Shown in pieces: positions 1 through 64,000 of a stretch of 64,000 nt of DNA; the first letter of the stretch is position 1, and each line of letters opens with the position of its first letter. Below the pieces are notes generated by a model, which worked only from the letters and a program-made list of their open reading frames with translations, searched no databases and was not told the origin of the DNA. This DNA comes from Mytilus trossulus (taxonomy: Eukaryota): contig NC_086374.1 in NCBI RefSeq assembly GCF_036588685.1, positions 48,112,001-48,176,000 on the forward strand, in the 5' to 3' direction. The position numbers were made by a program, and so were the translations under genes.

Positions 1-640
1 GAATGGAAATTAGTTCTAATAATTCCTTAATCAGTTTTGATGGGTTATATTCCAAATTATTGAAATCTTAAGAAGAAATCTTTTTTGATTTATGCATTAT
101 GATTAACAAGTATTTGGTTATTTTTGGGAGAATCAAAAACTACACTTGGACTCTAGTCTTTAACAAAAAACTACAAAAGTTCTAGGATCTTTTGATATTG
201 ATCTAAAAATTGGTGCGTTCATTCAACTTTATATAAGGTATTTAAAAAATAGTTGGACAAACAGACAACTGTCTTAATTACACGTTATAAAGGTGGTGAT
301 ACCAGTCAAATTCCTTGTTTTAAATTTATCAATAAAACAAATATACATGATCCAGTAGACTATTTTCATATTACCCACTTTTGACTGCAGTTTATATTAT
401 TTTTCGACATGTTACCTACAACATCCTGGTACTCTGTCAATTTTGAGCAGTCATAATAATTAAAATCAAACATTTAATCCGTGCAATTTGAGGAGAAATT
501 TTACCCTCTCCGATGAGTTTGTCGAGTAAAGAAAATATGAAGCAGTAAACTTCAGAGTCTTAAGTCAGAAAAATGAAAATAGTCTATTGACCAAGGTTAT
601 AAAGAACAAAAATGACTTACCCTGATTTTGTTCAACTATA

Positions 641-1408
641 CTAGAACACACTCGTGATATCACAGGTCCGTGACTGAATAAAGGTATATAGCTATGGATA
701 AGCCTTATTTTAATATTGGTATTGTCATCTGATAAGTCATACCTATAATAAGATACACAATTTTCTCTACTTTCAAATCTTTATGTTTGAACCCGTCAAC
801 CTGGAACTTATCAATTATTGGTAATATTAATTATTTTGAAAACAAAAGGTCCTGGAATGGAGTATTTTTTACTTCAACAGCATTGTCCTATATAAGTTAT
901 AAATTTAGTTGAATTATTTGATTTCGCTGTTTTATGTCATGCCCTTTAAAAATTGAAAACTACTTATACGCCTTTTTTTTTTTTAAGTCCATTTTTTTTT
1001 AATCATATTTTTATCTTAGAAAGTCTTACTGATTAAAATACTACAATAGAGAACAATTTGACTATGATTGAATTTAGTAGTGTCAACCCTGTGGTTATGA
1101 CCCGTGTATATAGCAAATTCTTAAATACACTGTTTGGTTGTGGGCCTGTCAGATGCGGAAGGTACAGATAAGGTAATAGATATCAGGTGAATATACTATT
1201 GGTATCGGTATCAGATTCGACCTGGAACGTGTTAATATATTGCCAATATTAATTATGTGGAAAACAAAAGGGTCTGGAGTGGTGTAATTTTATATCTACA
1301 CCATTGTCTTATATTAGCTACCTGTATATATGAATTTGAATTCTTTGATTTGTCGTTTTAACCCCATGACGGCTGACAAATTGGACCTGATTATTTTAGT
1401 ATTATAGA
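641..1408 (-). mobile_element. Non-autonomous Helitron
   Basis: On the minus strand it starts TCTATAATACTAAAAT (1408) and ends CACGGACCTGTGATATCACGAGTGTGTTCTAG (641), a GC-rich subterminal segment followed by CTAG. It sits between A and T with no TSD, and has an imperfect internal direct repeat (~790-940 vs ~1215-1375). Confidence 0.75.
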
Positions 1409-2901
1409 TGTATTGTAAGTGAATTACGGTATATCATTACAGCAAAAACTGATTGGCATTGAATCTTAATTTTATACATATATTTGTTTTATTTTTAACA
1501 GTACTTGAAAAGTGGTAGAGACTATAGCAAAGGAGAGGGCAAACCACCAATGGAGGATGTGTAAACATGATTCGTCAATAAATTGTGTGGAGTTTTGTAC
1601 AAAAATTTGACATTTCCCCATAGGGGAATATAACATCGAATGGAGAATATTTCAGAAATAAAAAATTGTAATAATTGATCTATTAAAGAAAAACAACTAT
1701 CGTTAAGGCTTGTTAATTTTGTTTTTCAAGATTTGAATTTTGTATAGTAACTTGAGTCTTTTATTGTTGAACAGTTTAAAGTTATTCATAATATCATAGT
1801 ATCGGGGGTGGGTGGTGTTTCTCCACCGCGCAACACATTGTTTGGGACGTAGAAATACTGAGCTTCCAACTGTCTTTCCATCTGGTCTTGTTAGCACTCT
1901 CACATGTAAAATTTTGCAAGTCTTTTAGAAAACTTTACAGGTTTATATCAGCAATGTCTTTGATGAGTTTGAAAATCAGTGCCCATTATTGTTTTAAAAG
2001 AGTTGTGCCCTTTTGAAATATTAATTTTATAGAAAATTGCATTGTTAGCGCTCTCAAATGTACAATTCTTGCCAGATTTTATGAAACTTATATCATAGAT
2101 TTATATCAGAAATGTCTCGTAGGAGTTTGATAATCAATGCTTATTAATTATTTTTAAAAGAGTTGGGCCCAAATCAAAATAATTTTAATGGGAAATTTCT
2201 TTGTTAGCGTGATAATGAATTGTGTTATAGAATAGATTAGAAAATGGAAACAGGGCAGGTGTCAAATAAGACAAAAACCTGACCAAATAGCAGAAAACAG
2301 CACAAGGCTACCAATTGTTTTCAACACGGCGAGAAAATCCAAAACCTAGAGGCATTCTGCAGCTGGCCCCTTAACCTTTAATATACTAGTTCAGTGAAAA
2401 GGACGGCACACTAAACTTCAAATCATACAAATATACCAAATTAAAAATACACAAGACAAAAGCTAAAAGTACCGGTACACTATATATTGAGATGTGCAAG
2501 GAGCAAAATTGATGTAGCCAGGATGCACATTTAACAGTTTCAAAGTAAAATTTACTTATACATTGTATAGCTGTATTATTAGATATCCCTCTGATAGCTC
2601 CCTTTTCATTTTTGACAAATTCATGTATTTATGTCATCAATGGAAATGGTCAACAACTTGTTAGCTTCAGTTAATAAAATACATGTCTTGATTTCCTCAC
2701 ACAAAAATCTGGGAAATATTATTTTAAAACCATGTTTAATTATGTATATTTACATTATTTAAATTGGTGAAAGAAGAATCTGGTATTGTAATGTTCACTA
2801 TGAAATATAAAAGGGACCACTGATGTCCGTTCCCTCTTAACATTTATTGATAGTACAGTGAAGGTATAAATGCATAAAGAAGTGGGAGCAGGGGAAAAAC
2901 A

Positions 2902-3945
2902 TTTTTATTGTCTCCCCTGTGATGCAAGACATTGATTACTATATTTCCGAGTTTTCCGAGTTTGTGGTGTAAACTTTTTTTATAAAGCCTTATATTTCAA
3001 AAGGTAGAAGACCTGGATGTTTTATACCTTGTATTCAAATGCCTTATGTTTTGAAGTTTTCTTCTTTCATTTGTCCATTGTCTTGGACCCCTTATTTTAA
3101 TGGTTCAGTGATTGCTTAAAATTGTAGCTTTTTTTGTCATGTGAAACCTCGTTTTATAGTACTTACTTATTATGAGTGATAGAATAGTTCCATTTGGTAT
3201 ACTTAGTATATGGTATCCTTAACGGGCCATTGTGTCATTAGACAGGATTTACCTGTCCTCAACATTATTTCATGGATAAGTAATCAAGTTGTCATGGTTA
3301 TTTTAGAATCTCTTAAAAGCCTTATATTGCAGAAGACCTGGATTCTTCATACTCTCTTAAAAGCCTTGTATTGCAGAAGACCTGGATTCTTCATACTTTG
3401 TATATAGATGCCTCATGTTATGAAGTTTCCATTGACCTTGACCTCATTTTCATGGTTTCAATGACTTCTTTACAGACAGTTAAGATCTCTTATTATAAGT
3501 AATAGGATAGGCATATTTGGTATGTGCATACCTTGCAAGGTCCTTGTTCCCATCGTACAGTTTTCACTTGACCTGAACCTCATTTAATGGATTAGTGAAC
3601 AAGGTTAATTTTTGGTGGTCAAGTCCATATCTCAGATACTGTAAGCAATAGGTCTTGTATATTAAGTTAAGTTTTGTGTTTTTGTTCTGTTTTTCTTATA
3701 CTGTATACAAAAGGTCTACTATATTTGGTGTATGGAATGATTGTAAGGTGTACACGTCTAACTGGCAGGTGTCATCTGACCTTGACCTCATTTTCAGGGT
3801 TCATTACTCTGGGTGTTTTTTTGTGTTTTTGGTATGTTTTTCTTAAACTTAAAGCAATAGGTTAACTATATTTGTTGTATGGATGAATTGTAAGCTGTTC
3901 ATGTCTCTCTCTGTCTGGCATGGTTCAACCGACATTGACCTCATT
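2902..3945 (+). mobile_element. 5' half of a HINE/Helentron-like (DINE-like) tandem-repeat element, split by the LINE
   Basis: Degenerate units containing GACCTTGACCTCATTTTCATGGTTCA. The array breaks at ...GACCTCATT (3945) and resumes at ATGGTTCATTGG (37465). Same family as 21148-22108. Confidence 0.65.
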
Positions 3946-4018
3946 TAATAGAAGAATAGTTAAGAAAAATGAAGATTCAAGTCAGGAGAATAATCAAGAA
4001 GAAAATGGTCACGATTAG

Positions 4019-5796
4019 AATACTTCCCGGTCTGTTGAAGATGTTTTAAAATTTGGACATATCAATGTAAGCGGTTGGACAAGTAACAATGAAGTGTTAC
4101 GAATCGCATTGCTCCAAAGTATTGGTGCTGATGTTGTTTAATAGCGTTAACGAAACATTGGTGCTGATGTTGTTTAATAGCGTTAACGAAACATTGGTGC
4201 TGATGTTGTTTAATAGCGTTAACGAAACATGGGTGCTGATGTTGTTTAATAGCGTTAACGAAACATTGGTGCTGATGTTGTTTAATAGCGTTAACGAAAC
4301 ATTGGTGCTGATGTTGTTTAATAGCGTTAACGAAACATTGGTGCTGATGTTGTTAAATAGCGTTAACGAAACATTGGTGCTGATGTTGTTTAATAGCGCT
4401 AAGGAAACATTGGTGCTGATGTTGTTTAATAGTGTTAACGAAACATTGGTGCTGATGTTGTTTAATAGTGTTAACGAAACATTGGTGCTGATGTTGTTTA
4501 ATAGCGTTAACGAAACATTGGTGCTGATGTTGTTTAATAGCGTTAACGAAACATTGGTGCTGATGTTGTTAAATAGCGTTAACGAAACATTGGTGCTGAT
4601 GTTGTTTAATAGCGCTAAGGAAACATTGGTGCTGATGTTGTTTAATAGTGTTAACGAAACATTGGTGCTGATGTTGTTTAATAGGGCTAAGGAAACATTG
4701 GTGCTGATGTTGTTTAATAGCGTTAACGAAACATTGGTGCTGATGTTGTTTAATAGTGTTAACGAAACATTGGTGCTGATGTTGTTTAATAGCGCTAACG
4801 AAACATTGGTGCTTATGTTGTTTAATAGCGTTAACGAAACATTGGTGCTGATGTTGTTTAATAGCGCTAACGAAACACACTTAAAGGAAAATGATAAGTT
4901 GGAATAACGAAATCAAGGATATGAATGGTTTGGTTTTAACAGACATTCTGTACATAGGAAGGCGCCAAAAGGTTCTGGAGGTGTTGGTTTTTTTGTTAAA
5001 TGTACAGTTTTAAACTTTTTTCACGTATGTGTGATTGACAAATCTATCGATGGTATATTGGGATTAGAACTTCGTCATAGACAAACAGACTTGTGTTTCG
5101 TTGTATTTTCCTCTTATCTGCCCCCTGAAAATTCACCATGGAGTAGAGACGCTGAAACTTTTTTTCTCATATTCTGGCTCAAATTTACTTGCATTGCGAT
5201 ATGGATGCCATCTTTTTATTAGGCGACTTTAACTCTCGAATTGGCCATTTGAATGACTTCAATTTTGAATTTGATAATATTTGTGAAAGGACCACTATAG
5301 ACTCTGTTTGCAATAAACACGGACAAGTATTGGTAGAGTTTCTAACTGACAGTAAATTCTGCGTTTTGAATAGTCGTATTGGTGAAAAATCAAATCAGTA
5401 CACGTCAATTTCATCAAGAGGCAAATCTGTTGTCGATTATATATGCGTTCCACATGATATCATTGGCAGTTGTAAAAACTTTAAGATTGTACCGTGTGGT
5501 GACGTTGTTGGTGCCGAAGGAATTCAAAATCTCATAGACACTCGATGTGAAATTCCTGATCACGCATTTTTAGTGTTTGACTATCATTATAGATACAATT
5601 TAAATTCAAATTCGGGTAACGGAAACAAAGTGGATATAAATAACGATGTGAAGACAGATCAGAACCGAAAACATTTCAAACTGTGTAGTATTCTTGCGGA
5701 TTTTATGTGTTCCGACATTATGAAACAAACGATAAATGAACTTATTAAAACAATCGAAATTTGTAGAGAAGAACAAGGCGAAATAGATAGTATATA
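4019..5796 (+). pseudogene. LINE ORF2 apurinic-like endonuclease domain (frameshifted)
   Basis: Translations KFGHINVSGW, SVNETHLK, GYEWFGFNR..KGSGGVGFFVK, YLPPENS, LLGDFNSRIG, GKSVVDYI and IPDHA lie across several frames. Confidence 0.9.
4122..4877 (+). repeat. Minisatellite, 21 x 36 bp (TTGGTGCTGATGTTGTTTAATAGCGTTAACGAAACA)
   Basis: Directly visible. The ORF track shows 21 LVLMLFNSVNET units. Variant pairs recur with a 216-bp period. Confidence 0.98.
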
Positions 5797-7610
5797 TGTA
5801 ACACTCAGAAACGTGTCCTTCCCCCCAAACGTGTCCGATTCCCCCAAACATGTCTAGTTGAAAACTGCGCCAAAGCGTGTCATTTGTATAAACGCTCAAA
5901 CGTGTCCATTTCTAAACTAACCCCCAAACGTGTCCAATTCCCAAAACGTGTCCATATCAAGCGTTATTTGGTTATTGCTATTTCATTAACGTATACTAAT
6001 TTTACCATTTCATTAAAAATAATAAGCACGTTAGCACTTTTTCAAAACGGAAGAATTAAATTGGGTTAAATTGGGGGCGTCATTTCGGCTATATCGTATG
6101 TAAATTGTAAGCAAACATGTTGAACTAAACTGTACAGTTAACGGGTCAAAGTGTCCCTTTCTCTGCGTGTTAAAACTTTAATATTCTCTCTAATTATGCA
6201 TGAAATATTGACAACTGGACAATTCGCAACAGTCTAAAGTTATTTATTCAGTAGAACTGAAAAAACATTAAAACTTGCATGTTTTCTCTAATTTGCATGA
6301 AATACTTGCAACTGGACAATACGCAACCATCAGTAAAAAGTTTATCTTAAAACTTGTATGTTCTCTCTAAATATGCATGACATACTTGCAACTGGACAAT
6401 ACGCGATCATCAGTTGAAAGTTCAGTTTAAAGTTAATTTGTACAGTAGAACTGTAAAAACATTAAAACTTGCAAAACTATTGTGCGCTTTAAATATACAT
6501 AAAGTACTTGCAACTGGACAATACGTAATCAACAGTCTAAAGTTTATTTATACACTACAAAATAAAGTTGCAATTAAAACCGGCGTTGATCACATAACAG
6601 TCATATTCATAAAAAAAGAATCTATAAAATTTATGCATGAAATATTTGGCAGTGGATGTTATGTTTCTTATCTGGTGTGTCTTTAGTGATGGTGGAAACC
6701 TAAAATTTATTAAAAAACCGGATAACAAGTTTATAATTTGATGGGCTTTTGAAATACACAAAGACTTGATAGAAGTGAGAAAAAAAATACTGTTAAAAGC
6801 CCGCCATGCAATATTCGGATAAATATAAAAGGCATCATCGGAGTTCATGTAAGTACAAAATAATTAACAAAGTTAACGATTAATTCAACTCCATGTGTAT
6901 GTTTGCTCATAAATGAATATGAAATACTTGCAACTGGACAATAAGCACTTTTATTCAGTTTGTGAGTTAACCGCCCCGGTTAAGACATCAATAACCTCTA
7001 GAAAAAATGTGTTTAATCCTCATAATTCTTCAGCCAAACATACGCGATTATTAATTTAAATTATTACTTTGATGGCTACTATATGTACCATCAGAAGCAC
7101 ATTGGCATGTCGTAACTAAGGAGTACGCCGCCATCTTGACTTTCTAAAAATTTAGTTTCGGAAACATGGTTTATCGAAGTGTAAACCAAGAGAAAAATTC
7201 TACTTGACCAATCCAATTCAAGTATTTATAGATATGCAAATGATATAAGAATTATTTAATAATAACAGATTAATTTTGCAATTATTATAATCAATAAAAA
7301 CCTACATCGAACTAACTTAATCTGATAAATGACAACTTCATCACGTGTATCTCCCATCAAAGAATTACCGTTAACGTTATCAGCGATTTTTTAATTAGGA
7401 GATACATGTATTAGCGCTAAAAGACGTGTGACGTTTTGACGTTAAATATTGGACACGTTTAGGCGAATAACAATTATCGGACACGTTTGGGGGTTATGAA
7501 ATCGGACACGTTTGGGGAATATTGTGCATTTTGGACACGTTTAGGGTGAAAAGACACGTTTGGGAGAATCGGACACGTTTGGGGGGAAGGACACGTTTGG
7601 GAGTGTTACA
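5797..7610. mobile_element. Non-autonomous TIR DNA transposon with TGT..ACA ends and 4-bp TSD (Ginger-like)
   Basis: TIR TGTAACACTC..AAACGTGTCCTTCCCCCCAAACGTGTCCGATT mirrored at 7553-7610, with AAACGTGTCC subrepeats. TSD TATA (5793-5796 / 7611-7614). Removing it restores the LINE frame DSIYAAFCDTVF. The superfamily assignment is an inference. Confidence 0.85.
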
Positions 7611-7935
7611 TATATGCAGCTTTTTGTGACACAGTTTTTCGTGAAATGGAAGATAAAGTACCGTTCACTGATTGCTCAAAACGAACACGGAGAAAATTTC
7701 GCAATAATAAACCCTTCTGGAATGATCTCAATTATGGAAAAATATGCGAGACAAAGAAAAGGCATTTCTTAAAACAAACGGACATGGTGCCCGACGAAAA
7801 GCTAGGACAGAATTCTCGACTTCTCAAAAAACATTTGATAATCGTTTACGTTTCTTAGAGAGAAAGTACAAATCGAATTTGGCGCTTGACATATAAAAAG
7901 TCAGGCTGGTACAGGATTGGGGAAATGTTCGTAAA

Positions 7936-8470
7936 TGTCGCCAACGTCGCCAACATTCTGAACAGTACCCTGTTCGCCAACGTCGCCAACGTCGCCAACA
8001 TTCTAACCAGTACCCCTGTTCGCCAACGTCGCCAACATTCTAACCAGTACCCCTGTTCGCCAACGTCGCCAACATTCTAACCAGTACCCCTGTTCACCAA
8101 CGTCGCCAACGTCGCCAACATTCTAACCAGTACCTTGTTCGCCAACGTCGCCAACATTCTAACCAGTACCCCTGTTCGCCAACGTCGCCAACGTCGCCAA
8201 CATTCTAACCAGTACCCCTGTTCGCCAACGTCGCCAACGTCGCCAACATTCTAACCAGTACCCCTGTTCGCCAACGTCGCCAACATTCTAACCAGTACCC
8301 CTGTTCGCCAACGTCGCCAACGTCGCCAACATTCTAACCAGTACCCCTGTTTGCCAACGTCGCCAACATTCTAACCAGTACCCCTGTTCGCCAACGTCGC
8401 CAACATCGCTAACATTCTAAACAGCAACCCTGTTTGCTAATATCGCCAACACTCTGAACAGTGCCCCTGT
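7936..8470 (+). repeat. Left subterminal tandem array (37/46-bp units, core TGTTCGCCAACGTCGCCAACATT)
   Basis: Unit AACATTCTAACCAGTACCCCTGTTCGCCAACGTCGCC, with an optional extra 9-mer AACGTCGCC. Confidence 0.95.
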
Positions 8471-9577
8471 TTTAGTACCACTGTTTGCATACTATCTAAA
8501 CATAATGAAGGTTTGCCAACTAAATTAATTTAATATTATTTAAATATAACATCTTCTTAGTTTTGCTTGTGTTTGTAACACTGCATTTAGTTCAAATAAA
8601 AAAAATCTCTATTACTAAAAAATTATTACACCAGGGTTTTCATTATCACAAACCAGTCATTACATTATCTAAATTTCATCATTGATACAAAGACATAATT
8701 AAAAAATAAATCAACATGCAAACTTCTTATATGTCATGTTCAGGACAATAAGGTATTTAATAACAAACCTTTTATGGTAATATACTATACAAAACACAAA
8801 AATGTTGTCATTCCTTAAAGCTAACAAAACCTAGTTATTCAGAAGGGATATCGATATATAGATATATTATTTTCTTTTATTTTTTAAAATAAATAAGGAC
8901 TTTAGTTTTCTCGTTTCAATTGTTTTACCTTGTATCATCAGGGCCTTTTAAAGCTGAGTATGCGTTATGGGCTTTACTCATTGTTAAAGGCTGTACGGTG
9001 ACCTAAAGTTGTTAATGTCTGTGTCATTTTAGTCTCTTGTGGAAAGATATCTCATTGACAATCATTATACCACATCTTCTTTTTTTTTTTTTTTTAAATA
9101 ATCCCATAATCCTGTTAGCCAAATTCCACAACTTCCAAATGGTTTTAACAAGTACCCCTGTTTCAACAGTTTATTAAAGAGTCTTTCAAACAAGTACCAC
9201 TTGTTTGCCTTAAAATTCCCAACATTCAATCATTAAAAAAACATATAAAAATAAGAATAAATAAAAATCTCATAATGACAATCAATACTTAAAAATATAA
9301 GGAATATATTCTTGACCATCTTTTGTGAAATAAAAAAATCATGCAAATCTAATACCATCTCTAAAAAGTAATAGTTTAATCAAGTTGAACAATTGCAACC
9401 TATCCAGAAACTAAATAGTGCTACATTTTTTATGAGTAAATAGCTATAGCCCATAAATAGTTTCCAAAAAGGAATACAAAAATCTTCAAAAAACACTTCA
9501 AGCCTGCTAACACCCATTTAAACATCATTATAAAATGTAACAAGTGCTTTTAAAATAAAAAGCAGTAACTCAACAAT

Positions 9578-11454
9578 AACCAGATGCTTCGCAGGGCGTA
9601 GCTTTATACGACCGCAGAGGTTGAACCCTGAACGGTTGGGGCAAGTATGGACACAACATTCAAGCTGGATTCAGCTCTAAATTTGGATTGTGATTAAATA
9701 GTTGACACAGCATAGGTTTCTGACACAGAATGAATGTGTTCTAATGAACTTAAAATTTTTGTTTTCTCTTAGAGCAATTCACTATGCTGTTCAATATTAA
9801 TCCTCTCAAAAAATGTTTGAAGAAATTTTCTTTTTATTTATGATATTTCAAATGAGAAAAATTGAACCCAATTTTTTAATCACATCCCCCTTTCACTTAT
9901 TCCAAAACTAATCTCAATTAGAATATTCTAATGGAGTTTGCAACAATAACTACTCATTTAAATACATCATAAAATATTAAGATGTAAAAAAACTGCTTGT
10001 TATCACTGAATGGTAAAGATTATTTAAATTTATCAGTTGGTAGTAAAAAGTGAATATACATTGTATATTGTATATAACAAAGATTTAAGTTGATTCTGGA
10101 CAAAGAAAGATAACTCCAATTAAAAAAAAATCTTGCAATAAGATATTTCTTGCTTACTATTTTGAACAAAGAAAGATAACTCTAATTAAAAAAAAAAATT
10201 GCTATTTCACAATATTGTGAAATTAGGTATTTCTTGCCATTGCACAATACTGTGCAATTGAAAAGACTTGCTATTCCACAATACTTAATATAATAATTTT
10301 AGATCCTGATTTGGACCAACTTGAAAACTGGGCCCATAATCAAAAATCTAAGTACATGTTTAGATTCAGCAAATCAAAGAGGCCCAAGAATTTAATTTTT
10401 GTTAAAATCAAGCTTAGTTTAATTTTGGACTCTTTGGACCTTAATGTAGGCCAATTTGAAAACGGGACCAAAAATGAAGAATCTACATACACAGTTAGAT
10501 TTGGCATATCAAAGAACCCCATTTTTTCAATTTTTGATGAAATCAAAAAAGTTTAATTTTGGACCCCGATTTGGGCCAACTTGAAAACTGGGCTCGTAAT
10601 AAAAAATCTAAGTTCATTTTTAGATTCAGCATATCAAAGAACCCCAAGGATTCAATTTTTGTTAAAATCAAACTAAGTTTAATTTTGGACCCTTTGGACC
10701 TTAATGTAGACCAATTTGAAAACGGGACCAAAAGTTAAGAATCTACATACACAGATAGATTCGGCATATCAAAGAACCCGAATTATTCAATTTTGATGAA
10801 ATCAAACAAAGTTTAATTTTGGACCCTTTGGGCCCCTTTTTCCTAAACTGTTGGGACCAAAACCCCCAAAATCAATACCAACTTTCCTTTTATGGTCATT
10901 AACCTTGTGTTTAAATTTCATAGATTTCTATTTACTTATACTAACGTTATGGTGCGAAAACCAAGAAAAATGCTTATTTGGGTCCCTTTTTGGCCCTTAA
11001 TTCCTAAACTGTTGGGACCTAAACTCCCAAAATCAATACCAATCTTCCTTTTGTGGTCATAAACATTATGTTTAAATTTCATTGATTTCTATTAACTTAA
11101 ACTAAAGTTATTGTGCGAAAACCCAGAATAATGCTTATTTGGGCCCTTTTTGGGCCCCTAATTCCTAAACTGTTGAAACCAAAACTCCCAAAATCAATCC
11201 CAACCTTTCTTTTGTGATCATCAACCTTGTGTCAAAATTTCATAGATTCCTATTAACTTAAATTAAAGTTATAGTGCGAAAACCAAGAAAATGCTTATTT
11301 GGGCCCTTTTTGGCCCCTTATTCCTAAAATGTTGGGACCAAAACTCCCAAAATCAATACCAACCTTCCTTTTATGGTCATAAACCTTGTGTTAAAATTTC
11401 ATAGATTTCTATTCACTTTTACTAAAGTTAGAGTGCGAAAACTAAAAGTATTCG

Positions 11455-11519
<65 letters not shown>

Positions 11520-11590
11520 CGACGACGACGACGCCAACGTGATAGCAATATACGACGAAAATTTTTTCAAAATTTGCGGTCGTATAAAAA
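9578..11590 (-). mobile_element. HINE/Helentron-like non-autonomous element with internal tandem repeats and (GAC)n
   Basis: Subterminal inverted repeats TTTATACGACCGCA (~9603) / TGCGGTCGTATAAA (~11576), a terminal stem-loop, a ~258-bp dimer, ~179-bp tandem units and a (GAC)n tract. A second copy lies at 39226-40232. Confidence 0.8.
11455..11532 (+). repeat. (GAC)n microsatellite
   Basis: Directly visible; part of the HINE. Confidence 0.99.
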
Positions 11591-12314
11591 TAAGGTCAAT
11601 AACATGTACATATGACAAACATTTATAACTTCGTAACATTATATATCTGTATAAAAATAAAATGTAAAAAGCATTCAATTCTTTAACTTTAAAATAACTA
11701 TAGGCTTTAAAGAGCCTGTGCTGTTGACCTTAGTCTAAGTGCATATTCTACAGACTCAGAACACTTACTCTCCAACATTGATCTTGTCAGAATATCTCAA
11801 TTCTTTACAGTTAATAACTAGATAATAAGACAAAATTTCATTTTACACTGTGTACTTTTTTTTACATGTCTGCCATCTTGATTGTCAGGCGGACAGGCTC
11901 AAAAAACATATTTTTCAAAAAAAATACATACTCCAATTATAATTGTAGCCATGTCTGGTAAAATTTTACCTACAAGTTTCAGATTACATCTTTGTTAAAG
12001 AAAACCATGTAAATAGACAATTTTGAATAGTAATTATATAAATTAAATTTATATTCAACTAAAGATTTCTTGCTGTTGTGCAATACACAGTGCAGTTGCA
12101 ATACTAAGTATGCTGTTGGGCAATACTTTGTAAATCTTTTGTTAAAATTTCAATATTTTTTATTTCTTAAACACCATAAAATTACAATAGTACAAAGAAG
12201 TTCATCAAAAGTTATATAACATAACACAAACACACTATTATCAATATCACTCAAATTTATTGTTATTTGTTATGTCTATACTTGTCAATTCAATTGTGTA
12301 TAAATCTTGCTTAT

Positions 12315-12722
12315 GGGGAAACATGGGTGACTTGTATGGTTGTGTAACAAGAGCCTGACTGAATGGCCTCTTGTTACTGAAACTGTGTGATGCACCTGAT
12401 CACACGAACGAATGATTGCTGTGAATAGCAATGAGAACTCTGACACTGGAACTCTGGTGAAAAACTAACTACTGAGACTCTGGAACTAGCGATGAATAAA
12501 CCAATAATTCAGCATGGAATACTATTACTTTTATTACAGATGGACTGTGTTCAGTGTAAAGTCCTGAGTCCGAATCTTGCTTATAAAAATTATAAACAAG
12601 TATTTATACACAATTGAAATGACAAGTATAGACATAACATATAACAATTAATTTGAGTGATATTGTTCACTGACAAAGATTAAACTATTTTTAGAACTTG
12701 AAGAATAGATATTGAATAATAA
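12315..12722 (-). repeat. Inverted partial copy of LTR-A
   Basis: Reverse complement of 13231-13637. Preceded by a diverged plus-strand LTR-A fragment at 12242-12314. Confidence 0.93.
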
Positions 12723-12965
12723 GAAAAATGAAAAACAAGCATTGGAAAAAGAAAAGGCAGACCTATGTTCAAAGGTAAATTTTCAAACGGATTCGATTTC
12801 TCAATTAACTTTTCAACTTCAGGACCTTAACCATGAACTCCATCTTGTATCCCGCCAAAACCAACAGCGTCCCAATAACAACAACAGACACTATAACAAC
12901 CGCAGAGGAGGCCGATTCAGATAGTGCTAAGTCCGAGGACGGACTTAATTGGGAGGAGAGGCATA

Positions 12966-13644
12966 TGTGACAGTGGAAAAAGCAGCTTCGCTTCTTATTT
13001 TGGACTTTAATTTAAAATTCTCAATTTTGATATTTTAGACTTTAATTCTCTGTGTTTTATAATTCATTTTATTTTATATTTTCGTTTCTATTTACATTTC
13101 GTATCCAGGACTTAAATTCAACATGCTTTTAATTCTCAGTTTGGACATTGAGTGACATGTTGTAATCTGTTAGCTAATTAGCGACATTTTACCTTATTCA
13201 TAATGTATGTTTTTAATTGTCTTAATCAGATTATTATTCAATATCTATTCTTCAAGTTCTAAAAATAGTTTAATCTTTGTCAGTGAACAATATCACTCAA
13301 ATTAATTGTTATATGTTATGTCTATACTTGTCATTTCAATTGTGTATAAATACTTGTTTATAATTTTTATAAGCAAGATTCGGACTCAGGACTTTACACT
13401 GAACACAGTCCATCTGTAATAAAAGTAATAGTATTCCATGCTGAATTATTGGTTTATTCATCGCTAGTTCCAGAGTCTCAGTAGTTAGTTTTTCACCAGA
13501 GTTCCAGTGTCAGAGTTCTCATTGCTATTCACAGCAATCATTCGTTCGTGTGATCAGGTGCATCACACAGTTTCAGTAACAAGAGGCCATTCATTCAGGC
13601 TCTTGTTGCACGACCTCACAAGTCACCCAGTTTCCCCGGTGACA
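12966..13644 (+). repeat. LTR-A copy 1 (679 bp), preceded by a polypurine tract
   Basis: Ends TGTGACAG...CCGGTGACA. PPT GGGAGGAGAGG immediately upstream, after the 3' end of an ORF (..NRRGGRFR*). Confidence 0.9.
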
Positions 13645-14323
13645 TGTGACAGTGGAAAAAGCAGCTTCGCTTCTTATTTTGGACTTTAATTTAAAATTCT
13701 CAATTTTGATATTTTAGACTTTAATTCTCTGTGTTTTATAATTCATTTTATTTTATATTTTCGTTTCTATTTACATTTCGTATCCAGGACTTAAATTCAA
13801 CATGCTTTTAATTCTCAGTTTGGACATTGAGTGACATGTTGTAATCTGTTAGCTAATTAGCGACATTTTACCTTATTCATAATGTATGTTTTTAATTGTC
13901 TTAATCAGATTATTATTCAATATCTATTCTTCAAGTTCTAAAAATAGTTTAATCTTTGTCAGTGAACAATATCACTCAAATTAATTGTTATATGTTATGT
14001 CTATACTTGTCATTTCAATTGTGTATAAATACTTGTTTATAATTTTTATAAGCAAGATTCGGACTCAGGACTTTACACTGAACACAGTCCATCTGTAATA
14101 AAAGTAATAGTATTCCATGCTGAATTATTGGTTTATTCATCGCTAGTTCCAGAGTCTCAGTAGTTAGTTTTTCACCAGAGTTCCAGTGTCAGAGTTCTCA
14201 TTGCTATTCACAGCAATCATTCGTTCGTGTGATCAGGTGCATCACACAGTTTCAGTAACAAGAGGCCATTCATTCAGGCTCTTGTTGCACGACCTCACAA
14301 GTCACCCAGTTTCCCCGGTGACA
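13645..14323 (+). repeat. LTR-A copy 2 (679 bp), directly abutting copy 1 and followed by a PBS-like sequence
   Basis: Apparently identical to copy 1 with a CA|TG junction. TGGCGGAGTTG at 14328 is a candidate primer binding site. Confidence 0.9.
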
Positions 14324-14871
14324 GATATGGCGGAGTTGACCCGGGCATGATAAAAATTAGATTCTGAAACTGCATAGCTAGAATGTAGGTTGACAAAATT
14401 CATTCAAAATTATTTAAAACTAAAAATTTCAAAATTGAGACAACAGCAGGAGAGACTATGAGAGGAAGAGAGAACCAGTAGCAGGAGAGACAAGTTGAGG
14501 ATTAAACAACACATAACTAAAAGATAAGTACATCTTGCCTATTATAATACACTTTAATAACTTTTAAGTGAAAAGTATAGATGTATGTTGATTCTTGGTG
14601 TGAATCTGTTAACTTTAAATATATATATTTGTTTGTGCAAAAACTTTACAGGAGTTAAAATTCAGTTCAGGAGAAACTGTACTTGTGCAAATAATTTTAT
14701 ACGATCTGGAAATTTGACTCATAGTAGAGAGAATTTAACATTTAGTTCATGAGAGATTTTATTTGCATAATTAATGAAGTTATAACTTAAGGTAGAGAGA
14801 ATTGAACATAAACAATATACTGACAAAAATACTTTAAGTTTCAGTTTGGTAATTGGAATAGAAATATCATC

Positions 14872-15933
14872 ATGGGTAGAAAAAGGATTTCAAAAGGATG
14901 GTGCTGCCAAAGAGACAGATGTGCCAGGCTATCCAGTGTAATACCAGGAACAGCAAGTTTCCAGTTTACTACAACCATGGAGAGGAACTTTGTCGAAATT
15001 GGACTGGAGGACCACCAAGTGAGATGTTTAGTTGACAGCGGAGCATCTTTTAGCTGTATCAGTCAACATCAGCTGTACCGTCTAAACACCACTACAGCGA
15101 TACAGAAATCAACGATAAATAGTGCAATAGGTGTCTGTGGAGAAGTGCATGCGATAATTGGTGAAATAGTACTACAGCTATCTTTTGGACAATACAAAAT
15201 TTACCAGAAATTCCGTATATTTGAAACACTACATGCAAAAGCTATATTAGGATTAGATTTTTTGAGAGACAATAAAGTGAAAACCGACTTTGAAAATATG
15301 ACTTTAACAATACCAACTCAGAAGAATTCCGCAATGAACATGGAACATCAAGATAGTGTTGCTCATGTTACCATAGCAACCTTTCAAGACAATAGTGCAG
15401 TTACAGCTTTGGCAGAAACCGTGAATTCAGTGATTTTAGAACCTCAATCAGAAACAATTATACCAGTTAAAATTCCAAAATTTCAAATAGGAAGTATAGT
15501 AATTTTAGAACCGTGCCATAAACTTCAGTCACGCTTTTCTATAGCTGGTGGAAAAACAGTTTCAAATATTGATAATAATAACATGGGAATTTACAGACTT
15601 TTAAATCCAACGAATCAAACTATCTATTTGGACTCGAAATTACAAATTGCTGTTGCACAACTAGTTGACTTCAGAAATATTAATGCTTTCAAAGACCAAG
15701 ATGAAGGATTTTTATTCAGTGTTTTAGAAAGTGAGAAATATTCAAACAATAACAGTGCTGATATTTTAGCTGATTTAGGGATTAATTTAAGTGATACTGA
15801 CTTAAGTTTAAATCAACAACAAAAACTTTATAAATTTTTAAGCCAGAATAGAGACATATTTGCCAAGGATTTATCGGAACTGAAATGCATTATCATACCA
15901 TCCATACAAAAGGTGATAAGGTGGTTAGTTTAG
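14872..15933 (+). CDS. Ty3/Gypsy aspartic protease region (5' part of pol; gag absent)
   Basis: LVDSGAS and AILGLDFL retropepsin motifs. Ends with L..QQQKLYKFLSQNRDIFA, the typical pre-RT segment, then frameshifts into the next ORF. Confidence 0.88.
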   Translation: MGRKRISKGWCCQRDRCARLSSVIPGTASFQFTTTMERNFVEIGLEDHQVRCLVDSGASFSCISQHQLYRLNTTTAIQKSTINSAIGVCGEVHAIIGEIVLQLSFGQYKIYQKFRIFETLHAKAILGLDFLRDNKVKTDFENMTLTIPTQKNSAMNMEHQDSVAHVTIATFQDNSAVTALAETVNSVILEPQSETIIPVKIPKFQIGSIVILEPCHKLQSRFSIAGGKTVSNIDNNNMGIYRLLNPTNQTIYLDSKLQIAVAQLVDFRNINAFKDQDEGFLFSVLESEKYSNNNSADILADLGINLSDTDLSLNQQQKLYKFLSQNRDIFAKDLSELKCIIIPSIQKVIRWLV

Positions 15934-18900
15934 CACCTTATCGTCAATCACCACAGATGCGTGCTGAGATTGAACGACAACTAGATGAGATGGAGAGACA
16001 TGGTATCATCGAAGAATCTACCTCTCCTTTTCACAGCCCTGTAGTTCTCGTGAAGAAACAAAATGGTGAATTTCGGTTTTGTGTGGACTTCCGTGTGCTC
16101 AACAAGATAACAGAGCCACTTTCATTTGGAATTCCACACATGTCTGACATTTTGGATACATTAGCTGATGCCAAACCTGAGCTATATTCAACTATCGACC
16201 TTCGTTCAGGATTCTGGCAGGTACCGTTAGACCCTGCCACAAAATACAAGAGTGCCTTCATTACCCACAAGGGAGTTTACGAGTTCAACAGACTAGCATT
16301 TGGTATGATGAATTCACCTATGACATTCCAGTGTTTAATGACCAAAGTGCTGAAAAATCTAAATTTTAAGATCGCGTTAGTCTACATAGATGATGTTTTA
16401 ATTTTTTCCAAGAACTTTGAGGAACATTTACAACATTTAAATTTAGTGTTTACCAATTTAAGAAGTGCTAATCTAAAATTACATCCGTCGAAATGTAAAT
16501 TTGCAAAGAAGGAAGTTAAGTATTTAGGACATGTTATTTCTAAAAATGGAATTAAAGTGAACCCAGAAAACACAGAAAAAGTGAACAATTTTCATACTCC
16601 TAAGAATGCCAAACAAGTGAAAAGTTTTTTAGGAATGGCGAACTATTACAGAAAATTTGTGAAGGACTATGCGTGTATTGCCACACCGTTAACATCACTT
16701 TTAAAGAAAAATATGAAATTTAACTGGACATTGAAATGTCAGAAGGCATTTGATACTCTGAAAAATGCACTTATTTCCGCACCTATTCTAGTGTTTCCAG
16801 AATTTGATAAACCATTCATATTATCCACAGATGCATCTGAATATTCAATGGGATATGTGTTAAGTCAGATTCAGAATGGAGTGGAGCATTCCATTGCTTA
16901 TGGTGGAAGATCTCTTCGTGGTTCTGAACTTAGATGGCATATTACAGAAAAGGAAGCACTAGCTCTAGTGGATGGAATACAGCACTTCAAACATTATTTG
17001 GCAAATCAAGAATTCACTGTGTATACCGACAATGTATCTGTTAAGTATCTGCAGAAAATCAAAGACTGTCAAGGTCGTCTAGGAAGATGGAGTTTGCTAC
17101 TTCAGGGATACAACTTCAAGATTATACACCGTGAAGGCTCTAAGAATACTGCCGATTGTCTATCCAGGCAACAGTACACAAATTCAACAGCACAAGATTC
17201 AACCGATTTGGCAGAACATTTGTACAATATTAATGAAAAAGAGTATACTGAAACTGTGTTTTTTTATAAAGGAGAAAGTGAGGAAAATGTAATCGCGAAC
17301 ATACAAGAAACTGAAATTCAAGAACCGGAACTTATGAATTTATCCAAACATCAAAAAGAGTGTCGAGACTTTTCCGAAATTTACAATTATAAGTTTAATA
17401 GAGAATTACCAGATGATGCAATTTTAGCGAGAACAATAGTAGCGGAATCATACAATTTTGAAATAGAGGATGGAATTTTAAAACATTTTTATTCAAAGAG
17501 GTGTAAACAAGTACCAAGACATGAGCGTTTAGTGAAACAGATAGCTGTTCCTAGAATTTTACGTGACGACGTTTTGAGGTCTTACCATGACTGTATTCTA
17601 GGCGGTGGTCATCAAGGTTTCGACAGAACATACTCATCACTGCGTAATAAGTACTTTTGGCCTTCAATGTATGAGGATATTAAACAATATGTTAAGACAT
17701 GTGAAGTGTGTCAACAATCGAAAAGGAATTATGGTGCTAAACGACCACCTCTTAAACCACAAATAAGTGATGACATATTTAGTAGATGGCATATGGACAT
17801 ACTTAGTGGTCTACCTACAACTCCAGACAAATACAAACATGTACTTTTAGTGGTGGACAGCTATTCTAAGTGGAGTGAAATATTCCCTTTAAAAACACAA
17901 GAAGCTGGTGAGGTAGCAGGAATACTGTACAGGGAGATTATCTCACGATACGGAGCACCTAGAGTTCTCATATCAGACCGCGGCAGGAATTTTACGTCGA
18001 ACCTTGTAAAAGCATTATCTGAAATGTTTCAGATTACAAGACATTTAACGAGCTCCTATCATCCGCAAACAAATGGATCTGTTGAAAGAATGAACTCCGT
18101 TATTCTCCAATCTATTCGCAGTTATGCTAAAGATCAGCAAGATGACTGGGTTCATCTATTACCAGGAATCATGATGGCATACCGAGCCACTCCAGCAACT
18201 CAGTCAACTGATTTCTCACCATTTTTCTTGTTGTTTGGACGAGAGATGTGTCTGCCGATTGATACTTCTCTCATACCTAAGGAACATTTAGCCCAAGATC
18301 ATAGGATATTTTTAGGAAGAATTCTGCAAAATTTAGAAAGAACCAGGAAAATTGCATCAGAGAACATAGAAGTAGCCCAAGAGAGAAATAAACGCCAATA
18401 CGACAAGAATACACAGGAACCAGAATTTAGACCTACCCAAAGAGTTTGGCTATACTGTACTAAAGTTCCTGTAGGAAAGGCTCCAAAATTGCATCGTAAA
18501 TGGGTAGGTCCATATTATATAACTCTTGTGAACAGATCAAACCACACTTATAGAATCAGAAATTGTGCGAACAACAAAGAAGTGAAGTCACTAGTAACTG
18601 CGCATAGGTTGAAGCCGTACTATGACCCTAACACTAGACCAACTAATCCGCCTCCAGAATATGAAAATGATGACGATGAGTTAGATCCAGACGAAATAGG
18701 TCGACAAGATAACAACAACAGACAACAACAAAATCGAAGACAGCCAAATGGAGACAACAATGACAGACAACAACAGAACAGGGGACAGCAAAATGGAGAC
18801 AACAATGACAGACAACAACAGAACAGGGGACAGCAAAATGACAACAACAATGATAGACAACAACCAAACACAGACCAGAGAATTGGTAACAACAACCAGA

Positions 18901-19703
18901 ACCAACCACGCAATCTGCCTGTTGGCAACACAAAACCATCGTGTCAAGATTGTAAACGTGGAAATTGTACTCCATTTAGTGAAGAAAACATTGACCGTCT
19001 AATGGCTTCAAATCGAGGTAATGGTACACTATATTACAAAATAAAATTCAAAACAGGACAAACCGAGTGGCATTTTCCATGTAAAATTCCAACAAATATA
19101 GTGCGTCAATTTCATGCAGACAGAACAATGAGCGGGAAAAAGAGAAAAAGACCTCTAAATCAAACCAAGCATAAATTCTTTAATAAATCTGACAAACCAG
19201 GAAATGAAGAAAATAAGGAAACTAGTACCAATTCGCAAAAGGAATCTGTAAATGTGCTTTCAACCAATAACAACCCTTCTTTGGATTATTCACAACCTGA
19301 AAAATTACTAGCAGTGCGTTTAATAAATAAAAAGGCTTATTATCTGATTCAATCTGGAATTATTCAGAGGTGGCATTCAATTACATCTGTTCGAAACCAT
19401 GCTCATAATTTTATCAAATACTTTACAACAATCTTTGAGGAGAGATTGCTGAAAGAGAAATTGAACTATCTTCAGGAAAAACACCAAGGAACACTGAAAC
19501 AGGAATTTAGTAGCTGTGGTCAAGGATTTAAAGTACATGAAGCAAGAGTTGACAATAGTGGAAAAATGGAGTTTTTGTTAAGTTGGATGAACCCAAATAT
19601 GCCTCCAGAATGGCAGACTTTTGATGAAGTGCCGAATGGGTGCATTGACACTTTCTTAAAAGAATTAACTAAAGAGTTCCAAAGTGAGATAAATCCATGG
19701 TGA
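15885..19703 (+). CDS. pol: Ty3/Gypsy pol: RT, RNase H, integrase, Q/N-rich linker and chromo-like C-terminal modules
   Basis: RT: FCVDFR, IDLRSGFWQ, AFGMMNSP, YIDD, YLGH. RNase H: TDAS, EKEALA, YTDN. Integrase: HHCC zinc finger, D-SDRG-VER, GPY module. Confidence 0.97.
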   Translation: MHYHTIHTKGDKVVSLAPYRQSPQMRAEIERQLDEMERHGIIEESTSPFHSPVVLVKKQNGEFRFCVDFRVLNKITEPLSFGIPHMSDILDTLADAKPELYSTIDLRSGFWQVPLDPATKYKSAFITHKGVYEFNRLAFGMMNSPMTFQCLMTKVLKNLNFKIALVYIDDVLIFSKNFEEHLQHLNLVFTNLRSANLKLHPSKCKFAKKEVKYLGHVISKNGIKVNPENTEKVNNFHTPKNAKQVKSFLGMANYYRKFVKDYACIATPLTSLLKKNMKFNWTLKCQKAFDTLKNALISAPILVFPEFDKPFILSTDASEYSMGYVLSQIQNGVEHSIAYGGRSLRGSELRWHITEKEALALVDGIQHFKHYLANQEFTVYTDNVSVKYLQKIKDCQGRLGRWSLLLQGYNFKIIHREGSKNTADCLSRQQYTNSTAQDSTDLAEHLYNINEKEYTETVFFYKGESEENVIANIQETEIQEPELMNLSKHQKECRDFSEIYNYKFNRELPDDAILARTIVAESYNFEIEDGILKHFYSKRCKQVPRHERLVKQIAVPRILRDDVLRSYHDCILGGGHQGFDRTYSSLRNKYFWPSMYEDIKQYVKTCEVCQQSKRNYGAKRPPLKPQISDDIFSRWHMDILSGLPTTPDKYKHVLLVVDSYSKWSEIFPLKTQEAGEVAGILYREIISRYGAPRVLISDRGRNFTSNLVKALSEMFQITRHLTSSYHPQTNGSVERMNSVILQSIRSYAKDQQDDWVHLLPGIMMAYRATPATQSTDFSPFFLLFGREMCLPIDTSLIPKEHLAQDHRIFLGRILQNLERTRKIASENIEVAQERNKRQYDKNTQEPEFRPTQRVWLYCTKVPVGKAPKLHRKWVGPYYITLVNRSNHTYRIRNCANNKEVKSLVTAHRLKPYYDPNTRPTNPPPEYENDDDELDPDEIGRQDNNNRQQQNRRQPNGDNNDRQQQNRGQQNGDNNDRQQQNRGQQNDNNNDRQQPNTDQRIGNNNQNQPRNLPVGNTKPSCQDCKRGNCTPFSEENIDRLMASNRGNGTLYYKIKFKTGQTEWHFPCKIPTNIVRQFHADRTMSGKKRKRPLNQTKHKFFNKSDKPGNEENKETSTNSQKESVNVLSTNNNPSLDYSQPEKLLAVRLINKKAYYLIQSGIIQRWHSITSVRNHAHNFIKYFTTIFEERLLKEKLNYLQEKHQGTLKQEFSSCGQGFKVHEARVDNSGKMEFLLSWMNPNMPPEWQTFDEVPNGCIDTFLKELTKEFQSEINPW
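18715..18870 (+). repeat. In-frame 45-bp minisatellite in pol (QQQNRGQQNGDNNDR x ~3.5)
   Basis: Visible in both DNA and translation. Confidence 0.9.
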
Positions 19704-20088
19704 TTTGTTTTAAACAATTTGTGACTCGTTAGGACAGTGTTTGAGACTTGATAATAGTATTTTAGGAGCAAGTAAATCTATTTAGTTTTTCTAAAACATT
19801 TTTTTTGGGGGGTAGGTAGTTCTAGGACTTAGTGTGAGTGCACGCATACTATTTCTTATTACTACATCTTTTGATTTTGGTTAAAGTGTCTTGTCTTTTT
19901 GGAGATTTACACAAAAATATAAAGGTTGAGAGAAGCTAGCTAGCTGACAATTATTGTATATATATTTTTTTTTTCTGGCGCCAGGTTAAATATAATTTGT
20001 ATAGAGTGTATTGATATATTTTTAAGATGTTAATATGTGAATGTATATATCATGTTTGGGGACAAACATATTGGAGTAGGGGGGAATA

Positions 20089-20979
20089 TGTCATGGTGTG
20101 TAATTTGGCTTAAATTTGTGTTAGTGTTATTTTGGATAAAAATATGTTTTATTTTATGAAAGAAAATTTAATGTTTGTATTTTGTAAAAGTTTTAATTAA
20201 TCTGTTTAATTAATTTTACCTATGTTGTGGCATTAGTACTCGGAATGTCACAGTTTGCTCAAAGCACTTTATTTTGAAAAATTAATTGTAATTAACACAT
20301 GTCACTTTGAAAATTAAGAATTTTATCAAAACATTACAGGATTTAAAGGCTTTGTCAATTAAAGTATATTTTGCTAATGAGAGTATTATTAACATGTCGA
20401 GACATATTTATTTATTTTAGATTTTAGTATAAATATCGTTGGTAAATTTTGGGAAGGCAGTCAGTGTTTCGGAAGCGTAACCTCACACTACTCATGTCAT
20501 TATACTGGCTCTATAAGACTGTCTACCAGTCTACCAGTTGACTGTGTAGTGTGAGATAAAATTTATCTCTGACTCATAAATTTAACTTTAATAGAAAATA
20601 CTTTTGAGAAACTTTATTTTGAGACTTTATATTTTGAAATTGAGATTAAGTACATTTTATGATTTCGTAATTTTGGCATTGGATTTATATCTTACATTTT
20701 AAGGAGAAATAACTTTACTTTGGATTTGATATTTAGATTTGATACTTTATATTTTGATTAGATTATTATTATTATTTGGAATTGTTTACTAATTGATTTG
20801 TTATCATCATTCGTTTAAATTCGTTTACAGTAATTAAATTATGAAAACCTTCCTTGCGTTTTAGCTATGCCTATCAGAACATTAAGTCTAGCGATAGACT
20901 GACCCCCTGTCCCTTGGTTCAAGCACAAACGAGTTAGCTCCCCCTTATCTAACAGTGCTCTCGAGGAACCTTGGTGACA
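20089..20979 (+). repeat. LTR-B (891 bp), 3' LTR of the pol segment and unrelated to LTR-A
   Basis: PPT GGAGTAGGGGGGAA (20073-20086) then TGTCA...TGACA inverted termini. No second copy in the window. Confidence 0.78.
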
Positions 20980-21147
20980 TATCCAAAAATGGCGGACAAA
21001 TAGCGATAAGGTGTATTTTTTTTTACTTCTTCAAGTAAATAAAGATAACTTGTACAAGTAGTACCCCTGACTGTATGTCCCATAAATGGGCGTAAAACAA
21101 GCATTCTGTGAGTATTGCATGGCAATGCAAAATCCCCTACCATTTAA

Positions 21148-22108
21148 AACAAGAGTGCACACACTAAAATGTCTCGCCTTCTTTACTAATTATTGATATT
21201 ATGTTGATAGTCCTAATAATAAAGCTTTATTACAATTGTAACATAAACTTAACATAAACCAAGAAAACTAAACATTGACCTTTGAACCATGTCAATGAGG
21301 ACAAGGTCAGATGAACCATGCCAGGTAGACATGTACAGCTAACAATTCTTCTATACAACAAATAAAATTGATTTATTGCTTATAATTTAAGAAAAACAAA
21401 CTCAAACACAAAAGTTTAACACTGAGCAATGAACCGTAAAAAATGAGGTCAAGGTAAAATTAACCCTGCACGACTGACATGTAGGTCATGAAATATTTCC
21501 ATACACAAAATATAGTTGACCTATTGCATATAGTATTAGAAAAAAAGGCCAAAACTTAAAAACTTAACTTTGACCACTGAACCATGAAAATGAGGTCAAG
21601 GTAATATGACACCTGCCAGTTGGACATGTACACCTTACAGTGCTTCCATACACCGAATATACTAGACCTATTGCTCATAGTATCTCAGATATGGACTTGA
21701 CCACCAAAAATTAACCTTGTTCACTGATCCATGAAATGAGGTAGAGGTCAAGTGAAAACTGTCTGACGGGCAAGAGGGCCTTGCAAGGTACGCACATACC
21801 AAATATAGTTATCCTATTACTTATAATAAGAGAGAATTTAACATATTTACATTACAAAAAATCTTAACCTTTTTTTTAAGTAGTCACTGAACCATGAAAA
21901 TGAGGTCAAGGGCATTGGACATGTGACTGACGGAAACTTTGCAACGTGAGGCATCCATATACAAAGTATGAAGCATCCAGGTCTCCCACCTTCTAAAATA
22001 TAAAGCTTTTAAGAAGTGAGCTAACACCTCCGCCGCCGCTGTAGCCGCCACTGGATCACTATCCCTATGTCGTGCTTTCTGCGACAAAAGTAGCAGGCTC
22101 GACAAAAA
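21148..22108 (-). mobile_element. HINE/Helentron-like element (family 2)
   Basis: Ends AACAAGAGTGCACAC..ATGTCTCGCC and ..GCAGGCTCGACAAAAA. Tandem units containing TGAACCATGAAAATGAGGTCAAG and a GCC microsatellite remnant. Confidence 0.72.
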
Positions 22109-24142
22109 TCATTGTATTGAAACAAAAATGTAATTTGATTTATAACTTGTCATTGTAAACCTTAAAACAAAAGTCAAGTTAATGTATTTAAGCATGACAA
22201 GAAAAGTGTTTAAAACTGATTATTTAAGATAATTATCTAAGCCCAACAACCATTACTCTGCACAAAATTATCAAACAAAATCAAAATTTAACTGTTTCTT
22301 GGTATGATAAAGTTATATACTAATTATCAAATCCATATATTCAAAAATAACAAAAAAGGTGAAAAAAATTATTATTTTAGTGAATTTTCAAAAGTCAAAG
22401 GACCATAACCCTGCCCTAAATTAGACTGAAACAAAATTCAAACTTCTTTGTAACTTGCAATGATATAATAATCAAAGTGATGAATATCACTCATGGAAAG
22501 ATTAGAACAGAAGTTTGAATTATTTCATATTAAGGTACGGTGGGGAAAAATGAACATTTATAAAGAAAGCGCTATTGCTGAAAATTGTATTTACAGCAGG
22601 TCTTTAGAAGGAAACTTGCTTTTCCAGTATGAGGATAAATGAGCTCAAATCAAATAATATGGGTCTCTTAATATGCACAATTTTATTTAAACTGCAGTTT
22701 ATATCTCATCGAAATTATGTTGCCGGTTCTAAACATGTTTAAAAAAAACAAAAAAATTGCAAAAATTCTTCTAGTAAATGTTACTAGTAACACATAAATT
22801 TAGACCATCAGCTAAAAGCTTTAACGTGCTAACAAAAATAATCTAAAAATGTTGTTTTGGGGCATTTTGTAAGTTGAAACAGAGGTTATATGGCATTGAA
22901 AATTAAAGTTTTAGAGTGCCTTTTGATCAAATTTTGATGTATTTTTCAACCAATTTTATTTTTCAACGTAAACTAATTAAAAAACTAATTTTATTGAAAT
23001 GTGGATTCTTTCTTGATTGCAAAAATATATATTTACTTCAAATGAAAATTTAAAAGACTAAAATAGACAAAATGATTGACATGATTGACTAATAAACAAT
23101 GGTTTGTTATAATTAAATATTTATAAATTTTAAAACTGTTTCAAGCCAATTCCTGATAAAAAGTGAACTAATCTAAATTGTTAATTAATTACAGATGATT
23201 ATTGGAAATTTATCAAGTAAATTATAGGCCATACTTAAATACCTTTTATATATTCATATTTATATTCATATTTCATTTTTTTAGATCATTTTAATCCATT
23301 AATCATTTATCTTTCAGATATAATTTACAGAATTACTTTATGTAATGTAGATCAAAAGTAATTGGCAATAAATAAATCTATCATCCTTATAAATATCAAA
23401 CAAACAATCCACACATTTGTGTAATCAATTATGAGGTCAAATACTTGTGTATTAAGAATTAGATGCATATTGTAGTGGTCAGTAATTATGTAAGACTGAG
23501 GTTGATAGGTAATGTGGTCAATTTGATTGGCAGTTTAGGAGGTGGGGCATTGTAATTAAAGGTCCACCTTGTCTCTGATTGTTTAGTGATAATGACAGTT
23601 GTCAATCATACTAGTTGAATCAATACCACTTACCTAACCAAATGTTTTTAAAAAAGCCTGCACATCAACACACCTTAATGACATACATTCTTGAATGAAC
23701 TGCTCCAATAATATACCCAGTTTTTTTCAGTTTATTTGTGTATTATGTGCACATACATGAGAACTATAGGGAACTATATCTTAGTGTGAATACATTTAGT
23801 AACAGCAGCTAACCTGTCCTGTTGTTAGGGAGGGTGGTGCCTAAGTAAAGATTTAGAACAAGTTCTAATCTTTCCAAAAAAACAAACATCAAATCTTCAT
23901 GAATAACAAAAACAGTGAGTAAAACTAATTTGCAAAACTAATGCTGATTAAAGAAACAAACCAATACTTTAAACTTAAACTGCTCAGTGGACCGTGAAAT
24001 TAAAATAAAAACTCTAATTTGGCATTAAAATTAAAAAGATCATATCATAAGAAACTTCTTTTACCTAAAGAGAAACAAATGAACAAACGAGCGCACAGTC
24101 CAAAAAACTTAATGCCCATAAATGGGGCATACAAATTATTTT

Positions 24143-24285
24143 CAGGGGAGGATCCAGTCATTTCAAAAGGGAGGTTCCCAACACAAAACAAAGGGGGGTT
24201 CCAACTTTATGTCCCCATTCAAATGCATTAATCGGCCAAAAAATGGGGGGTTCAAACCCCGTAACCCTCCCCTGGATCCACCAAT
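24143..24285. mobile_element. Small GGCGGATCCAG-type MITE
   Basis: GGATCCAG...CTGGATCC inverted ends. A homologous copy in the opposite orientation lies at 38794-38938. Confidence 0.6.
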
Positions 24286-26589
24286 AATTTTAAAGGGTCT
24301 TGCTGATAATTTTTGTTGTATACATTTTCTTTATCAATTTGTTCCCCAAATAAGACAATCTTCTGAGCCCTTAATCAAAAATCTAAATGTTTAAATTCAG
24401 AATATCAAAGAACCCCAAAAAAAAACATTTTTTGTTAAAATCACACTAAGTTTAATAATTAACCCTTTCAACCAAATTAAAAACCGGACCTAAAATTAAA
24501 AATTAAATTTCACAGTTAAATTCGGTATATCAAAGTACACCAAAAATTCAATTTTTAAGGAAATTAAACTACACATGTAAGTTTAATTTCAAACCCTATA
24601 AACCATAATTTAGACCAATTTAAAAATGGTACCAAAATTAAAAATCTATATACAAAGTTATATTAAGCATATAAAAAAAACAATAATTCAATTTTTATTA
24701 AAATCAAACAAACTTTAATTTTGTACCCTTTGGACCTCAATGTGGACCATTTTAAATTTGGGGTCCACAATCCAAAAAAAATAATACATGGTAACATTCA
24801 GCATATTAATGTTAAAATTAGTCAAAAAAATAAGCAATTTATACCAAAAAATAGAAAAGTATTGGTTGTGTCCCCTAATTTCCAAAAAGTTAAGGCCATA
24901 ACTCTCAAAATAAATTTAATAAGAATAAAATAGTGCTATGAAACTCCCAAGATATATATGTTAAAAAAAGTCTTCAATCAAAAGCAGGTTTAGCTTCACA
25001 ATATGCTTTCATATAAAAAATGTTATAAATTGAAACAGTTATAAATGCAAAGAAAGTTGTTTCTGTGGTGTAAAACATTAAAACAAAGGTTGATTACTAC
25101 CCTAAAAAAATTGTCGTCATAAAGATTTAATAAAATTATTTGATTTTTACCTGTTACATGAGGGTAGTAAAGGGGGGTATTAAACACGCAAACAAATGAA
25201 ATAAAAATCTCAAAAACGTTGCACGAAAAATAAAGGTCGGGAAAAAATAAAGCATGACAAAAATAGCTGTAAATATTAAAGAAAAAAGTACCAAAAGTAA
25301 TTATTGAGTCGTTCTTCAAGATCATGCAGCCTTTATTAATGAACATAAAAACCTTGCAGACAACTTTTAGCATCTGCTACTTGCATCTTAATTATTTGAA
25401 AATAAAATATTATTCATAGTAATTTGATAGACTTCATTCATACAATAAATTTTGCAAAAGTAAAACATACATCAATAACTATTAGGTTACACAAATTTCA
25501 GAAGATATTACACTGTATTCCACACTTTTTAACCAAATGCGGTACATGCAAGAGAAATTAATAGCACAAACACGAAACACGGAAAACAAATAAGGGGAAA
25601 CACAAAGCAAGCAAATCAAGCCAAACACGAAAAAAGGAGAAATTTAAACATCAAAACACTAAATTTACGGAAAATAAAAAGGCCGAAAAAGTTAAAAAAA
25701 ATTACCCTTTACCCCCCTTTTACATGTATATCATAGCCGCATACCATGTATATAGGGCAGATATCATAGCCTAATATAAATACTGTATAAACTCACAAAA
25801 ATCTCATTTATTATCTCAAATAAAAGTATTTTACCTTAAATTTTATTATTTAATAGTAAATAAAACAGTTAAATGAGCATGACTGCACTTTTAATCAGTT
25901 AATAGTCCCATTATGTCCAAGACCACACTTATTTTGCAGTGCATTTCTTTTAAAACAAAAATTAAAATTAAAAAAATCCCACCTGCGCTTTCTCAAAGAA
26001 ACTTTTACAGTGTGTTGTCCTATTTTGGGACAAATTATAGAAAAAATATAGAAAACTTCATTGGCTCCAACTCCAAATATGGACAATTTCATGGTTATGG
26101 CGTCTTGAAATCTTTTCACAGCTTCCAAAGTGCTAATTTTAAGCATGTTAAGTGTAATTTAACCCTCCTACTTGTAATTTGAGGCATTAAACATGGAAAA
26201 ATTAATTTGGAAGGCATATAAAAATTAATGGCAAGTAACCCACTGTAAAACACTAGGGACTATATTTGTAAACAACGAAAATCAAGAGACGACAATTGTG
26301 GTCTCAAACCTAATGGAATATAAAGAGTTGTAAAATTTTAAAAGAACTTGGTATGACCAAAGCTTAATAAATTATAGCACTAATTACAAAGTTTCATAAC
26401 AATAGCAGGTATATTATATACAATAAGGTAAGGTCTATACTCATCTTTGCGTGTAAAATTTTGACGTAAAAATAAAAAAAAATCAACTATCAACATTTTG
26501 GGCTTTAAAAATTAAAATAGTGCAAAAAAAAAACTTTTTAAATGCCTTAATATAGCTATGCATTTAAATGGAAACATCAAGTTTGACCC

Positions 26590-26684
26590 CACAGGGACTC
26601 ATCTCAACAAAAATTTCCTATATACATGTATATAATATATATAACTTATATAGGTATGATTTTTTTCTAAGACGAGTGCCTGTG
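26590..26684. mobile_element. 95-bp hairpin MITE (CACAGG..CCTGTG), 8-bp TSD
   Basis: TSD TTTGACCC / TTGGACCC. Same family as 38320-38408. Confidence 0.75.
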
Positions 26685-27464
26685 TTGGACCCTCCCCCCC
26701 CCCCCCCCCCTTTTTTACCCTAGGTTGGGAACCCCAGTCTTAATGCTTATCCACAAGTCCTACAGCATTGATTGTAAAATTGCTCTCAGGCTTGTAAAAT
26801 TCTTCTCTACAAGCCAACAAAGTCCAACCAGACATATAATACAACATTGTATTATACTGTTCATTGTTTCTAATCCAACTAAAATTTTCAAAAAAATAAG
26901 TCTCTGGCTTCAAAACGCAAAAGTTAAGCGTAACGGCTGGAACCCCTTTTTAAAAATGTCTTAATTTGTCCCTAAGTGTTCTAATAGTAATAGTAGTCAA
27001 AAGAAATACGTTTCACATTCTTATTTATAAGTTGCAACATGTCGGTCATGGACATTTGTCATTTACATGTAACGTTAGGGCCTATAAATCACTTTTAAAC
27101 TAAAATTTAATTCCTTTTTTTAGTCGGTATTTAATGTTTAAAACTTACAAAAAAATAAGGAACATACTGTATACCATTTCACAGCATTATAATGTTCTAT
27201 ATCACCTATTATTTTAAAATTAAGACTCAGCAAATGGTTAGCGGTCAATATTTCCAGGGAAAGTTAGAGAAAACGGATGTTGACAACATGTGTATTTCCA
27301 GAGACAAGGACGGATACAATCCGAATTTAATTTTTCGCCATAAAATTGTTACCTAAAATAATATATTTATATCTAAATTTAATGTTTACAAACATACTAA
27401 ACAAAACGTAAAAAATATTTTTTGCAAACTGTGCAAACAGTACTTCAAAAAATAATGTTGGATA

Positions 27465-27670
27465 TGTAGTATTCGTAGGGTTAGTTTTAGGTCATCAGAC
27501 AGACCATCGAGAGATGTCCGAAGAACTACCCAGAAAGCATCCTCTTCCGGTTGAAACTACTAATGGCTACAGACGCTAATATTCACTAGAAGAGCAATCG
27601 GCCGTTCCTGACTGCAGGAACGACCATCCAAGGTATTTATCGGTCTCGAGATATACTCGGGGTCACAACA
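27465..27670 (+). repeat. LTR-C 5'
   Basis: TGTAGTATTC...GTCACAACA, identical to 31814-32019. Confidence 0.97.
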
Positions 27671-28193
27671 TTGGCGCTGCGAGCAATTAGCGGACAGTGT
27701 AATTGCTTGAAGTGATATTTTTTTATGTTTTTGCCGTTCAGGTTGCGAACGGCAAAAAATAGTAAGGCAGGAGGGGGAAAGGTGATTTGGTTTATTCCAG
27801 CGCGGGAATAAGTCATTTCAGGCACTCGTGGAGTATTTTGGAGGAATACTTCACGGTTGTTTAGGAGAAAGGATTGTGCAAGTAGACGTCAGGTTACCTT
27901 GCTGATCCTGGAGGGACAGCTGGGTAGCAGTCGACAAGTTATTGTTTTGTTTAGGTTACCAGTCGTGTTGTTATTGTTTTGTTTACCTCTGATAACTGCA
28001 GACCAGAAGGACGGGTTACCAGTCGTATTGTTATTATTTTGTTTACTCCGATAACCGCAGACCAGAAGGACGGGTTACCCGAAGCAGAAGTATTTGTGTT
28101 AGTCAATATATAAATTGTGGTTTAAGTGTGTTGTTTATTCTTTAAATAAATAAACTTTGTTATAAATTGTTGTTCAGTGATTTACAAAAACAA

Positions 28194-30272
28194 ATGTCAG
28201 TTGTAAACCTAAACACTTGTAGCTTTCAAGAGTTACTCCAGCTCCCAGGTATAGGCATACAAACTGGGGAGCAAATAATGGACATTAGGGAGAGCAAGGG
28301 CTATATGACCGAGTCAGACTTGGATACGATCTCCCAACTTCGAGTAACAAGGGGTCTCTTATCAAGGCTGGACTTCAGACCAAATGAAGGTGGCCCAAAT
28401 ATTCGGCCACCACCTCAGTCCCAAGTCAGGCATGGTGAGATGTTAAACATGGCACACATTGCCCCACAGGGCACTTCATCCCAAGTACAAGGCCAATCTG
28501 CATTTAGGCAAGAAGCATGGCCCCAGGGGCAAAGTCCCGGGCCCTTGGAAGGGCCCAGCCAGAGGGACTCTACCTTCCTTGAATATAGTCCATATCCTGG
28601 GGATGCTAATGCTAGACCTGAACCCACAGGGAATTGGGATGAGGGCTACAGGGAACCGTTACAGAAAAAAAAGTGGAGTCCCCATGATATTGGTGACCCA
28701 AACAAAGGTAGTCCCCCTCACCACATGTACAGGGGTAGTATTGGGAACAAGCCTGATTGGCCAGGTAAAAACAGTGTGTGGGACAAACGTACCCCAAACT
28801 ATTGGGGCACACCTTCACAACCCATGGGTCACGCATGCAACTATGCAGGTCAGGGGTCAGCACCCTGTACCCAACCAGCTTACACTGGTGGGGGACAGTA
28901 TGAGATGGCCTGTAGTAAGTATGGCAAGAGACAAGACAATAGGGGTGCAGACACAAGGCAGACCCCATCTCATGAGTATGGGGATAGGCAACCCAATAAC
29001 AAGTATAATCAAGGATATACAGCGGTGCCCCCACAAGGGGTCACCGCAGGGGTGAGCTATGGACAACAGGCCTACCCAGTACCATATAATGAGGACAGGC
29101 CTATAAAAAACCCAAGGGCACCTGACAACAGAGATGGGGCACACGGAACTTTAGGTGGCGTCTCTAGAGTTACCAGTGCCCCAAAAAATATTAAGTATGA
29201 CGGAAAGGGTAACTGGCAGGCCTTTTTCACAAAATTTGCTAGATACGCAGAGGTTTGTGAATGGGGTCCCCAGGAATGTAAAGACCAACTTTGCTGGTGC
29301 CTTGAGGGGAAGGCCAGCGAATATTATGCCCTCATAACGGAAAGGGACAGGGAGGTAAGTTATAGGGAGCTTGTGGAAAAGCTTCACAAGCGCTTTGGTT
29401 TCAAGGCACTCCCCGAGACCGCCGGGTTCAGTTTAACAATGCTCTGCAAGCCCCTGAGGAGTCTCTTGAGGACTGGGCTGATCGGGTGTTATCCTTGGCC
29501 ACCAGGGCATTTAGAAACCTCCCTGATGACTATATGTATGAGCAAGCCGTAATGCGGCTGTGCCAGGGTATTGAAAACAAACAGTTGGGAGTGCAAGTCT
29601 CTAACCTTCAGCCCCAAAGTATTGAGGAGGCCGTAGATAAAATACGGCTGTTCCAACACAACACACAGGCAATATATGGCAAGCCAAACAGGCGTGAGGT
29701 TAGGCAAGTAACTGATGGGCAGTATGAAGCCCACCATGAGGCCTTCCACGAGTATCAGGGGCCCCATGTAAGGGATACAATGGCCATCGAGGGGGCCCCA
29801 TGTAAGGGATACAATGGCCATCGAGGGGGCCCCAGCCAGTACATGGAAAGTGGAGTTAGAAAAGTCTAATAAGAAGTTTGAAAACAAACTTAGTCAAGTC
29901 AACGAAAAATTAGACGACATGATGGACCAATTCAAGCAACTCCTTACAAGCCCCATTGCAGGAAGTTGTTCACCTGGCAGACAGTCAGGGACAGAAAGTT
30001 GCCACCACTGTGGGGAGAGGGGCCATTCCAAAATGGAATGCCCAAACTTAAGAGGTAAGTCCGTCTCAGGGAGTCCCTCCACTGATAGAGGGCCTCCATT
30101 GGAGGGAGTGTGCTACCACGGTTTAAAGCCTGGACATGTTAGGAAGGACTGTCTTTATTTACAGGGGAGGGATAAAACTGTTTCCTTTATAAATCAGTCA
30201 AGCAGAACTGCAACAGTACCATTAAACTTAAACGGGACTACTCAGGAGGCCAGAGTGAGTCCCTGCAAATGA
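28194..30272 (+). pseudogene. gag: Gag with N-terminal helix-hairpin-helix domain, capsid-like domain and two zinc knuckles (two frameshifts)
   Basis: HhH: VNLNTCSFQELLQLPGIG. Gag core: KYDGKGNWQAF..W...CLEGKA and ESLEDWADRVLSLATRAF. Knuckles: CHHCGERGHSKMEC and degenerate CYHGLKPGHVRKDC. Frameshifts at ~29425 and from a 34-bp duplication at 29761-29830. Confidence 0.88.
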
Positions 30273-31582
30273 AGTTAGGCCTCTCGGTAGTTGAGTCTGT
30301 ACCCCAAGGCAGAGTAGTGGAGGTAGCTATAGGGAGCCCAGGGGTATGTGCAAGGGACAGAGAGGGAAACAGAGAACCCCGTGTGTCGGTACAGGTTAAA
30401 GCAGAGATTGAGTCAGAGCAGTGCTCCGATTCTGACAAAGAGGCAACTCCTGCAGGCGGCTTGGACTGCTACTTATTAAGATGTCTCACGAACATATTGA
30501 GGCATTGTGCACCAGAGTTTAACCACAGCTTTCTTCCAGGTGGGTATTTGTTGGTTGAGGAAATCCTTAAAAGGGACCCAGGCTTTGCGAAGTACTCCTT
30601 ACTTGATATTCATCAACTGATTAAGGTTGATGTGGACAGTAGGTTCACTTTAATAAAGGACACAGACAGTGACTGTTGGAAAATAAGGGTCAACCAGGGG
30701 TATTCCTTGATGGTGGATATCCCAGCTACACCATCAGTAGAGAAATACGAGGTGCCCCAAGGCAATTTAGTTGCTCCAGCATTGCTCACATCGGACCAAG
30801 AGGGTTCAGTGGCCAATATAATTAGAAAACCCATAGGAGCTGCTATTTTGGCCATTGAGAATAATAGTGACATTCAAAAGGTTGCTGTCCCAACAGAGAC
30901 AACGTTGGTAAGTGATGCGGAGGCCCAAGAAAGTTGGGACTCCACCTCCGACGGTGAGGCTCCTACCACTTTGGTAGAAGGGGCCAGTAATGAGAAGATA
31001 GTCACAGTTTTCCCTACTCCTGTTGTTGACGGAGGAATGACTGACAATACTGAAAACAGTCCTACATCCCTCACTTTTGATGACCCTTCCTCAACAGGAG
31101 GAACTGACAGAAAAGTCGCAACAGAAAGCAACAGTTGGCTCAACAATGAAAAAGTTATAACTTTCAAATCATCTGTCAACCAGGAATCTGTATACATTAA
31201 TCCAGAAAGCCCTGATTCAGGATTAGGGCTACTTTTTAAAACAGATAATGTTGGCACTAGGTATTTCAATCTGCAGCAGCCACCACCAGTAGACAGTGGG
31301 ACATCAGCCTTTTGTGTGAGCACAGTTAGATCGGGTCCCAACAGAAGACAATGGGATCCTGGAATTCCCTACCCAAACAAAGGTATAAATTCATTGCAAG
31401 TGAGGAAAAATGAAACAAGACTCTTCACGACGGAGAATGGATCAGCACAACCTCCTGGGTCCAACTATGTAGTGGACACGCAGCTTCTAAATGGCCTGTT
31501 TCTAGTTGGTATAAAGATGGTGAAAAGTTGGCATACGGTCCAGACTAGAACAATTCACAGTTTTCTGGGTTCCCAATTTTAG
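30269..31582 (+). CDS. ORF2 with Tpt1/KptA (TRPT1, RNA 2'-phosphotransferase) N-terminal RNA-lobe domain (30464-30718) plus a low-complexity S/T/E tail
   Basis: LLRCLTNILRHCA..PGGYLLVEEIL..FAKYSLLDIHQLI..DSRFTL..KIRVNQGYSLMV matches the Tpt1 pattern LS..LRH..DG(F/W)V....L....RF....IRANQGHS..V. No HGT NAD-lobe motif. The frame is open from 30176 and is -1 relative to gag. Confidence 0.8.
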   Translation: MKLGLSVVESVPQGRVVEVAIGSPGVCARDREGNREPRVSVQVKAEIESEQCSDSDKEATPAGGLDCYLLRCLTNILRHCAPEFNHSFLPGGYLLVEEILKRDPGFAKYSLLDIHQLIKVDVDSRFTLIKDTDSDCWKIRVNQGYSLMVDIPATPSVEKYEVPQGNLVAPALLTSDQEGSVANIIRKPIGAAILAIENNSDIQKVAVPTETTLVSDAEAQESWDSTSDGEAPTTLVEGASNEKIVTVFPTPVVDGGMTDNTENSPTSLTFDDPSSTGGTDRKVATESNSWLNNEKVITFKSSVNQESVYINPESPDSGLGLLFKTDNVGTRYFNLQQPPPVDSGTSAFCVSTVRSGPNRRQWDPGIPYPNKGINSLQVRKNETRLFTTENGSAQPPGSNYVVDTQLLNGLFLVGIKMVKSWHTVQTRTIHSFLGSQF

Positions 31583-31813
31583 GGAACCCATTGTACTAAA
31601 TTTTAGTTAATCAGTAGACCCATGGATACAAAGGGTCGTTTTGGGGGATAGGTTTTATACTTTTTAAAAATTGTTAGGGGGATAGGATGTATACTTTAAA
31701 ATCGATGCTTATTTTTTCAAAATTTGGTATTATTTCAGTATTTTATTGATTTTGGGCGAAAAACACAGGGCCCCCATCATTAGAGGGGGCCTTATTAATA
31801 AAACTGGGGGGAG

Positions 31814-32019
31814 TGTAGTATTCGTAGGGTTAGTTTTAGGTCATCAGACAGACCATCGAGAGATGTCCGAAGAACTACCCAGAAAGCATCCTCTTCCGGT
31901 TGAAACTACTAATGGCTACAGACGCTAATATTCACTAGAAGAGCAATCGGCCGTTCCTGACTGCAGGAACGACCATCCAAGGTATTTATCGGTCTCGAGA
32001 TATACTCGGGGTCACAACA
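31814..32019 (+). repeat. LTR-C 3'
   Basis: Identical to the 5' LTR and followed by TSD GATA. Confidence 0.97.
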
Positions 32020-32289
32020 GATAGATTGGTGAATAAAACATACAAAAATAAATATTGGTGAACTCGGCTAAATTGGCAAACTTCAGTAAGTTGGCAAATA
32101 TTACAGATACACATTGCATCTATGCATGGCAAGCATTAATGTTTTCCTGAATGTTTGCAACCAAGCGAACAGTATTAGTTTGTAAATGTTTGCGAATAGT
32201 AATGACTACATAAATACTGGCAATGATAGCGACGCTGGCGATATTTGAATGAATTTGTAAATGTTAGCGAACAGTATTAAGTTTCGTAA

Positions 32290-33100
32290 ATGTTGGCGAC
32301 ATTGACGAACAGTTATGAGTTCATAAATGTTGGCGATGTTGGCAAACAGTAATGTTTCATAAATGTTGGCGACGTTGGCGAACAGTACAGTTTGTAAATG
32401 TTGGCAACGTTGGCGACGTTGGTGAACAGTGATGTTTCATAAATGTTGGCGATGTTGGGGACGTTGGCGAACAGTTATGAGTTTGTAAATGTTGGCGCAT
32501 TGGAGAACTGTAATGTTTCATAAATGTTGGCGACGTTGGCGAACAGTATTGAGTTCATAAATGTTGGCGACGTTGGCTAACAGTATTGAGTTCATCAATG
32601 TTGGCAACGTTGGCGACGTTGGCGAACAGTATTGAGTTCATAAATGTTGGCGATGTTGGCGACGTTGGCGAACAGTATTGAGTTCATAAATGTTGGCGAC
32701 GTTGGCAAACAGTATTGAGTTCATAAATGTTGGCGACGTTGGCGAACAGTATTGAGTTCATAAATGTTGGCGACGTTGGCGAACAGTATTGAGTTCATAA
32801 ATGTTGGTGACGTTGGCGAACAGTATTGAGTTCATAAATGTTGGCGACGTTGGCGAACAGTATTGAGTTCATAAATGTTGGCGACGTTGGCGAACAGTAT
32901 TGAGTTCATAAATGTTGGCGACGTTGGCGACGTTGGCGAACAGTATTGAGTTCATAAATGTTGGCGACGTTGGCGACGTTGGCGAACAGTATTGAGTTCA
33001 TAAATGTTGGCGACGTTGGCGAACAGTATTGAGTTCATAAATGTTGGCGACGTTGGCGAATAGTAAGGATTTCGTAAATGTTGGCGACGTTGGCGACATT
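32290..33100 (-). repeat. Right subterminal tandem array (37/46-bp units)
   Basis: Unit AAATGTTGGCGACGTTGGCGAACAGTATTGAGTTCAT. Its core is the reverse complement of the left array core. Confidence 0.95.
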
Positions 33101-33132
33101 TGCGAACATTTACACAATCCTGTACCAGAATG

Positions 33133-35969
33133 GAAAAAGTATCTACAGATAATCCACGAAAGTTCTGGGATGAGTTGAACAAATTGGGCCCGAAAAGGAA
33201 GAAAGATATACCTATGGAGTGTGATATAGGCGGTGGTAATATAACGTGTGATAGATCGGAAGTTTTACAGAAATGGGAATATGATTTGTCGAATTTGTAT
33301 AAAAAAGTAAATATGACATCTGATGATACATTTTACGCACATGCTATGTAACATGTTCCTGGAGCACAATATGTTATACACTCTTTTTGAGCCAAACGAA
33401 AAATTAAATGGAACGATTTTGATCGAAGAAGTGAAGAAGGTTTTTTTTAATTCTAAAGACGGAAAATCGCCAGGCATTGACCTGTTGCATTATGAAGTTT
33501 TGAAGAATAATAGTGTTATATCTGTGTTACATAAGCTATTTCAATTATGTTTCGAAACTACCTTCAGTATGGGGAAAGGCTATAATTCATCCAATTCCAA
33601 AATGTACACAATTAGATCAGAGAGTTCCATTAAACTACCGTGGTATAAGTCTGTTTCTGTAGTAGCTTAGTGTTACAATTCGGTTTTAAACAACAGATTG
33701 CAAAACTTTTTAGAAGAAAATGATTCAATTGTTGACGAACAGAACGGATTTCGAAAAGATCGACCATTTTGGACCATGTCTTTACATTAAACAGTATGAT
33801 TCAAAATCGGAAGTCAACCTTTGTAACTTTCGTTGATTTGCAGAAAGCATTTGACTTCGTTGATCTCAACTTGTTGCAGTACAAACTTAGATTGAATGGA
33901 ATAGATGGTTACATGTACAATGCTATATCCAGTTTATATGTTATCACTGAGTCTTGTGTGCGTGTAAGGGGACGACCATTTGATATTCTGGGGGGGGGGG
34001 AGGATTTTGAAAATAAATAACTCAGCCTTGATAATCACAAAAATAAATGGTTTGTTCTGTGGTAGTTTGAAAATAAATTACCTGACTTTCAATGTATTGA
34101 AAATAAATAACTCAGCAGGTCTATAGCTTATTGGGCCTTCAGCAGTTCCAAAACCCTGCAAACAATTTTTTTTTTCGTTCAGAAAATTATAAAATACTTA
34201 ATCCGATAATACCAATTGTCTTATAATATACTTATTACTATGTATTTGTGTTTCGTTTGTCCTGTCTCGCTATGTATTATCTTAAAATATTTGTATATAT
34301 TGTCCTCTTGTACACAAGTATGTGTCTGAGGTTATGAATGAAATCTTGAATCTTACAATTTCTGAAGGGGATGATCTACTAGTATTCTGATTAAATGGTA
34401 CACAATGACTTGACTATACATGTATTAATGGTTTGCCTTTTTTTAAATGGTTATTTGGATGGAGTGTTGTCTCAATGGCACTAACACCACATCTTCCTAT
34501 ATCTAATTATTCATAATTAACAAATATTTAAAAAAAATGTATGTTTTTCGAATATCATAAATATAGTGGTAAAAATGAATGATCAGTCCCTTGCTTTAAT
34601 GAAAATGAAAAACCTTGCTTCAAAAGTGCAGAAAATGAATAATCTGTCCTCTCAGTTTACAAAAATAAATAACCGATCAAAAACAAATCCTCCCCCCAGA
34701 ATATCAAATGGTCGTCGATTCCAAACAAACTGGTTCCCTTGTGTAAATGGTGTCCGACAGGGAGACAGCCTTTCGTCGACGCTTTTTTCGATCTTTATTA
34801 ATGACTTAGCTGTTGAGATTAAAAATTTAAACATGGGTATCCCGGTAGAAAATGAAAAAAAAACAGTATATTGTTGTACGCCGATGGTATTGCTTTAGTG
34901 ACTGAAAACGAACGCGATATGCAAGTTGTTCTTGACGTACTTAATAAATGGTGTGAGAAATGGAGATTAAACGTAAATAGTGCAAAATCAAGTGTTATGC
35001 ACTTCCGGAAAGGTCGAATTCAACGGACCAGTTCAACATTCAAAATTGGAATTGAACAACTACAAATCGTTAAGCAATACAAGTACCTGGGCGTTATTTT
35101 TAGCGAGAAACTTAAGTATACTGCTGCTGCGGATGCATTTGCCAAAGCTGGTGGTAGAGCACTTGATGCTGCCATTTACAAAGTTCATTCATACAAGGAA
35201 ATTGGATTTAAAACCTTTGAAACTGTGTTTATGTTTAACTTCTGTGTCAGCCCTGTTTTAGATTATTGCTCTGGTGTTTGGGGCTACAATACTTTTCATG
35301 GCATTGATATGATACAAAACCGAGCAGTACGATATTTCTGTGGTTTACATCGGTTTGCACCCACTATAGCATTAAACAGTGAACTTGGCTGGCTACCACC
35401 AACGCAAAGACATTGGTTAAATATGGTACGCCTATGGAACCGTCTCATTCTTATGAACGACGAGGGACTCACGAAAAAAGTTTTCGAGTGGGAGTATAAG
35501 AATAAGATATATGGACATCTTTAATAAACTTGGTTTAAGTAACCTCTATGAAACAAAACAAATAGTGGACGTACAAGAAGCTAAAGAAAAACTTTAATGT
35601 TATACTGAAAGTGAATGGAAATACAAATCTGCTTTATCACCGAAACTACGAACATTTGTGACCTTCAAAAAAAATTACGAACTAGAACAGTATATCACAT
35701 CAAATCTGTCTAAACAAGAACGATCGGCTCTTTCCCAATTAAGATGTGGGATTCTTCCTATACGCATTGAGACTGGAAGGTTCCGTTACGAAGCGCTACC
35801 AGAACGAAAATGTGTACTGTGTGAAAAGCAGGAGGTCGAAGATGAAAAACATTTTATGTTAAACTGTCCATGTTATGACAAACTTAGACAAAGGTTTCTA
35901 TCTATGGCCGCATTAGACAATTTTAGTGACAATAACGAAAAACTTATCCATTTATTGAAAAACTATCAA
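33133..35969 (+). pseudogene. LINE ORF2 reverse transcriptase and C-terminal zinc finger (frameshifted, interrupted by a MITE)
   Basis: DNPRKFWD, GKSPGID, EQNGFR, FVDLQKAFD, GVRQGDSLSSTLF, LYADG (YADD mutated), YKYLG, LRCGILPIRIETGR, CVLC..EDEKHFMLNC. Confidence 0.92.
33968..34716. mobile_element. PIF/Harbinger-like MITE with the right tip deleted
   Basis: TAA|GGGGACGACCATTTGATATTCTGGGGGG on the left and CCCCCCAGAATATCAAATGGTCGTC on the right. AAAATAAATAA subrepeats. Interrupts LINE SCVRV..FQTNWF. Confidence 0.8.
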
Positions 35970-37196
35970 GGCACTGGCTACGGTTACATGGAAATGTAAC
36001 AATAATAAAAATATTATTGTTACATAGGAGACTAAATGCCGGAATGCAAAGGCGGATAAGGAACTGATTAATTACGCATGTAACAATAATTACTGAGGCT
36101 ACGGTTACATGGCGTTATTGTTACATGAAAAACAGCAATCATTAAACTTAAATTTTGTATAGTTTTGTTGCCTTAATCTTGCATATGCACGAAATAATAC
36201 TTGTAATAATGATAAATAATAAATATTATCGTTAACAAATGGTGTTTAAATTGTTTTTTCTAACGTTTAAATGGTTTTGGTGTTTAAAGATACTATACTT
36301 TTAAAAGATAAGTAGTGCCAAAGGCGAAAATATAGACCAATGGTTTGTTGTTGAGAACTCGGGCTGAGAAAATTGTTCACTTAAAGTATTTAACTGCACA
36401 CCTACTCGTATAACTGTCATTATACAATGCACAATGGATGAAGAGATTCTTGTGACCAATTTTGTTGTGGGTGAAAAATTTAAAACTTGGGATTCGTTTG
36501 AAACAAAACTGAAACAATATCAAGACACAAATTTCATTCAGCTATACAAACGCAGTTCTAAAAAAAATTGATTCATCTATAACAAATTTTGCTAACTGTG
36601 AAGTACAATACTGTGAACTTCGGTATACATGTATCCACGAAGGACGTAATTTCGCTTCCAACCAAAATATTAGATGAGAACATAAACATTGCTCGAGTGA
36701 AAAAGTATTTCTCACCGGAAGCATGGCAAACATTAAAGGTTGCATTATCATCAAAAAGGGATATCGCAGAATGGAACTGTACAGTATGTGATACGGACGT
36801 TCACAGTGCGGCATCACTGGTGTGTGATGGCTGCCGCAGTTGGAGTGGTTTCACCAAAAATGTGTCGGACTCAGAAATGCTCCAAAAACCACTTACTGGA
36901 TATGTAGAAAATGTCATTGCAAATAAATAATTAAAGAATTTATATTTAATAATTGTATGTATTATAAATATAAAATAAATGTCTTTAATTTTTATTATCT
37001 AGTACATTTTAAAAGACCCATCGTATATTGCTGTTTTTCATGTAACAATAACGCCATGTAACCGTAGCCTCAGTAATTATTGTTACATTCGTAATTAATC
37101 GGTTCCTTACTCGACTTTGCATTCCGGCATTTAGTCTCCTATGTAACAATAATATTTTTATTATTGTTACATTTCCATGTAACCGTAGCCAGTGCC
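35970..37196 (+). mobile_element. Internally deleted Mutator-like element (MULE)
   Basis: ~170-bp TIRs starting GGCACTGGCTACGGTTACATGG and a perfect 9-bp TSD AACTATCAA. Coding remnants: FAR1/ZSWIM3-like N-terminus (VGEKFKTWDSFE..Y..LYKRSS..YTCIHEG) and a C-terminal PHD-like finger (WNCTVC..CDGCRSW..WICRKC). Confidence 0.9.
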
Positions 37197-37421
37197 AACT
37201 ATCAAATTCAAACTGCAAAATTTGTAAATTCGGCTTTTATTCATAGAAAAAACAACTTTACGTCTAATTCTGTATTTTTATTTTGTAAACTTTTACGTTT
37301 TCGGATATGATATTATATTGCTTAAAGTGACATATAGGTCCAATGGGCCGGGTGTAAATATCAAATTGCTTTGTATATAATTGTATAAATGTTTGTTGTG
37401 ATACACATGTCACTATAATAA

Positions 37422-37464
37422 TTACTTACTTACTTACTTACTTACTTACTTTCTTACTTACTTA
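37422..37464 (+). repeat. (TTAC)n LINE 3' tail
   Basis: Directly visible after the LINE 3' UTR. Confidence 0.9.
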
Positions 37465-38127
37465 CATGGTTCATTGGTCAATGTGTAGTTTTCTTGGTTA
37501 AGTCTATTTCTTAGAAACTAAAAGCTCAACTAGTATATTTAGTGTATTGCATGATTGGAAGGTGTACATGTATTTCATGTTTGGTTTATATGACCTTGAT
37601 CTCATTTTCTTGGATCATGTTAAGTTTATGTGATAGTTGTAGTAAGGCTTTATAATATAGAGGACTCAACAAAACATCAAGTTTTAGTAAAGAATGCAAG
37701 ACATTTCTCAGCCTGTGCACTCTTTGTTTTTAATCTGTTTTTCGAATACTGTTAGCAATAGGTCAACTATATTTTGGTGTATTGAATGATTGTAAGGTGT
37801 ATTGAATGATTGTAAAGTGTATATGTCTGTCTGCCAATTATCATCCGACCTTGACCTAATTTTCATGGTTCAATGGTTAATCTTAAGTGTTCCTAGTAGT
37901 TTAGTTTGTTTCTAAGATACTATAAGGGTCAACTAAATTTAACATTTGATGGTTGCTAGATTTCCATGTCTGTCAAACATCATTCATCTGTCCTTGGCCT
38001 AATTTTCACGGTTCATTGATCAATGTTAAGTTTTTCTGGTTTATGTTGTTTCTTTAATGGTCAATAGGTCAAATATATAAAAAGCATATTTGGTCTAGAC
38101 TATGGAATGTTTGTAAGATGTACATAT

Positions 38128-38532
38128 AAAAAAGAAGATGTGGTATGATTGCCAATGAGACAACTATCCACAAGAGACCAAAATGACACAGACATTAACA
38201 ACTATAGGTCATCGTACGGCTTTCAACAATGTGCAAAGCCCATACTACATAGTCATCTATCAAAGGCCCCGATATGACAATGTTAAACAATTCAAACGAG
38301 AAAACTAAAGGCCTTATTTCACAGGCACTTGTCTCAGAAAAAAAATTCCTATATACCTATATATCTTAATAGGATATAGGAAATTGTTTTCGGAGACGAG
38401 TGCCTGTGCCTTATTTGCATAAAAAAACATGAACGAAAAACAAATATGTAACACATAAACAAACGGCAACCACTGAATTACAGGCTCCTGCCTTTGGCCA
38501 GGCACATACATAAATAAAGTGGCGGTGTTAAA
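38128..38532 (+). mobile_element. Short interspersed repeat (AAGAAGATGTGGTATGATTGCCAATGAGACA family)
   Basis: Homologous copies at ~8900-9080 (reverse) and ~52512-52785. Class (SINE or MITE) not determined. Confidence 0.65.
38320..38408. mobile_element. 89-bp hairpin MITE, 8-bp TSD
   Basis: CACAGGCACTTGTCTC...GAGACGAGTGCCTGTG flanked by a perfect TSD CCTTATTT. Confidence 0.85.
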
Positions 38533-38793
38533 TGTATGTATTTCCAGTTTGGTGTATCTGACCTTGAGTAAAGTAAGTAAAGATGGCGAGACATTTCAGC
38601 GTGTGCACTCTTGTCGTAATTAGGCCTGTTTCTCATATACTATAAGTAATGTGCAAACTATATTTGATGTATGGTATGGTTGTGAACTTGTGAAGTGTTT
38701 TTATGTTGAAAGTGATGGTGGGTTATAAACCTGCTTAATTTGCCAGTTAAATGTCTTGTTAAGTTATTGTTCAAAGGGAGATATAACCAAATT

Positions 38794-38938
38794 CATTGGC
38801 GAATCCAGGGGAGGGTCCGGGGGTTGGAACCCTTTTTTTGGCCGCTCAATGCATTTGAATGGGGACATATAGTTGGAACCCCCTTCCCTTTGTCCTCGGT
38901 TGGGAACCCCCTTTTTTAAATGGCTGGATCCGCCACTG
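38794..38938. mobile_element. Small CA(G/T)TGGCGGATCCAG-type MITE
   Basis: CATTGGCGAATCCAG...CTGGATCCGCCACTG inverted termini. Confidence 0.7.
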
Positions 38939-39225
38939 AAATTTCTTTTCTTTAGATAAAATTCCATTTTATGTTCACATGTTGATGAAGCAAGACAAAT
39001 TATTCTTGAACAACATTTTCCAAGTATTTCCCTGTTAGTTTAATCTAACCCTCTAGGTTATACTAGTAATGTGGATGATGACTTACAAAGAATTAGTGAA
39101 TTTTAGATAAGATGAGTAAAACTAGACTTCATATGACTAGCTCCCTTCCAACTATAAATAGTGTTATTATAGTGCTTTGGGAAATTTATAATCATTGCTA
39201 TTTGATAAGAATATTTAAGTTTTAT

Positions 39226-40232
39226 ATTTTTTTGTGACCGCAAAAATTCAAAGAATTTTAGTCGTATATTTTGTATCGCATCTTCGGCACAGTTGGTAGC
39301 GTCGTCCGAAGACAGATGTCTTTTTGGATAATAACTTAAGTATAAGTAAATAGAAATCAATAAAAAAAAAACGCAATGTTTAGAACCACAAAAGAAAGGT
39401 TGGGATTGGTTTTGGGGGTTATGGTCCCAAAGGTGTACAAATTAGTGACCAAAAAAGGGGCCCAAATAAACATTTTTGTAGTTTTCTTTCAATAACTTGT
39501 GTTTAAGTATATAAATCTCTCTGAAATTATACCACAAGTTTCCATAATACAAAGAGGTGGTTATGCTGGGGTTATGGCTCAAATCATTTAGCAATTAGGG
39601 GGGAAACAAGGGTTTTCCTGGTTAAAGGACAAATAAGACAATTCAAAAGCAGTATAAGGGAGGTAATCCAATTTAATCTAAAGAATACTTTTATATATAT
39701 TTTTGATTACCTCCCTTACACTGCTTGAAAATTATGTATGCAAATGATGATAGTCTTGAGATGATAACTGTAACTTTATTTGTAGAAGTTAATATTAATT
39801 TTAATCATGACTGTATGTAATTCTATATTTTAATATTTTATGATGTATTTTAAAAACGATAAGATATTGTTGCAAATTCCATTAGAAATTTAAGTTATTT
39901 TGTGTTGGGGGGAAAGGGGGGGGGTAAATCAGAAATTGTAGGGGATACAAATTTTCTCATTTCAGATTTCAGAAATCAAAAAGAAAATTTCTGCGAATAT
40001 TTTTTTAAGGGGATTAATATTCAACAGCATAGTGTATTGCTCAAAAGCAAAAAAAAATAATTCATTAGACCATTCATTCTGTGTCAGAAACCTATGGTGT
40101 GTCAACTTTTTTTTATCACAATCCAAATTCAGAGCTGTATCAAGCTTGAATGTTGTGTCCATACTTGCCCCCAACTGTTCAGGGTTCGACCTCTGCGGTC
40201 GTATAAAGCTGCGCCCTGTGAAGCATCTGGTT
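39226..40232 (+). mobile_element. HINE/Helentron-like element (family 1, diverged copy)
   Basis: The 3' end TGCGGTCGTATAAAGCTGCGCCCTGTGAAGCATCTGGTT is the reverse complement of 9578-9620. Confidence 0.78.
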
Positions 40233-43200
40233 ATTGTTTGTCTTCCTAATGATTCATATATTAATTGAAATGCAATTTGTCAGTCCTATTATTTGGAATG
40301 AAAACAAAGAGCTAGAGCCATTTTCCCGTGAATTCTTTTCATTTGATAAGATAGGTAAAGCATGTTTTAAATAGCCAGATAGATGCTTATTATAGTACAT
40401 GAACATACGTCACATTATTTATTTTTATACCTTGAACCAAAAACAAGACCAAGACTATTGTTTTTTTTTATATTTACTTTGTTTAATTGTTAACCCCCTT
40501 TATACGCATAAGGTACCATACCACGTAACTTGTCAGACAAGCAAATAATATCGTACAAATTCAAATGGGATGCTGTTTTTCTCATTTTGAATATATTTTT
40601 TTTGTATGTTTATCTGTATTTATCTTTTAAGGTTTTATCGTCTATAAGATAAGAAAAGATAATATATATTTTAACCGGAGAACATCTTACATCCGTTGGT
40701 CATAGAACACCTTGTGTTACTAACACATGTTATATGGCCTTTTCTGGCATTTTAACAAATCGGCCCTTCGTTGTGATACAGATGCAATAGCTTCTTGATG
40801 CTTTACCTACAATCACGATTTGTAGTGTAATTGGTTTGTTCTGTGGTGTTGTTTTATTTTCTGATGACTTAGTTACCGGTGCAGGGACGGTGGTAAAAAT
40901 GTCATTAACAGTATCTGCACAGTTAGTGAATTTGCGACAAAATTGCTGCTGACTGCATTTGTAACACATAATCCCATGTTCAAAAAAGGTTTCGAAAAAT
41001 TGTTTTTTGTTGGTTTTGAAACTTGTATACAATGGCCTCATTTTAAGTTATGTGTATACACACGCAGCATTTGGGCTTCATTGCAATATAATAAATGCTC
41101 GTGTTATTGGTAATGTACAGGCACCTGCATCAGTTTGACGGCAGCTGTTCCTTGCATATATGTAATAAATGTAAACATTGAATAGAAAGTAAGTCAAGAG
41201 TATGGACAGTCATGAGAATGCACACAATAAACGATGCATTATTTTTTCTTTAATAAAATGATATACTAGTATACTATAAAGTCAAAATGAACCTTAAGCC
41301 AACATCCGAAAAAATATGATAGAAACATTAAAATTTAATATAACAACACAAAAAATGCAAAAAGTCTAAGCGAGATTCGAACCTTATCTTCACAACAGAC
41401 TTTGATTAGTAGTTATATGCTCTACTGATGGAGCCACGGCGACACCGTGCTGGGTTATGCTGTCTTATTTAGAAGATATAACAGTACAATTTAGCGTATT
41501 ACAAAGTTGTTTTTTATGTTATAAGGACACACCAAACCAATTTCATTTTTGAGGGAAAAAGTAGTATAAACTACAACAGTCACTTTTTTGTTGTTGTTTC
41601 AAATGTCCGTCTGGGGAGATTCCGTTTTCCCCACATAAATTCCGCATATTGGACTTGCATCCTTTTTTAGGGTCAAATTAACTATTTATCACACATATCA
41701 TAATACTAGTATATGTAAATCGGGATATTGATCAAAAAGCATTTTTATTTTTTGTTTTTATAGTAAATTCTATTCTGTCGGCACTTTTTGAAATTCACCT
41801 TTCTGTGAAAAAAAAACGACAAACTGGCCCTACCTCTTTAAAATTGAAAATGGAAATGGGAATGTGTCAAAGAGACAACAACACGACCAACGAGCAGATA
41901 GCCGAAGGCCACAACTCGGTCGTCAATTCCACACTTTTTGTCCAGCTTAGTTCTCGGAACTGAATGGACCATGCAATGTTGATGGAAGTTCAACTATAGC
42001 ATAATGTTAATCACCATGTGAAGTTTTGCACCTTACTTTGGAATTACAACTCCCTCTGTGTCTCTATTGTCCACGAAAAACATATCTCTTCGTCCATACC
42101 TCTTTTAAAAAGAGGAAGTATAATGATTGTTTTTTTGTCAAATTAGTAATTGATTTGACAATTCAAAGCACAATTAAATTAAAAAAAAAATTACCACTGA
42201 TTTTCAATTGTCATGTGCAGTTCAATTTGCAAGTAGATTTTGAAAACTCCAGAATATGCAGTTCATTGGTATAACAATCTTGTCATTAGGTTTGCTGATG
42301 CCACACTTTGATACTTAATTTATCTTGAGATGTTATACCAATCATATTGTTCAGATTACTACTTAAAAGGAAAATATTGGTGTAATTAATTACCACTTTT
42401 ATAAAATTCATGCAATTTGAATCATATATCAGTTGTACATTTAACCTTAATTGTTTAAAGTTATTGTGTCTTGATATTAAAAATATAAATCCAGTGGTGT
42501 TCCGTTCGGGTCTTTGTGATGGTTTTTTTTTACGGACGAAGTGACAGACAGGACAAAAAGGTCACAGCATGTGGTATAAAGCATACTGTATTGTATATAG
42601 GTAAAAGTCTATATTATTGAATTTTATTAACCAATAATACTTAGCAGTATGGAAAGTCATATACCTGGGACATAATATATTCAAACTTGCCGTTTACACT
42701 TTTAAAGAGCTGCACCACTTTCGCGGTGAACATATTATTCTTCCACTTTCCATATAACTTAACTATTAAAACAAAAATCTATTTCCAATCATCTTCAGCG
42801 GGTCCTGATAATTCAACCCATCATATAGCAAAAAAACATGTAAACAATGAAACATGCATTTCAATGGACCATGATTTAAAAAACGGTGGAAGATTGGTTG
42901 AACCCCAAATAAGCTTCAATGTAACTTGAGTTGCATGTTGCCTTATTAATGTCGATCTTCTTCACAACATATTTTTTTCAATTTTATCAGACGTTTTTGC
43001 AAACTGCAATAAGTTTAATGATCTGATGTCTTACTTAATCCAATATTTTACTTTTTTTTTTTATATAAATACAAGGATGATATGAATGGTATATTGCACA
43101 CCATTCCCTTTCTTCCCAGCAACAGAAACAAAAAAAAACAAGGTATTTAAAATTATTGCATGAAACACTTCTTTTAAAAAAAAAGTTGAATTTCTAAAAA

Positions 43201-43917
43201 GTGTACAATGTTTGTCCCACCAGAGAAGCGATCTAATTAAATTAGTTTTTTTTGTATACCGGGAAACTAAATTTCACAGCTGCATGTTTTTATTATCATT
43301 CCTATCAATTTTAATTTTGTAAACTCAGAGAATATGGCATTTGTTTTCTATGTGTATATATCTTTCCTCAATATTACCAATTATATGCATTGCAAAGGAC
43401 GATTCCTCGGACTTCAATATTTCAGTGGTAATATATGTTTATTCAAAATCATTTTATAATTCACTAATGTATTATTCAATTTGATGTAAAAAAAAATTGC
43501 TAAAGCTTTCTCTATTTTGTTGTTACATTGATTCGATCTTTTTTTTTTCTTCTTCGCATTTTATGATTAGAGTTGTCTTTCTTTGAGTAGTCACTTAGTA
43601 CTTTTCTGGGCACGGGAGGTAAAATGCGTACTAATTTATTTTGAATATAAATTATAATGGTTGAAGTTTCGAATTAAGAACAGTCATATCTTTGACTAGG
43701 GAACATTTGAAGTGCAGAGACGGTTTCCTAAGAATATTTGAAAAAGACTCCAACCCAAATCCCCTGCAATTCACGTTTTTTTCATTCCCTTTTTTCTGCA
43801 GACTTGATGAGATTTGAGCACTTTTTTTATTTTCAAGAATGTTGTCAAGCTGATTATAAACCTTTAACAGACATATTTTTGTGAACAATTCATTTATATA
43901 CGTGCTGTTTATCTCAA

Positions 43918-44548
43918 ACATCTACATCTACATCGCTATGTCGTTACTTGAAAAGGGTACTTCGACCCATCATGCACTCAAGTATAGTTTAACTTTTGAC
44001 GTCCTCCAACATGACAATAAACTTTCTATATTTACAACCAATGGTTCCAAAATTGTGCTAAAAATCTATATACAGGTGCAGGTTAAAAACATTTTATACC
44101 AGTATCGAGTGTCTGTGTTGCTAGCCACTACAGAGGAGCTTGGTGAGTATGGTCTTGAATTCCTCACTGCTCTCGATCTCTAATAGTTCATCTGGTAGTT
44201 TATTCCAGTCTCTGATGGTCTTAGGGAAAAAGCTGTATTTGTAGATATCTTTGTTTCGCCGTATTTGTACATATCTTTTAGTGTTCGGTTGATGGAGTCT
44301 CGACGTTCTTCTTGATTTTATAATGTGCGTTGGAATAGGTATATAGCAACTCTTTCATGGATGGCTTTATGAAAGAGCGTTATACGTGCTACTTTTCTTC
44401 TTATATCTAGTGGTGTTAGATTTAATTCTCTTAGAAGAGTTGTTACTGTTCCAGGCTCTCTTGCGTAATTGCTTTTGATAAAGCGTGCTGCACGGCGTTG
44501 GACCATCTCAATCGGATAAATATGTTTTTGTAGGTGAGGGTCCCAAAC
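43918..44548 (-). mobile_element. 5'-truncated LINE 3' end (CR1/RTE-X-like)
   Basis: Minus-strand WDPHLQKHIYPIEMVQRRAARF..RRKVARITLFHK and KYSFFPKTIRDWNKLP, with a (GATGTA)n tail. Confidence 0.8.
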
Positions 44549-45639
44549 ATCCCGTACTCTTGAAATCTTGAATATTTCGAGAGTGAATCAACACATAGTT
44601 TATGTATAAAGACTATATGGTCAATATAAAAGGAATCCTTGAAAACGATAAAAGGGCAAAAGTCTAATTTTCAGTTTAAAATCAAACTGAAGATGAGGAG
44701 CATTTTCTTATCAAGGGTTGCAAATTTAGAAGCGACTTGGGTTGGTGTGAGTTTTTTTTAAAATACATTTTGCCATGTTTCATCAAAGTAATAATTTAAA
44801 TATCAACATTTTTTGTCATTGAGATCGACAAATTGTTTTAGATTCATCTATGTAAATTAAGACTACGGGTTGATTTTAATTAAAATGTTCAAAGACTAAT
44901 GACTAAATTAATTTACTTCATATCATTTCACTGTACAAAAGTAGTATTATGTTTTCAAGTTTAATGTCACGTAATTAGATTTATTAATCAGTCTGCCGCT
45001 CCTCTAACTTTGATAAAAAAAATCTTTGCGCTAAATACAGAAGATTAAAAATATGTCACAATATGCTTTGGTTTCTGGCGGAGAGCTGTCTTATTAGCCT
45101 GGCAATCTCCTGCCGGAAAATTGCCCCTAATTTCTTTATTTTTTAGGAGAAAATAAATTACCGAACTCCAAGGAAAATTCAAAACGGAAAGTGAGTTTGC
45201 CAAAAAAAAAACACCAATTAATTAAAAGCAAACAAATGCATGCATGGTCAGAAATTCAGGCATCACTGTCATGAATGTCCCTAAGTAGAATTTAAAAAGC
45301 TCATCTGCAGTCCTTAGCATACACGTTATTCAAAAAGATATATTGTTTATTCGTATAATTATAAAGTTCATTGTAAACTTGTCTTACTCCAACTTAAAAA
45401 AAACACAACATAAACATTAAATCAGAAATCATTTTTCTCTAGTTTCTATGTTTATAGATTTTATATTATTTAAATTCTTCGGTCACATTGTATATATGAT
45501 TTTTTTCTATTCAGTTACGTGAATTAATTACTTTCCAGTATACTATTTTTAGATTTAATAGAACCCATAACACACATGCATTTTATCAATTAGTCAACAA
45601 GTTGTAAAATAGTATTGCCGAATAAATTATAATTCACCA

Positions 45640-45960
45640 TGCGACAAGTGACGAGAATCTATTTCCGTCCTCGTGCACACGTGCTAAGGTCAATCCCGTC
45701 ATGCATTTATCAACATGGAGATGAACGAGGTGGTCGCGATCGTTACTGCATACCTATGCTTATGAAAACTACAACACACATGACCGGGATATTGAAAAGG
45801 GATTGTAAAAATGCCCAAGATATCAAGAAGAAAGCAGTCAAAACCTCAGCACATATGTGGTAAGTAGTAAAACGTGGGATTTTTGTCTATATTTGTATAT
45901 TTTGCTGGGCGTGAACAGCCTGCATGCACATACATCACGCGTGCGCACGTGACGTTTCAT
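45640..45960 (+). promoter_or_regulatory. Probable promoter / first-exon region of the zinc-finger gene
   Basis: Local CpG enrichment in an AT-rich background, CACGTG E-boxes (~45678, ~45946), and a first coding exon with a GTAAGT donor. Confidence 0.5.
45811..45859 (+). CDS. ZNF exon 1 (MPKISRRKQSKPQHIC)
   Basis: AAAA-ATG context, in-frame upstream stop at 45793, and a phase-1 donor G|GTAAGT matching the phase-1 acceptor at 53645. Confidence 0.8.
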
Positions 45961-48900
45961 CGACTTAAAGCCTTTACAATGCATAATGTTTTATTGATTT
46001 TTAGCAGCCTCGAGTATTGATTAACTGCTACAGCAGTCGCTAGCTAGAAACATCAAGTTTATCATTTATTATTATGAAGAAATTCGTGTTGCGTTTGTAA
46101 GGATCGTCCGCTATATTTACAAATCGGTAAATAGGTCAAATATGTCAGCTGACCAGGTTTACCTGTAGAATTGTTGACATACACACTCACCTGTATAATT
46201 TGAAACGTGCATGCACAAGCATAAGTTCTTGATATAAACTGGCAATTGTTCAAATTTATTGCATGAAGATTCACAATTTTATATGAATTATTTCAAAGAA
46301 CAAACTGTCTACTTTCACTTTCTATAAATATAAATATTTGTTTAAAAATAGTAATATATGAAGCATTTTAAAGTTCAAATTATAACTTCTCTGATCATGA
46401 GAATATTTTTGATATTGATAAAAAAAAATCACCTCTAATTATGCAAACTATAAAATATCTACCATACATATATATAGCTATATAATTTATAATGATTGGA
46501 ATTACATTTTAATTTTGAAAGAACTAGAAAATGATGAATGTATTTTGGGCATATTAACAACAATACATGCACTTCAGTTAAGTATGACTGTTCATGACTG
46601 AAAATTTATTATATTTTTCACAAATATTAGCCTTTGCAAACTTGTATTTATATACTGTAGGAAATATCCATTTGAGAGTAATTTTGCTATAACAGAGCGT
46701 CCACCCTCCCCAAGATCAGCAGATATCTTAAAGATTATCCTTTTGAGAGCTGGTGTACTTCATTTAATTTATCCGTATGTGGCTTAGCCATTTAAAATGG
46801 TTTCTTCATCTAATTCCAAAGGCGGATTTACGGAAAAATTTGGTTGATCATATAGAGAATCATTGAGGCATGACCAAGGTGGCCCCCACTTATGAAAATT
46901 TCTAGATCCCCCACTGCATCCTTTATGTTCTTATACTTACATTGGCTTCTTTTTTGTTGATTTTTTATGCCCTACCTACGATAGTAGATAATAGATCTAA
47001 AGGGGCTATATGTTTTCTGGTCTGGTTTGTCTGTTCGTCCGTCCCACTTCAGGTTAAAATGTTTGGTCGAGATAGTTTTTGATGAAGGTGATGTCCAATC
47101 AGCCTGAAACTTAGTACACATGTTCCCTTGTTATTTTAATGCCAAATTAGATTTTTTTCCCCCAATTTCACTGTCCACTGAAACATAGAAAAATGATAGT
47201 GCGAGTGGGGCATCCTTGACTTTGGACACATTCTTGTTTATTGCTGATTTTATTTGTCCTAAATATATTTTAAATTTTGCAGTGTTTTCTATCGTCAGTA
47301 TGTCAGGGTTGTCTAATTTACCAGCATTCTGATCCATACAGCATTCTGATCCATACAGGACTGATTTTATATAGCTGGTTTATAGTAAAAGCTTGGTGCT
47401 AATGTTGATATTATTTGTTCCCCTTTTCAAATTGCCAAGTGAGCATTTTCCCCATCACTTGTATTTTATCATAATCCTCTTCTATTAATTAATATTTACA
47501 AAAACACTTCTCTCAAACTATTCGGCCAAATTTAGACAAACTTGGCCACAATCATTATTGGGGTATGAAGTATATAGAAAAAAAGTGTCTGATGAATGCT
47601 CCAGACTATCAACATACATTTTTTGTAGGTGTCCATTTAAACACAGAGAACTTTTTTTTAAAGAAAAGGAAAGACAAGATCTACAATTAAGGATGTTTGC
47701 TCCTCTGCTTTTTGATTTTTTTGCCAGATTTTCCGAGTCTTCTGGTATTATCCATGCATGTATTAACATTAAAAAAAAATGCCTACTAACCCCTACTTTT
47801 CTTTTCATATTTTATTACATATTATTTAAAAGCCATATTTCAAAATCTTATGAAATCCTGTGTGTAGTGTGGCTGTAGTCTGAACTTGCTTTTGAAAGTG
47901 GTTTGGATTCTTTTCTTAGCTAATTGTTAGTACTAAATACCCTGGCAAGGTAATTAAGGATCTTGTATTAAAGAAGACTTTTGTAGTTTGCTGTACAGTT
48001 GATGTTTTGCTTATTGTTGAAGCCTGTAAAATGCCCTACAGTTGTTGACATTGTTGACCTTGTGTCTGACTGTCTATGGTAGATATTTCCTCATTGTCCC
48101 TCGTACCACATCTTCTCATCTTTCTATATTTTTAAGCATAGATTTTGAAACTACCTGTATATAAATGTAGCTATAACATGTTATTTTGTGGAATCAGCTA
48201 CAAACATATAATGATTCGAATTTGGATTTATGTTGGTTATAAATTTGTACGGAATTGATATAGGAATTTAGTTACACATATTTTCTTAAAAGGTGTACAT
48301 GTTGTATGTCTAAATAAAAAAAAAATAACAATTTACTGATTTTGTTTTACTTCATAAATGGAACGAATTTTAGAAAAAATAAATAATGTATAATCAAAAC
48401 ATTGCTACTACATGCCAAATGTGGAGAAGATTTCTAATTCTCAATAGCCATGTTTTTCACTTACATGTATCATCTCCTGCAGATGGACAGAAGTCTCACG
48501 ATCAAACAGAAAAATTCCTTATTTAAGGTCTTTAATCAACAAAAAGGGCAGAAATGTAGTAAGACCTTTTAAAACCAACTACAAAGTATCAATTAAACTG
48601 TACTCATACAGATACTACATTCACATATATATCCAATATACATGTATAATCTCATTATTTCCCTTTTCAAGGGAAAAAAGGGGGTAGCCATTCCCTTGTA
48701 AATTTTAGTTGTTTTAAGTATACCCCTTTTGCATATTTTGTAATACATTTCTAAAATCTTTTTTTCATTACTTATAAGCCAAGTGCTTGTTTTTATTTCC
48801 ATAATCTATATGTTAATATTATTTTTAAAATTTTTGGATTGTAATTTTTTGTGGGGGAAATCATTCACCACATATCATGCCTTTGAGTTCACACACATTG

Positions 48901-51900
48901 ATGGCTATCATTTTATTTTGGTTTCACCTGTAGGTTAGATATCAGTAGTGATCTTTACAGGTATGCATATTATGTGAATTGACATGGTTAAATTTCCCAT
49001 GAAGTAGTGTGTCATACTAATAGATTAAAGATTGTTTCTTCCTAACTTTTCAATCAGAATAAGTTTTGAAAGCATGCAGATCATCAGTTTTGATGTCACA
49101 ATTTGGCAGCATGAAATAGTTACCACTCTGTCCTGGGATAAAAACATTTCTGTGACTTTTGTGTAAAATTGATTTGTATAAAATTTATATTTTTTAATTT
49201 ATTTATTTATTTTAAAAAAGTTGTCTCATGTTAATATAAGCGATCAGGATTTACTTTCCCTTCCGGAGTACCATACATCATAGTTTTTGGTTGTTTTTGT
49301 GTTGCTCATTATTCTCTTTTCTATATAGATTTTTGTAGACTTTTTGTGGGTTTTTTACATGCCACGGTGTTGTCAATTTTTCTTTTCTTAATTATTGAAT
49401 TCCTCCATTTGGTATCTTTTACCTCCCTATTGTTTAGATTCATAGTACTACAGTCTGACTATATTATAATTTGGATTCTTAATTAAGAAACCAAGTTGCT
49501 TTATCAAAAATAACTAATATCATCTACATGTACATGTATCAATAAAATGTTGACCAAATGGGATTTACAAACCAATTGTTTATGTCTGAATATAAGATGT
49601 GGATAAATGCTTAGAGAAACAGTAAAAACAACTTTACATTGCAGGTTTAATACATAAAGAAACTGAAATGTGTGTTGGAATAGATTTGCAACATGTGTGT
49701 TTGTGATGTTTTTTTTCCAAAACAGAATACTGAGAATAGAGCTTTTTAAGTTGTAGTAGAGTACATACAAAATATAAAACTTAAAAAGCGCATATATTGA
49801 TTAGAATTTTCAACACAAATATAGACTATGTAGTGAACAGTGATTATAATGAATTAAACTCTAATTATAAAAAGAACCATAGTAGTGAACAACAATTTAA
49901 AAAGAAGTAGTGTCAATTTAAAAGAGAAGTGTGAAGGGGTAGTATAGAATGGCCACCATGAATTAGCATATAATTCAACACTAACTTATGTACTTATCTC
50001 TGAATAAAATAATGTTGAAAAAAAAGACATACATGATCATAAGAATTTTCTAGTAATTTTTTTTAATACACCGTTACACGTCTCCAATCAAAATTTGTAT
50101 ATTCTTTCTGTGTGTGTGAAGGAGTTCAAATAAAGTTCTAACTTCCAAAAATATTAATTGTCAAACCAAACTTGGGGTTTTTTTTGGCAAAAGAAGTAAT
50201 AAAACTGTGAAGAATGAAATATTGGTATTGTATTTTAGTTGTTGAAAGAAGAAGTTCAAGAACTCTAAAAATGTATAATTGGGTTGAATCATTTCTAGCT
50301 GAAGGCATGAATTCACAATGAATTGAAAATTTTAATTTCCTGTTAAATGCAAAGTTTAAAGGCCTGAAAATATTCATATAATTTTCACGTGTCATGTTAA
50401 AAGCTGGGATACAAAATCAGATCATTTTATTGTTCATTGCCCACGAACATTGAAATAGTTTTAACATGTTTGTTCTCCATTCAATGACAAGAATGCATAG
50501 CGTGTACCAGCGCCCATGCATGACAAGAATTAGGTCAACATTTAAACAGGTAAAAACTTTACCTGTTTCACCCCTAATTCATACATGTAATGTACATTCT
50601 TATAGCTTGTGGGGAAATAGATAAAAATGTCCACTAAATTTAAGCCATTTAAAATGACCATTACATAATGAGACTAAATGTCTGTTCTAAGCTGTGATGT
50701 TGTGTAACTTATTTGATCAATAAGGGAGATATTGGAAATCATTAAATGTTAACAAACCAGTTTTCCTTGTAGCGTGCAACGTTATATAGATCTTGGTTTT
50801 CAATGATTGTGCAAGGTTATACCAAATAGAGGATAGGTTCATGTCATGCAGAAAAAAATGGTGTTAAGTTTACTACAGATCATTTTGGCATATGGAGTAC
50901 TTGATTAAAATCAATACTAATAAAGAATTTGATATGTAGTCAGAAAATGTATGGTTTATAAACAATGCATGTCCTTATAATTACCTAAAATGGAATATAC
51001 TACACTACAATTTTGTGTATAATTTGATTTTTATCCCATTTTTTGATCAAATCATATCTTTGACAGTTTTAATAGAAGAATTTCATATCAGATTCACTAA
51101 ATAGTTAATTTAATGGACACTAGACACTGTATAGACATTGACTAACAGAAAATTAGATTATAAGTTATTCAGGTTTTTTTTTTTAACTTCAGTTATGCTA
51201 ATCAAATGATTAAATAAAAATGATAATAATCGGAAGATTATGCAAAAGATTTAAAATTAGTCAGTTTAACAACTTCTTGAAAGAAATTTTTTAACAAAAA
51301 TGAGAAAAAAGAAAATGAATGAGGAAACTACCATCCCCCCTTTTTTCACTAAAAAACCCAACATGAATAAATAATAAAAAAATTTAGTAAGTTTGTAATT
51401 ATTGATGTTTTAATTTGTGTTCACTATCACCCTTTTACAATTAGAGAAATATTCTATAGTTGTTACAATTGTACATGTGTTAAGTGGCCTACATATACAT
51501 TATTTACTAAAAGTTCAACCACTAACTTAAAGATAACTATTAATAGGTCATGACAATTTGGTTCTATGTTTGGCATGACAATCTGAGTTAGAACTACAAT
51601 TTTCATTGTAAATTTTGTTATCAAGGCAAAAAGATTGTATTTAAAAATAAATAAGAAAAGATGGTTATATAATATATATGGATTTCTGTTTAAAAGATGA
51701 TTTAATTTTTCCAGTCAGAAATTAATGTAGGAATCACTTTATCTCTTTGATTTCAATCCTTTTCCACCATGACCCCCTTTAGACACTTGAACTCCTACCA
51801 TGTGTTTGTACACATTGTTTTGTTTAAATTTGTGCAAAATCGTTACTCTTTTTGGTAGTATTTAAATTTTACTCAAAAGAACAAATATTTCAAAATGAAA

Positions 51901-54900
51901 GATGAAAATCAGTAAAGAAATGAGGTCAAAGTATTTTAACTTACAAAACATTTCAAACAGTCTTAAGATTTGCACAAGCATATGCAACTTATTGTAGGTT
52001 AGTTAAGAGTAACAGTTCATATTAAATACATGTTAACCTCTAACCATAAAATCTCTATTATGGCGTAACTTTAAGGCAGATCATACTAAACAAAATCTTG
52101 AAATTTGGACACAGTCAATTTTCATATCTCTAAATATATGCAAAGAAAAATATATCTTCATATCTTACTTTTTTGAAATATTTTTAAATTGGTATGGTTA
52201 AAATCAAAACACAATTTTAAGTTTAAATTTTTTTTCAAAAGAAGAGACTAGATCAGCAAGATTTGATCTACAAGTAGAGAGGCTGAAATCATCAGTCAAC
52301 TCCTGATATAAGTTATTGCCTTGATTGATGATTTTATACAATTATTTGTATTTTTGCCTTTAATCTTTTATCTTGAAAACTGAAATAAAGAATAAATTAT
52401 ACAAGATAACCTTACAGTAATATATCAAAAGAAATGGGGATAATTGTGCTATTGCAGAAGGGGTAGTTGAGTGATAAGGGGGTTTGAATGAGAAAGACTT
52501 AAATTAAATTAGAAGATGTGGTATGAGTGCCAAAATGATACCTCTCCATCCAATTCACAATGTATAAACAATGACAAGATGATCAAAGAACAGCCTCTAA
52601 CACAGAACCTTGGTAATGGTCAGCAAGCTTTAAAGGGCTCCAAAATGACTTGTGTAAAACAATTAAAACAGGAAAACAAATGTTGTAATCTATATAAAAA
52701 ATGAGAATCCTATGAACCAAATCAACAAATGACAATCACTTAACAACAGACTTCTGACATAGGACAGGTGCATAAAAATGCAGTACACTTGGTCATTTTT
52801 GTCTCACTTGACGGAGTCAAAAAAGCGAGACATAGGTATGCTGTTTCCAGCAGCAGCGTCAACAATGAATTAGTTTGTGATTAGGTCTATTTTATGGTGA
52901 GCCACTAGTGGTAGGTCAATGATATTTGGTATGCAGTTGTATAAGCATTGGCATATCTTATTTTCATGGAGATTATTTGGCCCTGCCCCCTCTGTCATGG
53001 TCTATTGACTTTGAAATTTTGCTTAGTTTACATGTACATGTATTAGTTTGTGATTAGGTTTGTTTAAAGAAAACTATTTATGATAAGTCAATGGTATGAG
53101 TATGCAGTTGTATTAGCATTAGCACATCTTGTTTTCATTGAGAATTTTTAGCCATGTACCTTCAGTCATGGTTCATCGACTTCTTTAATTTTAACATTTG
53201 CATTATCGAAATTAAAAAAAAGCGAGACATATCTCTGTGATAACAGTTTATGATATATATATCTGCTGTAATTGTACATAAATTTTTACATATGAAAACC
53301 TGGTAAAATCGTTCATTGACTTCTTTAATTTCAACATATGCATTACCGAAATTAAAAAAAGCGAGACATATGTCTGTGATAACAGTTTATGATATATATC
53401 TGCTATAATTGTACATAAATTTTTACATATGAAAACCTGGTAAAATAAACCCTCTATTTGCATGTAGGCAATATAGGAAAGGTGTACTGACAAAAGAGGT
53501 TTCTTAACACAATGACTCCAAATGGAGCTTTCCTTAGTAGAAGCCATATCAATTTATGTGTATCAGCGGGGGAAAATGTTACGATTCCCTCCCTCTATTT
53601 ACATGTACTTACAGTAGATTCATACATGTGTTTGTTTGTTGCAGGTGAAGACGAACCAACAAATGGAGAAAGCAACAATGGACCAGTTGGAAAGGATGCT
53701 GTAGAAGACAACAATGCAAATATTGTAGTAACAGAGGAGGAGGAGAAGGATGAAACATCCAAAGAAGAGAGTGGGGAGGAAAATAATGCTGAAAACTCAG
53801 ATGATATCATCCCCTTACAACTAGAAGCTGAAGATGTTGATGATTACTCAAACTTGAAATGTGATGAAACTGATGATAGAAATACTTATGACACCGATTC
53901 TAACCACTCCTATGATCAAGGTGGTGGAGACTCTGAAGTTGGACAGTCAGAGGAACATAATTTCCATACTCCATCATCATCTGACCGCATGTGTGATTTC
54001 TGTGGAGCTGTAAAGAAAAGTCCATCTGACCTTGCTCGCCATCTCCTAAAACATACTGGCGAACATCCTTTTAAATGTGATGTAAGTACTAGGGTAGCCT
54101 TTAGTTATAGTTTTGCAGCTAAAGGGGAATAATTATATTTTAGATTTTTATGACCAGTGACAAATGAATTTTGATTGTTACACACTTTTTCAGCACAAGA
54201 TGGTTTATCAATGTTTCTAAGTAGGGACATTTATACAATTGTGGCAAGGACTAACTATGAAATGGAAAATTAAGAAAATTAAATGAAAGGTTCAAACATC
54301 AATTAAACAGGAACAAAGTACCCAAAGTCGAACATGAAATTCTGCTTGACTTAGTCTAACTCATTGCATTTAAAGCATTTACACATACAAAAAATCCATG
54401 GCATTGACATTCTGAAAAATAGGAAGCAGTAGTTTAAAATAACAATGAAAGGTGCATTGGTGTGTCTAAGATATCTTTGGATAGGAATCATAATTTGTCA
54501 ATTCATTTGTTTCCCTGTAGGCTGTATGCATGATTATCGAGCTATTTGATGACTTTTCAATGTAATATATTTATTTTTAACATTTTTTAATGTATTTATT
54601 TTCAGCTTTGTGATAAAGCTTTTAAATCTAAACGATCCTTACAGCATCACCAACATACAATGCATGGGATCAGCCTAGCTGTTTCCATGGTAGCAATTGA
54701 TGCCAGTATCACCGCCAACAGAAAACGTAAATCTGATGAATCAGTGGGATGCCATTCTTCCCCAGAGAGTGAAACTAAAAAGATCAAATCAGAAGTTCAG
54801 GATTTATACAGTTATCCATCTATGGTCTATTGTGGAGAACCTCAGGGATCTGTTTACATTTCGGACGCATCATGTAGCAGTACTGGTAGCTTTAAGATCA

Positions 54901-57900
54901 GCCCAACATCAACAAAACTGTGCTCAGAAGATGGCAACAACAGAACTTGCCAAGTATGTGGAAAGACGTGCAGTAAACCAAGTGATCTTAAAAGACATAT
55001 GATGAGTCATACAGGAGAAAGACCATTCAGATGTAATGTAAGTTTAAAGATTTAATGGTATGCATATTCAAACTGTCAGTTGAGACAGTCATAAGATAAA
55101 TTATATAGCTGCACTTTTTGTACATTAATATATAAATGAAATGAAATGAGTAAGCTGTTCAGTTAAGAATAATGTAGATTTCTGCTAAATTTTGCTACCT
55201 TGCATTCTTCTATAAGCAAGTCAGATCACTAGATCTACATGTGAATGTAACATTTTTATACTGGGGATTCATTATTATTTGTTGGATACTAATTTTCGTG
55301 GATTTCATTGGCGCTGATGAACCACAAAAAATTAGTATTCAACGAATTACAATTTTTCTAAAAGGTAAATGCATATGCAGATCATGGCAAAATCACAAAA
55401 TTAAATATTCACAAACATGCAAGTTTTTCTCAATCCATGAAAGTGAATCCACATGTAACAGGACCTGTCCAAAAAATGTCAGTTAGACAGAAAGCTTTTA
55501 ATTTGAATTGAATTCAGGTCAAATAGCTTTTGGAAAACGTTTGACAAGATATTTAATGTGATCCTCAACTAATTTTGTATAATTAAGACATTATATGTAT
55601 GGTATGATTACCAGTGAGTTGACTTTTTTGTTTGGTATCGTTGGCTTTATATACCAACAAGAGACTCAATATATACATGTACTAAATCTATTCAACATTG
55701 ATTAAATTGGAATCCCAACAAAATAAAAAAAATAAAACTGATAATGAGCATTTTGAGTAAGTGGTAGCATTCAGTATATGGTTATTAATAAATAAATGTT
55801 CTTATATTTAAGTTAACTAAGATAATTCACTATTCTGAAGATACGTATTCTCTTATCGCTATATGAACTTCAACAGAAAGCAACTCAGGTATCAATGTTC
55901 GTATATCATATTTTTCAGATTTGTGGCAAAGCTTTTCGAGCCAAAAATAGTATGTTTTACCACCAAAAATCATCACATGGCCTCAATATTGAACTAAGTC
56001 CCGGACTGCAGGAGCGTTTCATGAAATTAAAAAAGCAAAGTCGTGTGAATACTTTGATGAGCCAGCCAAATGGATGTTCCATATCATATACAAATGAAGA
56101 ATCTAAAGATGTCCATATCCACAATGATCCACAGATGGCAAGTTCTCTACTGTTACAAAAACTAGGACAAAAAGTCAGATGTGCTAACAATCAAGTGCTG
56201 TATAGTTATGATATCAATACACATGAGGAAGGGGAGGTGGAATTGGATGAAAACACCGGACTCTTCAAACAGTCGGGAAGCATCTTTAACAAACCACTAG
56301 TAACAGCAGGAGATATAAAACCAGAACCTTTAAAAATTACCAATAGTATGGTGGGCATGCAAATTGTACAGGAATCACACAAAGTCAAGCGCCACATCTG
56401 TGTTAAAAATGAAACTGTTTTGGTGACCAGGTTAGATGGGGTGGATGTACTTACTGCAAAAGATGTCTCTTTGTATAAATGTTACCTGTGTGGCAAGCTT
56501 TTTGATGATCTGCTGAAAATTCAGTGCCATCTATCGATGCATTTTCAAAGGGATCTAACTCTGTATCGTTGTCAGCTATGTGATGACACATTTTGGTTCA
56601 AGTATCGGGTCATAAATCATATCCGTAAGAATCACCCTAAAGAATCAAACCTGGCATTAAAAAAAGCTGAAAAAGATTTAAAGGAATCATTAGATGATAA
56701 ACCATCAGTAGATGTCAATGAAATTGAAGTTACAGTTAAAGAGGAAAATGACAAGAAAAAGAAAGAGAATTCATTGATGGAAGGTGATGAAAAAGTGAAA
56801 GTCGATGAAATGGAAACTGAAAAAGATTCAAAGCAGACTGAAGAGATTGGGAAAAACCAAGAGCCCATCAAAGACCCTGAAAAAGGGAAAAGAGAAGAGC
56901 AGCAAAATGACCAAATGGAAGAAACTACCTCAATCAAAATTGAAGAAAATCCAGTTAAAGAAAAAGAAGGGGATGAAGACGTTACATCTACCTCAGACAA
57001 AGATATTACCAAAGATGTCCCTGTTCCTGACCTCTATGACTTGTCCAATAAAGCTATGAAGTCTGATCCACTAGGAAAGTTATACAAAGGAATAAGATTT
57101 AAAAAGAAACCTAATGGATCTTTCATATGTTTACTTTGTAGGAAATCATTTTACAGGGAGTCGGCTTTACTGCAGCATATCAAAATTCACAATCAACAAC
57201 ACATCTGCTACTGTGAGCAATGTGGTGATGGCTTTATGGAGTATGGAAAATTAAGGTTGCACATCATGGGAGATCATAAGAAAAATGATGATGATGATGA
57301 TACAGCACTGCCATCAGCTACAGCAAAGAATACTTTACTCTCTTCTTTGTTATCAAAAACCTCACAATGGCACAAACCTCCAACTCCTAGTATTCCAGTA
57401 CCAAATGATATGATTTTTGAGAAAGCCAGAGAAATTCTGCAAAAAGAAGGAATACAGGAAGATGTAACAGTTGTGTTACCAAGTGAACCAGATGAACAGA
57501 ATTCTACAGAGACAAGGAAGGCTAACTTAGACAATATTCTATCAAACCAAGAATCTGAGATATTTGTACAGAAGAACTCTGATGAATCTGAAATCCAGAT
57601 ATCCCCAAAACGTCTTTTGATGTCCAAACTACTCTCAAAATCAAAAAGAAAATCATCACAACCTATAAAATTAGAAAATACTGACCCTATGGATTGTGAA
57701 AATGTTGTGGTTACCAGATCTGACTCAGAGAGAGAGATATTTACCATAAAACAAGAACCTGTTGTAGATGAAAAAGAGTTGCTTCCCCCTCCAGTCTCAA
57801 TTCCAGTTCCAATATCTACTTCTTCCTTTCCTGTCATCAACAGTGAACTGATGGCAGCCAAACTCAATAATCTAGCAATGTTGCATCCTGGGATACATCC

Positions 57901-60869
57901 TGTTGTTATGGCAAACACTCTTGCTACACTAGCGGCCCAAGGTGTACCAATCACTTCTCAGGGAATGCTGCTTGCCAGTGGAAATATTCTCTCTGGAATA
58001 ACTCCTGGTCTCCCCATGGTAGCTCTTCCACCTCAAACAAGTAATGGGCTATTTGGAACATCAATACCACAGGTTCAACAACCAGTACATTGTAATCCTA
58101 CAATTAGTGTACCCATTTCCCTGACAATTGCAAAACAAGAAAGTGAGGACCCAGTAATTATTAAAGAAGAACCAAAAAGTCCTATAGAAAATATTGATTC
58201 TAATTCTAATCATTCTTCTAATGTCTCAAATGATGAATTATCAGAATCCGACAGAGAAAAACTTGTTGGATGTCCAAGAGTTCAGTGGAATGATTCAGAT
58301 AAAAGTGAGCCTATGCTTGAAGGGAATCCCAGCAATTTACCATTAAGTTTGCAACAAGGATGGGGGTTGTCATCAGATGGGAGAAAAGTCACATCATTAT
58401 CAAGGACACATTCAAGGTCAGTTATTTAAATATACTGAAAGTCATAAAAATTCCTTGTATGTATGAACTGGTGAGACTAGTAATTTCATATTTGCAAAAA
58501 TTTCATTGGAACATTTTCTTGTATAATTATAACTTTTTCTTCTTAAATATTAAAAGGTCTTACTAATGACTGAATGGAGTTTGTTAAAAAAAATCTTTCG
58601 AGGATACGGAGTAAAAACCTGCAATTGATTGGAAACTGTTATTTTATTTCGGTTTCAATGTGTTTAAATGTCAAAGAATGGCTTTGATAATATTCTCTTT
58701 GGCAGTTAAAGAGTTATAGTGTTTCTAAGATTGACAGTAACACTAATATATATATATGTTAATAAAACCTGATTTCTGTAATTCCAACAGCCTCTTTGCA
58801 AGTTGAATTGAAATCTACTTTAAATTCAGACTTAAAACATTTTATTTTATGGTAATTGGTACTTAAATGGTCAGTAATTATGGTCACAAAATAATTGAAA
58901 ATTAAACATTCATATTGTTTTACAGATTGCCAGTAGTAAGCACTCCAGTAGACAGAGAAAAAATTTGTAAACCAACAGTGTTAGCAGATGGAAGGACTGT
59001 GTTCAGATGTCCTTTTTGTAATAAAGACTTCTTATCTTACTCAGACATCAATAGACATATGGACTTTCACGAGGGTAATTAATAATATTGCAGATTTCAA
59101 GTAATGAAAAATTTAATATTGCCATTTTCATGTATTCTTTTTGTACATTTCTCTGTATGCTATATTAATGATGGAATTTTTTTAAATATTGAAATATTTT
59201 TTTTAATCTACATGAACATTGTAATTAATAAAAATTAAACTTTACGTTTCAAAAGAATCATATTTTTTTGACATATTAGAACATTTTTTGTCATAACAAC
59301 AGTTCTCCTTTCCAGACCACGACTAAAAACAAAATGAAGAGACTTAAAACTATGATTCAAACTTGTGCATTGTAGAGATGTAAATAAATCCTTAAGGTGA
59401 CATGTGATGCCATTTAACCACATAATTTAGTAAAATAATACAATCAACACCTTTATTAATTAGTCCATTGTTGTCTACAGCTATTAAATGCACCTAGCTG
59501 ATTATTGATTTTTCTGTTAAAAGTTGTAATGAGTTCAAGGTGAATTCTGATTATTGTCTGATCAGGTAAAGTCTGAGAAACGCCCATAAAAGTAAACAGG
59601 ATGGATGAAATTGAATTGTTATATTTCTTTTGACAAATTCTTTCGCAAAAAATGAATTTTAATCGCCATAATTTCAATCGCCAGCGGAAATTTGAATTTA
59701 ACAGCTATGAAAAGTATATCCACTTACCCCTCCGGTACCAAATAGAATTGCTCCAGAGGTATATAATATAAAGAATTTACTTGTGAATCTTATTGCTTAA
59801 TATATATATTAGATATATTCATTAACTTGTAATAAATTGTTTCTTCTATTTACAGACATCAGACCATTTAAATGTAAATACTGTGAATATTATGCCAGGA
59901 CAAACAGCCAACTAAAAGTACATATGATGAGGCATCAAGGTTGGTGTTAAGGTTCATCAAATAAAAAATCACGTTTATCTTTCCATGTTTGTTTTCTGTT
60001 TATGTAAATGATAGTTGTCTTGTTTTAAGGGGTTAACAAATTCAGTAAGGTATCAATAAGGGACAATTGAATAAACTTTGTCACAAAAAAAATGATTAAT
60101 TAATTGGTGGTAAATATGAATGTTGACATTGCAGCCAAAGGGAGATAATCAAAAAAACTTTAAAATTTACATGTTAAAAAGGCATATTTTATTTATAATG
60201 TTTTTTTTATTTACAAGATTTGCTTGTAACGGCTGTAGATAAAATATACTGCCCCTATGTTTCACATGGCAGGAAAGTTCATTTAATTTTTTAAATCTTC
60301 CAACTTCGCACAGATGCTTGCCTCTGGCAAGCTTAGAAAATATGAGTTTAAGAACTACTGCTATCATGGCTATTGCTAATTTTAATGATTAAGAGCAAGA
60401 AAACATTTAATTAGAAATTTTAAGTTGAAATTCTAAAGAAAATTAATTAAAAAAGTTTTAACAAAAAAAGAGGCCTTTATATGTGTTAAAAACCAAAACA
60501 CTTACCTACCGGTAATGTGGAGAAAATTATGTTAGCTACAGCCTACAACAGAAACACATTTATCTAGGGAAATCTATTTATTTTTTTCACAGGTTTTCAA
60601 TCTTTACATGCAAGTAAATTAATGTTGTAAACACTTTTTTTTTTACAGGAATACGTGAATTCTGCTGCAAGCTATGTAACTATAAAGGTGTTACTCAATC
60701 TGATCTGAATCGTCACATGAAATCACAGATTCACTTACTGAAGGCCAAGCATGCATGTCCACATTGTGACGAAGGATTTGTTACCCCACGCAACCTGGAT
60801 CGTCACCTTGATGGCAACTGTATTGTCAAAATGCAAAAGCTTGAAACTGGGGAACTTATTTTGAAGTGA
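45811..60869 (+). CDS. Multi-C2H2 zinc-finger transcription factor, 7 exons, ~1289 aa, 12 fingers, N-terminal NuRD-binding motif
   Basis: Exons 45811-45859, 53645-54081, 54606-55037, 55919-58416, 58926-59074, 59856-59939 and 60649-60869. All introns are GT-AG, phases are consistent (1,0,0,2,1,1) and the total is 3870 nt. HTGEHPF/HTGERPF linkers; two fingers split across introns rejoin correctly. Confidence 0.9.
46962..47240 (+). mobile_element. Short HINE-like element (intronic)
   Basis: TTTTATGCCC...GGGGCATCC..GGACACATTCTTGTT. A matching 3' end lies at ~63595-63682. Confidence 0.55.
52795..53250 (+). mobile_element. Short HINE-like element (intronic)
   Basis: TTTTTGTCTCAC..GCGAGACA at the 5' end and GCGAGACA again at the 3' end, with a GCA microsatellite remnant and two internal repeats. 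Confidence 0.55.
53170..53446 (+). repeat. Tandem duplication of ~140 bp
   Basis: GTTCAT(C/T)GACTTCTTTAATTT...CATATGAAAACCTGGTAAAAT occurs twice, spanning the HINE end and its flank. Confidence 0.9.
53645..54081 (+). CDS. ZNF exon 2 (acidic region, finger 1)
   Basis: TTGCAG acceptor, CDFC..RHLLKHTGEHPFKCD, GTAAGT donor. Confidence 0.92.
54606..55037 (+). CDS. ZNF exon 3
   Basis: TTCAG acceptor, LCDKAFK..HTMH and CQVC..HMMSHTGERPFRCN, GTAAGT donor. Confidence 0.93.
55919..58416 (+). CDS. ZNF exon 4
   Basis: TTTCAG acceptor, the remainder of finger 4 plus four more fingers, AG|GTCAGT donor. Confidence 0.95.
58926..59074 (+). CDS. ZNF exon 5
   Basis: FRCPFCNKDF..RHMDFHE with canonical splice sites. 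Confidence 0.92.
59856..59939 (+). CDS. ZNF exon 6
   Basis: RPFKCKYCEY..VHMMRHQ with canonical splice sites. Confidence 0.92.
60649..60869 (+). CDS. ZNF exon 7 (terminal)
   Basis: FCCKLC..RHMKSQIH and CPHC..RHLDGNC (C2HC), then stop TGA at 60867-60869. Confidence 0.92.
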
Positions 60870-61642
60870 CCTACATTTAAGTTTTATTTTTAAAGTAGCA
60901 TGCTTGAGGTTATTAAATAACAAGATAAAAATCCTTTGAATGTCTTTTTCAAGGATGTTTTTTGCCTACTGTGTGGAGGAAATTTTAAGATTGATATTTT
61001 TAAAGAAATGCCCCTAGAAAGGACAAGGGAATAGAATAAACAAAGTTAATGTTATTTAATGATGTTTAAATAGACTGAGTCTAGCCATAAACTTTTAAAA
61101 AGAAAGAAATTGTTTTAATGTGTTTTTGTGTACTTCAATCAAAGTATCATTGTTATTTTTAATGTTGGGTAAAGATGATGGTTATTTGTTAATATTTTTT
61201 CTTATTTTATATATGATGCTTTTGTGTTGCAGTTTTACCTCAGTTATTAAAATACATTCACTATTTCATTCCAAAATTGATCATTCCGTTTGTTTATGAT
61301 TCCAGAATTATATATATATAGTTGGAAGTTTTATCTATCATTTAGTTTGTACATATTTATATTTTTATATTGGTTTATCTTTTCATATTTTATTACATAT
61401 TTCTATCATTCCAAAAGATTTTCTGTACTAAGGAAGAAAACAATTGTTTTTTTTCTGTTATGTTTAATCTGTTACAATTTATTTTTTGTCAGATTTATTT
61501 TATATAATTCAGTTTGTTAACTCCTGTATGCTTCATTGATGATTAGCTTACACATATCTAAAGATGGTGTCTCATTTGGGATAGTTCAATTATTGACATT
61601 AGTAAGCTATATAAGAGAATGAGTGATAACTGTGTATATAAT

Positions 61643-62018
61643 CCTCGAGGGGTCCACTTCCTGTATACAAGGTGATAGGACGTGCTGCTGGAATAGTTCA
61701 GCTTTTCAAGCTTGAAAATATGTGAATAGGTGAGGAAAACTATCAGAAATATATGATAAGGTCAATAAAGTTCTGTCATCTTTCTTGGTGTTCACAGCTG
61801 TGTTTTATCAACCAATTTTCACTCATTTGACACTTTGGTATTTCACTGTTACATTACACACTAAACCAAACCAAAACCATATGGGGAAATGGTAACATAT
61901 TTACCTACTTAATATATAAAAAGGTATACATTTTTGAAATCTAAATTATATAAAAAGGGTGGGGTAACGAAACTTAGCGGCACACTCTATCAATTAAATA
62001 TTGAAGTGGCTTCCCGGG
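61643..62018. mobile_element. Degenerate MITE
   Basis: CCTCGAGGGGTCCACTTC...GAAGTGGCTTCCCGGG imperfect inverted ends flanked by an ATATAAT direct repeat. Confidence 0.45.
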
Positions 62019-62338
62019 ATATAATCTGTAAAATCAGAAAACAGTTTTTCAAAAACTGCATTACTTTGCTTTCTTAAAATGTATCTTTTAATTAGGATTC
62101 ATCAATCAGTTGTAATGGTCTGATAAGTGTGATTAATGTATTGTGAAATGACATTCATTGATGTTTGGTATAAAAATTAAAGTGTATTATATATTATGAA
62201 TTAGAATTTATACCTATCCACTCATACTACCCACTGTATATAGATATAGAATATAGATTGTTTAGGATTTTATTTTTATGAATACTTGTGTTATGAAAAT
62301 CAAAACAAAGAACATTGTACTTCTTTTAAAGCCTATTG

Positions 62339-62587
62339 CATTGAGTGTGTTGGCAAAGGTTATATATTTTTATAGCTTGCTTGCTTGCCGAACTGTGAAG
62401 TTGTTATTATGTTAGGTAAACTACCCTCCTTTAAGATAAGATTAATCCGATAAATAACCAAACTATCTGTCTGTAGGACCAGACTTCTTTGAAAGGAGGC
62501 TAGTATACCTTACCTAATAATGACTTCACAGTTCAGCTAGCAAGCAAGCTAACCAAAAAAAAATACCTTTACCTACACACTCAATGA
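62339..62587. repeat. Imperfect long inverted repeat (~110-bp arms)
   Basis: CATTGAGTGTG..AGCTTGCTTGCT..GAACTGTGAAGT on the left mirrors ACTTCACAGTTC..AGCAAGCAAGCT..CACACTCAATG on the right. Confidence 0.85.
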
Positions 62588-64000
62588 AATCTGCTGTAAA
62601 TTTTAAGAAAGGCTTCCCCTTTGCTTTTATACATTTCTTTTGGTGAACCTACTTTTTGAAGCAGAGTTTTAAGAAAACTGGGTCGTACATTTAGATTTCT
62701 GATTAATCACATTTGTTTTAAAAAATAAGAGACATAACATTAAGAAATTTTGTAATTTAGCTTAGCAAATATAACACCTTTGAAAGTTCATGCTGTTATA
62801 GAATTGTTTGTGAAAATAATCCATATAAATAAGTAATTGTTCTTCAGTTGTGTTAGTAAAGAGTTTTAACTCTGTGCAAGAGGTATAGTAATAGCAATAA
62901 AAGGAATATGCGAAAAAGACATATAACTTTTCAATTAAAGATAAATTACATGTATTTAAAATAAAGTAGACATCAGTTACCTATCTTATTATGAATGAAA
63001 ATTGGTTCTGAAAGTAAAAACTTAGTTTACATGGATATCTGTAAAATTAATAATTAATTTGCCAAAGGTTTTCACTCAATTAATTAAATTACAATTCAAA
63101 GACTAGATTTTTATGATCAGATAACTCATAAGATTATTAAAAAAATCTGTGAAGATAATGAATATTCCCTCAAAATTTTAATGACTTATCAAAAAACTTA
63201 TTTTGTAGAAGACCCCTAATTCATTGAAATATGTAATGATTTGCCTTTCTTGTCAATCATAAATAAATTTCAGCTCTGGTTCATTTCACTTTAAACATGC
63301 ATGAACTTTAAGTTTTAAATTACATCTACTATAAACATCTTCTTTGTACGGTACATTCCAAGCATGATTTTTTAATGGCAGTGTAGTATGGTGATAAAAT
63401 TGTGATAGCACTGTTATGTTTGTAAAGTTTATGTTTTTGAGGGTGGATATTTTATGGACATGTATATATAAATTGTTTTTATCGATGTTTATTACCCAGT
63501 ATATATGGTGTACAATTTTGTTAATATCGTTATATAAAACCATCACCAATAATGTTCCACATCTTTCAATTGAGATTTTCCTCAACACAATTTTTAAGTT
63601 CTGACCCCAATTTTTCGCGGTCCACTGAACACAGAAAATGATAGTGCAAGTGGGGCATCCGTTTACTATGGACACATTCTTTTTACATTTAAAAAAAAAG
63701 TTAAATTCCAGTAATGATAGCTGTTTAAATTTAAAAAAAAAAAATTAGAAATTAATTCATTACAGAAGCTTCAGTTATTTGACCTGATGCAATATCTTTG
63801 TAATTTGGTTTGTGAGAATAAAGATATATATATATATAATACATGAGTAGGGTAAATGTCTCGTTAAGTCCCATCAGTTATTATGACATTTTGGAAGTAC
63901 ATGTATATGGTATATATTTTGCATTTTTAAAAGTCTGTTTAGAAAATTGTTGAAAATTATTTTACTATAGATTGAAGGTGTAATTTCCAAATAGGCCCAT

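What the first reader, a model, noticed from the sequence alone, without database searches (positions are those of the whole stretch)
27465..32019. Pol-less LTR retroelement carrying a Tpt1/KptA (tRNA 2'-phosphotransferase) domain in place of pol
Seen: a complete young element (identical 206-bp LTRs, GATA TSD, tRNA-Ser-like PBS, PPT) with gag but no protease, RT, RNase H or integrase. ORF2 aa 66-150 (30464-30718) reads LTNILRHCA..GGYLLVEEIL..SRFTL..IRVNQGYSLMV. Known: the Tpt1/KptA/TRPT1 RNA lobe has LRH...RF...IRANQGHS, and its Arg-His-Arg-Arg tetrad binds the RNA 2'-phosphate. All four residues are present here (R78, H79, R125, R140). Similarity stops just before the HGT motif of the NAD lobe. 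Inference: this is a captured, probably non-catalytic phosphate-end or tRNA-binding module. It could recruit or protect the tRNA primer or RNA/cDNA ends, or act as a decoy against host RNA ADP-ribosylation or end-processing. I know of no described LTR family with this architecture.
Basis: partly seen in the sequence, partly recalled or inferred. Interest (0 to 1): 0.93.

Follow-up and report, generated by a model that had tools for sequence, protein, structure and literature searches.

The report
Pol-less mussel retroelement with Tpt1 remnant
This is a recently active, non-autonomous mussel LTR retrotransposon that keeps only the RNA-binding half of a Tpt1/TRPT1 enzyme, inherited from a so far undescribed Ty3/gypsy lineage whose polymerase polyprotein begins with a complete host-derived Tpt1 domain.

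Summary
The window carries a 4,555-bp element with identical 206-bp LTRs, a GATA target duplication, a PBS, a PPT and gag. It has no protease, RT, RNase H or integrase. ORF2 aa 71-151 match Pfam PTS_2-RNA (E 5.6e-9) and fold like the TRPT1 RNA lobe.

One detail is wrong. R140 is not the fourth catalytic arginine; that residue lies in the missing NAD lobe.

The domain was not captured by this element. The same genome holds an autonomous Ty3/gypsy family whose Pol reads Tpt1(complete)-PR-RT-RH-INT-PHD. It shares LTR ends, PBS, PPT and gag with the window family. Three recombinant copies tie the two families together.

A Mytilus coruscus protein shows the same ORF2 with its NAD lobe still present. 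The window family therefore descends from an older pol-less Gag+Tpt1 lineage by an in-frame deletion.

At least ten copies have their own target duplications and near-identical LTRs. The RNA lobe evolves at pN/pS about 0.4.

A second, unrelated retroelement carries Tpt1 between RNase H and integrase. I found no paper describing Tpt1 in retrotransposons. What the domain does is inferred, not shown. The scan had separately noted the TatD gene of the autonomous family elsewhere in this genome.

The parts
27461..27464 (+). Target-site duplication GATA, left copy
   Evidence: The same 4 bases follow the 3' LTR at 32020-32023.
27465..27670 (+). 5' LTR, 206 bp, TG...CA ends
   Evidence: 206/206 identical to 31814-32019. 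About 12 terminal bases at one end and about 15 at the other are shared with the 193-bp LTR of the autonomous family.
27672..27685 (+). Primer binding site, 14 nt
   Evidence: Complementary to the tRNA gene 3' end ...CTGCTCGCAGCG plus CCA, which has 381 matches in the genome in tandem arrays. The same PBS occurs in the autonomous family.
27922..28079 (+). 5' UTR direct repeats (33-43 nt units)
   Evidence: the repeat finder families D6 and D7. The units are shared with the autonomous family.
28194..30272 (+). gag, in three frame pieces in this copy (28167-29552, 29486-29869, 29814-30272): N-terminal HHH, capsid-like core, zinc knuckle
   Evidence: Pfam HHH_3 E 2.3e-7 and zf-CCHC. It is 76% identical in DNA to the autonomous gag. 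Sibling copies have one open frame of 697 or 710 codons.
29758..29825 (+). Exact 34-bp tandem duplication, private to this copy, shifting the gag frame
   Evidence: the repeat finder D8. Contigs of three other runs skip one unit. Sibling copies are about 33 bp shorter.
30221..30233 (+). Candidate -1 frameshift site, N-TTA-AAC twice in the gag frame, inside the 93-nt gag/ORF2 overlap
   Evidence: The TTAAAC motif is conserved in the overlap in all copies of both families. This is a motif-level inference only.
30269..31582 (+). ORF2 (437 aa), in the -1 frame relative to gag; its ATG overlaps the gag stop
   Evidence: The frame is open for 474 codons in 7 of 9 young copies. It is homologous over its whole length to the M. 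coruscus protein P0004.
30464..30721 (+). Tpt1/TRPT1 RNA (N-terminal) lobe, a winged helix, ORF2 aa 66-151
   Evidence: PF01885 E 5.6e-9. AF2 pLDDT is above 90 over aa 67-141, and Foldseek matches 7yw2 at E 1.8e-7, rmsd 1.8 A. It is 40% identical to the autonomous Pol aa 71-196.
30758..30769 (+). Junction of the in-frame deletion that removed the NAD lobe (about ORF2 aa 165/166)
   Evidence: ORF2 aa 1-165 align with P0004 1-168 and aa 161-413 with P0004 259-519. P0004 residues 169-263, the NAD lobe, have no counterpart.
30770..31582 (+). ORF2 tail, no known domain. Part of it (aa about 204-247) matches the Tpt1-PR linker of the autonomous Pol
   Evidence: No Pfam match. tblastx to L031 4940-5071. 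52% identical to the P0004 tail. pN/pS 0.45-0.87.
31800..31813 (+). Polypurine tract
   Evidence: A purine run abutting the 3' LTR. The same CTGGGGGGAG tract occurs in the autonomous copy L033.
31814..32019 (+). 3' LTR
32020..32023 (+). Target-site duplication GATA, right copy

Best explanation
The window element belongs to a non-autonomous LTR retrotransposon family of a Mytilus mussel. It encodes its own Gag and, in the -1 frame, an ORF2 left over from the start of Pol. ORF2 holds a short leader, the RNA-binding (N) lobe of a Tpt1/TRPT1 domain, and a tail without known domains.

Shown:
(1) An autonomous Ty3/gypsy family in the same genome has Pol = complete Tpt1 - PR - RT - RNase H - INT - PHD. 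It shares LTR termini, PBS, PPT, 5'-UTR repeats and gag with the window family.
(2) Recombinant copies join window-type LTRs and 3' half to an autonomous-type 5' UTR and 5' gag at 99-100% identity, and these copies have themselves transposed. RNAs of the two families therefore meet in one particle, and the pol-less family is copied by the autonomous family's enzymes.
(3) The window ORF2 equals an older pol-less ORF2 (Tpt1 plus the same tail) minus an in-frame block of about 95 residues, which is the NAD lobe.
(4) Without the NAD lobe and the fourth catalytic Arg, the remnant cannot be an enzyme.

Inferred:
- ORF2 is made as a Gag-ORF2 fusion by -1 frameshifting at a conserved TTAAAC motif and enters particles.
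- Its winged-helix lobe binds RNA or phosphate ends. Most plausibly it binds the primer tRNA or 5'-phosphate ends of replication intermediates, and this helps the family's own propagation.
- In the autonomous lineage the full domain was taken from an animal, probably molluscan, TRPT1 gene. It acts on nucleic-acid phosphates in the particle, either by 5'-phosphate ADP-ribose capping or by 2'-phosphate removal.
For: Element anatomy.

Tpt1 lobe: Pfam E 5.6e-9, PDB sequence match, fold match.

Autonomous relative L031:
- Gag is 709 aa and Pol 1787 aa. Pfam finds PTS_2-RNA positions 4-177 of 177 at E 1.3e-35, followed by PR, RVT_1, RT_RNaseH, Integrase_H2C2, rve and PHD.
- The AF2 model has pLDDT 90.7 and TM 0.87 to mouse TRPT1.
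- At least five copies have an open 1819-codon pol frame.
- It shares PBS, PPT and LTR ends with the window family.

Recombinants L007-L009: sliding identity switches from window type to 99-100% autonomous type and back. Each has its own target duplication and identical LTRs.

Recent activity: ten copies have distinct 4-bp duplications and LTR pairs 205-206/206 identical.

Deletion of the NAD lobe.

Selection:
- RNA lobe pN/pS is 0.39-0.45 (p 0.007-0.012) against three diverged copies.
- Whole ORF2 is 0.47-0.75.
- The autonomous Tpt1 is 0.16, from 4 non-synonymous and 7 synonymous changes.

Same architecture elsewhere: P0025 is Tpt1-PR-RT-RH, with RT 58% identical. Its Tpt1 is 54% identical to a snail TRPT1 and groups with the Mytilus clade at 81/74 support.

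Independent second case: P0080/P0152 is PR-RT-RH-Tpt1-INT, with RT only 31% identical.

RNA-lobe-only repeats exist in annelid and chiton proteins.
Against: - No expression data. The runs that hold the element are only guessed to be RNA, and their contigs show many different flanks, as DNA would.
- Among the nine young copies, changes in ORF2 run 22 non-synonymous to 12 synonymous, which is not distinguishable from weak or no constraint.
- The first tetrad Arg is Lys in the diverged copy L010, and the QGHS His is Tyr in the family.
- The three pN/pS comparisons share one reference copy, so they are not independent.
- The autonomous NAD lobe is remodelled: HGT is HYT, the donor loop is 6 residues shorter and lacks the Ser-Gly that matters in mouse TRPT1, and the Asn/Val that sandwich nicotinamide are Ser/Ala. 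Even the full domain may therefore not be a normal enzyme.
- The frameshift site is a motif match only.
Confidence: 0.7

Rival explanations
1. The Tpt1 lobe and tail are a functionless leftover. The family only needs its LTRs, PBS, PPT, packaging signals and perhaps Gag. ORF2 stays open because the copies are young and because the region carries cis-acting RNA signals (frameshift region, packaging or dimerisation).
For: Young copies show no clear excess of synonymous changes. Catalytic and conserved residues drift: Arg to Lys in L010, His to Tyr in QGHS, and loss of the conserved Lys before RF. The NAD lobe could be lost without stopping amplification.
Against: pN/pS is below 1 in the lobe and the tail against three diverged copies. 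ORF2, tail included, is conserved at 52-66% identity with a Mytilus coruscus homologue, and the NAD-lobe deletion kept the frame.
Confidence: 0.25
2. One reading: a pol-less element directly captured part of the host TRPT1 gene, for example one exon, by template switching or transduction.
For: The host genome has TRPT1-like exon-sized matches to PF01885 covering only the RNA lobe (positions about 25-92) at several loci. Partial copies therefore exist.
Against: The lobe is 40% identical to the autonomous Pol and 55-66% identical to other Mytilus retroelement ORFs, against 20-30% to animal TRPT1. It sits at the same place relative to gag and the frameshift overlap as in the autonomous Pol. A homologue with both lobes and the same tail exists.
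Confidence: 0.03
3. ORF2 is a parasite-side or host-facing decoy. A catalytically dead RNA lobe fused to Gag competes with the autonomous element's Tpt1, or with host TRPT1, for the same RNA or DNA ends. This would bias packaging or priming toward the pol-less RNA, or block ADP-ribosylation of ends.
For: Dead-enzyme architecture with the substrate-binding lobe kept. The pol-less family has at least as many very young copies as the autonomous one among the loci read.
Against: No direct evidence. It cannot be told apart computationally from the simple binding-module idea.
Confidence: 0.1

Closest known systems
Tpt1 / KptA / TRPT1 (Pfam PF01885), NAD+-dependent RNA 2'-phosphotransferase and 5'-phosphate ADP-ribosyltransferase
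   Same: The window ORF2 has the RNA lobe: a winged helix with the LRH and RF motifs and 3 of 4 tetrad residues. The autonomous relative has both lobes and all four tetrad residues, and its model superposes on mouse TRPT1 at TM 0.87.
   Different: The window copy lacks the whole NAD lobe, so it cannot be the enzyme. The autonomous domain is embedded in a retroelement Pol and has a remodelled NAD lobe: HYT, a short donor loop, and Ser/Ala in place of Asn/Val.
Gag-encoding non-autonomous LTR elements mobilised by an autonomous partner (BARE2/BARE1 in barley; more loosely LARD and TRIM). Named from my own knowledge.
   Same: LTR ends, PBS and PPT are shared with an autonomous family. There is no RT or integrase. 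There are many recent insertions and recombinants with the partner.
   Different: This family keeps an open second ORF, made from the first Pol domain plus a conserved tail, that shows signs of constraint.
Ty3/gypsy elements with an acquired host enzyme domain, e.g. orchid elements with an AlkB-type m6A RNA demethylase domain (PMC9289625, seen; abstract only)
   Same: A host nucleic-acid-modifying enzyme domain is fixed inside a Ty3/gypsy element.
   Different: A different enzyme family, a different host kingdom and a different position. Here the domain is at the Pol N-terminus and was acquired at least twice in different positions.
Chromoviruses (Ty3/gypsy with a chromodomain after integrase). 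Named from my own knowledge.
   Same: The autonomous partner has a chromatin-reader-type domain, a PHD finger, at the C-terminal end of Pol.
   Different: A PHD finger instead of a chromodomain. This does not apply to the window copy, which has no integrase.

Membership tests
Tpt1/KptA/TRPT1 (PF01885) | N-terminal RNA lobe (winged helix) with the LRH and RF motifs | tested here: met
   Pfam positions 8-86 of 177, E 5.6e-9. AF2 plus Foldseek match 7yw2 at rmsd 1.8 A over 81 columns.
Tpt1/KptA/TRPT1 (PF01885) | C-terminal NAD+ lobe (HGT motif, R-x-H-x-H motif, donor loop) | tested here: not met
   Absent from the window ORF2. The alignment with P0004 shows an in-frame gap of about 95 residues. 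It is present, though remodelled, in the autonomous relative.
Tpt1/KptA/TRPT1 (PF01885) | Catalytic tetrad Arg-His-Arg-Arg (yeast R23, H24, R71, R138; PMC6097658) | tested here: not met
   The window has R78, H79 and R125 only. R140 aligns with yeast C85. The autonomous Pol has all four.
Tpt1/KptA/TRPT1 (PF01885) | NAD+-dependent 2'-phosphate removal or 5'-phosphate ADP-ribosylation activity | not testable with these tools
   Needs biochemistry.
LTR retrotransposon, Ty3/gypsy type | LTRs with TG...CA ends, target duplication, PBS next to the 5' LTR, PPT next to the 3' LTR | tested here: met
LTR retrotransposon, Ty3/gypsy type | Pol with PR-RT-RNase H-INT in that order | tested here: not met
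   None is present in the window element. All are present in the autonomous relative L031.
Non-autonomous LTR element with an autonomous partner | Shares the cis signals of a partner that supplies RT and integrase | tested here: met
   Same PBS, PPT and LTR termini. gag is 76% identical, with a stretch at 95-100%.
Non-autonomous LTR element with an autonomous partner | Evidence of mobilisation in trans | tested here: met
   Ten copies have their own target duplications and identical or near-identical LTRs although no RT or INT is encoded. Three transposed recombinants with the partner exist. This is indirect; no experiment was done.

The most novel reading that the evidence does not exclude
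LTR retroelements of molluscs have taken up the host TRPT1 enzyme at least twice because a Tpt1 activity on nucleic-acid phosphates is useful in the retroelement replication cycle. That activity could be ADP-ribose capping of 5'-phosphate RNA or cDNA ends, or removal of 2'-phosphates. The RNA lobe alone has then been kept in a pol-less lineage as a non-catalytic module fused to Gag that binds primer tRNA or nucleic-acid ends. If so, these elements would give the first biological context for the long-unexplained TRPT1 activity in animals.
Probability: 0.2. Interest if true: 0.85.

Novelty: new variant of a known kind. Interest (0 to 1): 0.62.

Why it matters
Animal TRPT1 is conserved, but its role is unclear because animal tRNA splicing leaves no 2'-phosphate. 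This rests on my own knowledge and on the abstracts of PMC6097658 and PMC12678800.

A retroelement lineage starts its Pol with a host-derived TRPT1 domain. A second, unrelated lineage carries the domain between RNase H and integrase. A pol-less offshoot keeps only the RNA lobe under some constraint. Together these point to a link between Tpt1 chemistry and reverse-transcription intermediates (tRNA primers, 5'-phosphate ends). That link can be tested with purified domains.

Practically, Mytilus genome annotations label many fragments of these elements as TRPT1/TPT1 genes. This inflates the apparent gene family.

Tried and rejected
- Chance similarity is rejected. Pfam scores above the curated cut-off, and PDB sequence and fold matches agree.
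- Direct host capture by this element is rejected (see rivals).
- A word-indexed search for long Pol-like proteins, using the Tpt1 part of the autonomous Pol, found nothing. The exhaustive HMMER search did find them, so the blank was a sensitivity limit.
- The ORF2 tail has no Pfam family. It has no similarity to the autonomous element beyond the Tpt1-PR linker.
- Expression could not be shown. The runs are only guessed to be RNA and are held as contigs.
- Polymorphism among the young copies gave too few changes to be informative.
- The 76-row careful tree did not finish in two tries. A 36-row careful tree was used instead. Rows left out were fragments, long-branch unknowns, and most vertebrate, insect and fungal duplicates. 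The place of the retroelement clade among animal TRPT1s stays unresolved.
- No canonical X-XXY-YYZ heptamer lies at the gag stop. Only the conserved N-TTA-AAC motif was found.
- The tRNA isotype of the primer was not determined.

As a result the host TRPT1 locus, the other PF01885 loci, the 3' ends of L031/L032 and the tRNA array could not be read, and I did not try to reach them another way.


Full report
**What is in the window.** The element spans 27465-32019.
- Its LTRs (27465-27670 and 31814-32019) are 206/206 identical and have TG...CA ends. GATA flanks both sides.
- One base after the 5' LTR lies a 14-nt PBS (27672-27685). Its complement plus CCA equals the 3' end of a tRNA gene family with 381 matches in this genome, mostly in tandem arrays. 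The T-stem and the G discriminator fit tRNA-Ser from what I know, but the isotype was not tested.
- A purine tract (31800-31813) abuts the 3' LTR.
- gag carries an N-terminal helix-hairpin-helix (Pfam E 2.3e-7) and a zinc knuckle.
- ORF2 (30269-31582, 437 aa) lies in the -1 frame, and its ATG overlaps the gag stop.
- No protease, RT, RNase H or integrase was found by Pfam or by tblastn with a related Pol.

**The Tpt1 match is real.**
- ORF2 aa 71-151 match PF01885 positions 8-86 of 177 at E 5.6e-9, 36.7 bits against a cut-off of 26.
- They match mouse, human and yeast TRPT1 chains by sequence.
- In an AlphaFold model only aa 67-141 are confident (pLDDT above 90). They form a winged helix that superposes on the RNA lobe of mouse TRPT1 (7yw2) at rmsd 1.8 A over 81 columns, E 1.8e-7. 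The next 50 residues are unstructured.

The essential tetrad is yeast Arg23, His24, Arg71 and Arg138 (PMC6097658).
- The window has the first three: R78, H79 and R125.
- R140 aligns with yeast Cys85 in the IRANQGHS motif.
- The true fourth Arg belongs to the R-x-H-I-H-L motif of the NAD lobe, which is missing.
- The QGHS histidine is tyrosine in this family.

**This copy is slightly damaged.**
- Its gag frame breaks near 29421, where it differs in length by one base from other copies.
- It breaks again at an exact 34-bp tandem duplication (29758-29825) that contigs from other samples and the sibling copies lack.
- There is another single-base length difference near 31579.
- Seven of nine young copies have one open gag frame (697 or 710 codons) and an open 474-codon ORF2 frame in -1.

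**The family is recently active without enzymes of its own.** A DNA search of the whole assembly found five copies at 98-100% identity over the full length (the window's own among them), four more at 90-96% over most of it, and older, more diverged copies. The assembly is 1.3 Gb, and the window is C2:48112001-48176000. Ten copies examined each have a different 4-bp target duplication. The eight young ones have LTR pairs 205-206/206 identical.

**The autonomous partner.** A group of loci matched only gag (76%) and the LTR end/PBS. Extending one of them (L031) showed two reading frames:
- a 709-aa Gag with HHH, Retrotrans_gag and two zinc knuckles;
- in -1, a 1787-aa Pol with PTS_2-RNA positions 4-177 of 177 (E 1.3e-35, aa 85-252), then aspartyl protease, RVT_1, RT_RNaseH, Integrase_H2C2, rve and a C-terminal PHD finger.

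Further points on this family:
- At least five copies have an open 1819-codon pol frame.
- Its 193-bp LTR shares about 12 terminal bases at one end and about 15 at the other with the window LTR. The PBS and PPT are the same.
- Its Tpt1 model has pLDDT 90.7 and matches mouse TRPT1 at TM 0.87, rmsd 1.9 A.
- It keeps all four tetrad residues and the two histidines of the H-H-h motif.
- Its NAD lobe is remodelled. HGT is HYT. The donor loop is six residues shorter and lacks the Ser-Gly pair that is needed in mouse TRPT1. The Asn/Val that sandwich nicotinamide are Ser/Ala (residue roles from PMC10415124). Normal catalysis is therefore uncertain.
- Between two diverged copies the domain shows 4 non-synonymous and 7 synonymous changes, pN/pS 0.16.

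**The two families meet in one particle.** Copies L007-L009 have window-type LTRs. From just after the PBS to about the middle of gag they are 99-100% identical to the autonomous family. After that they are 97-100% window type. Each has its own target duplication and identical LTRs. Such recombinants are what template switching between co-packaged RNAs gives (established retroviral biology). This is the best available evidence that the autonomous family copies the pol-less one.

**Origin of ORF2.**
- ORF2 aa 53-178 align with Pol aa 71-196 of the partner (40% identity), and aa about 204-247 align with the Tpt1-PR linker.
- A closer relative is the Mytilus coruscus protein P0004, annotated TRPT1 (526 aa). 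Window aa 1-165 match its 1-168 at 66% identity, and aa 161-413 match its 259-519 at 52%.
- Its residues 169-263, the NAD lobe, have no counterpart in the window. P0004 ends with the same tail and has no protease or RT.
- So a pol-less ORF2 made of a whole Tpt1 domain plus tail existed first. The window family then lost the NAD lobe by an in-frame deletion.
- In P0004 the R-x-H-x-H motif already reads RQYIPL, which suggests catalysis was given up before the lobe was deleted.

**Selection.** One young copy was compared with three diverged copies.

| Region | pN/pS | p (one-sided) |
|---|---|---|
| RNA lobe | 0.39, 0.45, 0.42 | 0.012, 0.010, 0.007 |
| Whole ORF2 | 0.47-0.75 | not listed here |
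| gag | 0.38-0.66 | not listed here |

The three comparisons share a reference and include post-insertion decay, so they are indicative only. Among the nine young copies the counts (22 non-synonymous, 12 synonymous in ORF2) say little.

**Expression route.** The -1 frame is open for 93 nt upstream of the gag stop in the window family and for 75 nt in the partner. Both overlaps hold a conserved N-TTA-AAC in the gag frame, in every copy read. I take this as a candidate slippery site. It is not tested.

**Wider distribution.**
- An exhaustive HMMER search with the partner's Tpt1 domain found many Mytilus edulis, M. coruscus and M. galloprovincialis proteins annotated TRPT1/TPT1. These are fragments of such elements, at up to 100% identity, so the window is from a Mytilus species.
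- P0025, from a metagenome contig, reads Tpt1-PR-RT-RH. Its RT-RH is 58% identical to the partner and it has canonical HGT and donor-loop motifs. Its Tpt1 is 54% identical to a snail TRPT1 and groups with the Mytilus retroelement clade at 81/74 support in a careful 36-row tree. This fits a single uptake of a molluscan-type TRPT1 followed by fast divergence in Mytilus.
- P0080/P0152 reads PR-RT-RH-Tpt1-INT. Its RT is only 31% identical and its Tpt1 sits on a separate long branch. I read this as a second, independent uptake.
- Full-text searches found no paper that links Tpt1/KptA/TRPT1 with LTR retrotransposons.

**How it most likely works.** Shown and inferred steps are separated under Best explanation.
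- For the window family I think a Gag-ORF2 fusion carries a catalytically dead RNA lobe into particles built with the partner's proteins.
- There it binds RNA. Primer tRNA or 5'-phosphate ends are the natural candidates, because tRNA and phosphate ends are what Tpt1 lobes bind.
- I give the structural and evolutionary account about 0.85 and the binding role about 0.35-0.4.
- The main rival is that ORF2 is a leftover kept open by youth and by cis-acting RNA needs.

**Limits.**
- As a result the host TRPT1 locus, the other PF01885 loci, the 3' ends of L031/L032 and the tRNA array were not read.

Noticed in passing
L033:7797-9307 (autonomous copy, between pol and the 3' LTR): The autonomous family carries a third gene with a TatD-related DNase domain: PF01026 E 4.7e-22 on 8852-9307, and a weaker piece on 8499-8780. 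It is split over frames in this copy. Two earlier notes of the scan describe a TatD gene in the env position of gypsy elements elsewhere in this genome. I found no paper on TatD in LTR retrotransposons.
   Followed up: partly
L031:3926-9289 (Pol aa 1715-1761) and window 28194-28380: The autonomous Pol ends in a PHD finger (E 3.4e-8), where chromoviruses have a chromodomain. Gag of both families starts with a ComEA-like helix-hairpin-helix.
   Followed up: partly
L033:7477-7879: Tandem units of 51 bp, each holding a GGGGTGTC...GACACCCC inverted pair, just downstream of pol in the autonomous copy. Function unknown.
   Followed up: no
window 32188-33133: A 37-bp satellite (units with 9-bp expansions) starts about 170 bp after the element's 3' end.
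   Followed up: no
proteins P0006, P0011 (Owenia fusiformis), P0033 (Liolophura sinensis), P0023: Proteins made of tandem Tpt1 RNA lobes without NAD lobes: ten in P0006, four plus one full domain in P0011. The RNA lobe is therefore used as a stand-alone repeat module in lophotrochozoans.
   Followed up: partly
proteins P0014, P0028, P0032, P0038, P0048: The canonical, high-scoring Tpt1 domain of bivalves sits inside long host proteins of 690-1016 aa with isoforms (Mytilus, Sinanodonta, Dreissena, Mizuhopecten, Ostrea). No short TRPT1 of about 210 aa from a bivalve appeared in the lists.
   Followed up: no
proteins P0001-P0016, P0157-P0162: Public Mytilus annotations name fragments of these retroelements TRPT1 or TPT1, and one chimera is named ADAM10. 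P0029 joins a zinc knuckle to the Tpt1 lobe, which is the predicted Gag-Pol junction.
   Followed up: partly
G000:C8:7773964-7810926 and C185: A large tandem array of tRNA genes with periods of about 315 and 423 bp. Their 3' ends match the PBS of both element families.
   Followed up: no
L001 element positions about 1771-2069 (window about 29235-29533): Within gag, the pol-less and autonomous families are 95-100% identical over about 300 bp, against 60-85% on either side. This looks like an older exchange between the two families.
   Followed up: no

Follow-up and report, generated by a model that had tools for sequence, protein, structure and literature searches.

The ComEA domain (PF12836; PDB 8dss, 8dfk, 2duy) is a four-helix domain with a double helix-hairpin-helix (HhH). 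In passages of the ComEA literature it is described as lacking a connector helix, and its residue K166 as needed for DNA binding (PMC9747964). Two (HhH)2 domains are found in tandem on each nuclease-fold subunit of EEPD1 (PDB 9yi2 sequence), where they are flexibly tethered and, according to sections of the EEPD1 report, bind dsDNA only when multimerised, via avidity (PMC12988330). Among LTR retrotransposons, the mollusc Ty3/Gypsy elements have been divided into MolGy clades on the basis of RT/RNaseH trees, and the part of that work drawn on here describes no accessory domains (PMC6238403). Captured DNA- or chromatin-binding domains proposed to steer integration are known from CopiaMBD, whose MBD reads methyl-CpG, and from chromoviruses, which carry a chromodomain on the integrase; PHD fingers in retrotransposons are likewise already known in general (passages of PMC6673714). 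In retroviruses, MLV p12, the Gag part upstream of the capsid (CA), tethers capsid-containing complexes to chromatin, and a chromatin-binding sequence is also present in foamy-virus Gag; both are described as short peptides that bind nucleosomal histones (PMC6021111). In the Ty3 capsid the N-terminal part of CA is directed outwards, with NC and the genome inside (section of PMC6525542). Short LTR elements that kept gag and miss RT and integrase have been described from plants as TR-GAG (PMC4350172).

The window analysed here is a 64,000-nucleotide stretch of the Mytilus trossulus genome (NC_086374.1, positions 48,112,001 to 48,176,000), which contains an LTR element with an HhH domain at the N-terminus of its Gag. 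The clade to which it belongs resembles the MolGy elements in its PR-RT-RH-IN order, TG...CA LTRs, tRNA primer site, 4-bp target-site duplication and PNMA/Arc-type capsid, and differs from them, as far as the consulted description goes, by the HhH-Gag, a TatD ORF3, an integrase PHD finger in one subclade and sporadic Tpt1. It may be one of the named MolGy clades, with which it was compared by description only. CopiaMBD belongs to another superfamily and captured another domain, and in the present clade a PHD finger takes the position of the chromodomain of chromoviruses while the HhH sits on Gag. The Gag-encoded tethers of capsid-bound cDNA in MLV and foamy viruses resemble the working model presented below; they are not folded DNA-binding domains, and there is no homology. 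The window element shares the reduced layout of TR-GAG, but has an animal host, an extra ORF2 with half a Tpt1, and an HhH on Gag.

Structure of the window element

The element (27465-32019) is an ordinary broken copy of a 4.55-kb young, non-autonomous, helper-dependent Ty3/Gypsy-type LTR element, with the following features:

27461..27464 (second copy 32020-32023), strand not applicable: target-site duplication GATA, 4 bp
27465..27670, + strand: 5' LTR, 206 bp, TG...CA, 0 mismatches against the 3' LTR
27672..27685, + strand: primer-binding site for host tRNA-Ser (CGA/TGA), pairing with its 3' end
28194..28376, + strand: Gag residues 1-61, ComEA-type four-helix double HhH (Pfam, structural models, alignment)
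28377..29200, + strand: linker of ~270 residues, Pro/Gly/Gln-rich, predicted disordered (helper Gag model, pLDDT under 50)
29200..29700, + strand: PNMA/Arc/Ty3-like capsid region (CA); in the window copy the frame breaks near 29420
29758..29825, + strand: 34-bp tandem duplication, second gag frame break, not in sister copy L031
29997..30047, + strand: CCHC zinc knuckle, nucleocapsid region, under the Pfam cut-off in the window copy
30269..31582, + strand: ORF2, N-terminal (RNA-binding) half of Tpt1/KptA, then unstructured sequence (Pfam match)
31799..31813, + strand: polypurine tract
31814..32019, + strand: 3' LTR, identical to the 5' LTR

The LTRs, primer-binding site, polypurine tract and target-site duplication of a Ty3/Gypsy LTR retrotransposon are thus all present, and the absence of LTR mismatches marks a very young insertion. 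Protease, RT, RNase H and integrase were not found in the window element, and the PR-RT-RH-IN order is seen in the Pol of the helper family (L036). The window ORF itself gives no Gag match because its frame is broken in this copy. Open-frame sister copies match Retrotrans_gag and PNMA, the helper Gag as modelled by AlphaFold matches the PNMA2, dArc and Ty3 capsids, and a Ty3/Arc/PNMA-type capsid with CCHC knuckles is present in a sister copy and in the helper. An open gag is kept by five sister copies that share the type of the window element (L031-L035) and by three that belong to a second type (L061-L063); gag is not open in a further sister copy, L066. The closest named homologues are Mytilus proteins. 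ORF2 covers positions 8-86 of the 177 positions of the Tpt1 Pfam profile.

At 14872-19703 the window holds another Gypsy element, unrelated to this one, which has PR, RT, RH and IN and no HhH; it is not the helper. A tandem array of 37- and 46-bp units (32250-33130) adjoins the 3' LTR downstream and is followed by decayed non-LTR (LINE-like) RT fragments, and exons of a host C2H2 zinc-finger gene occupy 53512-58429. A search of the genome with the tRNA-Ser pattern gave 391 matches, the first 100 of which all fall within one tandem array (L137, G000:C8:7773964 onward), where tRNA-Ser(CGA) alternates with tRNA-Ser(TGA) with a period of ~739 bp.

The HhH domain of Gag

A first-pass annotation of this locus had placed a ComEA/HHH_3-type fold at 28194..28380. 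Translation of the open reading frame 28194-29552 gives the Gag start quoted there; position 28194 is the first ATG downstream of 27725, and homologues begin at the same Met. Pfam HHH_3 matches Gag residues 3-39 with 35.5 bits (E 1.1e-8, 69-aa query) against a cut-off of 27 bits, a score that falls to 30.8 bits with the whole 452-aa ORF as query, and Pfam HHH is also matched by the N-terminal segment (26.5 bits with the 69-aa query, cut-off 24 bits). All 20 rows of the family match HHH_3 at E<=0.001. A profile made from the seven sister-subclade domains alone scored the window segment at 33.3 bits, compared to a maximum of 6.0 among 1000 shuffled segments, of which 868 received a score. A chance match is ruled out by the Pfam score together with this shuffle control. 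Bacterial contamination is ruled out as well, since the domain lies within LTR elements that occur on many large contigs.

Structure prediction agrees with the profile matches. AlphaFold models residues 1-61 as a compact four-helix domain, with pLDDT 90-96 in the helper Gag model and a mean of 81 when modelled alone; the predicted models show a double HhH without connector helix, as in ComEA. The best structural alignment is with Geobacillus ComEA (Z 10.1, rmsd 1.9 A, 62 of 63 residues), followed by Tex (Z 8.4) and Thermus ComEA (Z 8.3), with the next unrelated structure at 5.7. Foldseek also ranked ComEA first, but with an E of 0.016, and a search of the ESM Atlas gave zero matches at 0.9 or above. 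Spt6, TEFM, PsbU and GspK are among the structural matches too. Tex, Spt6 and TEFM are transcription- or RNA-associated proteins; PsbU and GspK, which have the same fold, are not known to have a nucleic-acid role. Gag residues 1-61 thus form a real, conserved ComEA-type HhH domain, with essentially the extent given in the first-pass annotation.

The likeness to ComEA has limits. The first hairpin is a canonical GhG (LPGIG, residues 17-21), and its glycines are retained in 70/90 and 78/91 rows. The second hairpin is degenerate: it has zero glycines in the rows of the window's subclade, and a single one in 2/7 rows of the sister subclade. N7, L14, I28 and R32 are invariant in 20/20 rows, and a DF motif is conserved at the domain terminus alongside the core residues. 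The position of the DNA-contacting lysine of ComEA (K166 in Gs, K164 in Bs) is occupied by Thr24 in the window Gag and by Thr, Leu or Ile across the window's PHD-bearing subclade, while it is Lys or Arg in 65/70 proteins of the PHD-less sister subclade. The PHD finger and the basic K166-equivalent are complementary in their occurrence, yet this amounts to one evolutionary event, and the pattern may be taken only as a lead. The net charge is ~ -2 in the window's subclade (median -1 over 72 domains). The NCBIfam ComEA cut-offs are not reached (22 vs 53.1 bits and 27.5 vs 152 bits) and the domain is fused to Gag, unlike the ComEA protein family, whose members are secreted or membrane-anchored competence proteins. 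Sequence-independent DNA binding by the Gag HhH is a putative property.

Among full-length sequence matches to the family profile, EEPD1 ranks first (E 2e-17); it shares the flexible tethering, although each Gag has one domain only. The Gag profile also recognises an EEPD1-like exon of the host (L141), at 39.5 bits; host EEPD1 and a bacterial gene are not distinguishable as the source of the HhH on 60 residues.

Substitution rates were estimated from single pairs by the Nei-Gojobori method. Between the window's family and the helper (L031 vs L036) the HhH has a dN of 0.082 and a dS of 0.84, compared to 0.218 and 0.55 for the linker and 0.012 and 0.27 for CA. The HhH domain is under purifying selection.

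Helper family and recombinants

A domain search of the mussel's own genome gave 77 matches among 121 candidates, and 40 of these were examined as 10-kb stretches. These revealed the helper whose existence had been surmised: an autonomous family of ~11.5 kb (L036-L040, L064, L065), with a capsid segment 96-98% identical to that of the window element and a Gag that is also HhH-tipped. Its Pol of 1819 aa holds a full Tpt1, PR, RT, RH, IN and PHD, and its ORF3 ends in a TatD nuclease domain. The ORF2 of the window element, with just the RNA-binding half of Tpt1, is 44% identical to the helper's.

In one copy, L061 (L061:5075-9696), the LTRs and the 3' half share 95-100% identity with the family of the window element, but the segment that starts at the primer site, includes the HhH and extends into CA is 97-100% identical to the helper at the DNA level. 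It is a clean recombinant with the helper 5' UTR and gag 5' half placed between LTRs of the non-autonomous family. Co-packaging with template switching would give such a pattern. Alignment with the window element gives the same picture for L062 and L063 as for L061, so that there are at least three recombinant copies. The helper gag head in L061 shows that the HhH-Gag heads of the helper and the non-autonomous family are interchangeable. The added modules had been suggested to help the element compete for a helper's pol. Since the non-autonomous family has, through recombination, acquired the 5' half of HhH-Gag from the helper itself, the domain gives it no special edge over the helper.

Other non-autonomous HhH elements occur in the genome: gag-protease families of 6.2-6.5 kb (L050, L053-L055, L060) and a 4.5-kb gag-only copy (L052), all with near-identical LTRs and without Tpt1.

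Distribution of HhH-Gag

For the wider survey, RT similarity was the sole criterion for choosing 32 further loci, and another 8 were chosen for their similarity to Tpt1. The RT tree comprises 47 rows, with loci of short or no RT left out (L042, L046, L123-L130, L132). One branch, with 99/95 support, holds 35 rows, 30 of which have the HhH. Three of the five exceptions (L117, L119, L131) miss the 5' part of gag, and the other two (L097/L134) represent a family whose Gag starts differently. Among the in-clade loci picked by RT alone that retain the capsid region, 15/18 have the HhH. None of the 12 outgroup rows, which include the other Gypsy element of the window, has it, in line with the first-pass view that the domain is foreign to canonical Gypsy Gag. 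Counting close copies once, as grouped by us on the RT tree, gives 13 groups in the clade: 12 have HhH, 11 TatD, 6 PHD and 2 Tpt1, where TatD was sought only within ~4.5 kb downstream of the RT in RT-picked loci. The module was therefore not added by the window element itself, as had been proposed, because the helper and 11 other RT groups of the same genome have an HhH-Gag. The domain marks one Gypsy RT clade, to which it is ancestral and in which it is inherited clade-wide.

Outside this genome, the HhH was found in 94 of the 150 top-ranking representatives (50% identity), a count biased upward by a search profile that itself included the HhH, and in 94/114 of those with at least 100 residues before CA. 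In 87/94 of these proteins its start falls within the first 30 residues, and the distance to CA is 67-657 residues. Among the homologues of the Gag of the sister subclade, 70/109 have it. The named hosts of HhH-Gag (Mytilus, Dreissena, Mercenaria, Pinctada, Crassostrea, Saccostrea and Ostrea) are all bivalves, where an organism name was obtained for 3/30 of the representative clusters looked up. The RT clade also includes sequences from Lingula, Gigantopelta and Elysia, known from RT and not from Gag. Two of three in-clade Gag-Pol fusions with a full capsid are without HhH (P0145, P0152). Clade members such as these and L097/L134 show that the domain is dispensable.

Several of these proteins carry misleading names. 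The Mytilus Gags P0393 and P0403 are mislabelled 'comEA' in NCBI/UniRef, where P0393, P0403, P0004 and P0022 are mussel retrotransposon proteins labelled comEA, TPT1 or tatD, and the clade Pols P0039, P0181, P0185 and P0193 are filed under bacterial MAG names.

Tpt1, TatD and PHD modules

A link between HhH and Tpt1, as had been assumed, is rejected: the HhH occurs without Tpt1 in 10/12 HhH groups, and a full Tpt1 is present in the HhH-less L123-L125 (at about 4200-4800), located after the protease. L123 and L124 are derivatives of the L107 family, which has no HhH; in both, Tpt1 replaces RT-IN. Elsewhere Tpt1 is found before the protease (L036:3391-3909, L041:2905-3410) or close to the C-terminus of Pol (P0085, residues 1065-1236 of 1379). 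Full-length Tpt1/TRPT1 at three positions in related Gypsy elements suggests repeated capture.

An ORF3 with a TatD nuclease is present in 11/13 clade groups and in 0/12 outside (for example L071:639-3158, L075:345-2432, L045:7544-9184 and L097-L104), and two groups keep ORF3 without TatD. HhH and TatD occur together in 10/12 HhH groups; two HhH groups have no TatD, and one TatD group has no HhH. Alignment with solved TatD enzymes showed that the catalytic motifs are kept. The PHD finger lies at the integrase C-terminus (L036:8286-8440 and five other groups), and all PHD groups fall in one subclade with 100/99 support. It is also present in most Pol homologues found by homology search.

The first-pass annotation had called for a survey of HhH-Gag and Tpt1, and had considered that HhH-Gag might be routine in an already described Gypsy clade, independently of Tpt1. 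HhH-Gag is indeed routine for one clade and independent of Tpt1, but no prior description of the clade architecture was found. The literature searched gave no account of HhH-Gag, TatD ORF3 or Tpt1 in LTR retrotransposons; Repbase, GyDB and subscription journals lay outside its scope, and a prior description there is possible. Term searches found helix-hairpin-helix not mentioned in PMC8321522, PMC10294476 and PMC13524379, and PHD and TatD not mentioned in PMC13524379. The clade-level layout, with its HhH-Gag, TatD and Tpt1 additions, appears not to have been described previously.

Proposed role of the HhH domain

It is proposed that the HhH is a low-affinity, multivalent DNA/chromatin tether on the capsid surface, with a probability of roughly 0.4. 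The Gag N-terminus would lie outside the capsid, as in Ty3, and the linker (70-650 residues) would let many HhH copies per particle reach DNA, so that with this topology and linker length the HhH would decorate the particle surface in many copies. Avidity would offset the weakness of the single domain. Ahead of integration, the tether would keep the capsid-bound cDNA attached to DNA or chromatin of the host, and in one subclade the integrase PHD finger may add histone reading. In the window element the HhH would act as part of a helper-type Gag that co-assembles with helper Gag-Pol. The Ty3 topology, the avidity of EEPD1 and the MLV p12 precedent make a tether the favoured reading. The basic residue at the K166-equivalent of the sister subclade argues for it, as do the ComEA-type fold, the purifying selection with its invariant residues, the N-terminal position and the EEPD1 sequence match. 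The window subclade, without a K166-type lysine and second-hairpin glycines and with its net negative charge, argues against it, and so do the PsbU and GspK matches and the clade members that have no HhH.

It is somewhat unlikely that the HhH instead acts on nucleic acid of the element itself during packaging or reverse transcription, binding genomic RNA, the tRNA-Ser primer, an RNA:DNA hybrid or cDNA and aiding the zinc knuckles. Tex as second-best structural match, with Spt6 and TEFM also matching, would fit such a role, as would the gathering of nucleic-acid end-processing enzymes (TatD, Tpt1) in the clade and a linker long enough to pass through capsid gaps. However, the CCHC knuckles are still present, and in the section of the Ty3 work cited above the N-terminus faces away from the genome (PMC6525542).

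In another reading, the HhH was kept as a protein-interaction module, either for oligomerisation of Gag or for contact with a host partner, and its DNA binding weakened or disappeared in the PHD-bearing subclade. The missing K166-equivalent and second-hairpin glycines, alongside strong conservation of core residues and the terminal DF motif, would fit this. XPF-ERCC1 dimers are mediated by (HhH)2 domains according to parts of PMC12988330. This explanation is unlikely in view of the basic residue retained in the sister subclade and of the first-hairpin glycines, the usual backbone contact, which most rows keep.

The co-occurrence of HhH with TatD, absent from the outgroup elements, and the intact TatD catalytic motifs are what would be expected if the HhH coated cytoplasmic cDNA against host DNA sensors while the TatD nuclease cleared by-products. 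This is quite improbable: the co-occurrence is a single ancestral event, and the groups with only one of the two domains speak against it. Joint addition of HhH and Tpt1 by the non-autonomous element, to hold cDNA or compete for the helper's Pol, would suit the presence of both domains in the window element and of a helper in the genome, but is highly implausible, as the helper has both domains, with Tpt1 complete, each domain occurs without the other in the groups given above, and L061-L063 carry the helper's own HhH (at the DNA identity given for L061).

Significance

Few parts of LTR retrotransposons are as poorly understood as the Gag regions upstream of the capsid. Here a folded domain of a type found in DNA repair and uptake proteins is conserved over ~90 sequence clusters; small and soluble, it offers a testable way into the question of how particles that have no envelope reach chromatin. 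The combination of HhH-Gag, TatD ORF3, PHD-integrase and recurrent Tpt1 can serve to recognise a large bivalve lineage with recent activity, and this architecture explains the false 'comEA', 'TPT1' and 'tatD' gene names in mussel annotations. More tentatively, and as a possible though doubtful wider picture, these elements would represent an ancient animal Gypsy lineage with a DNA-handling kit (an HhH capsid tether, a TatD third ORF, an integrase PHD reader and Tpt1 captured at three positions), in which the HhH shell may give the particle a new means of docking on chromatin or of shielding cDNA, and in which the PHD-gaining subclade may have relaxed the HhH DNA contact.
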